From positions 407,634 through 471,633 of the forward strand of contig CAWJRN010000018.1 of NCBI GenBank assembly GCA_963845265.1: DNA of 64,000 bases. The letters are read 5' to 3'. The translations under genes were made by a program, and so were the position numbers. The stretch's first letter is position 1. Each line of letters opens with the position of its first letter. Of this stretch, positions 1 through 64,000 are shown piece after piece. Source of the stretch: an uncultured Gammaproteobacteria bacterium. Lineage in GTDB: Bacteria; Pseudomonadota; Gammaproteobacteria; Chromatiales; Chromatiaceae. The notes beneath the pieces were generated by a model. That model saw only the letters and a list, made by a program, of their open reading frames with translations. It had not been told where the DNA came from and made no database searches.

Positions 1-885
1 CACCACGGTTACCCCGGGAGCGGCGACGCGCTGCCCAAGGCGCCCGGCGAAGGCGGAGGTCCCCTTGCGGTTGAAGTCCCCCTCCAGGCCATGACCGACC
101 GCCTCATGCAACAGGACGCCGGGCCAGCCAGGGCCCAGCACCACGGTCATGGTCCCAGCCGGGGCTGCCTCTGCCTCTAAATTGACCAGGGCCTGACGGA
201 CCGCCTCGCGGGCGAAGCCCAGGGCCCGGTCCTCTTCCAGGAAATAGGACAGGTCCCGCCGCGCCCCGCCGCCGCTGGAACCCTGCTCGCGCCGCCCGTC
301 ACCCTCGGCGATGACGCTGACGCTCATGCGCACCAGAGGACGCACGTCAGCGGTCAGGGAGCCGTCGTCGGAGAGCACCATCATGGTATCCAACGCAGCC
401 ACCAGGCTCACCGAGACCTCGCGGACCCGCGGGTCCTGACGGCGCGCCTCTGCATCGACGCGATGCAGCAGGGCGAGCTTGTCGGCATCCGGCAGACTGC
501 CGACCGGGTCCAAGGGCTCATAGAGGCGCCGTACCGTCGGCATCCCAGTGACCCGCACCCGACCATTCTGGCCTGCCCGGGCGATGGCACTGGCGGCCCG
601 GGCGGCCTGTTCCAGGGCAGGGAGGTGCAACTCGTCGGAATAGGCGAAACCGGTCTTCTCGCCACTGACGACGCGCAACCCGGCACCCTGGTCGATGTTA
701 AAGGTCCCGTCCTTGATGATGCCATCCTCCAACACCCAGGACTCGAGCCGACCATTCTGGAAGTAGATATCGGCGGCATCAACCGCAGAGCTGGTGAGGC
801 CACTGAGTAGCCGGTCGAGATCGGCGTCGCCGAGGCCCACCGGGCTCAGGATGCTGTTACGGGCAATGGCGAGGGAGTCGGTCAT
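1..885 (-). CDS. tldD: Metalloprotease TldD, N-terminal 295 codons (3' part lies beyond the window start)
   Basis: The minus frame is open from ATG (cat 883-885) to base 1. It is absent from the ORF track because it has no stop in the window. The translation runs MTDSLAIARNSILSPVGLGDADLDRLL...LLHEAVGHGLEGDFNRKGTSAFAGRLGQRVAAPGVTVV, with a TldD-type HExxxH region. Confidence 0.85.
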   Translation of the reverse strand, partial: MTDSLAIARNSILSPVGLGDADLDRLLSGLTSSAVDAADIYFQNGRLESWVLEDGIIKDGTFNIDQGAGLRVVSGEKTGFAYSDELHLPALEQAARAASAIARAGQNGRVRVTGMPTVRRLYEPLDPVGSLPDADKLALLHRVDAEARRQDPRVREVSVSLVAALDTMMVLSDDGSLTADVRPLVRMSVSVIAEGDGRREQGSSGGGARRDLSYFLEEDRALGFAREAVRQALVNLEAEAAPAGTMTVVLGPGWPGVLLHEAVGHGLEGDFNRKGTSAFAGRLGQRVAAPGVTVV

Positions 886-1017
886 GGTGTCGGGTCAGGG
901 CTCTGGTTGAGACAGGGGCGTGCGAGGCTCGCGGTTGGCGCCGCCCCATAGCAGCAGCCACCGTGGCGAAGGCTGCGCCCTCGGGCGCCGCAGGGGGAAA
1001 TTCGGGTCGGCAACCCC

Positions 1018-1839
1018 CTATTTCAAACGCCGGTGCTCGATGGTGGGGAAATTGCGCCGGACGGAGTGGAGATAATCGGCATCGATGCGACAGGCGACCA
1101 CACCGGTCCCGCGCGGGACCTGGGCGAGGATGCTCCCCCAGGGGTCCACGATCATGCTGTGACCATGGGTCTCGCGCCCATTGATGTGATAACCGCCCTG
1201 GGCGGCTGCGACCACATAGGCGAGGTTCTCGATGGCCCGGGCTCGAACCAGGGTCTCCCAGTGGGCCTTGCCGGTGATGGCGGTAAAGGCGGAGGGGATG
1301 GCGGCCAACTCCATGCCGTCGTCGAGCATGCGCCGAAACTGCTCAGGAAAGCGCAGGTCATAGCAGACAGCTACCCCGAGCCGGCCAAAGGGGCTGTCGA
1401 TCACCCGGGTCGCGTCTCCGGGCTCGATGGCGGCGGACTCCTCGTAGCGTTCGTCCGCCCCGGGGAGACTCACGTCGAACAAGTGGATCTTGTCGTAGCG
1501 CCCGACCTGCTTGCCGCGCTCGTCGAAGACCAGGCAGGCCGCGCGCACCCGATCCCGGGTGTGGGCCACCAAAGGCAGGGTGCCGCCCACCAGCCAAACC
1601 CCGTACTTGGACGCCATGCGCGATAGGAAGGCTTGGAGTGGCCCATCGCCGTCCTGCTCGACCAGCGGCAGCAAATCCTGGATGCGCTGACCCATAAAGG
1701 CGAAATTTTCCGGCAGGACGACCAAGCCGGCACCAGCCTCAGCCGCCTCGCGGATCAGACGCTCCGCCTCCAGCAGGTTGGCGTTGACGTTTGGGCTGCT
1801 CGCCATCTGAACCGCGGCGACTTTGGGCGTCTTTCTCAT
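1018..1839 (-). CDS. Carbon-nitrogen hydrolase (nitrilase superfamily)
   Basis: This is ORF 1018..1908 with the start moved to ATG 1837-1839 (MRKTPKVAAVQM). The Glu-Lys-Cys triad contexts VVLPENF, YDKIHLFD and GVAVCYDLRFPE are present. Confidence 0.85.
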   Translation of the reverse strand: MRKTPKVAAVQMASSPNVNANLLEAERLIREAAEAGAGLVVLPENFAFMGQRIQDLLPLVEQDGDGPLQAFLSRMASKYGVWLVGGTLPLVAHTRDRVRAACLVFDERGKQVGRYDKIHLFDVSLPGADERYEESAAIEPGDATRVIDSPFGRLGVAVCYDLRFPEQFRRMLDDGMELAAIPSAFTAITGKAHWETLVRARAIENLAYVVAAAQGGYHINGRETHGHSMIVDPWGSILAQVPRGTGVVACRIDADYLHSVRRNFPTIEHRRLK

Positions 1840-2071
1840 GGGGACCTGTTGCGACGATGGCGTTAGGGGGCCCAGCACTCGAAGCGCCGCGGCCTGGACA
1901 TGGGTCACGAGGTCGAAAGGTTACACCCTCGCCGCCGCAGGCCCAAGGCGTAACGCCCTGCCGACCTTGGCCGGGAGCCTGGCTGACCTTGATAATCGTG
2001 CATAGCCCGCCCGGAGCCGACCTCTGGCGGCCTCGAGGTACGGGATGGCCATGCCGTCAACGCCTTGGCCG

Positions 2072-3403
2072 TCAGTCCGCATCGCACGGCAGCGCCCAGA
2101 GGTCGTGCTCCTGAGCGTCGGTCACCTCCACCTCGATGAAATCCCCTGGGTCCAGCTCCCAGGCCCCGGGGACGATGACGCTGCCGTCGATCTCCGGGGC
2201 GTCGGCATAGCTGCGGGCCAGGACGCGATCCGCTTCCACCTCGTCCACCAGCACGGTGAGCCGCTGGCCGATGCGGGCGGCAAGCTTGGCGCGACTGATC
2301 TCGGCCTGGACCGCCATGAAAAGCGCCAGACGCTCCTGCTTGAGCTCCTCCGGCACCGGGTTTGGGAGGTTATTGGCAGCCGCGCCATGCACCGGGGAAT
2401 AGGCAAAACAGCCCACCCGGTCGAGTTGCGCCTCGCGTAGGAAATCGAGCAGCAGCTCGAAGTCCGCCTGCGTCTCCCCCGGAAAGCCGACGATAAAGGT
2501 GCTGCGCATGACCAGTTCCGGGCACATCGCCCGCCATCGCGCCAGGCGCTCCAGGACCCGCTCGGTCGCCGCCGGGCGGCGCATGGCCGCCAGCACCGCC
2601 GGGCTGCCGTGCTGCAGGGGCATGTCCAGATAGGGCAGGATCAGCCCCTCGGCCATCAACGGGATGAGGCCGTCCACATGGGGGTAGGGATAGACGTAGT
2701 GCAGGCGCACCCAGGCGGGCAACTCACCCAAGGCCCGGGCCAGATGCTCCAGATCGGTCTTCAGCGGGCGGCCCTGCCAGAAGTCGGGTCGGTAACGCAC
2801 GTCGAGCCCGTAGGCGCTGGTGTCCTGGGAGACGATCAGCAGCTCGCGCACCCCGGCATCCACCAGGCGCTGCGCCTCGCCCAGGACCTCACCGATTGGG
2901 CGGCTCACCAGGTCGCCGCGCAGGCTCGGGATGATGCAGAAGCGGCACCTGTGATTGCACCCCTCGGAAATCTTCACATAGGCGTAGTGGCGGGGGGTGA
3001 GCTTGACCCCCTGGGGCGGGAGCAGGCTCGTGAAGGGGTCGCTACGCGGCGGCAGATGGGTATGGACCGCGTCCATGACCTCCTGATAGGCATGGGGCCC
3101 AGTGACCGCCAGGACCTCCGGGTGGGTATTGCGCACCAGCTCGGCACGGGCCCCGAGGCAGCCGGTGACGATGACCCGACCGTTCTCGGCCAGGGCCTCG
3201 CCGATCGCCTCCAAAGACTCCTCCACCGCGGCATCGATGAAGCCGCAGGTGTTGACGACCACCAGATCCGCGCCCCCATAGTCCGGCGACAGGTCGTACC
3301 CCTCCGCCCGCAACTGGGTGAGGATGCGCTCGGAGTCTACGGTCGCCTTTGGGCAGCCGAGGCTGACGAAGCCCACCCTGGGGGTTTCTTTGGTTTGATT
3401 CAC
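2072..3403 (-). CDS. rimO: Ribosomal protein S12 methylthiotransferase RimO
   Basis: It has [18 protein letters not shown] at the N-terminus, the radical-SAM motif [10 protein letters not shown] and a TRAM-like C-terminus. The start is set at GTG 3401-3403 ([12 protein letters not shown]), because the upstream part of the 521-aa ORF is Trp/Arg-rich nonsense. Confidence 0.88.
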
Positions 3404-3455
3404 AGGCCGGAGCCTCTCTGGGGTGAATGGAGCGTCGGTCCGCACAGTGGACCGT

Positions 3456-4313
3456 TCAATGCCCGAACAACGACCGACGATAACGACGTACCTGCTCGTC
3501 GTCCGGACCAAGCAGGTCCAGGACCAGCAGCAAGGCCTCGCGCCCCAGTCCATCGCGGTAACCGGGGGTGCGACGCTCCAGGTCCGCCAACTGTTCCAGG
3601 GCGGCATGATAGTCGTCCGCCACCACCAGACGCGCACCCAGGGCGAAGCGCGCGGCGTGCTCGTCCGGGTCCTGGTCGAGGGCCGCGATCAAGTCCGCCT
3701 GGGGGTCGGCCGCCTCGGCCGCGGCGATCAGCTCCAGGTGGACGAACAATCGGCGGATCTCCCCGCCAGCCCTAAGCGCGGGGGGCAGGGCGGCCAACAC
3801 CGCCTGGGCATCCGCATGACGCCCTTGCCGGATCAATAGCTTGGCAAGCAGGAGCGGGATCGAGGGGTTCTCCGGCTCGGCTATGGCCGCCTCGGCCAGG
3901 ACCTGGATCGCCTTGTCCTGATCCCCCGCCTCCCAGGCCGCCAGGGCCGCCGCCTGGGCCCGGTCGGCCAGGGGCTTGAGATTGCGCTCGATCAGTGCCC
4001 GGTAGTCGGACTCGGTCTGAATCCCGTGGATCTCCTCCACCACCTTGCCTTGCCGAAACAGCTTGCAAGAGGGCAGGCCCTTGACCCCATAGCGAAGGGC
4101 GACCGCCTTCTCCCGATCGGTGTCCAGGCTCACCAACAGGAAGCGCCCGCCATAGTCCCGGGCCAGGCGCCGCAACAGCTCCCCCTGACGCAGGGAGGGT
4201 CCGGCCCAGGGGGCCCAGAAATCGACCAGCACCGGTCCCTTGCGTGAGTTTTCCAGAACCAAGGTCGCGAAATTCGCGTCAGTCCCTTCGAGAATGAAGG
4301 CTTCGTTGGACAT
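3456..4313 (-). CDS. Thioredoxin-fold + TPR co-chaperone (YbbN/CnoX-like), active-site cysteines absent
   Basis: It begins [40 protein letters not shown], followed by a helical TPR-like C-terminus. The start is at ATG 4313 (residue 47 of the ORF). Confidence 0.8.
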
Positions 4314-4731
4314 GGGCAGTTCGGCTCGGGATCTTGGGCAATAGGGGCGGGGCCGACTATCGTATCGGGTCGAGACCGGGGGCTCAAACCGAGCCAAACC
4401 CAGCAGCATGTGCCGAGCGATCGAGGTCGCCCTGTCCCTCTGGGCGACCACCTGAGTGAGGGAAACCGCAGTGACACCCGCGCCTTGATATAGGCCAAGG
4501 TGCTGCAGGCGCCATGCCCCTTAGCGTGGTGCCAAACGAGCGGCGTATACCCCCATTGTCGACAACCGTCTGAATTCGGCCTTGCTCGTGGTGCGCTATC
4601 CGGTACGATAGCCGACCGGCACCCGAACCTGGTCCGGCACCGGAACTGTCAACGATAGGGGGCCACTAAGGAAACAACGACGTGTTCGCCATGACGACGC
4701 GCGCTTTCACCACAATCACGAGGTACCGACG

Positions 4732-4869
4732 GTGAAAAACTGCAAGCTCTGTAAATACAGCAAGGTCTGTAACGACTTGCCCGGGATCTGCATCCTGATC
4801 CCCTATCTTGCCATCGCCGTCCTGACGGTCGCCTTGGGTTACCTGTTCGTCACCCAAGAGCTGCTGTGA
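4732..4869 (+). CDS. Hypothetical 45-aa Cys-rich single-pass membrane peptide
   Basis: The start is GTG 4732 with GAGG 8-9 nt upstream. The product is [45 protein letters not shown]. Its stop TGA 4867-4869 overlaps the GTG start of fkpB (GTGA). It falls below the ORF-track size cut-off. Confidence 0.3.
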   Translation: MKNCKLCKYSKVCNDLPGICILIPYLAIAVLTVALGYLFVTQELL

Positions 4870-5333
4870 CTCATCACCCCGCAGCAAACCCCCCGCCCAT
4901 TGGGCCCGGCAGTCATATCGAGCTGCAGTTGGAGATCCGCCTCCAGGACGGCACCCTCGCCCTGTCTGCCTGGGGCGATGACGCACTGACGCTCGCCCTG
5001 GGCGACGGCACCCTCACCCCCGGCCTGGAGGCCCTGCTCGTCGACCTCGGTCCAGGGGTCGAGACACGCATCCTGGTCAGCGGCGACGACATTTACGGCC
5101 CCCATGACCCGGACAACATCCACTGGCTGCCGCGCTCGGACTTCCCCCCTGAGTTGACCGCAACACCCGGACAGGTGATCGCGTTCGAGACCCCGGGTGG
5201 CCATGAACTGGCTGGCCTGGTCTTGGCATCGGACCGGGATCGGGTGCAGGTAGACCTCAATCACCCCCTGGCTGGTCGATCGTTGAACATCCGCCTCTTG
5301 GTAGCCGTCCCTTTGCCAGACCCTAGCGCCTGA
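4866..5333 (+). CDS. fkpB: FKBP-type peptidyl-prolyl cis-trans isomerase (SlyD/FkpB-like)
   Basis: The FKBP/IF-domain-like sequence [16 protein letters not shown]...[13 protein letters not shown]...[12 protein letters not shown] is present. It sits immediately upstream of ispH, as in enterobacterial fkpB-ispH. Confidence 0.8.
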
Positions 5334-5349
5334 CCTATCCCCACGCCCC

Positions 5350-6339
5350 ATGAATATCGTCATCGCCAACCCGCGGGGCTTTTGCGCCGGCGTGGACAGA
5401 GCCATCGACATCGTCGAGCGGGCCATCGAGCTCTTCGGGTCCCCCATCTATGTCCGCCATGAGGTGGTCCACAACCGCTTCGTGGTCGAGAACCTGCGCA
5501 AGCGCGGCGCCGTTTTTGTCGAAGAACTGGACCAGGTCCCGGACGGGTCCACGGTCATCTTCAGTGCCCACGGGGTGGCCCAACAGGTGCGTGCAGAGGC
5601 CGCCGGGCGCAACCTGCGTGTCTTCGACGCCACCTGCCCCCTGGTCACCAAGGTCCACCTGGAGGTCGCCCGACACTGCAAGAATGGCCAGGAGGCCATC
5701 CTCATCGGCCACCGCGGCCACCCCGAGGTGGAAGGCACCATGGGTCAATGCCGGGGCGACGCCTCCGGGACCGGTCGGGTGAAGCTGGTGGAAACCCTCG
5801 CCGACGTGGCAGACCTGGAGGTGCAAGACCCCGAGCACCTCGCCTACGTCACCCAAACCACCCTATCCATGGACGATACCCAGGCCATCGTCACAGCCCT
5901 GCGCGAGCGCTTCCCGGCCATCGTCGGACCGAGGAAGAGCGATATCTGCTACGCCACCCAGAACCGGCAGGACGCCGTCAAGGCCCTGGCCGAGCGCTGC
6001 GACCTGGTGCTGGTGGTGGGGTCCGCCAATAGCTCAAATTCCAACCGCCTACGCGAGCTCGCAGAACGCCAAGGCTGCCACTCCCATCTGATCGATGGCC
6101 CGGACGACATCCGCCGCGAGTGGTTACAGCAGTCACCACGCATCGGGCTCACTGCTGGGGCGTCCGCGCCCGAGGTCCTGGTCGAACAAGTCATCGAGCG
6201 CCTGCGCGCCTGGGGCGCAGGCGAGGTCGAGGAGCAATCCGGGGTCCGCGAGCAGGTCGTCTTCGCCCTCCCCAAGGAGCTGGCCCAGGAACCTTCGGTC
6301 AAGGCAGCCGATCCAGCAACCCCGGGGGTATCGGAATGA
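5350..6339 (+). CDS. ispH: 4-hydroxy-3-methylbut-2-enyl diphosphate reductase
   Basis: [42 protein letters not shown] is a typical IspH/LytB N-terminus, and the protein is full length. Confidence 0.95.
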
Positions 6340-7421
6340 GCGGCATCCTGGTCGTCGGCGGCGGCATCATCGGCTTGCTCACGGCCCGGGAATTGGTCGA
6401 GGCCGGGGAGCGTGTCACCCTCGTGGAGATGGGGGAGACCGGGCGCGAGGCATCCTGGGCCGGCGGCGGTATCCTCTCGCCCCTCTACCCCTGGCGATAC
6501 GCCCAATCCGTCACCGATCTGGCCGCCTGGAGCCAGCACGACTACCCTCGTCTTTGTCTGGCCCTGCACGACGAGACTGGCATCGACCCCGAACTGACCC
6601 ACAGCGGCCTGCTCATCCTCGACCCCGAGGAGCGCGACCAGGCCCAGCAGTGGGCCCAAGTCCAGGGCGTGCGCCTGGAGCTGCCGGATCTCGCGGCAGT
6701 GCGCGAGATTGAACCCGACCTGGGCCCACACCCCGAGCAAGCCATCTGGCTGCCGGACGTCGCCCAGGTACGCAACCCCCGGTTCGCCAAGGCGCTGCGA
6801 CGCTCCATTGAGGGGCGTGTGGCGATTCGCGAGCAGGAAGAGGTCACCGAGCTGCTGGTCGAGGCCGCGCGGGTCACCGGTGCGCGCACCAACAAGGGCA
6901 CCATCGAGGCCGACAAGGTCATCGTCTGCACCGGCGCCTGGACCGCCAAGCTCCTTGAGGCCCTGGGTGACGCCCCCGACATCCAGCCGGTGCGCGGGCA
7001 GATGATCCTCTTCTACGGCAAGCCCGGTCAGATCGGACGCATCGTCCTCTACCGTGACCGCTACGTCATCCCGCGGCGTGACGGGCGCGTCCTGTTCGGC
7101 AGCACCATCGAAAACGTCGGCTTCCACAAGGCCACCAGCGCCGAGGTCAAGGAGGCCCTCTACCGAGCCGCCGTCGAGCTCTTCCCCCTGCTCAAGCACA
7201 CCCCCATCGAAGAGCACTGGTCCGGCCTGCGGCCCGGCTCGCCCAGCGGCATCCCCTACATCGGCGCTTACCCGGGTGTCGAGGGGCTCTATTTCAACGC
7301 GGGCCACTTCCGCAACGGCGTGGTCACCGGTCCCGCCTCCGCCCGCCTGGCCGCCGACCTGGTGCTAGGCCGCGAGCCGGTGGTCGCGCCAGGTCCCTAT
7401 GCCCTGGATGCGGCTCGCTGA
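6336..7421 (+). CDS. thiO: FAD-dependent glycine/D-amino-acid oxidase (ThiO-like)
   Basis: ATG 6336 overlaps the ispH stop (ATGA). It has the dinucleotide-binding motif [24 protein letters not shown] and a DAO-family C-terminus GHFRNGV. Confidence 0.6.
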
Positions 7422-7499
7422 GCCCTGCCGAACCAACCCGGACGTCTTGCCAGCCATCGGGCGACTCCCTATACTTCCGCGTCCGCTAGAAGACAGCAG

Positions 7500-7575
<76 letters not shown>

Positions 7576-7585
7576 TAATATTCAA

Positions 7586-7614
7586 GGGCTTGGCAGAAAT
7601 GCCAGGCCCTTTTT
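7586..7614 (+). terminator. Rho-independent terminator after tRNA-Thr
   Basis: The stem is GGGCTTGGCA-GAAA-TGCCAGGCCC (one G.U pair), followed by TTTTT. Confidence 0.6.
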
Positions 7615-7737
7615 CGTTGGCGCGGGACACAGGCGGAAACCGCGATTAATGCGCCAGACCGGCTAGACCAGGGCGCGCGCCCGGCGCTTCCGTACCCCCG
7701 ATCAATGCGCGACTAGCCGCAACCATTTTATCGGGCC

Positions 7738-8103
7738 TCAGGCCGACCGCAGCCAGTCGAGGGCACCTGACCACTCGGTACGCGGGAAGTGACGCACCTC
7801 AGCAGCGACAAAGTGTTTAGCGAGCTGGGGAAGGTGGGAGAGGATCGGGCTATCGCTGACCACTGCCACGCGCCGGATCAGGCGGTGGTGGTCACGCACG
7901 AAGCGCAGGTGGGCCGTCAGTCCAGAGAACCCGTCCCAACCCGGGAAGGCCTCGGCCTCGATCAGGAGGCCGCGAAGCCCGCCGGTGCTTTCGATGAAGG
8001 GATCGACCTCCGCGGTCAGGGCCTGGAAGTCCTCCGCCTCCAGAGGCCCCTGGGGAGCGACTATCAGGATACCGTCATCCTCATTCAGTTCGTGCTGGAT
8101 CAT
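7738..8103 (-). CDS. STAS/SpoIIAA-like small protein (DUF3478-like)
   Basis: MIQHELNEDDGILIVAPQGPLEAEDFQALTAEVDPFIE...FVRDHHRLIRRVAVVSDS. The start is at the internal ATG 8103. The family call comes from recollection of this fold's signature. Confidence 0.5.
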   Translation of the reverse strand: MIQHELNEDDGILIVAPQGPLEAEDFQALTAEVDPFIESTGGLRGLLIEAEAFPGWDGFSGLTAHLRFVRDHHRLIRRVAVVSDSPILSHLPQLAKHFVAAEVRHFPRTEWSGALDWLRSA

Positions 8104-8465
8104 GGGTGTCTCCGTCGGTTGAAACCGGCCGGGGATGGTCGGTCGGGGTGCGGACGAGATCACGGGTCGGCACCTCGAAATCTAGCGCAAATGTGCGGGC
8201 GTCGCGCTTTGCGGTGACCTGTTCGTGACCCACTCCCTCGAGCCGTCGGCTTCCCGAGAGCCGCGCGAACCCAGCGAGCCTCTTGAGGAAGCTCTGCGAT
8301 GTCCCGAGCCGAGACAGGCAAGGCTCGCATGCGGGCATCCGCCCACCGGCACCATTTGCAGCCTTGAGCCGGGATCGGGTACCTTGCTCAGCCTGCCGCA
8401 ACCTCGGTCGAGACCCGCTCCTGGCCCGGCACCAACCCCCCTCACCTTCATACCCGGAAGCCCCC

Positions 8466-9692
8466 ATGCAACCCGTCCTCAAGTCGGTCAAGTTGGCCAA
8501 CGTCTGCTACGATATCCGCGGCCCGGTGATGGCCCGCGCACGGCAGATGGAGGAGGAGGGCAGCCGCATCATCAAGCTCAACATCGGCAACCCGGCGGCC
8601 TTCGGCTTCGAGGCCCCGGACGAGCTGGTGCGCGATGTCATCCACAACCTGCCCAACGCCTCCGGCTACGCGGAGTCCAAGGGCCTGTTCGCCGCCCGTA
8701 AGGCGGTCATGCATTACACCCAGGCCAAGCGCATCGCCGGGGTGGACGTGGGAGATGTCTACATCGGCAACGGCGTCTCCGAGCTGATCGTGATGACCAT
8801 GCAGGCCTTGCTGGACAATGGCGACGAGGTGCTGATGCCGGCCCCCGACTACCCCCTGTGGACCGCCGCGGTGAGCCTGGCCGGCGGCACGCCGACCCAC
8901 TACCTGTGCGACGAGGGGGCAGGCTGGCTGCCGGACCTGAACGACATCCGCGCCAAGATCACCCCGGCGACCCGCGCCATCGTCATCATCAACCCGAACA
9001 ATCCCACCGGGGCGCTCTACCCGGAGGATCTGTTGCGGGAGATCGTGGAGATCGCCCGTACCCATCAGTTGATCGTCTACGCGGACGAGATCTACGACAA
9101 GGTGCTCTACGACGGGGCCACCCACACCTCCATCGCCTCCCTGGCCGACGACGTGTTGTTCCTGACCTTCAACGGCCTGTCCAAGAACTACCGCGCCTGC
9201 GGCTACCGCGCCGGCTGGGTGGTGGTGTCCGGGGAAAAGCGCCACGCCCGGGACTATGTCGAGGGTCTGGACATGCTCGCCTCCATGCGCCTGTGCGCCA
9301 ATGTCCCGGCACAGTACGCCATCCAGACCGCACTTGGCGGCTACCAGAGCATCGACGACCTGGTGGTCCCCACCGGGCGCCTGGGCCGACAACGCGACCT
9401 GGCCTACGATTTGCTCACCGCCATCCCCGGGGTGAGCTGCCACAAGCCCCAGGCGGCCATGTACCTCTTTCCGCGCCTGGACCCCAAGCGCTATCCCATC
9501 ACCAACGACCAGCACTTCATTCTGGAGCTGCTGCTGGAAGAGAAGGTGCTGGTGGTGCAGGGCGGTGGCTTCAATTGGCCCAGTCCAGATCACCTGCGCC
9601 TGGTCTTCCTGCCCAACACGGATGACCTGACCGAGGCCCTTGGACGCATCGCCCGATTCCTGGATGGCTTCCGCGCCCGCCATGGGACCTGA
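8466..9692 (+). CDS. alaA: PLP-dependent aminotransferase, AlaA/YfbQ type
   Basis: MQPVLKSVKLANVCYDIRGPVMARARQMEEEGSRIIKLNIGNPAAFGF... with the lysine region FNGLSKNYRACGYR. The start is moved to ATG 8466. Confidence 0.8.
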   Translation: MQPVLKSVKLANVCYDIRGPVMARARQMEEEGSRIIKLNIGNPAAFGFEAPDELVRDVIHNLPNASGYAESKGLFAARKAVMHYTQAKRIAGVDVGDVYIGNGVSELIVMTMQALLDNGDEVLMPAPDYPLWTAAVSLAGGTPTHYLCDEGAGWLPDLNDIRAKITPATRAIVIINPNNPTGALYPEDLLREIVEIARTHQLIVYADEIYDKVLYDGATHTSIASLADDVLFLTFNGLSKNYRACGYRAGWVVVSGEKRHARDYVEGLDMLASMRLCANVPAQYAIQTALGGYQSIDDLVVPTGRLGRQRDLAYDLLTAIPGVSCHKPQAAMYLFPRLDPKRYPITNDQHFILELLLEEKVLVVQGGGFNWPSPDHLRLVFLPNTDDLTEALGRIARFLDGFRARHGT

Positions 9693-10035
9693 GCCCCCTC
9701 GCACGCCGGGCTCGCTTGGCCGGCAACCGCTCCTGCGTTGCCTGCATGTCCGCCATCCATGGCGGCCACGCCTCGCCCGGTTGCGCCGAAGGCGACGCTC
9801 CCACGGGTGTTTGCCCGGCTGGGCCAGCGTCTCGCAGCCAAGGGAAGAGGCGCGGGGTGCCCGATAGCCTGCCCCAACCCCGCCAAGCGCTGCCGCCCCC
9901 GCTCTGCTGGCAGGCGGCCAGCATGACGCCTGCCCCACGGTTCCAAGCTTTACCACCCTCGCTGTAGGTCCATCCTGGGCAGCGATGGGCTAGACTAACC
10001 GGCTTGTCCACGCCGCATCTACTTCGAGTCCCCCC

Positions 10036-11964
10036 ATGCCCGATCGTCCAGACATGGACCCGCACGCCCAGGCCCTCCGTTTCCCGCTCCTGTCCGCGAT
10101 CGATGCCCCCTCCGATCTGCGTGCCTTGTCCGTCGCCGAACTCCCAGCCCTGGCCCAGGAGCTGCGCGCCTTCCTGCTGGATAGCGTCTCCCGCACTGGG
10201 GGCCATCTGGCCGCTGGACTTGGGGTGGTCGAGCTGACCATCGCCCTGCACTATGTCTTCAACACCCCTTCGGATCGGCTGGTGTGGGACGTAGGCCACC
10301 AGGCCTATCCCCACAAGATCCTCACCGGGCGGCGGCTGCGCATGGAGAGCCTGCGCCAGAAGGACGGCCTGTCCGGCTTCCCCAAGCGCAGCGAGAGCCC
10401 GTACGACACCTTCGGCGTCGGTCACTCCAGCACCTCCATCAGCGCCGCCATGGGCATGGCCGTGGCCGCCCGACTCAAGGGCGAGCGGCGTCGGGTGGTG
10501 GCGGTGATCGGCGACGGGGCGCTCAGCGCCGGCATGGCCTTCGAGGCCCTCAACCACTCCGGCGCCACGGACCTGGACCTGATGGTCATCCTGAACGACA
10601 ACGAGATGTCCATCTCCCCACCGGTGGGTGCCATCACCAGCCACCTGTCCCGGGTGCTGTCCGGCAAGCTCTATACCCGGGTGCGGGAGGGCAGCAAGTC
10701 GGCCCTGCGCGGCCTGCCCCAGATCCGCGAACTCGTCGGACGCTGGGAGGAGCACATGAAGGGCATGGTCATGCCCGGGACCCTGTTCGAGGAGCTGGGG
10801 TACAACTACATCGGCCCCCTCGACGGCCACGACATCCCGGCCCTGATCGCCACCCTGCGCAACATGAAGACCATGCCCGGGCCGCGCCTGCTGCACCTGG
10901 TCACACGCAAGGGCATGGGCTTCGCGCCGGCCGAGACGCAGCCGGTGACCTACCACGGGGTTTCGCCCTTCAACCGAACTACCGGGGAGCTGCGCAAATC
11001 CCCCGGGCGCCCGACCTACACCCAGGTCTTCGGCGATTGGCTGTGCGATGCAGCCGCGGCGGACCAGCGCCTGGTGGCTATCACCCCGGCCATGTGCGAG
11101 GGCTCCGGGATGACGGCCTTCGCCGCACGCTTCCCGACCCGCTACTTCGACGTCGGCATCGCCGAGCAACACGCCCTGACCCTGGCCGCCGGGCTGGCTT
11201 GCGAGGACATGAAGCCGGTGGTGGCCATCTACTCCACCTTTTTGCAGCGCGCCTATGACCAGCTCATCCACGATATCTGCCTGCAAGACCTGGACGTGAC
11301 CCTGGCGGTGGACCGCGCCGGGCTGGTGGGCCAGGATGGCGCCACCCATGCCGGGGCCTTCGATCTGAGCTACGCACGCAGCCTCCCAAATCTGGCCATC
11401 ATGGCCCCGGCGGACGAGGCCGAGTGCCGCCAGCTCCTCCAGACCGCCTACCTGCACCCGGGCCCGGCCCTGGTGCGCTACCCCCGGGGGTCGGGACCTG
11501 GCGTCCAGGTCCAACCTGGGCTCGACGCCCTGCCCATGGGTAAGGGCGAGATCCGCCGCGCCGGGCAGGGGATCGCGCTGCTTGCCGTCGGCAGCATGGT
11601 CGCCCCCTGCGCGGCTGTCGCCGAGGCCCTGGACGCGACGCTGGCCAACCTGCGCTTCATCAAGCCGCTGGATCTGGATCTGCTGCTGGACCTGGCACGG
11701 CGACATGAGCTGTTGGTCACGGTGGAAGAGAATGCCGTCCTCGGCGGCGCCGGCTCCGCGGTGGCCGAGGCCCTGAGCGCGGCCGGCGTAACCACGCGCT
11801 GCATCCACCTGGGCCTGCCGGACCGTTACATCCACCACGCGAGCCACCAGGAACAACTCGCAGACTGCGGCCTGGACGCCCCCGGCATCGAAGCGGCGGT
11901 GCGTGCAGCCCTTGGCCCGCCCCACAACCCACCCGAGACGACCCCAGGAGCAACCGGAACATGA
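10036..11964 (+). CDS. dxs: 1-deoxy-D-xylulose-5-phosphate synthase
   Basis: It contains [36 protein letters not shown] and the TPP motif [15 protein letters not shown]. Confidence 0.95.
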
Positions 11965-13344
11965 ATGCCAAACGAGGCATCGCGGCCCTGATCGGGTTCG
12001 CCCTGGTGGCAGTCGTCACCCTCGGCCCCTGGTATCTTGGCCAACGCGCGGAGCAGGCCTATCGGGACCAGTTGGCGGCCCTGGAACGGCAACCCAAGGG
12101 GTGGCGCGTGGTCACCGAGGACTATCGGCGCGGCTGGTTTTCCTCCCAGGCGAGCGCAGAGCTGGCCCCGACCCAGGAGGGTCTGGCCGATGCCCTGCGC
12201 CTGCGCATCGACAGCCACCTCACCCACGGCCCCCAGGGCCTGTCGGACCTCACCTGGCCGCCGACTCTGACGCGGGCGGACAGCCTTTTGGCCCTGGACC
12301 ATCCGATGGTGCAGCTCTCCGGGGTGCGGGCGCAGACCCGCATCGGCTGGGATGGCGACGCCCTCAGCCGCGATTGAGCTGCCGGCCATGGACCAGCCCG
12401 CCGACGACAACCGCCTGGGACTGCGCATCGCCGCCGGTCAGGGCGAGCTGCACGTCGGCCGTGCTGGTCCCATCGCCGCCCGCGTCGAGCTGCCCGCCCT
12501 GGAACTGCTGGACGCCCAGGGCCACGCCTTCCTCGCCCTACGAGGGCTCAAGGCCGCCAATGAGATCACCCCCTGGCTCCCCGGGCTCGGCATCGGTTCC
12601 GGCGACCTCAGCATCGCTGAGGCGGCCGTTCAGGCGCCTGACCTGGAGATCGACGCCCGCGACCTGCACATCGCCATCGGCAGTCACCAGGACGCCGGTC
12701 TGCTGGAGATACTCATCAGCTACAGCGTCGCGACGCTGCGTATCGACGGGGCGGACTATGCCCCATCGCAGATCGACATCAGCCTCAACCGGCTGGGCGG
12801 GGAGGCCCTGTCGGCCGTGCAAACGGACCTGGCCGAAATTGCCGCCCAAGACCAGCCGGAGGCCATGGCCGGCATCGCCCGCCTGGCCGTGCTGATGCGG
12901 CACCTGCCCGAACTGGCCGTCACCAATCCCAGCATCGCCATCAAGCACCTGGACATCGCCACCCCTGAGGGTCAGGTCAGCGGGCATCTGACTCTGGGCG
13001 TCCAAGGCCTGACCGCAACGGATCTACTCAGCAAGGGGGCCTGGATACAGCGCCTCACCGGTGACGGGGAGCTGAGTCTGCCCCGCCGCGTCGCCCTGAA
13101 GCTCGCCACCCGGGCCATACTCCAAAAGACCCAGGGTGCCAGTGATCACCAGGATCGCCCCCCCCTGACCGCCGATCAGGAGCAGGCCGCGGCGGACGCT
13201 GCCACAGCCCAACTCGACGGGCTGCTCAGCAGCGGCTGGATCGGCGCCGAGGGGGATCGCATCAAGACAACCCTGATGCTCGCCGACGGCCTGCTCACCA
13301 TCAACGGCAAGACCCTGCCCATCGGGATCACTGGGGCCCAATAG
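11961..13344 (+). pseudogene. YdgA-like DUF945 protein split by a frameshift near 12352-12377
   Basis: ORF 11961..12377 ([32 protein letters not shown]...YRRGWFSSQ) and ORF 12352..13344 (ends ...TTLMLADGLLTINGKTLPIG) together have the length and the N- and C-terminal signatures of one YdgA/DUF945 protein. Confidence 0.65.
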
Positions 13345-13346
13345 CC

Positions 13347-14126
13347 ATGACCCATATCACACCCCTTCCAGCCTTCGACGACAACTACATCTGGCTCCTG
13401 CGCCCAACCGACGGAACGGGGGTCGCCGTGGTCGATCCCGGCGACGAGGTGCCAGTGTTGGAGGCCCTGGCCAGGGCCGACCTGACTCTGAGCGCCATCC
13501 TCATCACACATCACCACGGCGACCACACCGGCGGGGTGGCCGACCTGATCGCCGCCTACCCGGGGGTTCAGGTGCTGGGACCGAAGGACCAGCGCATCCA
13601 GGGCATCACCCAGGCACTGGGGGAGGGGGACGAGGTACGACTACCTGGCTTCCCCGAACCACTGCGGGTCATGGAGGTCCCTGGCCACACTGCCAGCCAC
13701 ATTGCCTATCGGTGGGGCGACGCCCTGTTTTGCGGCGACACCCTGTTCGCGGGCGGCTGCGGGCGCGTCTTCGACGGCACCTTCGAGCAACTCTCCGCCT
13801 CCCTGCTGCGCATCGCCGCCCTGCCGCCCGATACCCAGGTCTATTGCGCCCACGAGTACACCCTGGCGAATCTCGGTTTCGCCAAGTGGGTCGAGCCCGA
13901 CAGCCCGGCCTTGGCCGAGCGTGTGCGCGACGCCCAAGGCCTGCGGGCCTCGGGGGCGCCCACGGTCCCATCGGCGTTGGCCCTGGAGCTGGCCACCAAC
14001 CCCTTTTTGCGCACCGGTGAGCCAGGCGTCATCGCCGCCGTCGAGAGCTATGCCGGCCGCCCCCTGCACGGCCACGCCGAGGTCTTTACCGCCCTGCGCC
14101 AGTGGAAAGACCGGCTCTATGACTAG
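13347..14126 (+). CDS. gloB: Hydroxyacylglutathione hydrolase (glyoxalase II)
   Basis: It has the metallo-beta-lactamase motif ILITHHHGDHTGG and the GloB-type C-terminus NPFLR. Confidence 0.9.
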   Translation: MTHITPLPAFDDNYIWLLRPTDGTGVAVVDPGDEVPVLEALARADLTLSAILITHHHGDHTGGVADLIAAYPGVQVLGPKDQRIQGITQALGEGDEVRLPGFPEPLRVMEVPGHTASHIAYRWGDALFCGDTLFAGGCGRVFDGTFEQLSASLLRIAALPPDTQVYCAHEYTLANLGFAKWVEPDSPALAERVRDAQGLRASGAPTVPSALALELATNPFLRTGEPGVIAAVESYAGRPLHGHAEVFTALRQWKDRLYD

Positions 14127-14154
14127 TCGCTTTGCCAAGAGGTAGCAGGCCGCC

Positions 14155-14889
14155 ATGCCTCTGACCTGCGAGCCCATTGGTCATATCCGCTCGCCCTACA
14201 CGGACCGTTTCGGCATCCCGCGCCAGAGCGGGCTCGTAACCGCCGGTGAGGCCCGCTTGGAGTTGCTTCCCGCCTATGCCCGGGACGAGGCATTCGCCGG
14301 TCTTGATGGGTTCTCTCACCTTTGGCTGATCTTCGTCTTCCACACCTGCGTTGATGCCGGGTGGCGACCCAAGGTACGCCCGCCGCGTCTCGGCGGGCAG
14401 CGCCGGGTAGGGGTCTTCGCCAGCCGCGCCCCTTACCGACCAAACCCCATCGGGCTCTCAGCAGTGGAGTACCTCGGCCTGGAGCGCGATGCCCGAGGGC
14501 TCGCCCTGCGCCTGCGCGGCGCGGATCTGCTCGACGGCACCCCGGTACTGGATATCAAGCCCTATGTCCCCTACGCCGATGCCCTGCCCCAAGCCAGCGG
14601 CGGCTTTGCCCAGGCGGCCCCGGGCAGCGACTGGACTATCGAGTTCGCTGCCGAGGCACGGGCACAGATCGGCGCCCTCGACCCGGATGGTCGACGCCAG
14701 GTGGGTCTGCTGATTGAACAGATGCTGCGCCAGGATCCGCGCCCCGGCTACATGGACCGCTACCCGGAGCGCGACGCCTTCGTCATGCGCCTCTACGACT
14801 TGGAGGTGCACTGGACCCTGAGAGACAGGACGGCACGGGTGACTACTGTGATGTCGGATGAGGCATCGGCCCAGATCGACGCACCCTAA
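14155..14889 (+). CDS. trmO: tRNA m6t6A37 methyltransferase TrmO (TsaA/YaeB family)
   Basis: CEPIGHIRSPYTDRFGIPRQSGLV, RPNPIGLSAV and LDGTPVLDIKPYVPYAD are characteristic of YaeB/TsaA. Confidence 0.85.
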   Translation: MPLTCEPIGHIRSPYTDRFGIPRQSGLVTAGEARLELLPAYARDEAFAGLDGFSHLWLIFVFHTCVDAGWRPKVRPPRLGGQRRVGVFASRAPYRPNPIGLSAVEYLGLERDARGLALRLRGADLLDGTPVLDIKPYVPYADALPQASGGFAQAAPGSDWTIEFAAEARAQIGALDPDGRRQVGLLIEQMLRQDPRPGYMDRYPERDAFVMRLYDLEVHWTLRDRTARVTTVMSDEASAQIDAP

Positions 14890-14923
14890 ATGTTGGGCCT
14901 CCAAGGTCAGCCCAACCTACCGG

Positions 14924-15874
14924 CTACAGACTCCGCACCACCTCCGTCGCCAGTCGGGTCTTGATCGCCTCCTTGGCAGAGATCCAATACATCTTGTTCG
15001 GCGGGACACTGGCGGCTGCGAGGGCCAAGTCCGGGTCCACCCCCATCTCCCGCAGGTAAAGGGCCGACCCGGCCACATAGGACTGGCCCGTATTGTGGGA
15101 ACCCACGGTGCTCGGGGCACTGCTCTGGTGTATACCGATACGCGCTCCGGAGACGATGTAACGTGACACCCCGCCGGCCAGAACGTCGATGCAGGCCGAG
15201 GCGCAGGTCTGATCCACGGCCACGTTGAGCCCCTTCGCACGCAGGTAGCGGCCGAGCTTGCGCGCCTCCGCCACGCTGCCCCCCGGACTGTCGATAATCA
15301 GCCCGACGGCATGCTCTTGACTCAGGCGTGCGGCAATCTGGCTCGCCAGACCCGGCTGTAGTTCGCCCTGGAAGCGCACCCAGAGACCGCCGGCAGGTGC
15401 AGACTTCATCCCCTCGGGCGGTGGGGGGGTGACCATCCGCGAGGGCACCCCAGTGACCTCCGCGAGCCGTGCGCAAGCGCCCTCGGCGCCCTTCTCGAAG
15501 ACCCGACTCTCGCGTCGCACCAGGGGAAGCAGGGCGTCGGCACGCTCCAGCATTTGCTCCACTGTCACGTGGTAGCGCTTCATGGCGGCGAACACGGCGG
15601 CGTCGCCCACCCGCACGTCGCCGGACCGGACAACCCGCAGCATGTGGCACGCGGCCATCTGGGTCAGCAGGGCGTCGCGGTCCGACTCGGTCAAGCTCGG
15701 GCGCACCGGCGCCGCAGGCGCCAAAGGTGCTGCCGGCACTACCGGTGCTGCAGGTCGGGTCCTCGGCGGCGCGGCGCACCCACTCGCCAGGGCCAGACTC
15801 AGTAGCGCAACCAACCCAATGGCCCAGGGCTGGGACACCCGCTCTGTTCTGGCGCCAGAACTACCGCCAACCAT
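14924..15874 (-). CDS. Periplasmic ClpP/crotonase-fold protein (COG3904-like), probable lipoprotein
   Basis: The start is at ATG 15874. The signal peptide carries the lipobox LSLALASGC. The C-terminal half reads GLIIDSPGGSVAEARKLGRYLRAKGL...CASACIDVLAGG, which is ClpP-like. Confidence 0.5.
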   Translation of the reverse strand: MVGGSSGARTERVSQPWAIGLVALLSLALASGCAAPPRTRPAAPVVPAAPLAPAAPVRPSLTESDRDALLTQMAACHMLRVVRSGDVRVGDAAVFAAMKRYHVTVEQMLERADALLPLVRRESRVFEKGAEGACARLAEVTGVPSRMVTPPPPEGMKSAPAGGLWVRFQGELQPGLASQIAARLSQEHAVGLIIDSPGGSVAEARKLGRYLRAKGLNVAVDQTCASACIDVLAGGVSRYIVSGARIGIHQSSAPSTVGSHNTGQSYVAGSALYLREMGVDPDLALAAASVPPNKMYWISAKEAIKTRLATEVVRSL

Positions 15875-16083
15875 CTCAAGCCCTCGTATCCAGTGACATC
15901 GCAACAATCCGCCAGAAAAACGCCACCCGACCAGCGCGTCTTTTCTGGCCCGCGGCCATCGGCGGTTTCCCAATAACCTCCCCTAAAGTGGGCCCAATCG
16001 CGGCCCAAGGGTACCGCACGAGGGCCATTCGGATTACGCTAGGGCAAACCTCGCCGGTCCTCCGGCCTCGTCGAAGCAACGCT

Positions 16084-16851
16084 ATGAAAAATAAAATCGC
16101 AAACGTCTCCGTCACCACCATCGTCTGGGCCCTCGCCGGGGGCATTTTCGGGGCCATTTACACCGGACTCTACCAGGTTCTGCTCGCCCTGGGACTCGAT
16201 GGCTGGCAGGCCCTGGTGGTGGGTGGCGCCATCGCCGCTATGACCACCTCTGCCTTCTATGGCTCGATGCCCGTCGCCCTCATCGGCGCCATGGCGGGCA
16301 TGCTGGGGTCCATCGGTACTTTGATGGTCGTTGGCACCGCTGTCGATCTACCAGTCATCATCGGCGTCTGTGCTGTGACCGGCCTGGTGGTCGGGTTGTT
16401 CCACTCCTGGGTCCTGCCCAGCAACGCCGGCCCCTTGGGGGTCATCCTCACCGGCCTGGCCGCAGGGAGTGCCGCGGGAGCCCTGATGGCATGGTTCCTG
16501 ACCCTGGGTCTCATTGCCCAACCGGCCGGCCCCTTCGTCATTGCGGCAGGTGTGGTGGCCTTGGTGGGCAGTCTGTTTCAGCTCACCCGCCCCCATATCC
16601 TTCGCGCTTGCTTCGCCTGGTTACCCCGCGCCGCGGGCACCCCCATGGTGGCCGCTCTCATCGCCGCAGTGGTCGGGGCCGCGGTCGGCATCATGAGCGG
16701 CAGCGGGCTGTCCATCGCCGGCGAGGCCCACCAGCTCTTCGGCGAGGTATCCACGGGGTTCGTCGGCGGCATGGTCGGCGGCGCCATCACCGGGGCCCTC
16801 CTAGAGCTAATTGGCGTCCCGCTGGAGGATGAGATCGAACACAACCTGTAG
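16084..16851 (+). CDS. Gly/Ala-rich polytopic membrane protein, unknown function
   Basis: MKNKIANVSVTTIVWALAGGIFGAIYTGL... contains about 7 hydrophobic segments. The start is moved to ATG 16084. Confidence 0.55.
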   Translation: MKNKIANVSVTTIVWALAGGIFGAIYTGLYQVLLALGLDGWQALVVGGAIAAMTTSAFYGSMPVALIGAMAGMLGSIGTLMVVGTAVDLPVIIGVCAVTGLVVGLFHSWVLPSNAGPLGVILTGLAAGSAAGALMAWFLTLGLIAQPAGPFVIAAGVVALVGSLFQLTRPHILRACFAWLPRAAGTPMVAALIAAVVGAAVGIMSGSGLSIAGEAHQLFGEVSTGFVGGMVGGAITGALLELIGVPLEDEIEHNL

Positions 16852-17007
16852 GAGCCTAAGTAACCTTCGCGCTAACTCCGGGGCTGGCACCGGTCTGCGC
16901 CGTCTGGTATACCCTGCACGATTAGATTGCAGGGTAAGCGCCGTAGGGCACAGACAGACGACCCCGCACCAACATCGGCCCCTAGTACCAAGCCACCGGA
17001 ATACTGC

Positions 17008-17775
17008 ATGCGTATGATTCCCCGCTACCCCTATTTGCTCATTGGACTGGTCTTGAGCGTGCTGGCGCAGCCGGCCCTGGCCACGTCCGAGCAGCCAGAG
17101 GCCACCACCGACCCACCCAAGGCGGAGCCGACCAAGCCGGCGCCGCCGAGCGGGCCCAAGGCCAGCAGGGCCGAGGTATCGTCCCTCATCGAGCGCACCG
17201 CCACCCAGCTCGGCGTGGAGGTGGCCTTGGTCAAGGCGGTCGTCAGCGCCGAGTCCGCCTACAACCCCCACGCGGTCTCTCGCGCCGGGGCCGTCGGTCT
17301 CATGCAGGTCATGCCGGCCACGGCGGGGGACTACGGCGTCGGCAGTGCCGAGGCCTTGTTCGATCCGGCGGTGAACGTGCGTACCGGGGTGCGCCACCTC
17401 AAGCGCCTGCTGGACAAGTACGGCAACGACTATGGCCGCGCCATCATGGCCTACAACGCCGGCGAGGGGGTGGTGGACCGCACCAACAGCAACGTCACCT
17501 ATGCCGAGACCTTGGATTACACCGAGGCGGTCATCCGTCGGTACCGCAGCAACGGCGGCACCCAGCCCACCGAGGAGGCCATGCGCAAGGTGTCCACCCT
17601 GCGCCGGATGAGCTATCGGGGCAAGGGGCGGCGCCTGCTCAAGAAGTACCTCGACCCTGCCCTGCTCTCTCTGAAGGTGCGCCCGACCCTGTCCCTGGAC
17701 GACCTCAACCCGAGGAACCATCGTGTCGGCCCGGAGAGCAAGCCGATGTTCGAGTTGCACCCTCTACCCAACTGA
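17008..17775 (+). CDS. Lytic transglycosylase (SLT domain)
   Basis: The signal peptide is MRMIPRYPYLLIGLVLSVLAQPALA. The SLT catalytic region is VVSAESAYNPHAVSRAGAVGLMQVMPATAGDYG. Confidence 0.85.
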   Translation: MRMIPRYPYLLIGLVLSVLAQPALATSEQPEATTDPPKAEPTKPAPPSGPKASRAEVSSLIERTATQLGVEVALVKAVVSAESAYNPHAVSRAGAVGLMQVMPATAGDYGVGSAEALFDPAVNVRTGVRHLKRLLDKYGNDYGRAIMAYNAGEGVVDRTNSNVTYAETLDYTEAVIRRYRSNGGTQPTEEAMRKVSTLRRMSYRGKGRRLLKKYLDPALLSLKVRPTLSLDDLNPRNHRVGPESKPMFELHPLPN

Positions 17776-17823
17776 CTCTGGGGCCAGCCAGGCGCAGGCG
17801 GCCTGAAGGTACCCGGCCCAGCC

Positions 17824-18519
17824 TCAGGGCGTGCGTGCCACCGACCAGACGTCCACCCGCTCCACCCCGGCCCGTCTCAGCACCAGGGCCAACTCGGTTA
17901 CCGTACTCCCCGTGGTTACGACGTCGTCCAGAATAGCCACATGCTTGGCAACTGGAGACCGCGCCACCGCAAAGGCCCCGCGCACATTGCGGCGCCGCTC
18001 CCGATCATCGAGCCCAACCTGGGCGCTGGTATAGGCGACCCGCATGCAGGTCACTGTATCGGTGCGGACACCCAGCGCCGCAGAGATCGGCCGCGCTAAC
18101 TCTAAGGCCTGGTTGTAACCCCTTTCGCGCAGCCTCCGGGGGTGCAGCGGTACCGGCAATATGACATCCGGACGCCGTGCCCCCTCCTCCAACAGGGCCA
18201 GGGCCATCAACTGCCCCAGCAGGCGCGCCAGGTTGAAACGGGCGCGGAACTTGACCCCGCCGATCAGGGCCGGCAGCGGGTCCTCATAGCGAAAGGCCGC
18301 ATAACTGGCAGCAAAGGGTGGCGAACGACGCTGACAGGGGCCACAGAGTGTCCCGACGCTCTGCCCGGGGGGAAGCGGAATGGCGCAACGGGGACAGGCA
18401 TGTCGATTGTGGGGCAGGTCGGCGCGGCACCCTCGGCACAGGTCCAGGCCATCGTCACCCGGGGCCCCGCAGAGGACGCAGGTGGGCGGATAGACGCGCT
18501 GCAGGATTGCTTCGAGCAT
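17824..18519 (-). CDS. ComF-family phosphoribosyltransferase
   Basis: It has an N-terminal Cys4 ribbon (CVLCG...CRGC...CPRC...CGPC) and the PRTase motif VAILDDVVTTGST. Confidence 0.85.
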   Translation of the reverse strand: MLEAILQRVYPPTCVLCGAPGDDGLDLCRGCRADLPHNRHACPRCAIPLPPGQSVGTLCGPCQRRSPPFAASYAAFRYEDPLPALIGGVKFRARFNLARLLGQLMALALLEEGARRPDVILPVPLHPRRLRERGYNQALELARPISAALGVRTDTVTCMRVAYTSAQVGLDDRERRRNVRGAFAVARSPVAKHVAILDDVVTTGSTVTELALVLRRAGVERVDVWSVARTP

Positions 18520-18695
18520 GATCGCCGGGTCGGGAAGCTTGCCACTTCGTGAGGAGATGCCGATTCAAACCACCGCTGGAATGGTCCGTATTAGGAACGG
18601 CGCCAAGACCAACACCGATCGCGGACATAGCCGAAGCGGTTTATCCGCGTTTCCCTAGGGTAGCTTTGCCAGTATAAACCTGGAAAGGGCAGTTC

Positions 18696-18837
18696 AACCG
18701 CAGATTCCGCAGACAAACGCAGATGTTTCAGGGTGTTGCCCTCAATATCCGCCTCGCCCGGCGGGCGACGGGGGTGTTCTGATTAAACCGTGGATTCCCA
18801 TGTGTTTTATCTACGGACATCTGCGTCATCTGCGGTT
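18696..18837. repeat. Inverted arrays of phased CGCAGA(T) heptads flanking a ~90-bp core
   Basis: The left arm is aaccgcagattccgcagacaaacgcagatgt (18696-18726). The right arm is acatctgcgtcatctgcggtt (18817-18837), the reverse complement of aaccgcagatgacgcagatgt. Heptads are spaced 9-10 bp apart. Confidence 0.6.
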
Positions 18838-18887
18838 TCAAGGATAAACTCCGAGTTGGCGGAAACCACCAGACTGGAGAGACACAC

Positions 18888-19325
18888 ATGCTTGAGTATG
18901 TCTTTTTCAACGCGGAGCCCCGCAGGCGCTTCTGCGCCTTCCTGAGCGAGCAGGGTATCGAACCACAGCTCGCCGAGAGCGACCTGGAGCTGCTGGTACG
19001 GGTCGAAGAGTCCACCGTGGACGACGCGCTGGCGGACACTCTGGACGGCTACTACGACGAGATGTTCGAGCTGGACCACGAGCTCTACCACAGCCAGGTG
19101 GGGGTGGGCGCCGGCGAGCACACGGGGTCCGGGGTGGTGGTCAACCTCAAGGACGGTACCGCGGCCTACGCCAATGTCTCCCCGGCCCTGCTCGCCAAGG
19201 TGATGCAGGCCCTGACCCACGAAGAGCTAGCGGACCTGGTCAACGCCATCGTCGATGCGGTCGAGAATCCCGATCCGCGCAGCCTCTGCCAGCGCGCCCG
19301 GGAGCAGGTCGACCAAGGGGACTGA
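18888..19325 (+). CDS. Acidic hypothetical protein (145 aa)
   Basis: This is a clean ORF with GGAGAG upstream. Codon usage looks coding. I recognise no family. Confidence 0.55.
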
Positions 19326-19393
19326 CCAGGGTAGCGCGGAAACTGCCCAATACCTTGCGCGCCCGCCATCCTGTCCGCCGGCGCGGCACCCCG

Positions 19394-19445
19394 GTAAACC
19401 GAAACAGCACCATCCGGTTGACAGCATCCCCGGCTCGGTTACACT
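19394..19445 (+). promoter_or_regulatory. Putative bio operator (BirA box) overlapping a sigma-70-type promoter of bioB
   Basis: The inverted half-sites are GTAAACC (19394-19400), N15, GGTTGAC (19416-19422). TTGACA (19418-19423), N16, TACACT (19440-19445) lie about 26 nt upstream of the bioB ATG. Confidence 0.5.
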
Positions 19446-19470
19446 CCGAGCCCTTTCGCCCCAATCTCGG

Positions 19471-20529
19471 ATGCCGCCCATGTCTGCCACCACCACTTCC
19501 CTACCGGCTGAGCGCCGGACCTGGGGCGTCGCCGAGGTCGAGGCCTTGCTGTCACTGCCCTTCAGTGACCTGATGTACCAGGCCCAGCAGGTGCACCGCG
19601 CCCATTTCGATCCGAACCGGGTACAGGTCAGCACCCTGCTCAGCATCAAGACCGGGGCCTGCCCGGAGGACTGCGGCTATTGCTCCCAGAGCGCGAGCCA
19701 CGACACCGGCCTAGAGCGTGAGCGCCTGCTGCCCCTGGAGGAGGTCGTCACCGCGGCGAGCGCGGCCCGTGACCAGGGCGCGACGCGCTTCTGCATGGGA
19801 GCGGCCTGGCGCAACCCCACGGACCGCAATCTGGAGCAGGTCACGGCCATGATCGAGGCCGTCCACGGGATGGGCCTGGAGACCTGCGTCACCCTTGGCA
19901 TGCTCACCGGCCCCCAGGCGGAGCGCCTCAAGGACGCCGGGCTCGACTACTACAACCACAACCTGGACACCTCCCCGGAGTTCTACGGCCAGGTCATCAC
20001 CACCCGCACCTACCAGGACCGGCTGGACACCCTCTCCGAGGTCCAGCGGGTCGGGCTCAAGGTCTGCAGCGGCGGCATCCTCGGCATGGGGGAATCTCGA
20101 CGCGACCGCGCCGGGCTCCTCTGCCAGCTCGCCAACCTGCCCCAACCGCCGGAGTCGGTGCCGATCAATATGCTCGTCCAGGTCGAGGGCACGCCCCTGT
20201 TCGGCACCGTCCCCCTGGACCCCTTCGAGCTGGTGCGGACCGTCGCCGTGGCGCGCATCCTCATGCCCGACTCCCATGTGCGCCTGTCCGCCGGGCGCAG
20301 CGACATGAGCGACGAGCTCCAGGCCCTGTGCTATCTGGGCGGGGCCAACTCCATCTTCTACGGTGATCGCCTGCTGACCACGGCGAACGCCGAGGCCGAC
20401 CGGGATCTCGCCCTGTTCCAGCGCCTGGGGCTTTCCCCGGAGGCGGCCCACCACCCCCGGGAGGCCCCCGGGGCTTGTCACAGCCACAGCACCAGAGACG
20501 ACGCCGGCGAACCGGTCGCGGCCCCCTGA
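19471..20529 (+). CDS. bioB: Biotin synthase
   Basis: It has the radical-SAM motif [13 protein letters not shown] and the context [12 protein letters not shown]. The start is at ATG 19471; ATG 19480 is equally possible. Confidence 0.93.
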
Positions 20530-20553
20530 GCCGCGACCGCGGCACATGCCAGC

Positions 20554-21813
20554 ATGTCCGAGCAGAGCGCAGCGCTGACCGCAGGCCTGGCCGCTGAACT
20601 CGACCGCCTGCGTCGAGCGCATCTCTATCGGCGCCGACGGGTCCTGTCGAGCCCCCAGGGCCCGCGCCCAACGATGGACGGGCGCGGCATGCTGGCGTTC
20701 TGCAGCAACGACTACCTGGGCCTGGCCAACCATCCTGAGGTGGTCGCCGCCCTCCAGGCCGGTGCCGCCCGCTATGGAGCGGGGAGTGGTTCGGCCCATC
20801 TGGTGAGCGGCCACAGCGCCGCCCACCAGGCCATGGAGGAGGAACTGGCCGACTTCACCGGGCGCGACCGGGCCCTGCTGTTCTCCACCGGCTACATGGC
20901 AAACCTGGGGGTCATCTCGGCCCTGGCGGGGCGGGGCCAGGTGGTCTTCGAAGACCGTCGCAACCACGCATCCCTGCTTGACGGGGCCCTGCTCAGCGGG
21001 GCGCGGTTACGCCGCTATCCCCACGCCGACGCCACTGCCTTGATGCGGATGGTCGCGCCGCCCAGGGCCGCGCCAGGGGCGGCGGACCCAGCCGGCAGCA
21101 CAGGCCCCACCCGCCACAGTGCCCAGGCGCGCCTGATCGTCACCGACGGGGTCTTCAGCATGGACGGCGATATCGCCCCACTACTCGAGCTGGCGGCGGC
21201 GGCCGCGGCGGCGCAGGCCCTGCTCATGGTGGACGACGCCCACGGCCTGGGGGTGATGGGCGAGGGCGGTCGCGGCACCCTGGAGCTGGCCGGCCTGACC
21301 CAGGCGCAGGCCCCCATCCTGGTCGGCACCCTGGGCAAGGCCTTCGGCACCTTCGGTGCCTTCGTCGCCGGCGAGGCGGCCCTCATCGAGACCCTGATCC
21401 AGCGCGCCCGCAGCTACATCTACACCACTGCCCTGCCACCGGCCGTGGCGGAGGCCACCCGCGCCAGCCTCGGCCTGGTCCGCCGCGAGCCCTGGCGACG
21501 GGAGAAGCTGCGCACCTTGATCGCTCGGCTGCGCAGCGGCGCGGGGGAGCTCGGACTGCCCCTGGCCCCCTCGGAAACCCCGATCCAGCCCCTGATCCTC
21601 GGTGACAACAGGCGCGCCCTGGCGTGGAGCCAGGCCCTGGAGGCGGGGGGCATCCTGGTCCCCGCCATCCGCCCGCCCACCGTACCGGAGGGCTCGGCTC
21701 GGCTGCGGGTCACCCTGTCCGCCGCCCATACCGAGGGCGATGTAGACACCCTGCTCCAGGCCCTGTCCATGCTCCCATCCCTGGATACGACGGCCCGGGA
21801 GCCCATGGCATGA
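20554..21813 (+). CDS. bioF: 8-amino-7-oxononanoate synthase
   Basis: It contains [11 protein letters not shown] and the PLP lysine region [12 protein letters not shown]. There is a Pro/Ala-rich insertion before DGVFSMDGD. Confidence 0.9.
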
Positions 21814-22583
21814 GCACACATCGGGCCCCCGACCTGGTCCTGCTGCACGGCTGGGGCATGAACGCCGCGGTCTGGGGCAACCTACCCGTCGCCCTTAACC
21901 AGATCGGCGCAGGCCCCGTCACCCCCATCGAGCTGCCCGGCCACGGCGACCAACCCCTGTCGGCGACCGCCACGGACCTCGCCGCCTGGGCCCAGTGCTG
22001 CCTGGACCAGGCCCCGGCCCGCGCCGTCTGGCTCGGCTGGTCCCTCGGCGGGCTGGTCGCCCTGAGCGCCGCCCTCCAAGCCCCAGAGCGGGTCGCCGGG
22101 CTGATCCTACTCACCGCAACGCCGCGCTTCGCCCAAGCACCGGGGTGGCCGGCGGCCATGGCCGGTGCAACCCTGGAGCAGTTCCACACCGGCCTGCTGG
22201 CCCAACCCGCCGTTACCCTGGACCGCTTCCTCGGCCTCCAGGTACGCGGCAGCGATACCGCCCGGGAGACCCTGCGCGCCCTGCGCCGTGAGCTGGCCAA
22301 GCGCCCGACCCCGGACCCGGCCGCCCTGGCCCTAGGACTCGATCTGTTGCGCGATGGGGATCTGCGCGAACACCTCACAGCCCTGACCTGCCCCAGCCTT
22401 TGGCTATTCGGGACTCACGACACCCTGGTTCCCGCCGCGGCGGCCCGAGCCATCGCCGAGCTGCTGCCCGGCGACCGAGGTAGGACAGCAATCATCCGAG
22501 GCGCGGCCCACGCCCCCTTCCTGTCGCACCCCAGTGAAACCCTGGCACCGATCCGAGCCTTTCTGGCTGACCTAGACGTCTGA
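21810..22583 (+). CDS. bioH: Pimeloyl-ACP methyl ester carboxylesterase
   Basis: ATG 21810 overlaps the bioF stop. It has [14 protein letters not shown] and the nucleophile elbow GWSLGG. Confidence 0.85.
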
Positions 22584-22656
22584 GCCCCCGGCCATAAAGG
22601 CTCTGTGCCAACTGACACCTGACAACTTAAAACTTAAAAATTAAAACTGCCCCCCT

Positions 22657-24251
<1,595 letters not shown>

Positions 24252-24260
24252 ATTCCTTGA

Positions 24261-25573
<1,313 letters not shown>

Positions 25574-25611
25574 CCGAACCGATCGAGACGGGGCGCCAAG
25601 CCCCGTCTCGC

Positions 25612-26493
25612 TCAGTCGGCCAGCAAGCGCATGGACAGGTCCAAGGCACGGAGGTTCTTGGTGATGCCGCCGATGGAGATGTCGTTGACGCCGGTCTCGG
25701 CCACGCCACGGATGGCGTCGAGGCCGATGCCGCCTGAGGCCTCAAGGTTGGCGCGGCCGGCGTTCAGGGCCACGGCCTCGCGCAGCAGGTCCAGGGAAAA
25801 ATTGTCCAGCAGCACATGCCGTGCGCCGGCCGTCAGGGCCTCGTCGAGCTGCTCCAGGGATTCGACCTCGATCTCGACCCGCACCCCGTCGGCCACTGCC
25901 CGGGCGGCGTCCAGGGCTGCCGCGATGGAGCCGGCCGCCTGGATGTGGTTCTCCTTGATCAGGATGGCATCGTAGAGGCCCATGCGGTGGTTGTGGCAGC
26001 CGCCGCAAGCCACCGCGTATTTCTGTTGCAGGCGCAGCCCGGGGATGGTCTTGCGCGTGTCCAGGACCCGCACCGGCAACCCGGCCACCGCGTCGGCATA
26101 GCGCCGCGCCCGACTGGCAGTGCCGGAGAGGGTTTGCAGATAATTCAGGGCGGTACGCTCCCCGGTGAGCAGGCCGCGGATGCCCCCGGTCAGGGTGCAG
26201 AGCCGCTGCCCTGGGGCGATACGCTCGCCGTCCGCAGCCTCCCATCGGATGCGAATCCCCGCGTCGAGCAGGCGAAATACGGTGTCGAACCAGGCCCGGC
26301 CGCAGAGCACGCCCGGCTCGCGGGTGATGACCTGAGCCGCAGCCCCCTGGCCCTCGGGGAGCAGGCCCGCGGTCAGGTCACCGGTGCCGATATCCTCGGT
26401 GAGGGCATCGCGCACCTCGCGTTCGACGATCTCTGGGGCCGGCAGGCGTGGCCTGGGCCGCTCGATCGATGGGGCTGCCGTGTCATCGGACAT
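25612..26493 (-). CDS. nadC: Nicotinate-nucleotide pyrophosphorylase (carboxylating)
   Basis: It has QPRTase signatures: [45 protein letters not shown] and SGGI. Confidence 0.93.
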
Positions 26494-26634
26494 GGGGCAC
26501 TACTCCGTGGTATGGCTCCGGCAGGCTGACTGGCGATGGCGCCGGGGGCGGGCGGGGATTGTAGCCCGGCGTCGGCAAACCGAACCAGGGCGCATATCCC
26601 GGGTCGCACCGGCGGGCAGCGCCAGTTGTCGCGA

Positions 26635-28842
26635 TCAGTGACTCAGGGTGCGCGAGAGGTTCGCCACGGCGCGCTCGACCAAGGGCAGGTCGTCGTCGCT
26701 ATGGATGATGGTCGCAAGCCCGTACTCGATCAAGGTGGTGAGATCGCCACGGGCCATCTGCGGCCCCTCCCGCCCCAGACGATCCACGAACTGCATGCGC
26801 TGCCCGTCGCTGCTGACCCAGGCCAGCTTGACCCGAACCCGCTGGGCGTCGTCGCGCAGCAGCTCGACCCAGACACCTGGCTCCAAGCGCAGCGCCTGAT
26901 TTACGGCTCCGCCGTCCGCGGATGCGACTCCGGTGGACCTGGGGCCCGAATCGGCGCGATCGGGCACCGGCGGCCGCGTCGGGGACCCTGTCGGGGGGGG
27001 CATGGGGGCCGGTTGCGATTGGGGGGGGGGGCGCAGAGCGGTCAGATGCAACGCCTGGAGTTCCCTGAACCAGCGGGCGAGGACCCGCTGGTCCAGGGCA
27101 ACGGGGGTCATACCGCTGCGCAGGGTACGCAGCAACTCCGGCACCCCCCGCAACAATTCCCGGCGATCTTCATTGGAGACCTTGGGTTGCACACTCCAAA
27201 TCAGCCGATCCATCACGGCCAACGCGTTGCGCCACTCTCGGCCACCCTCCCCGCCGGACAGATAGGCCGAGGCCAACACCTCCCGCCACCCCTCGTGAAG
27301 CAGCGACACCACCACCGGGGGAATCCGCGCCGTCTGCTCCAGACGCTCGGCGATCACCGCCTCGGCCTGGTGACGAGCGGCTTCGCTCCGGTCGCGGCGG
27401 GCGGCCATGGAGCACACGTGAGCCTCTGCAGCGCCCACCTTGACCGCTTCGCCGGCAAGGTAGGCCGCAAGCTCCGCGTCCAGACGCTCGAACAGGGACA
27501 AGTCACGGTCGAACTTGCCAATGATCCGCGCGACGATCTGCTCAATACGGCCATATAGGCTGGTGGGCGAACGGTCCTCGTCGTCCGTCCAGCCCATGCT
27601 TGCGTCGCCGATGCGGTTGAGCAGGCGCCTGGCCGGATGCTCCTGATTCTGAAAAAAGGTCTTGTCCAGCAGGGCCACCTTGACGTAGGGGATCTGCAGG
27701 CGCCCCACCAGGGCCTTGATGGGATCGGGAAGATTGCCGCCCTGGAGGATTGATTCGAACAGCAGGAAGACCAGATCCAGGGTGTCCTTGTCGACGTCCC
27801 CCAGAGAGTGGCGTACGCTCGCCCCATTTGGTCGAGGCGCATGGACGGCCCCGTCGATCCGGGCACGCAGGTTCTCGGTCGCAATGAGCCCCGGGCGTGC
27901 AGGTCGCGGTACGGTCTGCAAGTTGGTGAGGATCACCATCAACTCCGATGTCTGCATCACCATCATTTCACCGGGGGCGGCATCGGCCCCTGCCGGACGC
28001 GGGGCCCGCCAATGGTCGAGTAGGGCGCGTAGCTCTTCGAAGGGGATTCGGGCCAGGGCGGCATCGACTGCATGCTTGGCGGCCTGGGGGCGCGCGGGTC
28101 CGAGCGAGCTGACATCCTCGAAGGACGGCAGCGCCGCCATGCGCTCGGACAGAGTGCGCCTGGGGGTGGATGTCGGTGCGAGGCCCTGACGAGCGGCCAG
28201 GGTAAGACATTGGTCGTAGATATCGCCGAGGTGGTCCATCACCTGTTTGTCGAACAGCTTGTAAACCACCAGCTTGATGGACAAATCGATATCTTGAACG
28301 GGCCTGATGGCGGCCCCAAAGGCATCGCATATGGCCACCGGACCGAGAGGGTTGGAGCGCGGCGAAAGCTCGCGGCGGCCCAGAAGGCCACCCATCAATC
28401 GGCCCAGTTCGTGGAGTTGGCGGTAGTAGCGATTCTCGGCCTTGGACACCAGGTTGCTGACGGCAAGAGACTCTTCGAGATCCCCCTCCTCGACCAACGC
28501 GAAGTCCTCGAGGCGCAGTCCGTCCAAGGCCCTGGTGTCATGCTCTGTGAGCCTATGGGGCTTCAGCTCGGAGGCAAGCTCCAGTTGTCTTAGGAAGCTT
28601 GCCTTGATGTTGTGGCTCTGCTTGCGGAGCACGCGCGTGGAATCGAAATAGCGCGTGTAGAGGAGGTCGTTGCCGGCCTTGTCGGCGAGGTCATACAAGG
28701 CATCGTCGAGCTTATCGAACAGGGCGTTGAGGAGGAGGGGCAGGTCCCGCAGAAACGGCGTGCGGCACGCCAACAGGAACCGTGCCAGCGTTTCTCGCTG
28801 CGCAGCAGTACCTGCTTCGTGTGGGTTGCCCTTCGCGTCCAC
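26635..28842 (-). CDS. DUF1631-family protein (735 aa)
   Basis: The N-terminus LPLLLNALFDKLDDALYDLADKAGNDLLYTRYFDSTRVLRKQ and the overall size match my recollection of DUF1631. It contains a Pro-rich linker encoded by C8 and C11 homopolymers. Confidence 0.7.
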   Translation of the reverse strand: MDAKGNPHEAGTAAQRETLARFLLACRTPFLRDLPLLLNALFDKLDDALYDLADKAGNDLLYTRYFDSTRVLRKQSHNIKASFLRQLELASELKPHRLTEHDTRALDGLRLEDFALVEEGDLEESLAVSNLVSKAENRYYRQLHELGRLMGGLLGRRELSPRSNPLGPVAICDAFGAAIRPVQDIDLSIKLVVYKLFDKQVMDHLGDIYDQCLTLAARQGLAPTSTPRRTLSERMAALPSFEDVSSLGPARPQAAKHAVDAALARIPFEELRALLDHWRAPRPAGADAAPGEMMVMQTSELMVILTNLQTVPRPARPGLIATENLRARIDGAVHAPRPNGASVRHSLGDVDKDTLDLVFLLFESILQGGNLPDPIKALVGRLQIPYVKVALLDKTFFQNQEHPARRLLNRIGDASMGWTDDEDRSPTSLYGRIEQIVARIIGKFDRDLSLFERLDAELAAYLAGEAVKVGAAEAHVCSMAARRDRSEAARHQAEAVIAERLEQTARIPPVVVSLLHEGWREVLASAYLSGGEGGREWRNALAVMDRLIWSVQPKVSNEDRRELLRGVPELLRTLRSGMTPVALDQRVLARWFRELQALHLTALRPPPQSQPAPMPPPTGSPTRPPVPDRADSGPRSTGVASADGGAVNQALRLEPGVWVELLRDDAQRVRVKLAWVSSDGQRMQFVDRLGREGPQMARGDLTTLIEYGLATIIHSDDDLPLVERAVANLSRTLSH

Positions 28843-29145
28843 TGAACCTTATCTCGTACTCGCTGCGAACTCTGTGCTGGGGAGTTGGGGCAATCCGCCG
28901 CGGGGTCCCGCCGATCAAGATCGTAAGAGCCGCCGTGGTCAGCGGCCTCTCAGAGGATGGCGGCGCAATGGCGTGCGCCCAGTGTTATCGTCTTCCCTGG
29001 CAACGACGCGGCTTGCCGGCACAACCCAGCGCAATACTAGACCTGGTTGCCGAGGGCCTCAACCAGTTACGGTAGTTTGCGAAGGTACATATACCATTGT
29101 GTGGGATAGCTACGGTTCTTTCTTAATTGTGATGAGCTGATCCTG

Positions 29146-29462
29146 ATGACTGCGACCTCCAGTCTCGCACACTCCGCCACTACGGATGCTGGACATTTGG
29201 ACGATCTGAAACACGCAGCGTCCAAAATGCTCGGGCGGAGCGGCGTGCGTTCCAAGCGTCGATGGCGTTGAAGTACTGTGCAGGGAGTCCGCGGCAGGCT
29301 GAAGCGGTGTTCGGTTGGAGTCGCCAAGCCGTGGAGTTGGGGTTGCACGAGAAGCGCACGGGTGTCGTCTGTGTGAGTGCGCGGCCGGCCTTTTGCGGCG
29401 ACAAGCTGTGGGAAGAAAAGCACCCAGACGTTGCGAACGTCCTGTGGGCCTTGGCGCAATAA
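29146..29462 (+). pseudogene. N-terminal ~105 codons of a DDE transposase (ISAzo13-like as recalled), with one frameshift, truncated
   Basis: MTATSSLAHSATTDAGHLDDLKHAASKMLG, then a frameshift near 29235, then AERRAFQASMALKYCAGSPRQAEAVFGWSRQAVELGLHEKRTGVVCVSARPAFCGDKLWEEKHPDVANVLWALAQ*. It lies in an AT-richer patch. Confidence 0.45.
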
Positions 29463-29494
29463 TGGGATATTTTGATCCGACCCTCTTGCATGGT

Positions 29495-30142
29495 ATGAGA
29501 ATTTCCGGAAATCACCTAAGTACCCAGATTGTGAGAGAATTTCCAATAACACAGCAGTTTCAGGCCCCTTGCGGCATCGATAGTGTCGGATGGCTGGGCG
29601 GCTGCGAGCGCCGCCCATCACCAAACTGCGATGCACGCTCCCAGGGGGTCTATATCGACCTATTAGTGATCCACAACATCAGCCTGCCGCCAGGGGAATT
29701 CGGCGGCCCCTGGATCGACGACCTCTTCCTCGCCCGCCTCGATCCCGAGGCCCACCCCTATTTCCGGACCATCGCCGGGGCTCCGGTCTCTGCCCACCTG
29801 CTCATTCGTCGCGATGGGCGCTGCATCCAGTACGTCCCCTTCGGCGAGCGGGCCTGGCACGCCGGCGCCTCCAGCTTTGCCGGGCGGGAGCGCTGCAACG
29901 AGTTCTCCATCGGCATCGAGCTGGAAGGCACCGACACCCAACCCTTCGAGGCGGCCCAATACCACGCCCTGGCGGAGGCGACTCGGGCCATCATGAGGGC
30001 CTACCCTGGGATCACCCCAGAGCGCATCGCCGGGCATAGCGACATCGCCCCCGGACGCAAGACCGACCCCGGCCCGTACTTCGACTGGACCCGCTATCGG
30101 GCCTTGCTGGGTCAGGAGCCCGCCCGGGCTTTGGGAAGCTAG
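29495..30142 (+). CDS. ampD: 1,6-anhydro-N-acetylmuramyl-L-alanine amidase AmpD
   Basis: It has GWLGGCERRPSPNCD, VIHNISLPPGEFGG, AWHAGAS, FSIGIELEG and HSDIAPGRKTDPGP. The start is uncertain: ATG 29495 or GTG 29531. Confidence 0.88.
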   Translation: MRISGNHLSTQIVREFPITQQFQAPCGIDSVGWLGGCERRPSPNCDARSQGVYIDLLVIHNISLPPGEFGGPWIDDLFLARLDPEAHPYFRTIAGAPVSAHLLIRRDGRCIQYVPFGERAWHAGASSFAGRERCNEFSIGIELEGTDTQPFEAAQYHALAEATRAIMRAYPGITPERIAGHSDIAPGRKTDPGPYFDWTRYRALLGQEPARALGS

Positions 30143-30344
30143 TACGGCAGCCTTCACGTCAACCTCACTGCACCCGGACACGCGTGGTTTCAAAGCGGTC
30201 TGATATACAGGGATGTTGTCAGTTGTCAGTAAGAGTCTGTTGCCGCTGGAACGTTTGAAATCCTGAAACGAAAAGCCGACGATCGACAGGTATACAAGCG
30301 ACCGTAAACTCGCACACCCCTCGCCACGGGATGGAGTCCCGAAC

Positions 30345-31496
30345 ATGAAGTCAATAGCAAACCTCCTGCTGCTCACACTGTCGGCCATCGCGGTCGCTGC
30401 CTGGCTGACCGGCGGACAGTCCGGCACCAGTTATTCGGACCAGCTCATCGGGCTGGCGGTACACCAGTCCTTCGGCGATGCGGCCCCCGAGATCGTCGCC
30501 GAACCCCTTGAGGTCCAGGCTCTGTTGCTCGACTACGCCGACGATCCGGCCCTGGTGCTCAAGGCCCGATCGGCCCTGCTGCGCTACCCGGACCTGGCCC
30601 GCCGCATCCTGCCACTCTACGGAGCCGAACCGGAGTTTCGCGGGGTCCTGCTGGAGTACGGCGAGGCGATCCTGCCGCCCATCGCCTATTTCATGGATCA
30701 CGACCTGACCTCCCTGGAGTTTCGCCGCACCCTTGGCGCCGGGTTCGATGAGCTCCGCCGCTGGTACGGCCGGATAACCGGCGACTCGGCCCAGCCCGCG
30801 ACGGCGCCTCCCGCGCCGCTCCTGACCCCGGAGGTCCGGGGCTGGTACGCCGTGAATTTCCTGCACGAGGACGGCTATGGCTTCCTTGGGCAGTTCGTGG
30901 TGAAGGCCGACGGCGAGGCCGATTGGGTGCAGACCGAACGGGTCCTGGAGGGTCTGCCAGACCTGTTCCTGGGCGGCGTCCGCGGCCTGGAAACCAAGTG
31001 GCGCCAGGGCGACGAGATCCATGGCGAGGACCTGGGTTGGGCCGCCCTGGACGTGGCGGTGATCGCCGCGAGCGTGAAGCTGATCAAGGCGGTGCGGGCA
31101 GCCCGGGCGGTGACGCCGACCACGAGTGCGGCCGGGACCGGAAGCTTTCCCGCCCGGGTCGCCCTATTCGGCTCCAGGGTTCTGGCCCGCGGCGGCCGGC
31201 TGGGGGTCGCCGTGGCCCGTTATGGGGCGGTACCCGCGGCGGCCTATCTGATGATTCGCTACCCGTCGTTGATCAACGCCACCCTGGCCGAGCTGGCCGA
31301 CTGGCTGGGGGCGCCACCCTGGGCCGTGCAGTTTGGGTTCTGGTTCGTCGCCGTCTCGGTGACCCTGCGCCTGGGGCTGTTCCTGTTGGGTCCCCTGTCC
31401 AGAGTTCTGCGTGGTCTGGGTTGGTTGGCAAGCGCCCTCGCCGCCTGGTTCCGGCCGGTGCCTCGCTTGCCGCGCCAAGAACCCCGAGTCGCTTGA
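30345..31496 (+). CDS. Hypothetical membrane-anchored protein (383 aa)
   Basis: It has an N-terminal signal/anchor MKSIANLLLLTLSAIAVAAWL and C-terminal hydrophobic helices. I recognise no family. Confidence 0.55.
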   Translation: MKSIANLLLLTLSAIAVAAWLTGGQSGTSYSDQLIGLAVHQSFGDAAPEIVAEPLEVQALLLDYADDPALVLKARSALLRYPDLARRILPLYGAEPEFRGVLLEYGEAILPPIAYFMDHDLTSLEFRRTLGAGFDELRRWYGRITGDSAQPATAPPAPLLTPEVRGWYAVNFLHEDGYGFLGQFVVKADGEADWVQTERVLEGLPDLFLGGVRGLETKWRQGDEIHGEDLGWAALDVAVIAASVKLIKAVRAARAVTPTTSAAGTGSFPARVALFGSRVLARGGRLGVAVARYGAVPAAAYLMIRYPSLINATLAELADWLGAPPWAVQFGFWFVAVSVTLRLGLFLLGPLSRVLRGLGWLASALAAWFRPVPRLPRQEPRVA

Positions 31497-31550
31497 GCTG
31501 AGGACGCTGGCCAGAGGTTGGTCGAGCGGGGCGTGGCGGCGGTCCCAGAG

Positions 31551-31576
31551 TGATCCGCCATGCGTCTTGGTGCGTA
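31551..31576 (+). promoter_or_regulatory. ChrR-type sigma-E promoter (TGATCC-N16-CGTA)
   Basis: TGATCC (31551-31556), a 16-nt spacer, then CGTA (31573-31576). It lies 38 nt upstream of the ATG at 31614. Confidence 0.6.
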
Positions 31577-31613
31577 GATAGAGGGACAATCGCCAACTAC
31601 CGAGCGCGCCATC

Positions 31614-32303
31614 ATGACTCAGCACCCACCATCCCCCAAGAAAAGCCTAACCCGAGCAAGGATCGCCGGCTTAGCCCTGACCCTGACCAGCATCGTCCCC
31701 GCGTTCGCGTCGCAGGTCCAAGAGCATCGCTACACCATCCTGCGCGAGGGAAGCGAGGTCGGTGTCCATGAGGTCCGTCGGGAACTGCTGGGCGGCGAGA
31801 CCCGCGTCCGGTCCAGTTCCCGCATCGACGTCAGCCTACTGGGCTTGGCGCTCTACCGCTTCCGCTACGACGCCCAGGAGGTTTGGGATCAGGCCGGGCT
31901 GGCACGCCTAGAGGTCCGCGTGGACGATGACGGCGAGGCTTTCCGCCTCGCAGGGGAACGCTCCGGTCAAGGCTTCGCCTGGACCTCGGACGCCGGCACC
32001 GGACGCCACCCGTTACCCATCTTCCCGACCAATCACTGGAACGCGGAGGTGTTGAAGCAGGGCCAGGTGCTCAACACCCTCACCGGCGGGCTCAATCGGG
32101 TGACGATCGCCCAGGCGGGCACCGAGACCCTTGACCTGCCAGACGGCCAGGTCAGGGCGCTGCGCTATCGCTATAGCGGGGACCTGGACCTGGATGCCTG
32201 GTACGACGACCGCGGCCAGTGGCTCGGGATGCGCTTCAAGAGCAACGACGGGTCCCAGATCCGCTATCTCTGTAGCACCTGCGCAGGCAGCGCACGCCCA
32301 TGA
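31614..32303 (+). CDS. Secreted beta-rich protein of unknown function, first gene of a sigma-E-type operon
   Basis: It has the signal peptide ...IAGLALTLTSIVPAFA. I am not certain of the family, possibly a DUF linked to ChrR clusters. Confidence 0.55.
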   Translation: MTQHPPSPKKSLTRARIAGLALTLTSIVPAFASQVQEHRYTILREGSEVGVHEVRRELLGGETRVRSSSRIDVSLLGLALYRFRYDAQEVWDQAGLARLEVRVDDDGEAFRLAGERSGQGFAWTSDAGTGRHPLPIFPTNHWNAEVLKQGQVLNTLTGGLNRVTIAQAGTETLDLPDGQVRALRYRYSGDLDLDAWYDDRGQWLGMRFKSNDGSQIRYLCSTCAGSARP

Positions 32304-33064
32304 CTGTTCCCCGCTCGGCATGGATCACAGGCGCGAGTCAGGGCATCGGTCGGGCCCTGGCCCTCGAGCTGGCGGGGCGCGGGTCGAGGGTAGCCATCTC
32401 CGCGCGCGGTGCCGAGGCCCTGGATGACCTGGCTCGACATCACTCCGGCCTGCACCCGGAGCCCCTGGATGTCACGGACGCCCAGGCCGTCGCCACGGCA
32501 GTGGCGCACATCGAGCAGACTCAAGGGCCACTTGATCTCGCGGTCCTCAATGCCGGAATCTACCAACCTCTGCCCGGTGGCCTGGCGGACCCCCGGGTCT
32601 TTGCCGAGCACATGGCGGTCAACTACCAAGGCGTGGTCAACGGCCTGTGCGCTGTCTTGCCTGGGATGCGCGAACGCGGCCGCGGCCAGGTCGTCGTGGT
32701 CGCCTCCGTGGCAGGCTACCGAGGCCTGCCTCAGGCCGCCGCCTATGGCCCCACCAAGGCGGCGCTGATCAACCTGGCGGAGACGCTCCGTCTGGAGTTG
32801 GGCGGCACCGGGGTGGATCTGCGCCTGGTCAACCCGGGCTTCGTCGCCACGCGGCTTACGGCCAAGAACAGCTTTGCCATGCCGGCCATCCTCACCCCAG
32901 AGGACGCCGCCCGGCGCATCCTCACCGGGCTTGCGGGCAGCCGGTTCGAGATCGCCTTTCCCCGCGCCTTCGTGAGCTGGATGAAACTGCTGCGACTGCT
33001 GCCCTATCGCCTCTACTTTCCCCTCATGGCACGCATGACCCAACCGAGCGAACCCAGCTCATGA
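32300..33064 (+). CDS. Short-chain dehydrogenase/reductase
   Basis: It has TGASQGIGRALALELA (TGxxxGxG), NAG and the catalytic YGPTKAAL (YxxxK). Confidence 0.9.
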   Translation: MTVPRSAWITGASQGIGRALALELAGRGSRVAISARGAEALDDLARHHSGLHPEPLDVTDAQAVATAVAHIEQTQGPLDLAVLNAGIYQPLPGGLADPRVFAEHMAVNYQGVVNGLCAVLPGMRERGRGQVVVVASVAGYRGLPQAAAYGPTKAALINLAETLRLELGGTGVDLRLVNPGFVATRLTAKNSFAMPAILTPEDAARRILTGLAGSRFEIAFPRAFVSWMKLLRLLPYRLYFPLMARMTQPSEPSS

Positions 33065-33522
33065 CCGACCCAGTTACCCTGCCCACGGAGGCCCCTCCGA
33101 CCCTGAGCGCCTGGGTCGGTCTATTCGCCGATCTGGATCACGCGGGGGTGCCGCCGGCCGCACGGCTAAGGGAGATCGCCACCGAGGGCGTCCGCTTCTG
33201 CGACCCATTCAACGACTTGCGCGGCATCGAGCACCTGCGGAGGCTCCTCGCCCACACCAGGCAACAGCTTCCCGGGGCACGCTTCGAGGTTTTGGACAAT
33301 GCCTGGTCTGCCCCCAGGGCCTATCTCAGGTGGCGCATGACCGCCCGGGTCAGGGTGCTGGGGGACTGGCGGGTGGAGGGCATGAGCGAGATCCTTTTCG
33401 ACTCGGACGGGCGGGTGGTGGAACATCTGGACCACTGGGATGCCGCCGGGCAGTTCTATGGACGCCTGCCCGTCATTGGCCCCCTGCTGCGCTGGCTTGG
33501 CAGGCCGGCGCGGGTCAGATGA
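33061..33522 (+). CDS. NTF2/SnoaL-like fold protein
   Basis: ATG 33061 overlaps the SDR stop. The protein is 153 aa with VRFCDPFNDLRGIEHL...WRMTARV...EHLDHWD, typical of SnoaL-like proteins in these clusters. Confidence 0.65.
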   Translation: MTDPVTLPTEAPPTLSAWVGLFADLDHAGVPPAARLREIATEGVRFCDPFNDLRGIEHLRRLLAHTRQQLPGARFEVLDNAWSAPRAYLRWRMTARVRVLGDWRVEGMSEILFDSDGRVVEHLDHWDAAGQFYGRLPVIGPLLRWLGRPARVR

Positions 33523-33542
33523 ACCGAAGAAGATCCGTTTAT

Positions 33543-33572
33543 CCGCAAATAAACGCAAATGCACGCAAATAG
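33543..33572. repeat. Three CGCAAAT heptads phased exactly 10 bp apart
   Basis: atCCGCAAATaaaCGCAAATgcaCGCAAATag lies directly after the stop of the NTF2-like gene. Confidence 0.6.
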
Positions 33573-33626
33573 ACAAGCGGTTGGTGCCGGCCGCTGGCTT
33601 AACCTGGGCCTGGGCCCTGGCCTTTT

Positions 33627-33769
33627 CCTAAGGGACTGTTCAGAAACAACTTGAATATCCCGTAGGGGGGATGAGCGCAGCGAAATCCACCGACGCCGCC
33701 GGTGGACTGTGCTGCGCTTGTCCACCCTACAAATCCGCTGTTTCGGTTGTTTCTGAATCGATCCTAAGG
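33627..33769. mobile_element. Nested MITE-like element: 12-bp terminal inverted repeats, 7-bp flanking direct repeat, REP hairpin inside
   Basis: CCTAAGG occurs at 33627-33633 and again at 33763-33769. The TIRs are TTCAGAAACAAC (33639-33650) and GTTGTTTCTGAA (33747-33758). The internal hairpin GTAGGGGGGATGAGCGCAGC...GCTGCGCTTGTCCACCCTAC spans 33662-33730. Confidence 0.55.
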
Positions 33770-33865
33770 CAATGGCCCATCGCCGTTCATTTGCGGGACT
33801 TGCGGCCGAATTGAAGAACCGACCTGCGACGCATATCGATCCTCGCGCTGGCGTCGGCGATGCTT

Positions 33866-34577
33866 CTACGGGAGGGCCGGGATCACCAGCTCGGAGCCCA
33901 GCCGCATGCCCTGAACCCCGCCACCCAGTTCTGAGGGGTTGGCGTCGCGGATCAGCGTCCATTTGCTCCCATCGCCGTAATACTGACGCGCCAGTTTGTA
34001 CAACGAATCGCCTTGCTCGACCCGGTGGCGCGCCAGCGGCGTTCCCGACACCTCGGGCGGCGAACTCGGGCGTTCGGCCGCTGGCCCCTGACCTGCCTCG
34101 GTGCTGGGGGTGCCCGCACCAGGGAGTTGGAGAACCTGACCGATTTGCAGCGACCTGGCCTCCAAGCCCGGATTCGCACCTGCGATCTCCTGCCAGCGCG
34201 AGGCCTTACCCAACTGCTGTAGCGCGATCGAAGCGGGGGTATCGCCAGCTTTGACCACATAGGTCCGGCCGGCCTGAGCGGCCATCGCCGGTTCAACCGT
34301 AGGACTTGCCGCCACCGGCACCTGGGATGCGGACGGCGCGGGTAAAGGCGTAGCGACGGGCACCTTTAAGCGTCGGGAGGGCGCTTTCGGTCCGCGCGAC
34401 CTCCGACGCCTCGGGGCCTGGCGACGCCGCAATGGCCTCACGCTCGTCGGCCGATTCCGGCGGTATCCCAGGTCCAGCCGAGTCATGGTTGGTTAGCACG
34501 ATAACGGCGGCCAAGGTGATACCGACGGCGGCGGCCACGAGGGTCAGCGGGGAGAGGATCTTCCTAAGTAAACGCAT
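33866..34577 (-). pseudogene. Secreted/anchored protein with two LysM domains, reading frame broken near 34355-34380
   Basis: Frame A (ATG 34577) gives MRLLRKILSPLTLVAAAVGITLAAVIVL..., a signal/anchor. Frame B gives ...YVVKAGDTPASIALQQLG...WQEIAGANP... and HRVEQGDSLYKLARQYYGDGSKWTLIRDANP (2x LysM). Confidence 0.6.
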
Positions 34578-34730
34578 GCTGAGCCTCTCGCACAATTGGG
34601 CTTGATGATGGTCAGTGGGGGGTGAGCGACGGAGACCCCAAACATGGCTTGGCTTCCGTCCGAGGTTCGCTCCCTCAACACCAACGAAGCCTATCGCGGG
34701 CACATCGACGACGCCAATCGCCAAACGCGA

Positions 34731-35282
34731 TTATCGGCTGCCCAGGCCGGATTTACCAAAAAACAAGGTGACCGAACCGATCTCAAGCCCCAACTTGCTG
34801 ATCTTGGCCCGGTTGATCATCACCCCATCGGGTTGCAGAAACATCCAATCGTCGAAGGCGACGCGCCAGGTGGACCCACCCACGGGCAGGTCCAGGGTAT
34901 AGGTCCAGTTGAGGGCATTGCCGGCGGCACGTCCCGTAGCCTCCCCGATCACGTCCGGCGCGGTGCCGATGTAGCCGCCCGGGCCATCCCGGCGGATGGT
35001 CCAGACTCGGGTGGCGAGTTCGCCGTCGTCGTAGCGAAAGGACTCGTCGAGGGTCAGGACGCCATCGGTGACGGACCCGCGGATGTCCACCTGGAACTGA
35101 CGCCGCACCTTCCCAAAACGGTCCTCGAACAGACCCCAGGCGCGGGTCTGGCCCTGGAAGTAGTCGAAGACGTCGAGCTTGGGGCTATGGTCCTTGAAGT
35201 CGTCTGGGGTCATGGTCTCGCATCCGGTCAGGGCAAACAGGGCAAGGGGCAGGGCGAGCAGGAGGCGTCTGGTTTTGGTCAT
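34731..35282 (-). CDS. DUF3833 lipocalin-like lipoprotein
   Basis: It has the lipobox LFALTGC, then LDVFDYFQGQTRAWGLFEDRFGKVRRQF...WTIRRDG... Confidence 0.75.
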   Translation of the reverse strand: MTKTRRLLLALPLALFALTGCETMTPDDFKDHSPKLDVFDYFQGQTRAWGLFEDRFGKVRRQFQVDIRGSVTDGVLTLDESFRYDDGELATRVWTIRRDGPGGYIGTAPDVIGEATGRAAGNALNWTYTLDLPVGGSTWRVAFDDWMFLQPDGVMINRAKISKLGLEIGSVTLFFGKSGLGSR

Positions 35283-35285
35283 GGT

Positions 35286-36640
35286 TCAGGTCTCGATAGC
35301 GGCCAGGTCGCGACGGTGGAGCCGGATGGCGACCGCCGCCTGGCGGGTCTTGGTGAGGGGCAGGCCGCGCATCAGGCCGACGGCGGTGAGCTTCAGGGCG
35401 CAGGGGATGAGGGCATAGGTCAGGGCCAGGGCCGTGATGGCGCCCGCCGGCACAGGCGTCTGACCCAGGCCCAGGGCGCCCAGGGCCGGGAGGGTCAGTC
35501 CGGCGGCCAGGGCCAGGGCCAGCTTGGTGGCCATGCCCCAGAGGGCGAAGAGTCCGGCGGTGCGGTTGCGCCGGAAGCGCAGCCGATCCCAGTCGGCCAC
35601 ATCGGCCTGGATGGCCGGGGGCAAGACCAGATCGGCCCCCAGGCAGAGCCCGGTGACCACACACACCAGGGCGAAGACCCCGGCATCCCCCGGCCCGAGC
35701 AGGGCGGCGACGGCAAAGGCGGGGCAGGTGATGGCCATGGCCATGGCCCAGGCGCGGTGCCGGGAGATGCGTCGGCTCAGGGCCAACCACAAGGGAATGC
35801 CCACCACGGCGCAGCCGAAATAGAGCGCGAGCAGGAGGTTGCGGGTCTGCTCGTCTACAGCCAGTACCTGGGCGCAATAGAGGGGGAAGAGGACCGCCGG
35901 GATGCCGTTCGCCAGCCCATTGAGGAACCAGGACCCGAGCAGACGTAGGAACAGCCGGTTGTCGGTGATGCCGCGCCAGCCGGACCCGGCCTGGGCCATG
36001 GGCTCGGGGGACGGGACCCAGCGCAGGAGGGCGTAGAAGGCCGGCACGCCGAGGGCGACTGCGAGCCAGCCGAGGGCCGCCAGACGCCCGGCCTCGTCTA
36101 GGGCCCAGGTCCCCGGCAGACCGCCGAGGACCGCCGGGAGGGAGGCGGACAACAGGATGCCGCCCAGGGTCCAACCCTCCCGGCTGGCGGCCAGGCGGGT
36201 GCGCTGGTGATAGTCGCCGGACAACCTCGCCCCCCAGGTCAGGTAGGGGATTTGCACCAGGGTCCAGCCGAGGTAGAGCAGGGCACTGCTGCCCAGGAGC
36301 CAGGCGCCCCCGGCCAGGGCGCTCATGCCCTGGGGGGAGAGAGCATCAGGACCAGGGCAGGCGCGCCGATCAGGGCGCCGAGGAGGACCAGGGCGGACAA
36401 CCAGCGTCCGCCGCGTCGATCTGCCAGGCGCCCCACCAATGGGTCGCTGATCAGGTCCAGGGCCCGGCCGGCGAAGAGCACGACCCCGGTCAGGGCGAGC
36501 CCCAGCCCGACGTGCTGGGCGTAGAAGGCGGGGACCAGGGTGAAGACCGGGATGGTGGGGATGGCGGTGACCAGGCCGGGCAGGCCGTACCACAGCAGGG
36601 TGCCACGGCCGAGCCCGTTTGCCCCAGCCTTAGCGGGCAT
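35286..36640 (-). pseudogene. MFS (GPH-type) transporter interrupted by a -1 frameshift at a C6 run
   Basis: The N-terminal 105 codons (MPAKAGANGLGRGTLLWYGLPG...DPLVGRLADR...) end at TGA 36323. The remainder (...GMSALAGGAWLLGSSALLYLGW...) continues in the next frame. One extra C in the run at 36332-36337 would restore a single ORF. Confidence 0.7.
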
Positions 36641-37934
36641 GACGCAGCCGATAGATGCCGACATCGATGGCCCCCGACTCGAACCCGGCCTCGCAGTAGC
36701 ACAGGTAGTACTCCCACAGGCGGCGGAAGTGCTCGTCGAAGCCGAGCGCGCGGATCTGGGGCCAGGCGGCCAGGAACTCGGCCCGCCACAGGGCCAGGGT
36801 GCGGGCATAGGAGGCGCCGAAGGTCTCGGCGTGGTCGATCGTCAACCCGGCCGCGCCGGCCTGCTCATGCAGCACCCGAGGGCACGGCAACATGCCGCCC
36901 GGGAAGATATGGCGCTGGATGAAGTCGGTGCGGGCCCGGTAGGCGGCAAAGCGGTCGTCGGCGATGGTGATGACCTGCACCACGGCGGCGGCGCCGGGCC
37001 CAAGGCGATCGCCCAGGGTGCGGAAATACCGCGGCCAGTGGTCCTCACCGACTGCCTCCAGCATCTCGATGGAGACCAGGGCGTCATAGTGGCCGGAGCT
37101 GTCGCGGTAGTCGGTCAGCTCCGCCCGCGCCTGGTCCGAGAGGCCCAGGCGCTGCATGCGGGCATTGGCATAGGCGAGTTGTTCGCGGCTCAGGGTGAGC
37201 CCCTGGACCCGAGCCCCCTGGGCGGCGGCGTGCTCCATGAACCCGCCCCAGCCGCACCCAATCTCCAGCACTCGGGCGCCTGGGCCGATACCCGCAAGCT
37301 CCCCGATGCGCCGGTACTTGGCCGCCTGGGCCTCTGCCAGGGGCTGGCCCTGGTGCTCGAACAGGGCTGAGGAATAGGTCATGCCCTCATCCAGCCAGTG
37401 GCCGTAGAAGGCATTGCCCAGGTCATAGTGGTAAGCGATGTTGCGGCGGCTGCCCTCACGGCTGTTCGCGCGCAGGCGGTGATAGGCGCGGTTGAGCCAG
37501 AGGGCGAGGGTCGCCCCGCGCAGCCCGCGCTCCAACGGGGCCTGGTTGCGCTCGGCCAGGCGCATGAGCGCAAGCAGGTCAGGGGTGTCCCATTGGCCAT
37601 CCACATAGCCCTCGGCGAGACCGATGTCGCCGCCGAAGATCAGCCGACGTAGGGCCGCCGGCGTGTGGACGCGTAGCTGCGCCTCCGGACCGGGGCCCGT
37701 CCCGCCGAGCTGGTGGATATCGCCATTGGGCAGTGTCAGGGTCAGGCGTCCGACACTCAGGGAGGCCCCGAGGCGCAGGACGGCGGCGGTTAGGGCCCGC
37801 TGGCCCAATCGCGTGGCCCAATCCGCGGCGGAACTCAGGGGGCGCGGGCTAGGGCGGGGGTCCTGGGCGAGGTCGGCGGACAGGTCGGCCGTCAGCTCGC
37901 CGGCCCCTGAGGTACAGCCTTGATCGGTGCTCAT
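36630..37934 (-). CDS. Cyclopropane-fatty-acyl-phospholipid-synthase-family SAM methyltransferase
   Basis: It has AYHYDLGNAFY, the SAM motif RVLEIGCGWGG and the C-terminal FRRLWEYYLCYCEAGF. Confidence 0.9.
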   Translation of the reverse strand: MSTDQGCTSGAGELTADLSADLAQDPRPSPRPLSSAADWATRLGQRALTAAVLRLGASLSVGRLTLTLPNGDIHQLGGTGPGPEAQLRVHTPAALRRLIFGGDIGLAEGYVDGQWDTPDLLALMRLAERNQAPLERGLRGATLALWLNRAYHRLRANSREGSRRNIAYHYDLGNAFYGHWLDEGMTYSSALFEHQGQPLAEAQAAKYRRIGELAGIGPGARVLEIGCGWGGFMEHAAAQGARVQGLTLSREQLAYANARMQRLGLSDQARAELTDYRDSSGHYDALVSIEMLEAVGEDHWPRYFRTLGDRLGPGAAAVVQVITIADDRFAAYRARTDFIQRHIFPGGMLPCPRVLHEQAGAAGLTIDHAETFGASYARTLALWRAEFLAAWPQIRALGFDEHFRRLWEYYLCYCEAGFESGAIDVGIYRLRHAR

Positions 37935-38719
37935 GGGTTCATTCCTCTCGGGTCAGGGGTCACCAGGCTGACCCCAGGCTCCGGGGTCGGGTCGTGGCTA
38001 AACAGGGGTACGCCCTTACGCCAAAGCTTGAGGGCCTCCCAATGGATACCAGCCAGGACCTTGAGGGTCAGCAGCGGGATGGACAGGGCGGCCCGCAACA
38101 GGGCTGCATCGGTCAGGGGGCGGCGCTCGCCGGTAAACCAGGCGTCGAGCATGGGCTCGCCCGCATGAGTCTCGTGGATCGCCAGGCTCAGGCGCTCCCC
38201 GGGGGTGCGCACCCGAAACTCATAGGTGCAGTCCATGGGCAGGAAGGGGGAGACATAAAAGGCCTTGCGGGCGGTCTGGCGGATGCGTGGGCCGTCTTCC
38301 ACCACCGGGATGACGTAGGTGTGCCGCTCCCCAAAGGTATTGTTGACCTCGTAGACCAGGGCGCGCAGGGCCCCGTCAGGGCGGTGGCAGTAATAGACGC
38401 TCAGGGGGTTGAAGACGAAGCCCAGCACCCGGGGATAACAGAGCAACCGGACGGGACCATCGGCGTCCTGCACGCCGGCTTGGCCCAGCAGCTTGCGCAC
38501 ATGGGGCGCCAGGGGCGAGCCGTCTCCGGGTCCGTGATCCCGGTCGAGGAATGAGAAGAGCCCGCGGCCATTGTGGGCGAACAGCCGTAGTCGTCTGCTC
38601 AGGTCCGGTAGCTCGTCCAGGTCAAGCAGCAGGGAAAAGACGCGATAGTCCAGGCGATGCACCCGGGGGCGATGACGCTGATGGCCGACCCGTCCGACAT
38701 AGAGCGCCGAGCCGGTCAT
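37931..38719 (-). CDS. DUF1365-family protein
   Basis: SALYVGRVGHQRHRPRVHRLDYRVFSLLLDLDEL is a typical DUF1365 N-terminus. Its start overlaps the stop of the oxidoreductase gene. Confidence 0.85.
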   Translation of the reverse strand: MTGSALYVGRVGHQRHRPRVHRLDYRVFSLLLDLDELPDLSRRLRLFAHNGRGLFSFLDRDHGPGDGSPLAPHVRKLLGQAGVQDADGPVRLLCYPRVLGFVFNPLSVYYCHRPDGALRALVYEVNNTFGERHTYVIPVVEDGPRIRQTARKAFYVSPFLPMDCTYEFRVRTPGERLSLAIHETHAGEPMLDAWFTGERRPLTDAALLRAALSIPLLTLKVLAGIHWEALKLWRKGVPLFSHDPTPEPGVSLVTPDPRGMNP

Positions 38720-40104
38720 GCCGCCTCCGCGCCCAGGGGCCTGATCTGTGACGGCGTGGGCGCCCCGCGGGCGAGCTCCGAGTGGCAATGGATGCGCCCA
38801 TTGGGCTCGGCCACCTGCCAGGGGCGGGCGACGCCGCCCAGCTGCTCCGCCACCGCCAGCCCCGCCTGGAGTCCGTCCTCATGGAAGCCATGTCCGAAGT
38901 AGGACCCGCAGAACCAGGTCCGCCGCGCCCCCTGGAGGTTCCACAGCAGCCCCTGGGCTCGGATGGCGTCTCGGTCGTAGACCGGGTGCTGATAGAGGAA
39001 GCTGCGGTGGATAGTCCCCTGGGCCGGGCGCTCGGTGGGATTGAGGGTGACGAACAGCGGCAGGTCGCCCGGTAGGTGCTGGAGCCGGTTCATCCAATAG
39101 CTGACGCAGACTCGCTGCTCGTCGCCCCGACCCGAGCTGAGGAAGTTCCAGGCCGCCCAGGCACGTCGGGCGCGGGGCATGAGACTAGGGTCCGAGTGCA
39201 GCACCGCCAGGTTGCGCTCATAGCGGAAGGTACCCAGGAGGCGGCGCTCCGCCGGGTCGGCATCGGCCAATAGCTCCAGGGCCTGGTCGGCATGGCTTGC
39301 GATCACCACGTCGTCGTAGTCCCGGGCGCCGCCCTGGCGATCCTCGATGCGCACCCCCTGGCGTCCGCGGTAGATGGCGGTGACCGCGGTATTGAGCTGA
39401 ATTCGGTCGGCAAAGGGCTCCGTGAGACGTTCTACATACGCACGACTACCGCCGACCACGGTGCGCCATTGGGGTCTCTCGCTCAGGGACAGGAGTCCGT
39501 GGTTGTCGCAGAAGCGCACGAAGGCGGCGAGGGGGTAGTCGAGCATCTCCTGCGCCGGGGTCGACCAGATGGCCGCGCCCATGGGCAAGAGGTGATCGCG
39601 CACGAAGGGCTCGCCGTAGCCGTGCGCGCTCAGATAGGCGCCCAGGGTCAGGTCCGTGGCGCCCGGGTCGTCCAGGGCCTTGGGGGCCTCGCGATAAAAT
39701 CGCAGCAGATCGCCCAGTAGGCGCCACATGCGCGGGCGCAGGGCGTTCACCGGCTGGGCCAGCAGGCCGCTCAGGCCCTCCCCCGAGTACTCGAAGCGCC
39801 CACCGTCCAGGGAGGCGGCGAAGGACATCTCCGTGGGCCTGGTAGCCACCCCCAGGTGATCGAACAGAGCCACCAGGTTAGGGTAGTTACGGTCGTTGTA
39901 AACGATGAACCCCGTATCCACATTGACCGGACCGGCCGGGCCGTCCAAGGTCACTGTATTGGTGTGGCCGCCGATGCGGTCGTCTTTCTCGTAGACCGTT
40001 ACCCGATGGTGCTGGGATAGTAGCCAGGCGGCCGCCATGCCCGATATGCCAGTCCCGATCACCGCGATGTTGCGAGGGGATTGATCTGTGCCGTAATTGT
40101 TCAT
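38716..40104 (-). CDS. NAD(P)/FAD-dependent oxidoreductase (amine-oxidase/desaturase fold)
   Basis: The start is ATG 40104. It has NIAVIGTGISGMAAAWLL...VTVYEKDDRIGGHTNT. Confidence 0.85.
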   Translation of the reverse strand: MNNYGTDQSPRNIAVIGTGISGMAAAWLLSQHHRVTVYEKDDRIGGHTNTVTLDGPAGPVNVDTGFIVYNDRNYPNLVALFDHLGVATRPTEMSFAASLDGGRFEYSGEGLSGLLAQPVNALRPRMWRLLGDLLRFYREAPKALDDPGATDLTLGAYLSAHGYGEPFVRDHLLPMGAAIWSTPAQEMLDYPLAAFVRFCDNHGLLSLSERPQWRTVVGGSRAYVERLTEPFADRIQLNTAVTAIYRGRQGVRIEDRQGGARDYDDVVIASHADQALELLADADPAERRLLGTFRYERNLAVLHSDPSLMPRARRAWAAWNFLSSGRGDEQRVCVSYWMNRLQHLPGDLPLFVTLNPTERPAQGTIHRSFLYQHPVYDRDAIRAQGLLWNLQGARRTWFCGSYFGHGFHEDGLQAGLAVAEQLGGVARPWQVAEPNGRIHCHSELARGAPTPSQIRPLGAEAA

Positions 40105-40137
40105 CGCCGCCGTCTCCGTTGCTCTGGGTTTGCCAGA

Positions 40138-40165
40138 GTTACGAAGTCCAGGGCGGTTTGGATCA
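40138..40165 (-). promoter_or_regulatory. ChrR-type sigma-E promoter for the oxidoreductase-DUF1365-CFA operon
   Basis: The minus strand reads GGTGATCCAAAC...N16...CGTAAC (TGATCC = 40160-40165, CGTA = 40140-40143). It lies about 35 nt upstream of ATG 40104. Confidence 0.6.
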
Positions 40166-40303
40166 CCGGGGCGCAGGAGGGGGTGCCGGTCACGTGAACC
40201 TGGCGGCTGACTCCAAGGCAGGTAGGGTCGACACGCCCTTTGTGCCCACGCGGAGCTACGCCGAACAAAAGGGGCAGCGCTGGACGAAACGACGGGGCAG
40301 TGG

Positions 40304-40329
40304 TGATCCAAACGGATCCCGGGTGCGTA
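40304..40329 (+). promoter_or_regulatory. ChrR-type sigma-E autoregulatory promoter
   Basis: GGTGATCCAAAC (TGATCC 40304-40309), a 16-nt spacer, then CGTA (40326-40329). It lies 27 nt upstream of ATG 40357. Confidence 0.6.
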
Positions 40330-40356
40330 TCTCATGCAAGTAGCGGAGGGTTTCGG

Positions 40357-40956
40357 ATGACGCAGGTCGCCATCACGCACGAGGCGCACACAGGCGCGGC
40401 GCCCACTCCGCCCCCAGCGGAGCTGGCGGACTGGCTCGGGGCGGTGGCCCAGCGCCAGGACCGAGTCGCCTTTGCGGGCCTGTTCCAATGGTTCGCCCCG
40501 CGGATCAAGCGCTACATGGAACGCCTCGGCGCAGACCATGCCCAAGCCGACGATTTGGCCCAGGAGACCCTGGTCCAGGTGTGGCGCAAGGCGGGGCAGT
40601 ACGACCCCGCCAGGGCCGGCCCATCAGCCTGGGTCTTCACCGTGGCCCGCAACCTGCGCATCGACAAGCTGCGTCGGCAGCGTTTCTTCGAGGTCGAGTT
40701 GACCGAGGCGGCCGAGACGGAGGACGAACGGGGGGAGGGCCACCAGCGCACCCTGGAGGGACTCGATGCTGCCCGCCTCTCGGCCTTAATCGCAGACCTG
40801 CCTAGGGACCAGGTGCAGGTCGTCCAATTGGCCTATTTTGAGGGCCTGAGCCACGCCGAAGTGGCCAACGCCCTGGTGGTCCCGCTGGGGACCGTCAAAT
40901 CGCGCCTGCGGCTGGCGCTGACCAAGCTGCGAGGTGCTATGGGGGTACAGTCATGA
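40357..40956 (+). CDS. rpoE: ECF sigma factor (RpoE of the ChrR-associated group)
   Basis: Region 2 reads DDLAQETLVQVWRKAGQYDP...AWVFTVARN. Region 4 reads EGLSHAEVANALVVPLGTVKSRL. The start is moved to ATG 40357. Confidence 0.88.
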   Translation: MTQVAITHEAHTGAAPTPPPAELADWLGAVAQRQDRVAFAGLFQWFAPRIKRYMERLGADHAQADDLAQETLVQVWRKAGQYDPARAGPSAWVFTVARNLRIDKLRRQRFFEVELTEAAETEDERGEGHQRTLEGLDAARLSALIADLPRDQVQVVQLAYFEGLSHAEVANALVVPLGTVKSRLRLALTKLRGAMGVQS

Positions 40957-41615
40957 ACATTCGCCATCACCCAGACGATGCCAGTCTGATCGCCTACGCG
41001 GCGGGGTCCACGACCGAGGGTCTGGCGCTGGTCGTGGCGGCCCATCTCGAGCTGTGCCCCCAATGCCGGGCGCGGGTTCGCGAGGCGCAGGACCTGGGTG
41101 GCTGCCTGCTCGACGGCCTCGACGCAGCGCCCCTGGACGACGGGGCCCTGGCCGCGACCCTGGCGCGCATCGATGCGATGACCGGTACCGAATTGGAACC
41201 AAGCCCGGCGCTGCGACCCCGAACCGTCGCTGGCCTACCCGCCACCCTGAGCTCCTGGTTGCCTGCCGGCTTGGATCGGGTGCCCTGGCGCACCCTGGTC
41301 CCCGGCATCCGGCACTTCCGCTTCCCGGGCCTGGACAACGGGAATGGGACCGTGCGCCTGCTGGCCATAGCCCCGGGTACCGCGCTGCCCCACCACGGCC
41401 ATGGCGGCAGCGAGCTGACCCTGGTGTTGCGCGGGTCCTTTGCCGACGAGATCGGGCGGTTCCAGGCCGGGGATTTCGCAGACCTGGACCCGTCTATACA
41501 GCACCAACCCGTGGCCGACACCGACACCCCCTGCATCTGTCTGATCGCCACCGACGCGCGGCTGCGTTTCACCGGGGTGATGGGGCGACTCTTCCAACCC
41601 CTGGTTGGGATCTGA
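40953..41615 (+). CDS. chrR: Anti-sigma-E factor ChrR (zinc anti-sigma domain + cupin)
   Basis: It has H-x3-C-x2-C (AAHLELCPQCRARV) and a C-terminal cupin (LPHHGHGGSELTLVLRGSF). It overlaps the sigma gene stop. Confidence 0.88.
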   Translation: MNIRHHPDDASLIAYAAGSTTEGLALVVAAHLELCPQCRARVREAQDLGGCLLDGLDAAPLDDGALAATLARIDAMTGTELEPSPALRPRTVAGLPATLSSWLPAGLDRVPWRTLVPGIRHFRFPGLDNGNGTVRLLAIAPGTALPHHGHGGSELTLVLRGSFADEIGRFQAGDFADLDPSIQHQPVADTDTPCICLIATDARLRFTGVMGRLFQPLVGI

Positions 41616-41623
41616 TGCCTAAG

Positions 41624-41673
41624 AAGCAAAGCGCTGATCAAAGCCTCCCCCGGCTTTGATCAGCGCTTTGCTT
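41624..41673. terminator. Perfect 22-bp stem hairpin downstream of chrR
   Basis: AAGCAAAGCGCTGATCAAAGCC-tccccc-GGCTTTGATCAGCGCTTTGCTT. There is no clear U-tract, so it may be a bidirectional terminator or a REP-like element. Confidence 0.5.
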
Positions 41674-41872
41674 CGGTGTCGTCGCGGTGACGCGTCGGCA
41701 GGTACCGCTCGCGGCAAGCGTCGACCCGGACCTGACGTCCGTCCCTCGAATCTCAACCGCAGCAGTCCAGTGGACAGCAGACGTTGGCCGCAGCGCGGCA
41801 GGATTACCCTGCTATGTTGCACATCAAAATAGCTGTCTACGACCTGTTTTTCGAGAGGAGCGACGGGCAGGG

Positions 41873-42775
41873 CTACCGCATCGTTGCCAGTAGTCTGGGC
41901 ATGGCAGGAAGCAGGCGCACGAAGGCCTTAGTGATTTCCGGATCGAACTGGGCACCGGCACCCTTCATGAACTCCATGCGTATGAATTCCTGGTAAAGGG
42001 GCTTGCGGTAGGGCCGTGGCGACGCCATGGCGTAGTAGGCGTCGGCCACATGGATGATGCGCGCCTCCACTGCGATGGCCTGGCCCGCCAGCCCGTGCGG
42101 GTAGCCCCGTCCGTCGAACCGTTCGTGGTGCTGGCGCACCATCGGCAGCACGTCGGCCAGGAAGTCCAGGGGTGCAAGGATCGCTGCGCTGTCGCTGGGA
42201 TGCATGCGGATCAGATTGAACTCCGCGTCGTCTAGCTGGCCTGTTTTGCGCAGTACCGCATCTGGTACGCCGATCAAACCGATGTCGTGAAGTCTCCCTG
42301 CGATGCCGACCTGTTCCGCGGCGGCGGGTGAAAAGCCCAGTTCTACCGCGAGCCGCTGCGCGACGCGGGCGACCGCTCCAGAGCGTTTGCCGGAGTATGG
42401 GTCCTTTTTGTCCACAGCTTCCGCCAGGGACGTCAGCGCATCCAGGTTCAGCTTCTTCCGGTAGCCCGTGTCCAGGTCGGCAGTTATCGCAAAGCGAAAT
42501 ACCGTCTTGCCGAACGCCACCAGATCCCCGTGCGTCAGACGTGCATTGGTGACTCGGTTGCGATTGATGAAGGTGCCGTTGGTGCTGCCCAAGTCCTGCA
42601 CGTAGTAGCGATTGTGTACGGCTAGGATGCGGGCATGGCGGCGGGACACCTTGGGATCGTGGATTTGGCAGTCCAGGTCGCTTGCACGGCCAACAACCCA
42701 CTGTGGCGAATCCAGCGGCTCCGGCGCGCCATCTCCTGCTAGGGGAACCAGGTACGCCTTGCGTTTGAGTTCCAT
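41873..42775 (-). CDS. FHA domain / HD-GYP phosphodiesterase fusion protein
   Basis: The N-terminal FHA reads WVVGRASDLDCQIHDPKVSRRHARI...GSTNGTFINRNRV. The C-terminal HD-GYP reads RLHDIGLIGVP...HHERFDGRGYPHGL. The start could be ATG 42775 or ATG 42844. Confidence 0.8.
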   Translation of the reverse strand: MELKRKAYLVPLAGDGAPEPLDSPQWVVGRASDLDCQIHDPKVSRRHARILAVHNRYYVQDLGSTNGTFINRNRVTNARLTHGDLVAFGKTVFRFAITADLDTGYRKKLNLDALTSLAEAVDKKDPYSGKRSGAVARVAQRLAVELGFSPAAAEQVGIAGRLHDIGLIGVPDAVLRKTGQLDDAEFNLIRMHPSDSAAILAPLDFLADVLPMVRQHHERFDGRGYPHGLAGQAIAVEARIIHVADAYYAMASPRPYRKPLYQEFIRMEFMKGAGAQFDPEITKAFVRLLPAMPRLLATMR

Positions 42776-43041
42776 CACCCCGCCGGGTTCGGATGCGAGA
42801 CGTCCTATCGTTCTAAATTTGGATGAGCCCATGAGCAGCTTCACCGAGACAAGGGATATTCACCGTCCCGCGACGAGATTGCGCGGACGATAGCCTGGAA
42901 CCTGGAAGCGGGGGCGAGCAAGCCCGGCCGAGGGGCCGGTTGAGGCGCTATGTGGCGCTTGCTTGTTGACGATACGCTGGCTTGGGTCCGCCTCGGCGAT
43001 GAAGTCGACGATGCGCGTGTCGGCGCCGCGTTTGGGACAGG

Positions 43042-43263
43042 TCGCGCCTGCCGGCTGACGCGCACCTTGTTGCTGCCCTCCCGACACCGCGCCTGCTTGT
43101 GACAGCCTCGCTGGCTGGCCTCCGTGCAGACCTTGGCGCAGCGCATCTCGCCGTCGCACGCCATCGCGTAGACGGAGGCCTCTTTCCCGCTGTTCGACGG
43201 ACGGATCATCTCATCGATCAGCCCATCTTGAACCAGCGGTTCCATCGTTCTTGGGGTTTTCAT
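43042..43263 (-). pseudogene. 5' fragment of a RIO1-family serine kinase gene
   Basis: MKTPRTMEPLVQDGLIDEMIRPSNSGKEASVYAMACDGEMRCAKVCTEASQRGCHKQARCREGSNKVRVSRQARPV parallels the bacterial RIO N-terminus (MKTPKRIEPL..DGL.DEV.R.L.SGKEA.VY.V.C....CAKVYKEA..RSF.....Y.EGRKVRNSR.AR). The kinase domain is absent. Confidence 0.6.
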
Positions 43264-43425
43264 CGCGGTCCTGGTGCGCAATGCGGATGGGCGGAGGCAT
43301 AGCCGTGCCTAAGTCGATCATCGATCCGTCGCCTTCCCCGGGGTTTGAGCCCGGCGGAGCAACCACTGGCCTTCGCCAATGCTACACGAGTTCTTCGCCG
43401 GTGCAGCCCTGCTGACTGGCCCCGG

Positions 43426-43692
43426 ATGTCCGATTGTCGGCCCTACGGCGGTAGTGTCACGAATCGGGCATTTACGCATACCGCCGGCACGGGACTGTCG
43501 CCCTCAACGGACTGGCAAGCATGGAATGTCTACGTGTCGCAGCCAAACCGCAACCTGAATCAGGCAGCGACATCGGGATATGGGACGCGGCTGCCGTCTT
43601 CCACGGATTGGCAGGCGTCGAATGCGTACGTCAGCAAGCCAGGTCAACCGAATGCCTATAAGCAATCGGTAACGCCGTCCCTAGGTTCGTGA
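43426..43692 (+). CDS. Hypothetical 88-aa protein with an internal ~19-aa duplication
   Basis: TGLSPSTDWQAWNVYVSQP and TRLPSSTDWQASNAYVSKP are encoded by about 70%-identical DNA copies. Six of the differences between them are synonymous, which argues for coding. Confidence 0.4.
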   Translation: MSDCRPYGGSVTNRAFTHTAGTGLSPSTDWQAWNVYVSQPNRNLNQAATSGYGTRLPSSTDWQASNAYVSKPGQPNAYKQSVTPSLGS

Positions 43693-43816
43693 GCTGTTAA
43701 AAGCGACTAAACGGGGCCGCTAACGCGGCCCCGGGGGTCTTGATGTCACCTTCGTTCGTAGACTGGATGAAGTAATAGCGAAACAGATCCGGTTCGACGC
43801 CGGAGTCTCGGTGCGA

Positions 43817-45280
43817 TCAACTGATACCGCCCAAGCACAGGTACTTGATCTCCACAAAATCATCGATCCCGTATTTGGAACCCTCGCGCCCGATACCGGA
43901 TTCCTTGACGCCGCCAAAGGGCGCCACCTCGGTGGACACGATGCCCTCATTGATGCCGACCATGCCGTACTCCAACTGCTCGGCAACCCGCCAGACACGC
44001 CCGATGTCGCGCGCGTAGAAATAGGCCGCCAGCCCATAGGGCGTGTCGTTGGCCATGGCGACGGCATCGGCTTCGGTTTCGAAACTGAATACCGTGGCCA
44101 CGGGGCCGAAGATCTCTTCGCGGGCGATGTCCATGCTGTCGGTGACACCCGTAAGTACGGCAGGGGTATAGAAGTTTTCTCCCAGCTCCCCGGCGATGCT
44201 CGGCTGTTGCATTTTGGCGCCCTGCCCGACGGCGTCGTCCACCAGGCGCTTCACCTTATTCACCGCCTTGAGGTTGATCAGGGGGCCCGTCGTAACGCCT
44301 TCTGCGAAGCCGTCACCCAGCTTGAGTTGCGCCACGGCCGCGGACAGCTTTTCGACGAAGGCATCGTGAATCGAGTCCTGAACAAGGACTCGGTTGGTGC
44401 AGACGCAGGTCTGACCCGCATTACGGAACTTGGAGGCCATCAGCCCGGCGACGGCGGCGTCCAGGTCGGCGTCGTCGAAGACGATGAAGGGCGCATTACC
44501 GCCAAGCTCCAGGGAGACCTTCTTCACCGTATCGGCGCACTGGCGCATCAGCAGCTTACCCACCGGCGTGGAGCCCGTGAAAGAGAGCTTGCGAACCCGG
44601 CGATCCCGACACAAGGCCTCACCGACGGCGGCGGCCTGGTTCGTGGTGATGACGTTGAACACCCCGGGGGGAAGACCTGCCTGCCGGCTCAACTCCGCCA
44701 GAGCCAGGGCCGACAAAGGTGTGTCCTCGCTGGGTTTGACGACAACGGTACAGCCCGCGGCCAGGGCGGGGGCGACCTTGCGCGTGATCATCGCGATGGG
44801 GAAATTCCATGGGGTGATCGCGGCGACCACGCCGATGGGCTGCTTGATGACGACGATGCGCTTGTCCGTGCCATGGGCAGGGATCACATCGCCGTAGACC
44901 CGCTTGGCCTCTTCGGCAAACCACTCGACGAAGGAGGCTCCATAGAGCACCTCGCCCCTGGCCTCGGCCAGCGGCTTACCCTGTTCCGTGGTCATGATCC
45001 GGGCAAGATCTTCCTGATGAGCGACGATCAGCTCGTACCAGCGGCGCAGTCGCGCCCCACGTTCCTTGGCGGTCAACCCGCTCCAGGCCGGCAGCGCCTC
45101 GGCGGCGGCATCGATGGCGGTGAGCGTCTCGGCGGTGCCCATGTTCGGGACCTCGGCGATCGCTTCGAGGCTGCTTGGATTGACGACCGCAAAGCGCTGG
45201 CCGTCGTGCGCTTCGCACCACCGACCATCGATATAGGCTTGTTGTCTGAGCAGGGTGGGGCTTGCGAGATTCAGTGACAT
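43817..45280 (-). CDS. gabD: Succinate-semialdehyde dehydrogenase (NAD(P)+)
   Basis: It has ALDH motifs ELGGNAP and FRNAGQTCVCTNR. The GabD-like N-terminus is QAYIDGRWCEA...VVNPSS. The start is ATG 45280. Confidence 0.85.
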   Translation of the reverse strand: MSLNLASPTLLRQQAYIDGRWCEAHDGQRFAVVNPSSLEAIAEVPNMGTAETLTAIDAAAEALPAWSGLTAKERGARLRRWYELIVAHQEDLARIMTTEQGKPLAEARGEVLYGASFVEWFAEEAKRVYGDVIPAHGTDKRIVVIKQPIGVVAAITPWNFPIAMITRKVAPALAAGCTVVVKPSEDTPLSALALAELSRQAGLPPGVFNVITTNQAAAVGEALCRDRRVRKLSFTGSTPVGKLLMRQCADTVKKVSLELGGNAPFIVFDDADLDAAVAGLMASKFRNAGQTCVCTNRVLVQDSIHDAFVEKLSAAVAQLKLGDGFAEGVTTGPLINLKAVNKVKRLVDDAVGQGAKMQQPSIAGELGENFYTPAVLTGVTDSMDIAREEIFGPVATVFSFETEADAVAMANDTPYGLAAYFYARDIGRVWRVAEQLEYGMVGINEGIVSTEVAPFGGVKESGIGREGSKYGIDDFVEIKYLCLGGIS

Positions 45281-45414
45281 AGAAGCACTCCGCATGAGGT
45301 GTTGACCGTGAAGGTACGACAAAGACGGGCTCGCGACACATTGAGCCCGCCAATCCTTTAAATTGTCGACACAATGCTTGGATAGTACCCGGGTTTCCGC
45401 TATTTTCCCCCGCC

Positions 45415-46152
45415 ATGGGCACAGATATGCCGACACTCATGGCCACCGAACCCGCAGTCACCGCGCCGGCACAGACCGCCACCATCGCCGACCGCGTCTT
45501 TGAGCAGTTGCGTCAGGCCATCGTGGAGGGAGAGATCCCGCCGGGCTCCAAGATCAGCGAGCCGGCGATGGCGGCCCGCTACGGGATTAGCCGCGGCCCG
45601 CTTCGGGAGGCCATGAGCCGCTTGGAGTCGAGCAATCTGGTGGAACGTCGCCCCAACCTCGGGGCGCGAGTGATCACACTCTCGGGCACCGAGCTCCTCG
45701 AGATCTATATGATTCGCGAGGCACTGGAGGGCATGGCCGCGAGGCTCGCCGCGCAGCAGATGAGCGACGTGGCCGTCGCAGAACTCCAGGCCCTCATGGA
45801 ACAGCACCGCCATCAGGTGGCGCAGGACTCCTGGCGGAGCTATTTCCAGAAGGAAGGGGACATGGACTTCCATTTCCGTATCGTTCAAGGCAGCGGCAAT
45901 CAACGCCTGATCGACATCCTTTGCAACGATCTCTACCACCTGGCGCGGATGTACCGCTGCCAGTTCGGCATGGGCAGCGACCGGGCCCGGGATGCCCTCA
46001 GGGAGCACGAACTGGTGGTGGACGCCATCGCCGACCGGGACGGGGAGCTTGCCGAGTTCCTCATGCGCCGACACATCCGCGCCTCGCGCCGCAATGTCGA
46101 GAACCGACTCGCGTCCGATGGCCAAACACCCACCAAAGGGAGCAGCCCATGA
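45415..46152 (+). CDS. GntR-family (FCD) transcriptional regulator, probable prp regulator
   Basis: The wHTH reads [25 protein letters not shown], followed by an FCD-type helical C-terminus. The stop overlaps the prpB start. Confidence 0.8.
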
Positions 46153-47039
46153 TTCAGCCCGCCAGCCAAACGCCCGGCGCCCAGTTGCGCCGCGCAGTCG
46201 CCGAGGAGCAGCCGCTGCAGGTCGTCGGCGCCATCAACGCCTATCACGCCATGATGGCCGAGCGCACTGGCTACCGCGCACTCTATCTCTCCGGCGGCGG
46301 TGTGGCCGCGGGCTCCTTCGGCGTGCCGGACCTGGGTATCACCAGCCTCAACGACGTGCTCGAAGACGTGCGTCGCATCACGTTCGCATCGTCTCTACCC
46401 CTGCTGGTGGACGCGGATACCGGCTGGGGCGGCGCCTTCAATATCGCCCGCACCGTGCGCGAGATGCAGCGTGCCGGGGCCGCCGGGGTACATATCGAGG
46501 ATCAGGTCGCCGCCAAGCGCTGTGGTCACCGTCCCAACAAGGCCGTCGTCTCCAAGGAGGAGATGGTGGACCGCATCAAGGCCGCGGTGGATGTGCGCAC
46601 GGACGACTTCGTGATCATGGCCCGCACCGATGCCTTGGCCGTGGAGGGGATGGACGCAGCCATCGAGCGGGCCGTCGCCTGCGTCGAGGCAGGCGCCGAT
46701 ATGATCTTCCCGGAGGCCATGGTGGAGCTGGAGCAGTACCGCGAGTTTGTCGCCGCGGTGAAGGTCCCGGTGCTCGCCAACATCACCGAGTTCGGTGCCA
46801 CACCCTTGTTCGGCACCAAGGAGCTGGGGGACGCTGGGGTCTCGTTGGTCTTGTATCCGCTCTCTGCCTTCCGCGCCATGAACAAGGCAGCGCTCAACGT
46901 CTATCAGGCGATCCGCAACGACGGCACCCAAGCCAACGTGGTCGATACCATGCAGACCCGCATGGAGCTCTACGACTATCTCAATTACCACGGTTTCGAG
47001 CAGAAGCTCGACGCGCTGTTCGCCGCCGAGCAGGACTGA
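46149..47039 (+). CDS. prpB: 2-methylisocitrate lyase
   Basis: It has [15 protein letters not shown] and [17 protein letters not shown]. Confidence 0.93.
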
Positions 47040-47102
47040 CGCCCGCGGATTAGTCACCACCGAACTAGACCCTTTCCCACCCACCGAATGAGGAGCAACC
47101 AA

Positions 47103-48254
47103 ATGGCCGAACAAGAGAGCCAATTGCCAAAACCCAAGAAGTCCGTTGCGCTGTCCGGCACCGTCGCCGGCAACACCGCCGTGTGCACCGTCGGTCGCAC
47201 CGGCAACGACCTGCATTATCGGGGCTACGACATCCTCGACTTTGCCGACATCGCCGAGTTCGAAGAGATCGCCTATCTGTTGATCCACGGCCGGCTGCCC
47301 ACCCAGGCCGAGCTGGCCGGCTACAAGCGCAAGCTCAAGGCACTGCGCGGTCTGCCGGCGGCGCTCAAGATCGCACTGGAGCAATTGCCCCCCTCCGCTC
47401 ATCCCATGGACGTGCTGCGCACCGGCGCATCGGTCCTCGGCACCTTGGAGCCCGAGAAGGAAGACATGCCGCTGGCCGGCGCCCGGGCCATCGGTGACCG
47501 GCTCATGGCGAGCTTCGGCTCCATGTTGCTCTATTGGTATCACTTCGCCCACAACGGAAAGCGCATCGAGGTGGAGACCGACGACGACTCCATCGGCGCC
47601 CATTTCCTGCACCTGCTGCATGGCTCCAAGCCATCCCCCGAGTGGGAGCGTGCCATGCACACCTCACTCAACCTCTACGCCGAGCACGAGTTCAACGCTT
47701 CGACCTTTGCCGCGCGCGTGATCGCCGGCACCAACTCCGACATGTACTCCTGTATCACCGGCGCCATCGGCGCACTGCGCGGGCCCAAGCACGGCGGCGC
47801 CAACGAGGCCGCCTGTGACATCCAGCTGCGCTACGCCAGCGCCGACGAGGCTGAGGCGGACATCACCGAGCGGGTGGGCAGGAAGGAGATCGTCATCGGT
47901 TTCGGTCACCCGGTCTACACCATCGGCGACCCGCGCAACGAGGTCATCAAGTCCGTGGCCAAGCGGCTGTCGGAGCAGAACGGCGACACCCGTATGTTCG
48001 AGGTGGCCGCGCGCCTGGAGACGGTCATGTGGGACCTCAAGAAGATGTTCCCCAACCTGGACTGGTTCTCCGCCGTGTCCTACGCGCAGATGGGCGTACC
48101 CACGCCGCTGTTCACGCCCATCTTTGTCATCGCCCGCACCGCCGGTTGGGTCGCCCATGTGATCGAGCAGCGACTGGACAAGAAGATCATCCGCCCGAGC
48201 GCCAACTATGTGGGCCCGGAGAACATGGAGTGGTTGCCCATCGACCGGCGTTAG
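47103..48254 (+). CDS. prpC: 2-methylcitrate synthase
   Basis: It has [23 protein letters not shown] and [17 protein letters not shown] 47103 is preferred over 47088 because AGGAG lies 7 nt upstream of it. Confidence 0.92.
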
Positions 48255-48256
48255 CC

Positions 48257-48398
48257 GTAGGGTGGATAAGGCGCGTCGCACTGCGCCGCGAGTTTGCCAA
48301 GCGGTCCATCCGCGCCGCATCCACCGGGGTGTCTTCGGTGGATGCGCTTCGCTTATCCACCCTACCGCCCGGATCACCCCAAGCGCGGGGTGATCCGG
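48257..48398. repeat. REP-like palindromic elements between prpC and acnD
   Basis: GTAGGGTGGATAAG (48257-48270) pairs with CTTATCCACCCTAC (48352-48365), with an internal ATCCACC/GGTGGAT hairpin. A second 12-bp palindrome CCGGATCACCCC/GGGGTGATCCGG spans 48369-48398. Confidence 0.65.
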
Positions 48399-48403
48399 GG
48401 CAC

Positions 48404-48478
48404 GCGACCCTAAGCGACCTGCTGCAATCAGTGATCAAGGCCCACGAGATCCAGGCCGTTCGGGCCCCGGAGATTTGA
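48404..48478 (+). pseudogene. prpD: ~20-codon relic of prpD (2-methylcitrate dehydratase)
   Basis: ATLSDLLQSVIKAHEIQAVRAPEI* contains IKAHEIQ, identical to the conserved PrpD segment (E. coli ...LTAMIKAHEIQGC...), at the position where prpD sits in prpBCD operons. Confidence 0.4.
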
Positions 48479-48490
48479 GAGCATCGAACG

Positions 48491-51079
48491 ATGAACACCA
48501 AACACCGTAAACCCCTGCCGGGCACCGACCTGGACTACTTCGACACCCGCGAGGCGGTGGAGGCCATTGCACCCGGGGCCTACGCCAGACTGCCCTACAC
48601 CTCGCGTGTGCTGGCCGAGCAATTGGTGCGTCGCTGCGACCCCGATGCCCTGACCGATGCCCTGCGGCAGATCGTCGACACCAAACGCGACCTGGACTTC
48701 CCCTGGTACCCCGCGCGCGTGGTCTGCCACGACATCCTGGGCCAGACCGCCCTGGTGGACCTGGCCGGTCTGCGTGACGCCATCGCCGACCAGGGCGGTG
48801 ACCCCGCCAAGGTGAACCCGGTGGTGCCCACCCAGCTCATCGTGGACCACTCCCTGGCCGTCGAGGCAGCAGGCTTCGATCCGCAAGCCTTCGAAAAGAA
48901 CCGCGCCATCGAGGACCGCCGCAACGAGGACCGCTTCCACTTCATCGAGTGGACCAAGACCGCCTTCGACAACGTGGACGTGATCCCGGCGGGCAACGGC
49001 ATCATGCACCAGATCAACCTGGAGAAGATGTCGCCGGTCGTTCAGGCTCGCGATGGGGTCGCGTACCCCGACACCTGCGTCGGCACCGACTCCCACACCC
49101 CGCACATCGACTCGCTGGGTGTGATCGCCATCGGCGTGGGTGGCCTGGAGGCCGAGACCGTCATGCTGGGCCGTCCCACCATGATGCGTCTGCCCGAGAT
49201 CATCGGCGTGAAGCTGACCGGCAAGCGCCAGCCCGGCATTACCGCCACCGACATCGTGCTGGCCCTGACCGAGTTTCTGCGCAATGCCAAGGTCGTCTCG
49301 GCCTACCTGGAGTTCTTCGGCGACGGCGCCCGCAGCCTCACCATCGGCGACCGGGCGACCATCTCGAACATGACCCCGGAGTTCGGCGCCTCCGCCGGCA
49401 TGTTTTCTATCGACGAGCAGACCATCGCCTATCTGAAGCTCACCGGTCGCGAGCCATCGCAGGTCGAGCTGGTCGAGACCTACGCCAAGACCACCGGCCT
49501 GTGGGCCGATGACCTGGCGAATGCCGAGTACGAGCGTGTGCTGGAGTTCGACCTCTCATCCGTGGGCCGCAACATGGCCGGCCCCTCTAATCCCCACCGC
49601 CGCCTGCCCACCTCGGCCCTCGCCGAGCGCGGCATAGCAGGCAGTTGGGAAGAGAAGGATGGCGAGATGCCCGATGGCGCCGTGATCATCGCCGCCATCA
49701 CCTCCTGCACCAATACCTCCAACCCGCGCAACGTGGTCGCCGCCGGTCTGCTGGCCCGCAAGGCCAACGAGCTGGGCTTGACCCGCAAGCCCTGGGTGAA
49801 GTCCTCCTTCGCACCCGGCTCCAAGGTGGCCAAGCTGTACCTGGAAGAGGCGGGTCTGTTGGCGGAGATGGAGCAGCTGGGCTTCGGCATCGTCGCCTAC
49901 GCCTGCACCACCTGTAACGGCATGAGCGGCGCGCTGGACCCCAAGATCCAGCAGGAGATCATCGACCGCGACCTCTATGCCACCGCGGTCCTCTCCGGCA
50001 ACCGCAACTTCGACGGCCGCATCCACCCCTACGCCAAGCAGGCCTTCCTGGCCTCGCCGCCGCTGGTGGTCGCCTACGCCATCGCCGGCACCGTGCGCTT
50101 CGACATCGAGCAGGATGCCCTGGGCACCGACAACGATGGCAACCCGATTAGGCTGAAGGACATCTGGCCCTCGGACGAAGAGATCGACGCCATCGTCAGC
50201 GCGTGCGTGAAGCCGGAGCAGTTCCGGCAGATCTACAACCCCATGTTCGACCTGGGCGCCCGCGAAAAGGCCAAGAGCCCGCTCTACGCCTGGCGCCCCC
50301 AGAGCACCTACATCCGCCGTCCGCCCTACTGGGAGGGCGCACTGGCAGGCGAGCGCACAATGAAAGGCATGCGTCCCCTGGCGGTGCTGGGCGACAACAT
50401 CACCACCGACCATCTGTCCCCCTCCAACGCCATCATGGCCTCCAGCGCCGCCGGTGAATATCTGGCAAAGATGGGCCTGCCGGAAGAGGACTTTAACTCC
50501 TACGCCACCCACCGTGGCGACCACCTCACCGCCCTGCGCGCCACCTTCGCGAATCCCAAGCTGTTCAACGAGATGTGCCGCGACGACCAGGGCGAGGTGA
50601 TCCAGGGCTCCCTGGCCCGGGTGGAGCCGGAAGGCGAGCAGATGCGCATGTGGGAGGCCATCGAGACCTACATGAATCGCGGTCAGCCCCTGTGCATCAT
50701 CGCCGGCGCCGACTACGGCCAGGGTTCATCCCGGGACTGGGCCGCCAAGGGCGTGCGCCTGGCCGGCGTGGAGGCCATCGTCGCCGAGGGCTTCGAGCGC
50801 ATCCACCGCACCAACCTGGTGGGCATGGGCGTGCTGCCCTTGCAGTTCAAGGACGGCGAGACCCGCGAGACCTATGCAATCGACGGCACCGAGACCTTTG
50901 ACGTGATCGGCGAGCCGGCCCCCCTTGCCGAGCTGGTCGTGGTGGTACACCGGCCCAACGGCGAACGGGTCGAGATCCCCGTTACCTGCCGCCTGGACAC
51001 GGCCGAAGAGGTCCACGTCTACGCCGCCGGCGGCGTGCTCCAACGCTTCGCCCAGGACTTTCTGGCCTCCGCGAATTGA
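48491..51079 (+). CDS. acnD: Fe/S-dependent 2-methylisocitrate dehydratase (aconitase family) AcnD
   Basis: The 862-aa aconitase has cluster-ligand contexts ITSCTNTSNP and ACTTCNGMSG. It lies in a prp context followed by prpF. Confidence 0.9.
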   Translation: MNTKHRKPLPGTDLDYFDTREAVEAIAPGAYARLPYTSRVLAEQLVRRCDPDALTDALRQIVDTKRDLDFPWYPARVVCHDILGQTALVDLAGLRDAIADQGGDPAKVNPVVPTQLIVDHSLAVEAAGFDPQAFEKNRAIEDRRNEDRFHFIEWTKTAFDNVDVIPAGNGIMHQINLEKMSPVVQARDGVAYPDTCVGTDSHTPHIDSLGVIAIGVGGLEAETVMLGRPTMMRLPEIIGVKLTGKRQPGITATDIVLALTEFLRNAKVVSAYLEFFGDGARSLTIGDRATISNMTPEFGASAGMFSIDEQTIAYLKLTGREPSQVELVETYAKTTGLWADDLANAEYERVLEFDLSSVGRNMAGPSNPHRRLPTSALAERGIAGSWEEKDGEMPDGAVIIAAITSCTNTSNPRNVVAAGLLARKANELGLTRKPWVKSSFAPGSKVAKLYLEEAGLLAEMEQLGFGIVAYACTTCNGMSGALDPKIQQEIIDRDLYATAVLSGNRNFDGRIHPYAKQAFLASPPLVVAYAIAGTVRFDIEQDALGTDNDGNPIRLKDIWPSDEEIDAIVSACVKPEQFRQIYNPMFDLGAREKAKSPLYAWRPQSTYIRRPPYWEGALAGERTMKGMRPLAVLGDNITTDHLSPSNAIMASSAAGEYLAKMGLPEEDFNSYATHRGDHLTALRATFANPKLFNEMCRDDQGEVIQGSLARVEPEGEQMRMWEAIETYMNRGQPLCIIAGADYGQGSSRDWAAKGVRLAGVEAIVAEGFERIHRTNLVGMGVLPLQFKDGETRETYAIDGTETFDVIGEPAPLAELVVVVHRPNGERVEIPVTCRLDTAEEVHVYAAGGVLQRFAQDFLASAN

Positions 51080-51106
51080 CGCAGACTCGCAGGCTGGGGA
51101 ACCCCA

Positions 51107-51135
51107 GTAGGCTGGGTTGAGGAACGAAACCCAGC
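51107..51135 (+). repeat. REP unit GTAGGCTGGGTTGAGGAACGAAACCCAGC
   Basis: It has an 8-bp stem GCTGGGTT/AACCCAGC. It is identical to the copy at 51768-51796 and inverted relative to 51705-51733. Confidence 0.8.
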
Positions 51136-51152
51136 AAGGCAGGCATCCACCG

Positions 51153-51683
51153 TCAACCGAACTCAAGGTCGATTACGTCGCAAGGTGCTGCCCAGTTCTG
51201 ATCGTAAACCCCGCGTGCAATCAACCGATGCAACGAGGAAAACGGCCAGTCCTTTGGATCATCGACGTACCCGTGTTTCACGGGGTTGTAATGGATGTAA
51301 TCCATGTGCATCCGAAAGTCCCGCTCGTCTCGGACCACATGCTCCCAGTAACGCCGCTGCCACAAGCCGCGCTCGGAGCGGCGGGTGCGGCTGGAGGAAA
51401 TCCGCTCCCCGGCAGGGATCTGGCGGGAGAATCGAGCCTTGATTAACTGCCAGCGGATCGGGAAATCGTCGTCATCCGCCGGCAAACGCCACAAGCAGTG
51501 CAGATGATCCGGCAGCACGACCATGGCTTCGATGGCAACCGGATGATCGGCAAGCGTTTGCCGAAACGCCGCCCGCAAAGCAGAGATATGGCTGACCAAC
51601 AGGTCGTTACCCTGCCGCTCGGCCAGCGTCAGGGTGAAGAAATAGGTGCCGCCACGGATTCTGATGCGCTTGTAGGTCCGCAT
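51153..51683 (-). CDS. REP-associated tyrosine transposase (RAYT, IS200/IS605 Y1 class)
   Basis: It has the HUH-type motif VVLPDHLHCLW and the catalytic Tyr context MDYIHYNPVKHGY. It is flanked by cognate REPs in inverted orientation. Confidence 0.85.
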   Translation of the reverse strand: MRTYKRIRIRGGTYFFTLTLAERQGNDLLVSHISALRAAFRQTLADHPVAIEAMVVLPDHLHCLWRLPADDDDFPIRWQLIKARFSRQIPAGERISSSRTRRSERGLWQRRYWEHVVRDERDFRMHMDYIHYNPVKHGYVDDPKDWPFSSLHRLIARGVYDQNWAAPCDVIDLEFG

Positions 51684-51704
51684 GGCGTTCAGCGTAGCCT
51701 CAAT

Positions 51705-51796
51705 GCTGGGTTTCGTTCCTCAACCCAGCCTACAGGGCTACCGCGGGCGGGGAGCCCGCGGTAGCCCGTAGGCTGGGTTGAGGAACGAAACCCAGC
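51705..51796. repeat. REPIN: two inverted REP units around a 14-bp-arm palindrome
   Basis: GCTGGGTTTCGTTCCTCAACCCAGCCTAC spans 51705-51733. GGGCTACCGCGGGC-gggga-GCCCGCGGTAGCCC spans 51735-51767. GTAGGCTGGGTTGAGGAACGAAACCCAGC spans 51768-51796. Confidence 0.8.
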
Positions 51797-51825
51797 TTGG
51801 CATTCACTCCAGAGGTTTATTCCCA

Positions 51826-53004
51826 ATGCCCCACCCACCCCAGATCAAGATTCCCGCCACCTACATGCGCGGCGGCACCAGCAAGGGCGTGTTCTTCAAG
51901 CTGACGGACCTACCGGAGGCCGCCCAGGTGCCCGGCGAGGCGCGCGACAAGCTGTTGCTGCGCGTGATCGGCAGCCCAGATCCCTACGGCAAACACACCG
52001 ACGGCATGGGCGGCGCCACCTCCAGTACCTCCAAGACCGTGATCCTCGCCAAGAGCGAGAAGCCCGATCACGACGTGGACTACCTCTTCGGCCAGGTGTC
52101 CATCGACAAGGCCTTCGTCGACTGGTCCGGAAACTGTGGGAACCTGAGCGCCGCCGTCGGCGCCTTCGCCGTGAGCAACGGCCTGGTCGACCCCGAGCGC
52201 ATCCCCGAGAACGGCGTCTGCGCCGTGCGGGTTTGGCAGAAGAACATCGGCAAGACCATCGTCAACCGGGTGCCGATCACCAACGGGGAGGTCCAGGAGA
52301 CCGGCGCCTTCGAGCTGGACGGCGTGACCTTCCCCGCCGCCGAGGTGCCCGTGGAATTCGTCAGCCCCATCGACGCGGGCGAGGCCGTCTTCCCCACCGG
52401 CAACCTGCTGGACACCCTGGAGGTCCCTGGCGTCGGCAGCTTCCAAGTCACCATGATCAATGCCGGCATCCCCACCATCTTCCTCAAGGCCGAAGACCTT
52501 GGCTACGACGGCACCGAGTTGCAGGAAGCTATCAATGGGGACCCAAAGGCCCTGGAACGCTTCGAGACGATTCGTGCCCATGGTGCGGTGCGCATGGGAC
52601 TGATCCAGGACCTGTCGGAGGCCACCGCACGTCAGCACACCCCAAAGGTGGCCATCTGCGCTGCACCCAAGGACTACGCCGCCTCCAGCGGCAAGGCGAT
52701 CAAGGCGGCGGACATCGACCTGAACGTCCGTGCCCTGTCCATGGGCAAGCTGCACCACGCCATGATGGGCACCGCCGCCGTGGCCATCGCCAGCGCCGCG
52801 GCCATCCCGGGAACCCTGGTGAACCGGGCCGCAGGTGGCGGACCGCGCGACACCGTCACCTTCGGTCACCCTTCCGGCACCCTGAAGGTCGGCGCCGCGG
52901 CCTCCGAGTCAAACGGCGAATGGCGCATCGAGAAGGTGGTCATGAGCCGTAGCGCACGGGTGCTGATGGAAGGCTGGGTGCGGGTGCCTGGGGATGCATT
53001 CTGA
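51826..53004 (+). CDS. prpF: AcnD-accessory isomerase PrpF
   Basis: MPHPPQIKIPATYMRGGTSKGVFFKL is a typical PrpF N-terminus. The start is ATG 51826, because the ORF-track TTG at 51778 lies inside the REP. Confidence 0.9.
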   Translation: MPHPPQIKIPATYMRGGTSKGVFFKLTDLPEAAQVPGEARDKLLLRVIGSPDPYGKHTDGMGGATSSTSKTVILAKSEKPDHDVDYLFGQVSIDKAFVDWSGNCGNLSAAVGAFAVSNGLVDPERIPENGVCAVRVWQKNIGKTIVNRVPITNGEVQETGAFELDGVTFPAAEVPVEFVSPIDAGEAVFPTGNLLDTLEVPGVGSFQVTMINAGIPTIFLKAEDLGYDGTELQEAINGDPKALERFETIRAHGAVRMGLIQDLSEATARQHTPKVAICAAPKDYAASSGKAIKAADIDLNVRALSMGKLHHAMMGTAAVAIASAAAIPGTLVNRAAGGGPRDTVTFGHPSGTLKVGAAASESNGEWRIEKVVMSRSARVLMEGWVRVPGDAF

Positions 53005-53043
53005 TCCGACATCCGGTGCGTTGAACGTGGACGACAGTCAAGC

Positions 53044-53068
53044 AAAGGGGGCTCTTTGAGCCCCCTTT
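53044..53068. terminator. Bidirectional rho-independent terminator
   Basis: AAAGGGGGCTC-ttt-GAGCCCCCTTT lies between the convergent prpF and the Cys-rich protein gene. Confidence 0.7.
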
Positions 53069-53079
53069 CGCATCATTAT

Positions 53080-53328
53080 CTACATCGACTTCTTCACTTC
53101 CTGTAACGCCTTTGCGCAGCCAACCGACATCTCCTCCTTGTGCGTCATAAGGCATTCCTTGATCTTGCCGCCGCCCGGCGCTACCCCGGGACACAGACGT
53201 GCGACGTCGGATTTGCAGTACTTCTCGAGCGCCGCCTTCTCTTTTTCGAGCTTCTCGAACATGGACTGGCCGAGTGCGCCGGCGCTAAATACTCCGAGCA
53301 GGAGAACAAGTGAGGCTCTGACAAACAT
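53080..53328 (-). CDS. Small secreted cysteine-rich-repeat protein (82 aa)
   Basis: The signal peptide is MFVRASLVLLLGVFSAGALG. One repeat has the pattern C-x2-D-x5-C-...-G-x-I-x2-C-L. GGAGAG lies upstream. Confidence 0.65.
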   Translation of the reverse strand: MFVRASLVLLLGVFSAGALGQSMFEKLEKEKAALEKYCKSDVARLCPGVAPGGGKIKECLMTHKEEMSVGCAKALQEVKKSM

Positions 53329-53439
53329 CGGATTCTCTCCTCATGGACAAGGGGTGGAGGGTGTTGAGGGCAGAGCTGCATTCCGTCCTCGTCCGCCGAC
53401 AGGGTGCCGAAGCGGCTTGACCCGATCTCACATCGTGCG

Positions 53440-53687
53440 TTTAACCTAGAAAGAGCAGTTGGACGGTCGTCAGGGTGCGTTCCGCGTGGTGTCCAGCAAG
53501 GCACAGCGAGGCGGAATAGTCATTCTATTCCAACGAGTTGTAACGCAGCTGGGCGCCGCGCGGGGCGTGCCCTGGCGGCCGTAGCGCCCTTCACCTAGCG
53601 GGTGATCCTCCAATATCTCCAGAACCCGAACAAACTCAGACGTTTGCATGTGAGGCTAAGCGGTCAACTGCTCTTTCTAGGTTTAAA
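53440..53687. mobile_element. ~250-bp MITE-like element with ~22-bp terminal inverted repeats
   Basis: The ends are TTTAACCTAGAAAGAGCAGTTG (53440-53461) and CAACTGCTCTTTCTAGGTTTAAA (53665-53687). There is an internal hairpin GGAATAGtcattCTATTCC and no ORF. Confidence 0.55.
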
Positions 53688-54098
53688 CCTGTGCCGAGAT
53701 CGTTCTCGGTCAGCGGGGCATGGATTCCCACTGAAATCGTAAGTACGCCTACCTGTCGGACGATTGAGCAGGCTCGTCGCCCTCCTTGCCCAGACTATTA
53801 GTCAGTGCCCGAGCTCGAACGCGGTCGAGGGCGGATAGGGACAGAAATTCAACAGCGCGATGAGAGAGCGGTAGTGATCGTAGACCCAGCGGGAGTGACG
53901 GACAAGCCCTTGAATAGCATGGGATACGCTCGGCTGGGACCGAGCGTAAGGGTGCGGAGGCGGGACCGGAGGCGACGCGGTTAGAGTCGCTCTGCAAGCC
54001 CCAAGTGCGAGCCGGCGAGTGCTGGGCTTGGCGAATCGTCAGGTCCGTTACCGCGCCAGACCTCCGTTAGACGTGGCTCCTCGCTCTCTAATCGGTTC

Positions 54099-54188
54099 TC
54101 ACAACGTGCCGATCCTCGCCTTCGGGCAATTCTTACAAGCCTTGCCGTCCTTGTACTTCTTGCAGCACTTGTCCTTCTTCTTGCTCAT
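54099..54188 (-). CDS. 29-aa Lys/Cys-rich peptide downstream of ferritin
   Basis: The product is MSKKKDKCCKKYKDGKACKNCPKARIGTL. GAGG lies 9 nt upstream, and the start is 23 nt after the ferritin stop. It falls below the ORF-track cut-off. Confidence 0.45.
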   Translation of the reverse strand: MSKKKDKCCKKYKDGKACKNCPKARIGTL

Positions 54189-54211
54189 GCATAGACCTCG
54201 GCGAGTTGCGA

Positions 54212-54748
54212 TCAGGCGGCGCCAACCGTCGGGCCGGTCGCGCCCGCCTGGGCCATGGTCGCGGCCATCGTGCCAAGCTCCTTATCGAGCATCAGCAGAC
54301 CCTCCGGCTTTTCGCCGAATAGCCTCAGGCGGCCCAATACTTCGCTGACCGTCGCTTCTTCCTCGATCTGCTCGGTGACAAACCACTGCAAGAAGCTGTT
54401 GGTGGCGTGGTCCTTGCTGGCCAGGGCGTGATCCACCAGGGCATGGATGGATGCGGTTACCTCGCGCTCGTGCGCCAGGGTGGCGTCCAGCATCTGCAGG
54501 ACCGTCAAGTCGCCGGCTGGCGGTGCGGCCACCGGCTGCAGGTTGACGTCGGCACCCTGGTCCTTGAGGTAGCGATACATCTTCATGGCGTGGGCCTGCT
54601 CTTCGTAGTGCTTGGCCATGAACCAGTCGCTGACCCCCTTCAGGCTGCCGGATTCGGCGTGCGACGAAAGGGCCAGGTAGAAGTATGCGGAGTACAACTC
54701 CATGTTCACCTGGGCGTTCACCCGCGCTGCCATATCGTTCGAGATCAT
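54212..54748 (-). CDS. Ferritin (non-haem, Ftn-like)
   Basis: It has ferroxidase-site contexts NMELYSAYFYL, HYEEQAHAMKMY and TLAHEREVT. There is an Ala/Gly-rich C-terminal tail. Confidence 0.88.
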   Translation of the reverse strand: MISNDMAARVNAQVNMELYSAYFYLALSSHAESGSLKGVSDWFMAKHYEEQAHAMKMYRYLKDQGADVNLQPVAAPPAGDLTVLQMLDATLAHEREVTASIHALVDHALASKDHATNSFLQWFVTEQIEEEATVSEVLGRLRLFGEKPEGLLMLDKELGTMAATMAQAGATGPTVGAA

Positions 54749-54973
54749 TGGGTCGACTCCTGGATTGCCGGCACGGCCCTATCGAGCCTCAAACGCCGGG
54801 GGTTGCAACATCTTTTCTACAGCATGACGAGCTTCGTCTCGGCATTCAACCCGGGGCGCATTGGAGGTGTTGCGACCGAATCGGTGGCCGGATTGCGACG
54901 CAGTTGGCGGTGATTGTCGAGTTTCCGACGAGCCTCCGGTCCCTCGATGCCCCGCACATGGCCGCCCGTGGCT

Positions 54974-55460
54974 TCACTTTACCTTGGCGCGGGACTTGCC
55001 TCGGAAGTATTGCAAGCAAGAGTCATGCCCGTTTGCCAGGCAACCCCCGTGGAGTGCGACCGCGGGCGGCGTAGGCGTGGTAGCCGGCCGGCGGGGAAAA
55101 ATGTAAGCGTCCGGCGACGAAGGGCCGGATGGCGTTCTCGGTGACGTCGTTGTCGAAGGGGATGTGGCCGTCTTCGAGGAAGGTGGTGAGCTGCGGCCAC
55201 AACCCCAGCGCGTAGCCGATGGCCGTGCCGAGCTGCCCCTTGGGCAGGACCCTGCCGACCTTCTCGTCGAGCCAAGCATTGGTTCTCTCCAGGATGGGGC
55301 GGCTATGGGCCTGACGTTCGGCCTTGCGCTCGTCTGCGCAGCAGGTACGCAGGCGCCGCTCCACGGCATAGAGTTGGCCGAACAGGGTGACCACTTGGTG
55401 GGCAGCGGCGGTGTTCTTGCGCCCCTCGGCGGCCTCGACGAACTTGCGCCGCACATGCGT
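54974..55460 (-). pseudogene. C-terminal remnant of an IS66-family transposase (frameshifted, 5' truncated)
   Basis: RRKFVEA...LYAVERR...LPKGQLGTAIGYALGLWPQLTTFLEDGHIPFDNDVTENAIRPFVAGR is followed, in another frame, by ...LANGHDSCLQY, which corresponds to the IS66 C-terminal ...NG.DP..YL. Confidence 0.7.
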
Positions 55461-55704
55461 TCATTGCGCGCGTCTTGACCCTCCTGGCCTCCCCATGCCA
55501 GAGGGGAGAATTGCGCCGGCTAGGCCGGATGCCGCGTCCGGAAGGCTTGCGCATCCACGTTGCCGACCTGGACCGCAATAGCAGGCACAAACAAATCCCA
55601 AGAGAAAGGCCCGGACATCGCTGTCCGAGCCTTGTAGGCCGACCCGGGGCACCTCGGCCCCCGGGGAGACCAGCGGCTTTCCTTGGAGCCGAGCGACAAC
55701 CAAT

Positions 55705-55738
55705 AAAAAGGCCCCGGACCGGTCATCCGGTCGGGGCC
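55705..55738 (-). terminator. Rho-independent terminator of the decahaem cytochrome gene
   Basis: The minus strand reads GGCCCCGACCGG-atga-CCGGTCCGGGGCC followed by TTTTT. It lies 60 nt after the stop at 55799. Confidence 0.7.
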
Positions 55739-55798
55739 TAAACAGGAGGGTTGTGGCGCCGTCCATGGCGCAATAGCAACTCTTCGCGTCGGCGAAGG

Positions 55799-58700
55799 TC
55801 AGTTGGTGGAAGTGCTGAGCCCGCGTTCCGGCCGCGAGAAGGTGTGGCAGGTGGAGCAGTCCTTGCGCTTGTCGTCCACATGCTTTTCATGGATCTTGGA
55901 GAAGCTCATGTTGTTCTCCGAGCCATGGCACTGCCGGCACACCGTGCTGGTCGGTCCCTTGAGCTGGTAGCCGAGCCCACCCTGCAGGTCCATGCGCGCC
56001 GGGCCACCGGAGAGGCTCCCATGGCAGGCACCGCAGGCCAGCGCATCGTTGCTCACCTCCACCCCGTGGTTGATGCTCTGGTAGGTATGCACGCCGACGA
56101 TTTCATAAGGATCATCGACGGCCATATCAGCGGTCTGTTCCAAACCGCTCAGGATCGCCTGCTCGAAGTTGCCGGTGCGGAAGAACTCGAAGGTGGAGTG
56201 GGCAACCAGGGTATCCGTCCTCATATTGCGCGCCACCTTGCCGAGGTGTTCCTTCATCGGCGCCAGCTTGGCATCACGGCTGCTCACGTCGCCATTGGGC
56301 ATGCCGAGCACGTAGGCCTGGCTTCCATTGGGCAGGCCAAGCGCACTCGCCTCCTGATTGCTCAAGGGGATCTGCGGCACGCCGGCCAGGGGCTCGGTCA
56401 GGTAATAGACCTCGCTGGTGCCATCGAACCACTGGTAGGTCGGGATCATGTCCGCGAGCTTGTCCTCCCGGGGCAGCCAGCCACCGCGACCGTTGCAGGC
56501 GGCTGCCGAGTAGTGCGGGTCCTCCCAGTCGCGCGAGACCTCGGTCGCCACGCCCTTGGCAAAGGTCGGGATATGACAGCTCTGGCAGGCGACGTGCTCG
56601 GCATGGGTGTCGCGCGCCGTCCCGTCACGGCTGTCGTAGTCGCCATGGGGCCGCTCACCATGGCATCCGGCGCAGGTCAGTCGCTCCGACACATCGTTCG
56701 GGCGCAGGTCCACGCCCCGACCGAGTACCCGGTGATTGCCAGCCGCATGGCAATCGGCACATACCAGGCCGGCACCACCGTCGCTCATGTGATAGTCGAT
56801 ATGGGTATCGGGAGCGATCAGCGCCGTCGACATGTCGCCGCGCTTGGTGCCATCCGCACCGCCGGCACCGGCATGGCAGTTCAGGCAGCTCTTGCGGGTG
56901 GTTGCATGCACCGTGCGAGCGGCCTCCAGCGCCGAGATGGGCATCAGTGCGGCCGGTACCCCGTCAAGGTCCGGATTGGTCGGGTCCGCGGGCACGAAGT
57001 CGAAGTCGAGCGTCACCGGATCGACGATCGGGATGCCCTCAAGGCCCGTGCGGACGATCGGCGGCGCACTCGGATCCGGCTTACCATCCGCACCCACGCT
57101 GACGATCAGCAGGTCCTCGAAGCCCAGCCCCATGGGGTCCGGGAAGCGCTTGTACTGCTCCTGATGGCACATCATGCAGTCGATGTTGGAGAGCTCCTTG
57201 AGCTGCCCCACATCGTCCAGCCCCAAGAGTTCATCCGCGGTCTTCGGGAAGCGCCCGTTGCCCACGTGGCAGCCAGCGCAGGTGAAGCGCGGACTGGTCT
57301 CATGGGCACCGCAGTAGGTATTGATACCGCTGTAGCCCAGACCAGAGGGACCGTTCCAGCGCTCGCCGGAGGGACCGTCGATATTGGTCACGTAGTCCGT
57401 GGGACCGCTCTGCTGGTAGTGGACCGATCCATGCAGGGAGCGGGCCTCGTCCTCGTGGCAGGCAACGCAGGTCTGTGGTCCGTTGTACGCATTGATGCTG
57501 GCGTGGGGATCACCAGGCACCGGGGCGGTGATCGTGACCGTCACCGAATCGCTGTTGCTGTCGGCGCCGTCGTCGTCGGTGACGACCAGCGAGAAGACAT
57601 GGCTGCCTTCGCCGAGCGTCACGGTCGGGGACTCGACGTCGTCCGGGTTCGGATTGCCGCTCCAGGTCCAGGCGACGACGCTGCCATCCGAGTCGGACGA
57701 ACCAGTGCCGTCGAGGGTCACTTCCATCGCGGTCTCACCCATCGGCAAGACCAAGGACTGATCCGTCCCGGCGTTGGCCGTCGGGGACTGGTTGACCGGC
57801 GGCGCGGCATTGACGGTGATAAGCACCGTATCTGGGGCACTGCTGGCACCGTCGTTGTCGGTGACGACCAGGGTGAAGGTGTAGGTGCCTTCCGTCAGCG
57901 TGACGGTGGGGCTGACCGTGTTGACTGGGTTCGGGTTACCGGTCCAGTTGTAGGTGGTGATGGTGCCGTCCGGATCGGACGAGCCGGTGCCGTTGAGGAT
58001 CACGGCGATGTTGGACTGTCCGGCGGCGATGGTCACCGCCTGGTCCGGTCCGGCGTTGGCCGTCGGGGACTGGTTGACGGGATCGCCGGCACTTGTCTTA
58101 GCGCCCCTGATGGCAGAGAAGCGGCTTCGGTTACCAGCGGCATCGATGGCCTTGACGCGATAGCGGTATCTGGTGCTTGCTGTCAGCCCGGTGTCGCTAT
58201 AGCTCGTGGTCGTGGTTGTGCCCACTTTGGTCGATGGCTTGCACTTCGCATCCTGGCACCGAAACACCATGTAACCGGTCACACCCCCATTGTCCGTGGA
58301 AGCCGTCCAGCTCAAATTGATCTGGCTGGACCCGGCGGCTGTCGCCACGAGGTTGGTTGGCCTCGTCGGCCGCGTCGTATCGGGGCCGAGGTTCACGGTA
58401 ACGACCACCGTATCGGTGTCACTGGCGCCGCTCGGGTCGGTCACTGTCAGGGTGAAACTATGGGTGCCTTCGCCCAGGGACACCGTCGGACTGACCTCGT
58501 CGCTCGGATTCGGCGACCCGGTCCAGCTGTAGCTGAGGGTATCGCCATCGGGATCGCTGGAGCCCATGCCATTCAGCGTAACGTCGATGGTGGTCTGTCC
58601 GGCGGCGAGAGTGCCCGTCTGGTCGGGTCCGGCGTCGGCGGTCGGAGCCTCATTGGCCGGCGGCGGGGCGGTGCGAACGGTCACCGTGGTGTTGCACTCA

Positions 58701-59020
58701 TCGTCGTTATAGGAGTCGTCCACCCTCAGCTTGGTCTCGAAGGTGCCAACCTGCGTATAACGCACGGTGGGGCTGGAGCTCGTGCTGCTGCTCGGAGTGC
58801 CCCCTTTGAGCTCCCACCGATAGGTTCCGTTAGATCCGATGCCGGTGACGGATGCGGACCAATCGACTGTCTCGCCGACATCGACCGTGGGATTCGAGGG
58901 AATGACGGCGCAGTTGGCGTCTGCCGCATAGACGCCGGGCGAAGTAAGCACAGACCCGAGGAGCATTAAGCCCGCAGGAACTCGCCAGTGTGGGTGCACC
59001 TTTGGGTGCCGATTGCTCAT
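55799..59020 (-). CDS. Secreted decahaem c-type cytochrome with N-terminal PKD-like (x4) and FN3 domains (1073 aa)
   Basis: The start is ATG 59020 with AGGAG upstream. The signal peptide is MSNRHPKVHPHWRVPAGLMLLGSVLTSPGVYAA. PKD-type repeats read (ANAGPDQ...LNGTGSSDPDG...W). The FN3 reads PTNLVATAAGSSQINLSWTAS...YRYRVKAID. There are ten CxxCH motifs: CVACH, CAGCH, CMMCH, CLNCH, CADCH, CAGCH, CQSCH, CGACH, CRQCH and CSTCH. Confidence 0.85.
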   Translation of the reverse strand: MSNRHPKVHPHWRVPAGLMLLGSVLTSPGVYAADANCAVIPSNPTVDVGETVDWSASVTGIGSNGTYRWELKGGTPSSSTSSSPTVRYTQVGTFETKLRVDDSYNDDECNTTVTVRTAPPPANEAPTADAGPDQTGTLAAGQTTIDVTLNGMGSSDPDGDTLSYSWTGSPNPSDEVSPTVSLGEGTHSFTLTVTDPSGASDTDTVVVTVNLGPDTTRPTRPTNLVATAAGSSQINLSWTASTDNGGVTGYMVFRCQDAKCKPSTKVGTTTTTSYSDTGLTASTRYRYRVKAIDAAGNRSRFSAIRGAKTSAGDPVNQSPTANAGPDQAVTIAAGQSNIAVILNGTGSSDPDGTITTYNWTGNPNPVNTVSPTVTLTEGTYTFTLVVTDNDGASSAPDTVLITVNAAPPVNQSPTANAGTDQSLVLPMGETAMEVTLDGTGSSDSDGSVVAWTWSGNPNPDDVESPTVTLGEGSHVFSLVVTDDDGADSNSDSVTVTITAPVPGDPHASINAYNGPQTCVACHEDEARSLHGSVHYQQSGPTDYVTNIDGPSGERWNGPSGLGYSGINTYCGAHETSPRFTCAGCHVGNGRFPKTADELLGLDDVGQLKELSNIDCMMCHQEQYKRFPDPMGLGFEDLLIVSVGADGKPDPSAPPIVRTGLEGIPIVDPVTLDFDFVPADPTNPDLDGVPAALMPISALEAARTVHATTRKSCLNCHAGAGGADGTKRGDMSTALIAPDTHIDYHMSDGGAGLVCADCHAAGNHRVLGRGVDLRPNDVSERLTCAGCHGERPHGDYDSRDGTARDTHAEHVACQSCHIPTFAKGVATEVSRDWEDPHYSAAACNGRGGWLPREDKLADMIPTYQWFDGTSEVYYLTEPLAGVPQIPLSNQEASALGLPNGSQAYVLGMPNGDVSSRDAKLAPMKEHLGKVARNMRTDTLVAHSTFEFFRTGNFEQAILSGLEQTADMAVDDPYEIVGVHTYQSINHGVEVSNDALACGACHGSLSGGPARMDLQGGLGYQLKGPTSTVCRQCHGSENNMSFSKIHEKHVDDKRKDCSTCHTFSRPERGLSTSTN

Positions 59021-59253
59021 GGTTCCACTCCTAATTGTTGAGTTTGCGAGCCTGTCCAGCGCACAAGCCCCAATAGGGCCGATGCGGGCAAGAATTCCGT
59101 AGGGGGACAACTCCAACCGGGAGAGATGGACATGCTCGCGAATCACCCATCGACTCCGTGCGGCCGTCTCATCAGCCTGGCTATTCCAGTTGTTGCGGCT
59201 TTTTGGAACTGAGATCTTAAGGTCAGCCGGGCTCGAAGGTCTGGTGGCTCTGT

Positions 59254-59304
59254 GCGAAACGTGCGCCATGTCCCCCTGTTACTGCGCGAAACGTGCGCGA
59301 TGTC
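59254..59304. promoter_or_regulatory. Two 19-bp direct repeats upstream of the cytochrome gene (candidate operator)
   Basis: GCGAAACGTGCGCCATGTC (59254-59272) and GCGAAACGTGCGCGATGTC (59286-59304) match at 18 of 19 positions with 32-bp spacing. They lie 235-285 nt upstream of ATG 59020. Confidence 0.3.
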
Positions 59305-59474
59305 ACACGCAACCGCGGCCAGGAGGATGGGCCAGGCGGTGTTATCGGGGAAGGTGCGGGACGGGCGGGCGATCCTCGAGGCCGGCTGCGCGGCGTCGCC
59401 TCTTGACAGGCAGCGTTCGCGTCGCCTCCCGACGCATGTCGCAGCCGCCCTCAGGAATCCGATGTCCGTACACC

Positions 59475-59507
59475 AAAAAAAGGCCCCGCCAGGGGGCCGG
59501 CGGGGCC
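59475..59507 (-). terminator. Rho-independent terminator after the small secreted protein gene
   Basis: The minus strand reads GGCCCCGCC-ggccccct-GGCGGGGCC followed by TTTTTTT. Confidence 0.7.
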
Positions 59508-59588
59508 TGAAGGATCGCGGAACCATGCGTCCCGCGAGTGGAGTGTCGGTCTCGGTGCTAGGCGGCGCCTATCCGCTCTACGCCAGGG

Positions 59589-59924
59589 TCATTTCCCACA
59601 GGCGTGCTCCCACAATTGGTAGGCGATGGTGTCTTCCTGCGCCGGAACCAGGTCGTCGGCCAGGGGCACGTCGGCCAGCGCTTCGACGCTATCCGCCGAG
59701 CCGAGCTTCTTGTACGACTGGCCCTCACAGTCGAAGAGACGCAGGGAGTAGCTGGTCGTCCCGGCGCGGACCCGCTTTACCAGCAGGGTCGGTTGCTCGG
59801 GGGTCCCGGCCTTCTCGACCACGAAATACTCCGCCTTGAGATCGTTATCGATATCGAGCGAGTACTCGTCGGCGGCGGCAGGTGTACAGGCGAGCGCAAC
59901 GAGTAAGGCAGTCATCAGGCGCAT
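59589..59924 (-). CDS. Small secreted protein (111 aa), unknown function
   Basis: AGGAG lies 7 nt upstream of ATG 59924. The signal peptide is MRLMTALLVALACTPAAA. The mature part has two Cys residues (LFDCEG...WEHACGK). Confidence 0.55.
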   Translation of the reverse strand: MRLMTALLVALACTPAAADEYSLDIDNDLKAEYFVVEKAGTPEQPTLLVKRVRAGTTSYSLRLFDCEGQSYKKLGSADSVEALADVPLADDLVPAQEDTIAYQLWEHACGK

Positions 59925-61357
59925 CGGTTTCTCCTTTCGGCGATACATGAGATTTCGAGGGTAATGGACAACGAGACAGTGGGCGAAAATCTTATCGGGA
60001 CTCCGGCTTGGCGATTCGACGCCCCGCCCTGGGGGAAAAAGGCCCACCTCGCTCGCGTGCACCTCCGGTTCGGCAAAGCGCTTGTTGGTTGGCACGATCG
60101 GCGTGGCCTTGGCATCGTCGTCGCGGTAGGCCTGGCGCAGACGGATGTTGTCAGTGTTGCCATTGGTGTCCGCCGTGTTGACCAGTAGGTTGTTACCCGT
60201 CAGACGGTTGTTAACGTCACCCGTATGGCAGGACCCGCAACCCGGCTCGTTGGCCCAGGGCACGCGCGGCTGGCTGCTGCCGGGCGTGTAGAAGTTCCCC
60301 TGGTCGAGGACGAAGGCACCCGGGCTGGTCGGCGAGACCCCCGCGGAGAAGTCCGCACCCACCTGGAGCATGCTGCTGTGGCAGTCGCTGCACAGCATGT
60401 CGCCGTTGAACATGGCGCCACGCAGGCACTGCACGTTGGTGCCCGGATGACACTGGTAGCAGCTGTTCTCCAAAGCCGTCAGGCGGGCAGGCTGGTTGGT
60501 GACGACTCCCCCTGCGTTATGGGTCGGTGCCGGGATGTTGCGGAACATCGCCACGCCATTCCGGCCCCGGGCCGTGATGGTGCCATGGTTGTTGTGCATC
60601 ACCCGCGAGTTGCTCTGGTGCGCCACCTGGTTGCGCCCGTTGGCCTCCGATCCGGCGGGGCCGGCCTTCGGACCGACGTGTGCACGGTCCAGTGCCGGCG
60701 TGCAGTGGCAGGTCTGACAGACCGCCGGTTGGTTCAACACCAGGGCCTTGTAGGTCAGGCAGCTGTCATCGCCGTCGCCGCTGTTGGCCGCGTTCTTGGC
60801 CTGCACCCGCACCAGCGGATAGGCGTTCTCGCGGCCGTTGTCGTCATAGGCGGCGAACGGCACGCCCGCGCCCTCGAACCAGTTGACATCGGCACCGGCA
60901 GGCCCGTGTCCGCAGTCACCGGGAAGGCACCGGTGGCCAACAGGGTGATTCCCATGCCGCCGGGATAGAACGGGTCGTAAGTACCAGCGGCAACACCGTC
61001 CCAGAAGTTGGTCTTGTAGGTGTAGCCGTCGGCCCTCACGCCGTCGAACACGTCCTGAGTCAAGATCGGGTCGTTCGGGTTGGCGGCGGCCGAATAGGCC
61101 ACGCTCACCCCGGCCGGGTTGAGGGTCGGCGTAGCACCCTTCTGAATGACCTGGGCCAGCAGCACCTGGAACGGCGGCAAGATGCTGGAGATACGAGTAT
61201 CCAGATCACCGCAGTGCATGCCGAGGTCGTTGATCGCCAGCACGCTGTAGCTGGTGTTGGCCACCTTGGCCTGCTGGGCGACCGCCGTGTCCGGGCAGCC
61301 GTCCTGGCTGGTGGAGTTGATCGACACGTTCAGGTTCGACGGGTTACAAGCCTGCAT
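59925..61357 (-). pseudogene. Decayed multihaem cytochrome gene (4 CxxCH): no signal peptide or RBS, internal frameshift, no own stop
   Basis: ORF 60755..61357 and ORF 59589..60863 join by a 1-nt shift near 60864-60885 (...ADTGLPVP|DVNWFEGAGVPFAAYDDNG...). It contains CQTCH, CYQCH, CSDCH and CGSCH. It begins 27 nt after the kinase stop and runs open into the next gene. Confidence 0.6.
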
Positions 61358-61384
61358 AGCAGGATTGACGGTGATAACAACCGT

Positions 61385-62728
61385 TCAAGCGGGCGACCGG
61401 AATGTCACCTCGACGCTCAACCCCCCGCCGTTCTCGCCGTCCAGGAGTGAGATCTCGGCACCGTACAGCTCACAGATCCGCCGGACGATGGACAGTCCCA
61501 GCCCAGCGCCGGACACGGATTGCCCGTCTCGGCGGTAGAAGCGCTCCAGGACCCGCGCTCGGTCCGCCGCTGGGATACCGGGGCCGGAGTCAACCACTTG
61601 CAGTGCGACTCGCCCCACCCGAGTCATGGCCGAAATCCGTACCCGCCCACCCTCGGGCGTGTATTTGATCGCGTTCTCGAGCAAATTGGAGACCAGAACC
61701 CCCAAGGCCGAGGGGTCGATGACAACCTCGGGTAGGTCGCCCTCGGGTAGCGCATCGGTGACCGCGACCGACTTCAGGCGTGCGGCGGCCTGCTTATCCT
61801 CGACCGCTTGCGCCACCGCATCGGTCAAGGACGCGGTGCGGTTTAGCGATTCGGCGGCATCCGGGTCCAGTCGGGCTAACACCAGCAACTGAGAACAGAG
61901 GTGGGTCGCACGGTCCACACCCAAGATGAGTGCCTCCAATGCCTCGGCCCGCTCGGCCGCGTCCTTGCTGCGCTTTGCGATCTGGGCATGGACCCGGATC
62001 ACCGCGAGCGGTGTGCGGAGCTCATGGGACGCGTCCGAGGCAAAGCGCCGCTCGGCGGACAGTGCCTGATCGAGCCGCCCCATCAGACCGTTGAGCGCAT
62101 TGGTCAGCGGCAGGATCTCGGTGGGGACATTGGACTCGTCGATGGGCAGCAACCGCTCTGCCGAGCGCATGCCGATGGCGCCGGCCAGACGGCTCAGCGG
62201 CCGTAGGCCGTCCCTGACGGCAAACCAGATCAACAGCACCGTCAGCGGTAACGACCAGAGGATGGGCTGGAGGGCCTGGATGGTGAGGAATTCGATGAGC
62301 TCATGCCGGATTGCGTAGCTTTGAGCAACGAACAGCGCCCCATCGGGACGACTCGTGGCCAGACCGTAGACCCGCCACTTGGTTTCCCCGGCATCACGGT
62401 CGGAGAATCCAAACGTCACGGCCAGGGGTCCCGGCGGTGCACCGCCGAAGATGCTGATGAGCTCGCCCTCACGCCAGAGTTGGAAGCTAATCTTGCTCTC
62501 GTAGGGATGATCCAGAGGCGACAAGACCTGCGGCAAGCCCTCCAGGCCGGGCAAATTACCCGCCAGCGTAATCTGGCCCAGGACGCGGGCGGTCTGCGCC
62601 AGCTGCGCATCGAGCAGCTCGGCGACCTCATGGCTCGAGCGGTCGAGCGTGATCACGGCGACCGCGAGCCATACGGCCGTCCAGGACCCGAGCAAGAGGA
62701 GGAGCAGGCGGTGGTGGATCGAGCTCAC
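61385..62728 (-). CDS. Sensor histidine kinase (QseC/PmrB-like architecture)
   Basis: It has two TM segments bracketing a ~125-aa periplasmic domain. The H-box is ASHELRTPL, the N-box LLENAIKYT, and the G-boxes DSGPGIP and GAGLGLSIV. Confidence 0.9.
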   Translation of the reverse strand: MSSIHHRLLLLLLGSWTAVWLAVAVITLDRSSHEVAELLDAQLAQTARVLGQITLAGNLPGLEGLPQVLSPLDHPYESKISFQLWREGELISIFGGAPPGPLAVTFGFSDRDAGETKWRVYGLATSRPDGALFVAQSYAIRHELIEFLTIQALQPILWSLPLTVLLIWFAVRDGLRPLSRLAGAIGMRSAERLLPIDESNVPTEILPLTNALNGLMGRLDQALSAERRFASDASHELRTPLAVIRVHAQIAKRSKDAAERAEALEALILGVDRATHLCSQLLVLARLDPDAAESLNRTASLTDAVAQAVEDKQAAARLKSVAVTDALPEGDLPEVVIDPSALGVLVSNLLENAIKYTPEGGRVRISAMTRVGRVALQVVDSGPGIPAADRARVLERFYRRDGQSVSGAGLGLSIVRRICELYGAEISLLDGENGGGLSVEVTFRSPA

Positions 62729-63393
62729 GCACCCGGCCCCGATACCAGTCGGTAGCCGATACCCCGGACCGTTTGGATGCGGTCCTTGCCGAGCTTTCGG
62801 CGCAGGTTATGGATGTGGACCTCCATCGCGTTGCTCCCGACCTCATCCTCCCAGCCGTAACCGGAGGCCTGCAGCTGCGCGCGCGGCACAGCCTGGTCCG
62901 CGTTGCCGAGCAGGGTCTCCAGCAACGCGAACTCCCTGGGCGACAAGCACAGGGGCTGGTCCGCGAGCGTCACTTGATGACTCGCGGCGTCCAGGGCCAA
63001 GTCTCCAACCCGCAGCACCGCATGAGAATTGCCCTGGCTGCGCCGCCTGAGGGCGCGGATGCGAGCGCTGAGCTCGTCCAGATCACAGGGCTTGATTAGA
63101 TAGTCGTCCGCTCCCGCGTCGAGACCCGCAACCCGTTCCGCCACGGCATCTCGCGCCGTGAGGATCAGCACGGGCAGGCAGAACCCATCCCTGCGCAGAT
63201 CGCGCAGCAGGGCGAGCCCGTCGCGGCCGGGCAGACCGAGGTCCAGGACCATCAAATCGAAGTGCTCGAGGCGAAGCGCATGTTCCGCCGCGGCGGCGTC
63301 CTGCACCCAGTCCGCGGCGTAGCCGTCCTGACCAAGGCCCGTCTTCAACCCCGCCCCCAGGGACGCGTCGTCTTCAACGATAAGTATCCGCAT
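62725..63393 (-). CDS. OmpR-family response regulator
   Basis: The receiver domain reads MRILIVEDD...LMVLDLGLPGRDG...ADDYLIKP. The winged helix reads LSPREFALLETL...VRGIGYRL. Confidence 0.9.
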   Translation of the reverse strand: MRILIVEDDASLGAGLKTGLGQDGYAADWVQDAAAAEHALRLEHFDLMVLDLGLPGRDGLALLRDLRRDGFCLPVLILTARDAVAERVAGLDAGADDYLIKPCDLDELSARIRALRRRSQGNSHAVLRVGDLALDAASHQVTLADQPLCLSPREFALLETLLGNADQAVPRAQLQASGYGWEDEVGSNAMEVHIHNLRRKLGKDRIQTVRGIGYRLVSGPGA

Positions 63394-63451
63394 GGTGTCG
63401 GTTCAAGTTCTGTGGTGGTAATGGTTCAAGGACGGCGTGCGCATGGTTAGG

Positions 63452-64000
63452 TCAAGGACTTTCAATGTATCCACCATTTCTGACGTCGTGGCAAATGGTT
63501 ATCGGACCGTGCATCGCGTTTTCGCAAGCCTCCTTACGATCCCGGACCGTCGGATCTCCCGCATCTGATGTGTTGCGCCACACAAGGGCCGCGGCAAGAA
63601 ATGACTGTCCCATCTGAGGCTGAGGGACCACCCTTGTCAACCAGAATTCCAGTCCGGATTTACGTTCCAAACGCTTCTCGATTTCCCGCATCGCCTTCTT
63701 CGCGACCGAAATGCCGGCGTGGTTGACTTTCGTGGCTTTTCGTGCGGTAGGTTTGAGCCCTCTGTAGGTCATGCTGCGCGCCAGACCGAGGCCCTTACGC
63801 GTGCTGTCGATGATTTCGCCCCGCCAGTGGTTTTCCTGCACCCCCCCACAGTCTCTCTACCACCACGGTTGTTTAGCCTCTCCCTTTGTCCGGTTATATT
63901 GTCGACCCTAGAGCCGCGGTGATACGGACGTATGCCATCCGGAGATTTCACACTAATCCCCCCATTTCCAACCACAGGGTAGCTAGTATGAGCGAGAAGA
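63452..64000 (-). pseudogene. C-terminal part of a DDE transposase of the same (ISAzo13-like) family as 29146-29462, degraded, continuing beyond the window
   Basis: ...VVERLWGG / QENHWRGEIIDSTRKGLGLARSMTYRGLKPTARKATKVNHAGISVAKKAMREIEKRLERKSGLEFW parallels the recalled ...NPIERCWGILE.HWNG......MTWKG..P.V......GV.L.KK.M...E.RL.R...LP.W motif. There are stops and frameshifts around 63840-63960. Confidence 0.55.

Follow-up and report, generated by a model that had tools for sequence, protein, structure and literature searches.

A 64,000-nt stretch of DNA from an uncultured member of the Chromatiaceae, hereafter the window, contains five genes lying between two transposase relics. A first-pass annotation had read them as a single transposase-bracketed island encoding a candidate uncharacterised electron-transfer system. 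Do these genes form one mobile and regulated unit, and what might their largest product, a multihaem cytochrome, do?

Layout and mosaic structure of the segment

The five genes and both relics were all present on the minus strand, as annotated. At the upstream end, the ISAzo13 relic (63595..63841) is the C-terminal part of an ISAzo13-family transposase gene. Its match to the Pfam profile DDE_Tnp_ISAZ013 fell below the cutoff (E 1.9e-5, profile positions 239-306 of 308), and tblastn matches to plasmid-borne transposases (E 5e-10) confirmed its identity. The open frame extends to 63452; however, only residues 3-82 of this 129-aa ORF are homologous to transposases, so that the relic ends near 63,595-63,625. 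From the end of homology to the regulator start there are approximately 200-230 nt of DNA that is neither IS-derived nor conserved, and the previously reported distance of ~58 nt had been counted from a fortuitous stop codon. Given this intervening DNA, and with no sigma-70-like promoter found across 54.7-64 kb, the suggestion that the operon promoter is IS-derived was not borne out.

At the other end, the IS66-family relic (55023..55454) is an internal transposase fragment that matched the Pfam profile DDE_Tnp_IS66 (5.5e-31, profile positions 156-270 of 284) and the NCBIfam model transpos_IS66 (110 bits, under the cutoff of 180). This relic, placed earlier at 54974-55460, is real, but the matching frame is 55454..55023 and not the ORF 54974..55456. 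Beyond it, outside the module, lies a ferritin gene (54212..54748, minus strand; Pfam Ferritin, 3.7e-36) that had been taken as a hint of an iron theme. The same arrangement occurs in the sister strain L001, which has this backbone in common with the window, but ferritin was linked to no other cytochrome locus and its adjacency is therefore not evidence for such a theme.

The GC content of the island (0.649) is close to that of the remaining window (0.666) and gives no compositional signal of foreign origin. The sister strain, 99% identical to the window, shares the cytochrome/IS66/ferritin side, whereas its DNA upstream of ~59,492 differs. Blastn homology with contigs L001 and L084 ends at 59475..59492 (L001 469-551 aligns with window 59474-59391; L084 4423-4520 with window 59492-59391), and upstream of this junction both contigs have a GerE fragment in place of the window DNA. 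These alignments indicate that the supposed single island is mosaic, with two or more blocks meeting at ~59,475-59,492, and since the sister strain has only one half of it, the segment appears to have been assembled piecemeal. Furthermore, a 2414-nt stretch of the minus strand (55668..58081), comprising the last PKD repeat, the haem domain and 131 nt downstream, is 99.7% identical to L084 by blastn (7 mismatches, no gaps), whereas the 5' part and promoter in L084 show 74-78% identity to the window gene. The boundary at ~58,081 marks a recombination or gene-conversion limit; the reading of the L001 and L084 copies as tandem paralogues is based on contigs that come from the metagenomes of two different samples.

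The MHC2 pseudogene (60021..61357), the relic of a second cytochrome gene, had been described as tetrahaem, yet its ancestor encoded a nine-haem protein of ~890 aa, of whose nine CXXCH motifs four are kept. It is read in two frames from 61357 to ~60021. By tblastn, an 891-aa MHC2 protein from locus L002 aligned only at residues 134-282 (frame -1), 349-409 and 497-740 (both frame -3), and nucleotide homology is confined to blocks 61331-60891, 60890-60795 and 60765-60065. The relic has no promoter, PmrA box, signal peptide or PKD domain, has undergone two internal deletions, one of them frame-shifting, and has lost its last ~150 codons.

Downstream lies the gene of a conserved 111-aa secreted protein (59589..59924) with an SPase-I signal peptide and two invariant Cys (119 representative clusters at E<=1e-3; mean identity in alignment A3, 77%). 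The protein matched no Pfam or NCBIfam entry, and its AF2 model (pLDDT 85) had no fold match in the PDB at E<0.001. Its gene is found directly 3' of MHC2 in L079, L082 and a Thiocystis contig, and regularly accompanies MHC2 genes on their downstream side. In relatives these two are grouped with a redoxin gene, whose top matches are ResA, TlpA and DsbE; a fragment of it remains only in the sister strain, and it is gone from the window. A strong intrinsic terminator (59481..59508, minus strand; 12-bp stem with 10 GC pairs, T7 tail) sits 3' of the 111-aa gene. We infer that it closes a transcription unit of regulator, kinase, pseudogene and 111-aa gene, the last being probably transcribed by readthrough out of the regulator-kinase operon. 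A terminator-delimited promoter region had been proposed for the decahaem gene that follows: the terminator was found but no promoter match, so that the promoter region itself is deduced only from the terminator.

The decahaem cytochrome and its haem domain

The intact decahaem gene (55799..59020) encodes a secreted cytochrome of 1073 aa with ten CXXCH motifs. An AGGAG lies 7 nt 5' of its ATG, in a start context common to the L084 orthologue. The signal peptide is followed by a PKD-PKD-FN3-PKD-PKD array (residues ~40-500) and a haem domain (residues 507-1073, nt 57502-55799). This protein had been considered uncharacterised; by sequence, its haem domain is clearly a homologue of the Shewanella oneidensis octahaem tetrathionate reductase (OTR; 1SP3, TIGR04315, PF11783) over essentially the whole enzyme. 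The match to 1SP3 reached E 1.2e-32 with the single sequence (phmmer) and E 2.9e-65 with the family profile A1, spanning OTR residues 20-429 of 443. All eight OTR haem motifs aligned in the same order, C64, N61 and K153 of OTR align with family-invariant residues, and the KxGD and HM motifs and an AKxxPxKxH segment are shared. The mass of the haem domain per haem (~6.2 kDa) is the same as in OTR, and both are stand-alone genes without a dedicated membrane partner.

There are also clear differences. OTR lacks the two extra C-terminal haems and the ~500-aa PKD/FN3 extension of the decahaem protein, which scored 202 bits against the TIGR04315 cutoff of 375. The position of OTR Lys56, reportedly its axial lysine (Mowat et al. 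2004), is occupied by Glu in the decahaem clade, beside a loop insertion of 6-10 residues; the active site may therefore follow a different chemistry, or the protein may do no more than carry electrons. Furthermore, the decahaem gene is tied to a PmrA-type two-component system and its hosts are sulfur oxidisers, whereas OTR comes from a metal reducer. A homologue of known function thus exists, but the score below the NCBIfam cutoff and the different architecture set the decahaem family apart from it. This family was confirmed at 256 genomic places, the majority of them in Chromatiaceae and Ca. Thiodiazotropha. None of its 429 protein clusters (E<=1e-20) has a functional name, only "hypothetical", "PKD domain-containing" or "cytochrome c3 family", in agreement with the earlier view that the function of this subfamily is undescribed.

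MccSep (ExtKL) of Geobacter, a periplasmic pentahaem polysulfide reductase that acts on sulfur chains and has an Ig-like domain and, close to an unusual haem, a catalytic Cys/Sec (PMC13510729), may serve as a functional analogy for the Cys-bearing haem pocket of the decahaem protein. However, it belongs to another family, with five haems, a His/Cys haem and selenocysteine, and we detected no homology between the two.

The regulator-kinase pair and the PmrA box

The regulator gene (62725..63393, 222 aa, intact; Pfam Response_reg and Trans_reg_C) encodes a PmrA-type, OmpR-family response regulator. Its best NCBIfam match is PmrA (274.8 bits, under the cutoff of 330), and in its recognition helix (EVHIHNLR) residues H193, H195, N196 and R198 are the same as in K. 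pneumoniae PmrA (PMC3973317). The kinase gene (61385..62728, 447 aa, intact; Pfam 2CSK_N, HisKA and HATPase_c) overlaps it by 4 nt and encodes a QseC/PmrB-like protein (256 and 185 bits, respectively), so that both members of the pair are below the equivalog cutoffs. Like PmrB, the kinase spans the membrane twice and bears an HExxE directly after TM1, invariant among orthologues, whereas its periplasmic stretch (2CSK_N, QseC-like) measures ~120 aa and that of PmrB ~30 aa. PmrB responds to Fe3+, Al3+ and mildly acidic conditions (PMC3973317). A PmrB-like sensor is a weak iron hint, independent of ferritin.

The regulator is 60-77% identical to regulators adjoining orthologous cytochromes, and kinase orthologues share 56-70% identity over their full length. 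The pair lies directly upstream of a decahaem-family gene in ~20 Chromatiaceae loci, at unrelated genomic positions and without mobile-element scars, and regulator and kinase were the sole recurrent neighbours of the cytochrome family (72 loci). The module is thus not peculiar to this segment.

The direct repeat CTTAAG-N5-CTTAAG has been experimentally defined as the PmrA box in Salmonella (PMC3973317). With at most one mismatch allowed, it precedes the cytochrome gene in 17 of the 19 loci linked to the regulator (one duplicate left out), compared to 7 of 60 others, and just 33 copies occur across 1.28 Mb in total. L002 has boxes 5' of both MHC2 genes, and L066 5' of all three cytochrome genes. 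In Enterobacteria, PmrA/PmrB (BasR/BasS) targets LPS-modification genes, whereas the relatives of the window pair have the same repeat at promoters of multihaem cytochromes.

In contrast, neither motif search nor PWM scan found a PmrA box in the whole 64-kb window, where the best site scored 5.2 bits versus 17-38 bits for real boxes. A lone CTTAAG (59216..59221), a PmrA half-site and the sole copy in the island, lies 196-201 nt upstream of the cytochrome start; the second half-site is missing. The L084 gene has an intact box at position 108, and the window DNA 5' of the decahaem gene is not homologous to that box-bearing region. Two 23-nt direct repeats (59250..59304, minus strand; 91% identical, spacing 32 nt) were found 230-285 nt upstream of the decahaem gene, and in L001 as well; they are a candidate operator for another regulator. 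With the binding site absent and the second cytochrome gene decayed to a pseudogene, it is unlikely that the five genes operate as one regulated unit here, contrary to the initial proposal. With no recognisable box, the window regulator and kinase probably no longer control the decahaem gene; alternatively, the regulator could act via a degenerate site or on targets beyond the window.

Explanations of the segment

We put at about even the chance that the region preserves the eroded and rearranged remains of a PmrA-type regulon serving extracytoplasmic multihaem cytochromes. In intact relatives, the periplasm-sensing kinase would phosphorylate the PmrA-like regulator, which would then bind CTTAAGGTTTTCTTAAGG. 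This CTTAAG-N5-CTTAAG box would overlap the -35 region, and the bound regulator would activate one or both cytochrome families. One is the OTR-derived nona- or decahaem enzyme with a variable PKD/FN3 array; the other is MHC2, a nine-haem protein that has a novel non-haem domain as well as an Ig-like domain at its N-terminus and is usually followed by the 111-114-aa secreted protein and a ResA/CcmG-like thioredoxin that presumably holds the CXXCH cysteines of the apocytochrome reduced. In this genome, the regulon has come apart: the MHC2 promoter and box have been deleted, the thioredoxin gene was cut by IS66 and later lost, and the decahaem gene that survives lies behind different, box-less upstream DNA. 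The occurrence of PKD, FN3 and Calx-beta arrays, which are more in keeping with a role at the surface than with a periplasmic enzyme, the TIGR04315 score and the Glu at the Lys56 position count against this explanation.

Those arrays, typical of surface or secreted proteins, raise the rather unlikely alternative of extracellular electron transfer, in which Ig-decorated cytochromes on the cell surface would exchange electrons with insoluble Fe/S minerals, S0 or electrodes, and Fe(III) or acidity where cell and mineral meet would be the signal for the PmrB-like kinase, as the ligands of PmrB and the invariant HExxE might suggest. Haem domains that are nearly identical have exchanged N-terminal arrays (window versus L084), as expected of surface-binding modules, but many orthologues (e.g. 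members of 578-633 aa) have no Ig-like domain at all. Like the porin-cytochrome conduits MtrCAB, PioAB/MtoAB and PccABC, the protein has ten haems, and it gave partial Pfam matches to MtrC/MtrF domain II/IV (40 bits, cutoff 30; last three haem motifs) and, at its C-terminal haems, to cytochrome c7. Unlike them, it has no lipobox or sorting signal, and no porin or beta-barrel, MtrA/DmsE-type decahaem partner (23 bits, cutoff 192) or secretion gene is conserved beside it in 72 loci; the previously noted lack of porin, Mtr and Ccm genes in the segment was confirmed. OcwA, a surface terminal reductase of NrfA/c554-related fold that retains nitrite and hydroxylamine reductase activity (PMC7096707), and OmhA, both cell-surface multihaem cytochromes from Gram-positive metal reducers, offer the concept of a cytochrome built on the fold of a nitrogen- or sulfur-cycle enzyme that is possibly both surface-exposed and bifunctional (PMC7096707; bioRxiv 10.1101/2022.02.24.481543). 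However, OTR is a structural outlier to the c554/MccA/NrfA-like clade of OcwA, a PDB search found no OcwA match to the decahaem protein, and in a diderm host a surface role would need outer-membrane crossing. Moreover, ~6.2 kDa per haem fits an OTR enzyme and not the "peptide-minimised" carriers (PMC7096707), and the regulatory site is missing in the window. In favour of this alternative, A. vinosum on pyrite raises the expression of multihaem cytochromes and of a winged-helix regulator-kinase pair, Alvin_0025/0026 (PMC11267869), a possible counterpart of the pair in the window. Since no relative has a porin partner, extracellular electron transfer is possible but unsupported.

That the whole segment is non-functional debris, its regulator, kinase, 111-aa and decahaem genes intact only because decay set in recently and without contribution to fitness, is distinctly improbable. 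It would account for the two IS relics, the heavily deleted pseudogene, the lost thioredoxin gene and box, and two ~386-nt indels relative to the 99%-identical strain. In that strain, the decahaem gene is called as ORFs of 274 and 675 aa, but this split may be a long-read frameshift error. Intact genes have dN/dS values of about 0.2-0.5, suggestive of past constraint; the decahaem value against L084 is relatively high (0.51), whereas regulator and kinase stand at 0.2-0.3. A 3.2-kb ORF with ten CXXCH and all family-invariant residues is also unlikely by chance at 65% GC, and the 99.7% identity of its 3' 2.4 kb to a second copy suggests recent gene conversion and maintained sequence. Transposase relics at both ends, a module position that varies among genera and a ferritin flank common only to L001 would fit a recently acquired island moved as a unit, like a composite transposon. 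We regard this as highly improbable: the relics are short internal or C-terminal fragments of different IS families without recognisable ends, GC is like that of the remaining window, and the sister strain has one half and not the other.

The decahaem protein would most likely function as an OTR-type extracytoplasmic redox enzyme. It would be exported by Sec and matured by the general Ccm system, and its haem-2 pocket would carry out a redox reaction on a small inorganic S or N compound such as tetrathionate, polysulfide, nitrite or hydroxylamine. The two extra C-terminal haems may form a port to soluble periplasmic carriers, and the Ig-like array may tether or position the enzyme. Judged by homology, the surviving decahaem cytochrome thus appears to be related to a known tetrathionate/nitrite reductase, with further domains added, and not to be an orphan system, and the so far unstudied regulon from which it would derive is common in sulfur-oxidising Gammaproteobacteria.

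Gene order, sister strains and erosion

The island (positions 54974-64000 of the window) carries five genes in a row between two transposase relics, all on the minus strand, as the first-pass annotation had reported. At its right-hand end lies the C-terminal relic of an ISAzo13-family transposase (ORF 63841..63452), whose Pfam match (E 1.9e-5) is under the cutoff and which aligns with annotated transposases over residues 3-82 only (tblastn, E 5e-10). It is followed by genes for an OmpR-family regulator (63393..62725, 222 aa) and a histidine kinase with 2CSK_N, HisKA and HATPase_c domains (62728..61385, 447 aa), which overlap by 4 nt, by a broken cytochrome gene (61357..~60021), and by a gene for a 111-aa protein with a signal peptide (59924..59589). 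Next come a strong intrinsic terminator (59508..59481), a spacer of 460 nt and then the intact gene of a 1073-aa cytochrome with ten CXXCH motifs (59020..55799), hereafter the decahaem. Beyond it lie an internal fragment of an IS66 transposase (55454..55023, Pfam 5.5e-31) and a ferritin gene (54748..54212). The IS66 relic is real, but the ORF originally quoted for it sits in the neighbouring frame. Likewise, the 58 nt said to separate the regulator start from an IS relic had been counted from a chance stop codon, as transposase homology stops ~200-230 nt away. A scan of 54.7-64 kb returned no sigma-70-like promoter, so that the promoter region assumed ahead of the decahaem gene is deduced from the terminator; an Rfam scan of 50-64 kb found nothing.

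The left flank looks like an ordinary chromosomal setting, with a methylcitrate-cycle backbone (46789-53004; prpB-like PEP mutase/ICL, citrate synthase, AcnD-type aconitase and PrpF, named as annotated on L001, the contig of a 99%-identical sister strain) and, further left, dxs, lytB (isoprenoid), biotin synthase and a TRAP transporter. A gene for an 82-aa secreted protein with a Cys_rich_FGFR repeat (53080-53328, minus strand; Pfam E 3.8e-8) lies between prpF and the ferritin gene. Positions 53440-53686 hold a MITE-like element (~240 bp) whose 22-nt terminal inverted repeats are 95% complementary and which has TTTAA at both flanks. As L001 has a precise empty site (…GCGTTTAAACC…), strains that are 99% identical differ in this insertion; the window contains just one copy of the element.

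Comparison with related contigs revealed a mosaic island. Alignment with L001 extends from 46.8 kb to ~59,474 of the window; there, at the terminator, L001 diverges into a GerE fragment. Another contig, L084, is 99.7% identical to the window over 2414 nt (L084:1556-3969 vs window 55668-58081), a stretch that takes in the last PKD repeat along with the haem domain and ends 131 nt beyond the gene, whereas identity falls to 74-78% over the 5′ third of its cytochrome gene, including the N-terminal PKD array, and the region upstream of that gene, unrelated to that of the window, carries an intact regulatory box. From these alignments, Ig-like arrays have evidently been swapped onto a constant haem domain. 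Furthermore, the 933 nt downstream of the L084 cytochrome gene correspond to the first 938 nt of L001; sister strains thus probably carry tandem paralogues, in the order cytochrome A with box, GerE fragment, cytochrome B, as pieced together from contigs of two metagenome samples. Gene conversion across the haem domain may have homogenised the two copies. Between the cytochrome gene and the IS66 relic, L001 also retains 386 nt (L001:4876-5260) that are missing between window positions 55466 and 55475 and encode the N-terminal part of a ResA-like thioredoxin, cut at the relic. A second 386-nt indel concerns L001:552-937 (window ~59391-59400); considered as possible copies of one element, the two L001 segments proved unrelated to each other.

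The broken cytochrome gene had been read as a decayed tetrahaem gene. It is decayed and has four CXXCH motifs left, but it is the remnant of a nine-haem protein, homologous (65-71% identity over the retained parts) to an 891-aa protein encoded on contig L002 and belonging to a second, unnamed cytochrome family that we call MHC2. Residues 134-282, 349-409 and 497-740 of the L002 protein are left, in two frames. Compared with MHC2b, the second of two MHC2 genes on L002, the window copy is devoid of the first ~400 nt along with the upstream spacer and box, has lost 199 nt (which shifts the frame) and 330 nt internally, and lacks the last ~500 nt, leaving 4/9 haem motifs. Deletions of these sizes cannot be sequencing errors, and the window copy is a pseudogene of the MHC2 family. 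The intact genes have dN/dS values of 0.2-0.5, which indicate past constraint.

The decahaem cytochrome and its family

The 1073-aa protein is composed of a signal peptide that ends …GVYA before AD and has no lipobox, followed in order by PKD, PKD, FN3, PKD and PKD domains and a haem domain of 567 residues. The haem domain matches one solved structure only, the octahaem tetrathionate reductase (OTR) of Shewanella (1SP3), with E 1.2e-32 for the single sequence and E 2.9e-65 for a profile of 18 family members that covers OTR residues 20-429 of 443. The likeness extends over the catalytic core: all eight OTR motifs are aligned in OTR order (C518, C581, C615, C712, C754, C783, C812 and C996), and the family-invariant non-haem positions include the equivalents of OTR N61, C64, K153, KxGD, HM and AKxxPxKxH, among others. 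Two extra haem motifs, CRQCH and CSTCH, are found at the C-terminus, where Pfam detects a cytochrome c7-like domain and partial similarity to MtrC domain II/IV (66-residue match).

However, the protein departs from OTR in score, lysine and architecture. It reaches 202 bits with the NCBIfam model TIGR04315 ('tetrathionate reductase family octaheme c-type cytochrome'), under the cutoff of 375, and orthologues on contigs L085 and L046 reach 227 and 168 bits. In 2004 Mowat et al. reportedly found that the catalytic haem 2 of OTR has an unusual axial ligand, Lys56, which lies far from the CXXCH motif. In our alignment, which places this segment in a loop, G-E-R stands opposite OTR G55-K56-K57, its Glu being residue 553 of the full-length protein, and 6-10 inserted residues follow; G-K with OTR spacing is kept only in the distant members P0025 and P0027. 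An AlphaFold2 model of the haem domain built from an 18-sequence alignment had a mean pLDDT of 45, too low for use. Together, OTR homology, the sub-cutoff score and the differing lysine position place the protein, at the level of sequence, within the OTR superfamily but in a distinct subfamily. MccSep, the polysulfide reductase of Geobacter, was also considered as a relative and ruled out, as it belongs to a different five-haem family.

Many Chromatiaceae orthologues (for example L037:9239, L043, L046:9254, P0004 and P0005) exhibit a run of 4-8 Asp right after the predicted cleavage site (…A-DDDDDD…), followed by HHHH in one of them, which could be a cation-binding or targeting feature. The window protein instead has a leader and first PKD domain common to the MHC2 family (MxxRHPK…WRVP…).

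Scanning one genome per GTDB species with a degenerate pattern confirmed 256 genomic places for this family; the exact 1073-aa sequence was not on record. Cultured Chromatiaceae that carry it include Thiohalocapsa marina (75% identity), Allochromatium palmeri, Thiocapsa roseopersicina, Thiocapsa sp. KS1, Thiocystis, Lamprocystis purpurea, Chromatium okenii, Rhabdochromatium, Thiorhodococcus and Lamprobacter, and it also occurs in many Ca. Thiodiazotropha symbionts, in Rubrivivax, and in some Verrucomicrobiota and Acidiferrobacterales. The contigs nearest to the window come from Danish metagenome assemblies and Chromatiaceae/Thiohalocapsa MAGs. Searched at the protein level, the haem domain by itself matched 429 clusters at E<=1e-20, which include one from Methyloterricola oryzae; at the source, each of them is named 'hypothetical protein', 'PKD domain-containing protein' or 'cytochrome c3 family protein'. 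Members have from none (those of 578-633 aa) to five N-terminal Ig-like domains, and some of them have Calx-beta or FN3 instead. The family is large and has no name so far, and most of its members come from sulfur oxidisers. A literature search combining PKD with multiheme cytochrome or octaheme tetrathionate reductase retrieved no paper on this subfamily.

A pair of cytochrome b561 and 'octaheme cytochrome c' is reported to be conserved in purple sulfur bacteria (PMC6374484). In the loci of the present family, linkage to b561 was inconsistent, with such a gene directly upstream only in T. marina (L004:8249-8998). In that species, where b561 is a possible quinone link for the decahaem, a different, non-PmrA-type regulator-kinase pair is found downstream of the decahaem gene.

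Regulator, box and partner genes in relatives

When the window proteins were compared by tblastn with 81 fetched loci, the regulator (60-77% identity) and the kinase (56-70%, full length) were found immediately upstream of the cytochrome in ~20 Chromatiaceae loci. Unsupervised clustering of all genes within 8 kb of 72 orthologous loci showed recurrence of these two neighbours alone; porin, MtrA-like and secretion genes did not recur near the cytochrome.

The spacers between kinase and cytochrome genes have in common an 8-mer, CTTAAGGT, which is part of a direct repeat, CTTAAGGTTTTCTTAAGG. The general form CTTAAG-N5-CTTAAG occurs 33 times with <=1 mismatch in 1.28 Mb of loci, and 17 of the 19 regulator-linked loci have it ahead of the OTR-like gene. 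In L002, one of the two exceptions, the boxes precede the two MHC2 genes; in the other locus the box is just outside the counting window. L066 has one box ahead of each of its three cytochrome genes. Conversely, no box was found in the Thiodiazotropha and T. marina loci, which are without this regulator, and the regulator near the T. marina gene has a different recognition helix. The repeat is the same as the experimentally defined PmrA box of Salmonella and Klebsiella, CTTAAG followed by five bases and xTTAAT/G (PMC3973317). Since TAGTGT-like hexamers lie ~11 nt downstream of it in most loci, the box would overlap the −35 region, the position expected of an activator site.

The recognition helix of the window regulator, EVHIHNLR, is identical to that of PmrA and has its DNA-reading residues H193, H195, N196 and R198, among which H193 and H195 are the proposed base-specificity residues (PMC3973317). 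The regulator is nonetheless not a PmrA equivalog (274.8 bits, cutoff 330), and in the relatives its presumed targets are different genes. The kinase is likewise under both cutoffs, with 256 bits against 475 for QseC and 185 against 314 for PmrB, and its QseC-like periplasmic domain of ~120 aa is four times as long as that of PmrB. PmrB senses Fe3+, Al3+ and mild acid (PMC3973317). Directly after TM1 of the kinase, HExxE is invariant in 18 orthologues; a second ExxE, before TM2, is conserved only in part.

No PmrA-type box was detected in the 64-kb window itself. A pattern search with <=3 mismatches gave chance-level matches elsewhere only, and a scan with a PWM built from 35 real boxes peaked at 5.2 bits, compared to 17-38 bits for the real boxes. 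The lone CTTAAG hexamer of the island (59216-59221), located 196-201 nt upstream of the decahaem gene, is a half-site at most. Also upstream of this gene are two 23-nt direct repeats, GACAT(G/C)GCGCACGTTTCGC(A/G)CAG on the coding strand (59250-59304, spaced 32 nt), which are found in L001 too and may be an operator for a non-PmrA-like regulator, such as those of LuxR/GerE type beside the L002 and L086 orthologues.

Intact MHC2 proteins are encoded on L002, L066, L079, L082 and a Thiocystis contig. They are ~890-1120 aa long, with a signal peptide, an Ig-like domain (PKD or Calx-beta), nine CXXCH motifs and a conserved non-haem domain of ~350 aa (…INDLGMHCGD…) that has no relative in Pfam, NCBIfam or PDB. 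The gene order of L002 is regulator, kinase, box, MHC2a, box, MHC2b, ResA-like thioredoxin, OTR-like cytochrome and LuxR-type regulator. On L079, L082 and the Thiocystis contig, homologues of the 111-aa protein lie directly 3' of MHC2, and the last of these contigs continues with a ResA/TlpA/DsbE-like thioredoxin and a convergent kinase-regulator pair. The simplest reading of this thioredoxin is a dedicated reductase of apocytochrome disulfides. The 111-aa protein itself has no known domain, belongs to a family of 119 representative clusters and has, in alignment A3, a signal peptide and two invariant cysteines. AlphaFold2 predicts an α/β fold (pLDDT 85), for which Foldseek found no match in PDB below E 0.001. 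A lipoprotein was ruled out, as the Cys of the signal peptide is not conserved in homologues.

Downstream of the cytochrome cluster of L002 (16778-22724), two large secreted-looking proteins (492 and 1265 aa, no domain match) and a multicopper oxidase are encoded, which may be further members of an extracytoplasmic redox neighbourhood. On the Thiocystis contig, a FieF-like ZT_dimer gene and a cluster of cytochrome b561, dihaem DHC and small multihaem genes stand beside the regulator-kinase pair and the MHC2, 114-aa and redoxin genes. This cluster resembles in gene content Alvin_0019-0026 of A. vinosum, where FieF, dihaem cytochromes, b561, DUF1924, regulator and kinase genes are among the most strongly induced on pyrite, the regulator 17.7-fold and the kinase 4.5-fold (Alvin_0025/0026; PMC11267869).

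Function of the system and what it may mean

Our preferred explanation is composite: an OTR-type decahaem, a PmrA-type regulon in the relatives and erosion in the window. It builds on what the loci display directly, namely the homologies, the regulator-box-cytochrome logic of the relatives, the partner genes and the decay, and as a whole we give it an even chance. The decahaem would be a Sec-exported, Ccm-matured OTR-type oxidoreductase that converts a small inorganic compound of sulfur or nitrogen in the haem-2 pocket, its two added haems would link it to soluble carriers, and the Ig-like array would position it. In the window organism, the neighbouring regulator would no longer be in control of the decahaem gene, and transcription of the regulator-kinase operon would continue through the 111-aa gene as far as the terminator.

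That Ig-decorated cytochromes of this kind serve surface-exposed extracellular electron transfer is suggested by the Ig-like arrays, the analogy with PmrB and the precedent of OcwA, which the decahaem may partially resemble. Nevertheless, no outer-membrane partner recurs among the 72 loci and the mass per haem is OTR-like, so that we consider this alternative unlikely. The absence of a porin or MtrB/PioB-like barrel from the window, stated in the first-pass annotation, was confirmed: unlike Mtr, Pio and Pcc systems, the window has neither an outer-membrane beta-barrel nor an MtrA-type decahaem, and unlike the Mtr surface cytochromes, its decahaem has no lipobox and matches the MtrC-type four-domain fold over 66 residues of domain II/IV only. 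The region is not a porin-cytochrome conduit.

Complete loss of function of the whole segment, a reading that would extend the decay of MHC2 to the genes still intact, seems quite improbable to us. As for the transposase-bracketed island first proposed, transfer as a mobile unit is extremely unlikely, given that the two relics are of different families, GC content does not differ (0.649 in the island vs 0.666 in the rest of the window) and the sister strain has only one half. No hallmark of a composite transposon (same-family IS copies, terminal repeats at the two relics, compositional anomaly, unit-wise presence or absence) was found.

Beyond the composite explanation, we tentatively propose, as a doubtful but broader possibility, that sulfur-oxidising Gammaproteobacteria (Chromatiaceae, Ca. 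Thiodiazotropha and relatives) have an undescribed porin-independent extracytoplasmic redox system. A PmrAB-type sensor, possibly for Fe(III), acidity or a mineral surface, would switch on two giant Ig-domain-fused multihaem cytochrome families via canonical PmrA boxes. One would comprise OTR-derived decahaems whose PKD/FN3 arrays are interchangeable, the other nine-haem proteins that contain a new non-haem domain. Assisted by a dedicated ResA-like thioredoxin and a small conserved secreted protein, these would exchange electrons with solid or polymeric sulfur and iron phases (S0 globules, FeS, pyrite), and the window would represent a lineage in the act of losing the system.

The window is a degraded example, and the interest lies in the regulon to which it points. 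Its value is mainly that of a natural 'knock-down', whose decay reveals the parts that can be dispensed with and which shows N-terminal Ig arrays exchanged between otherwise identical haem domains. Newly linked here are a PmrA-type regulator with its DNA box and two large cytochrome families, the one derived from OTR being present in hundreds of genomes of purple sulfur bacteria and thiotrophic symbionts; the databases and full-text literature searched held no prior connection among the three. The regulon is testable in cultivable Thiocapsa roseopersicina, Allochromatium palmeri, Thiocystis and Lamprocystis. To our knowledge, the enzymes for insoluble sulfur and iron phases in these bacteria are largely unknown, and the findings bear on how purple sulfur bacteria and thiotrophic symbionts handle such phases, for example when they tap external S0, reduce stored sulfur in the dark or grow on pyrite.
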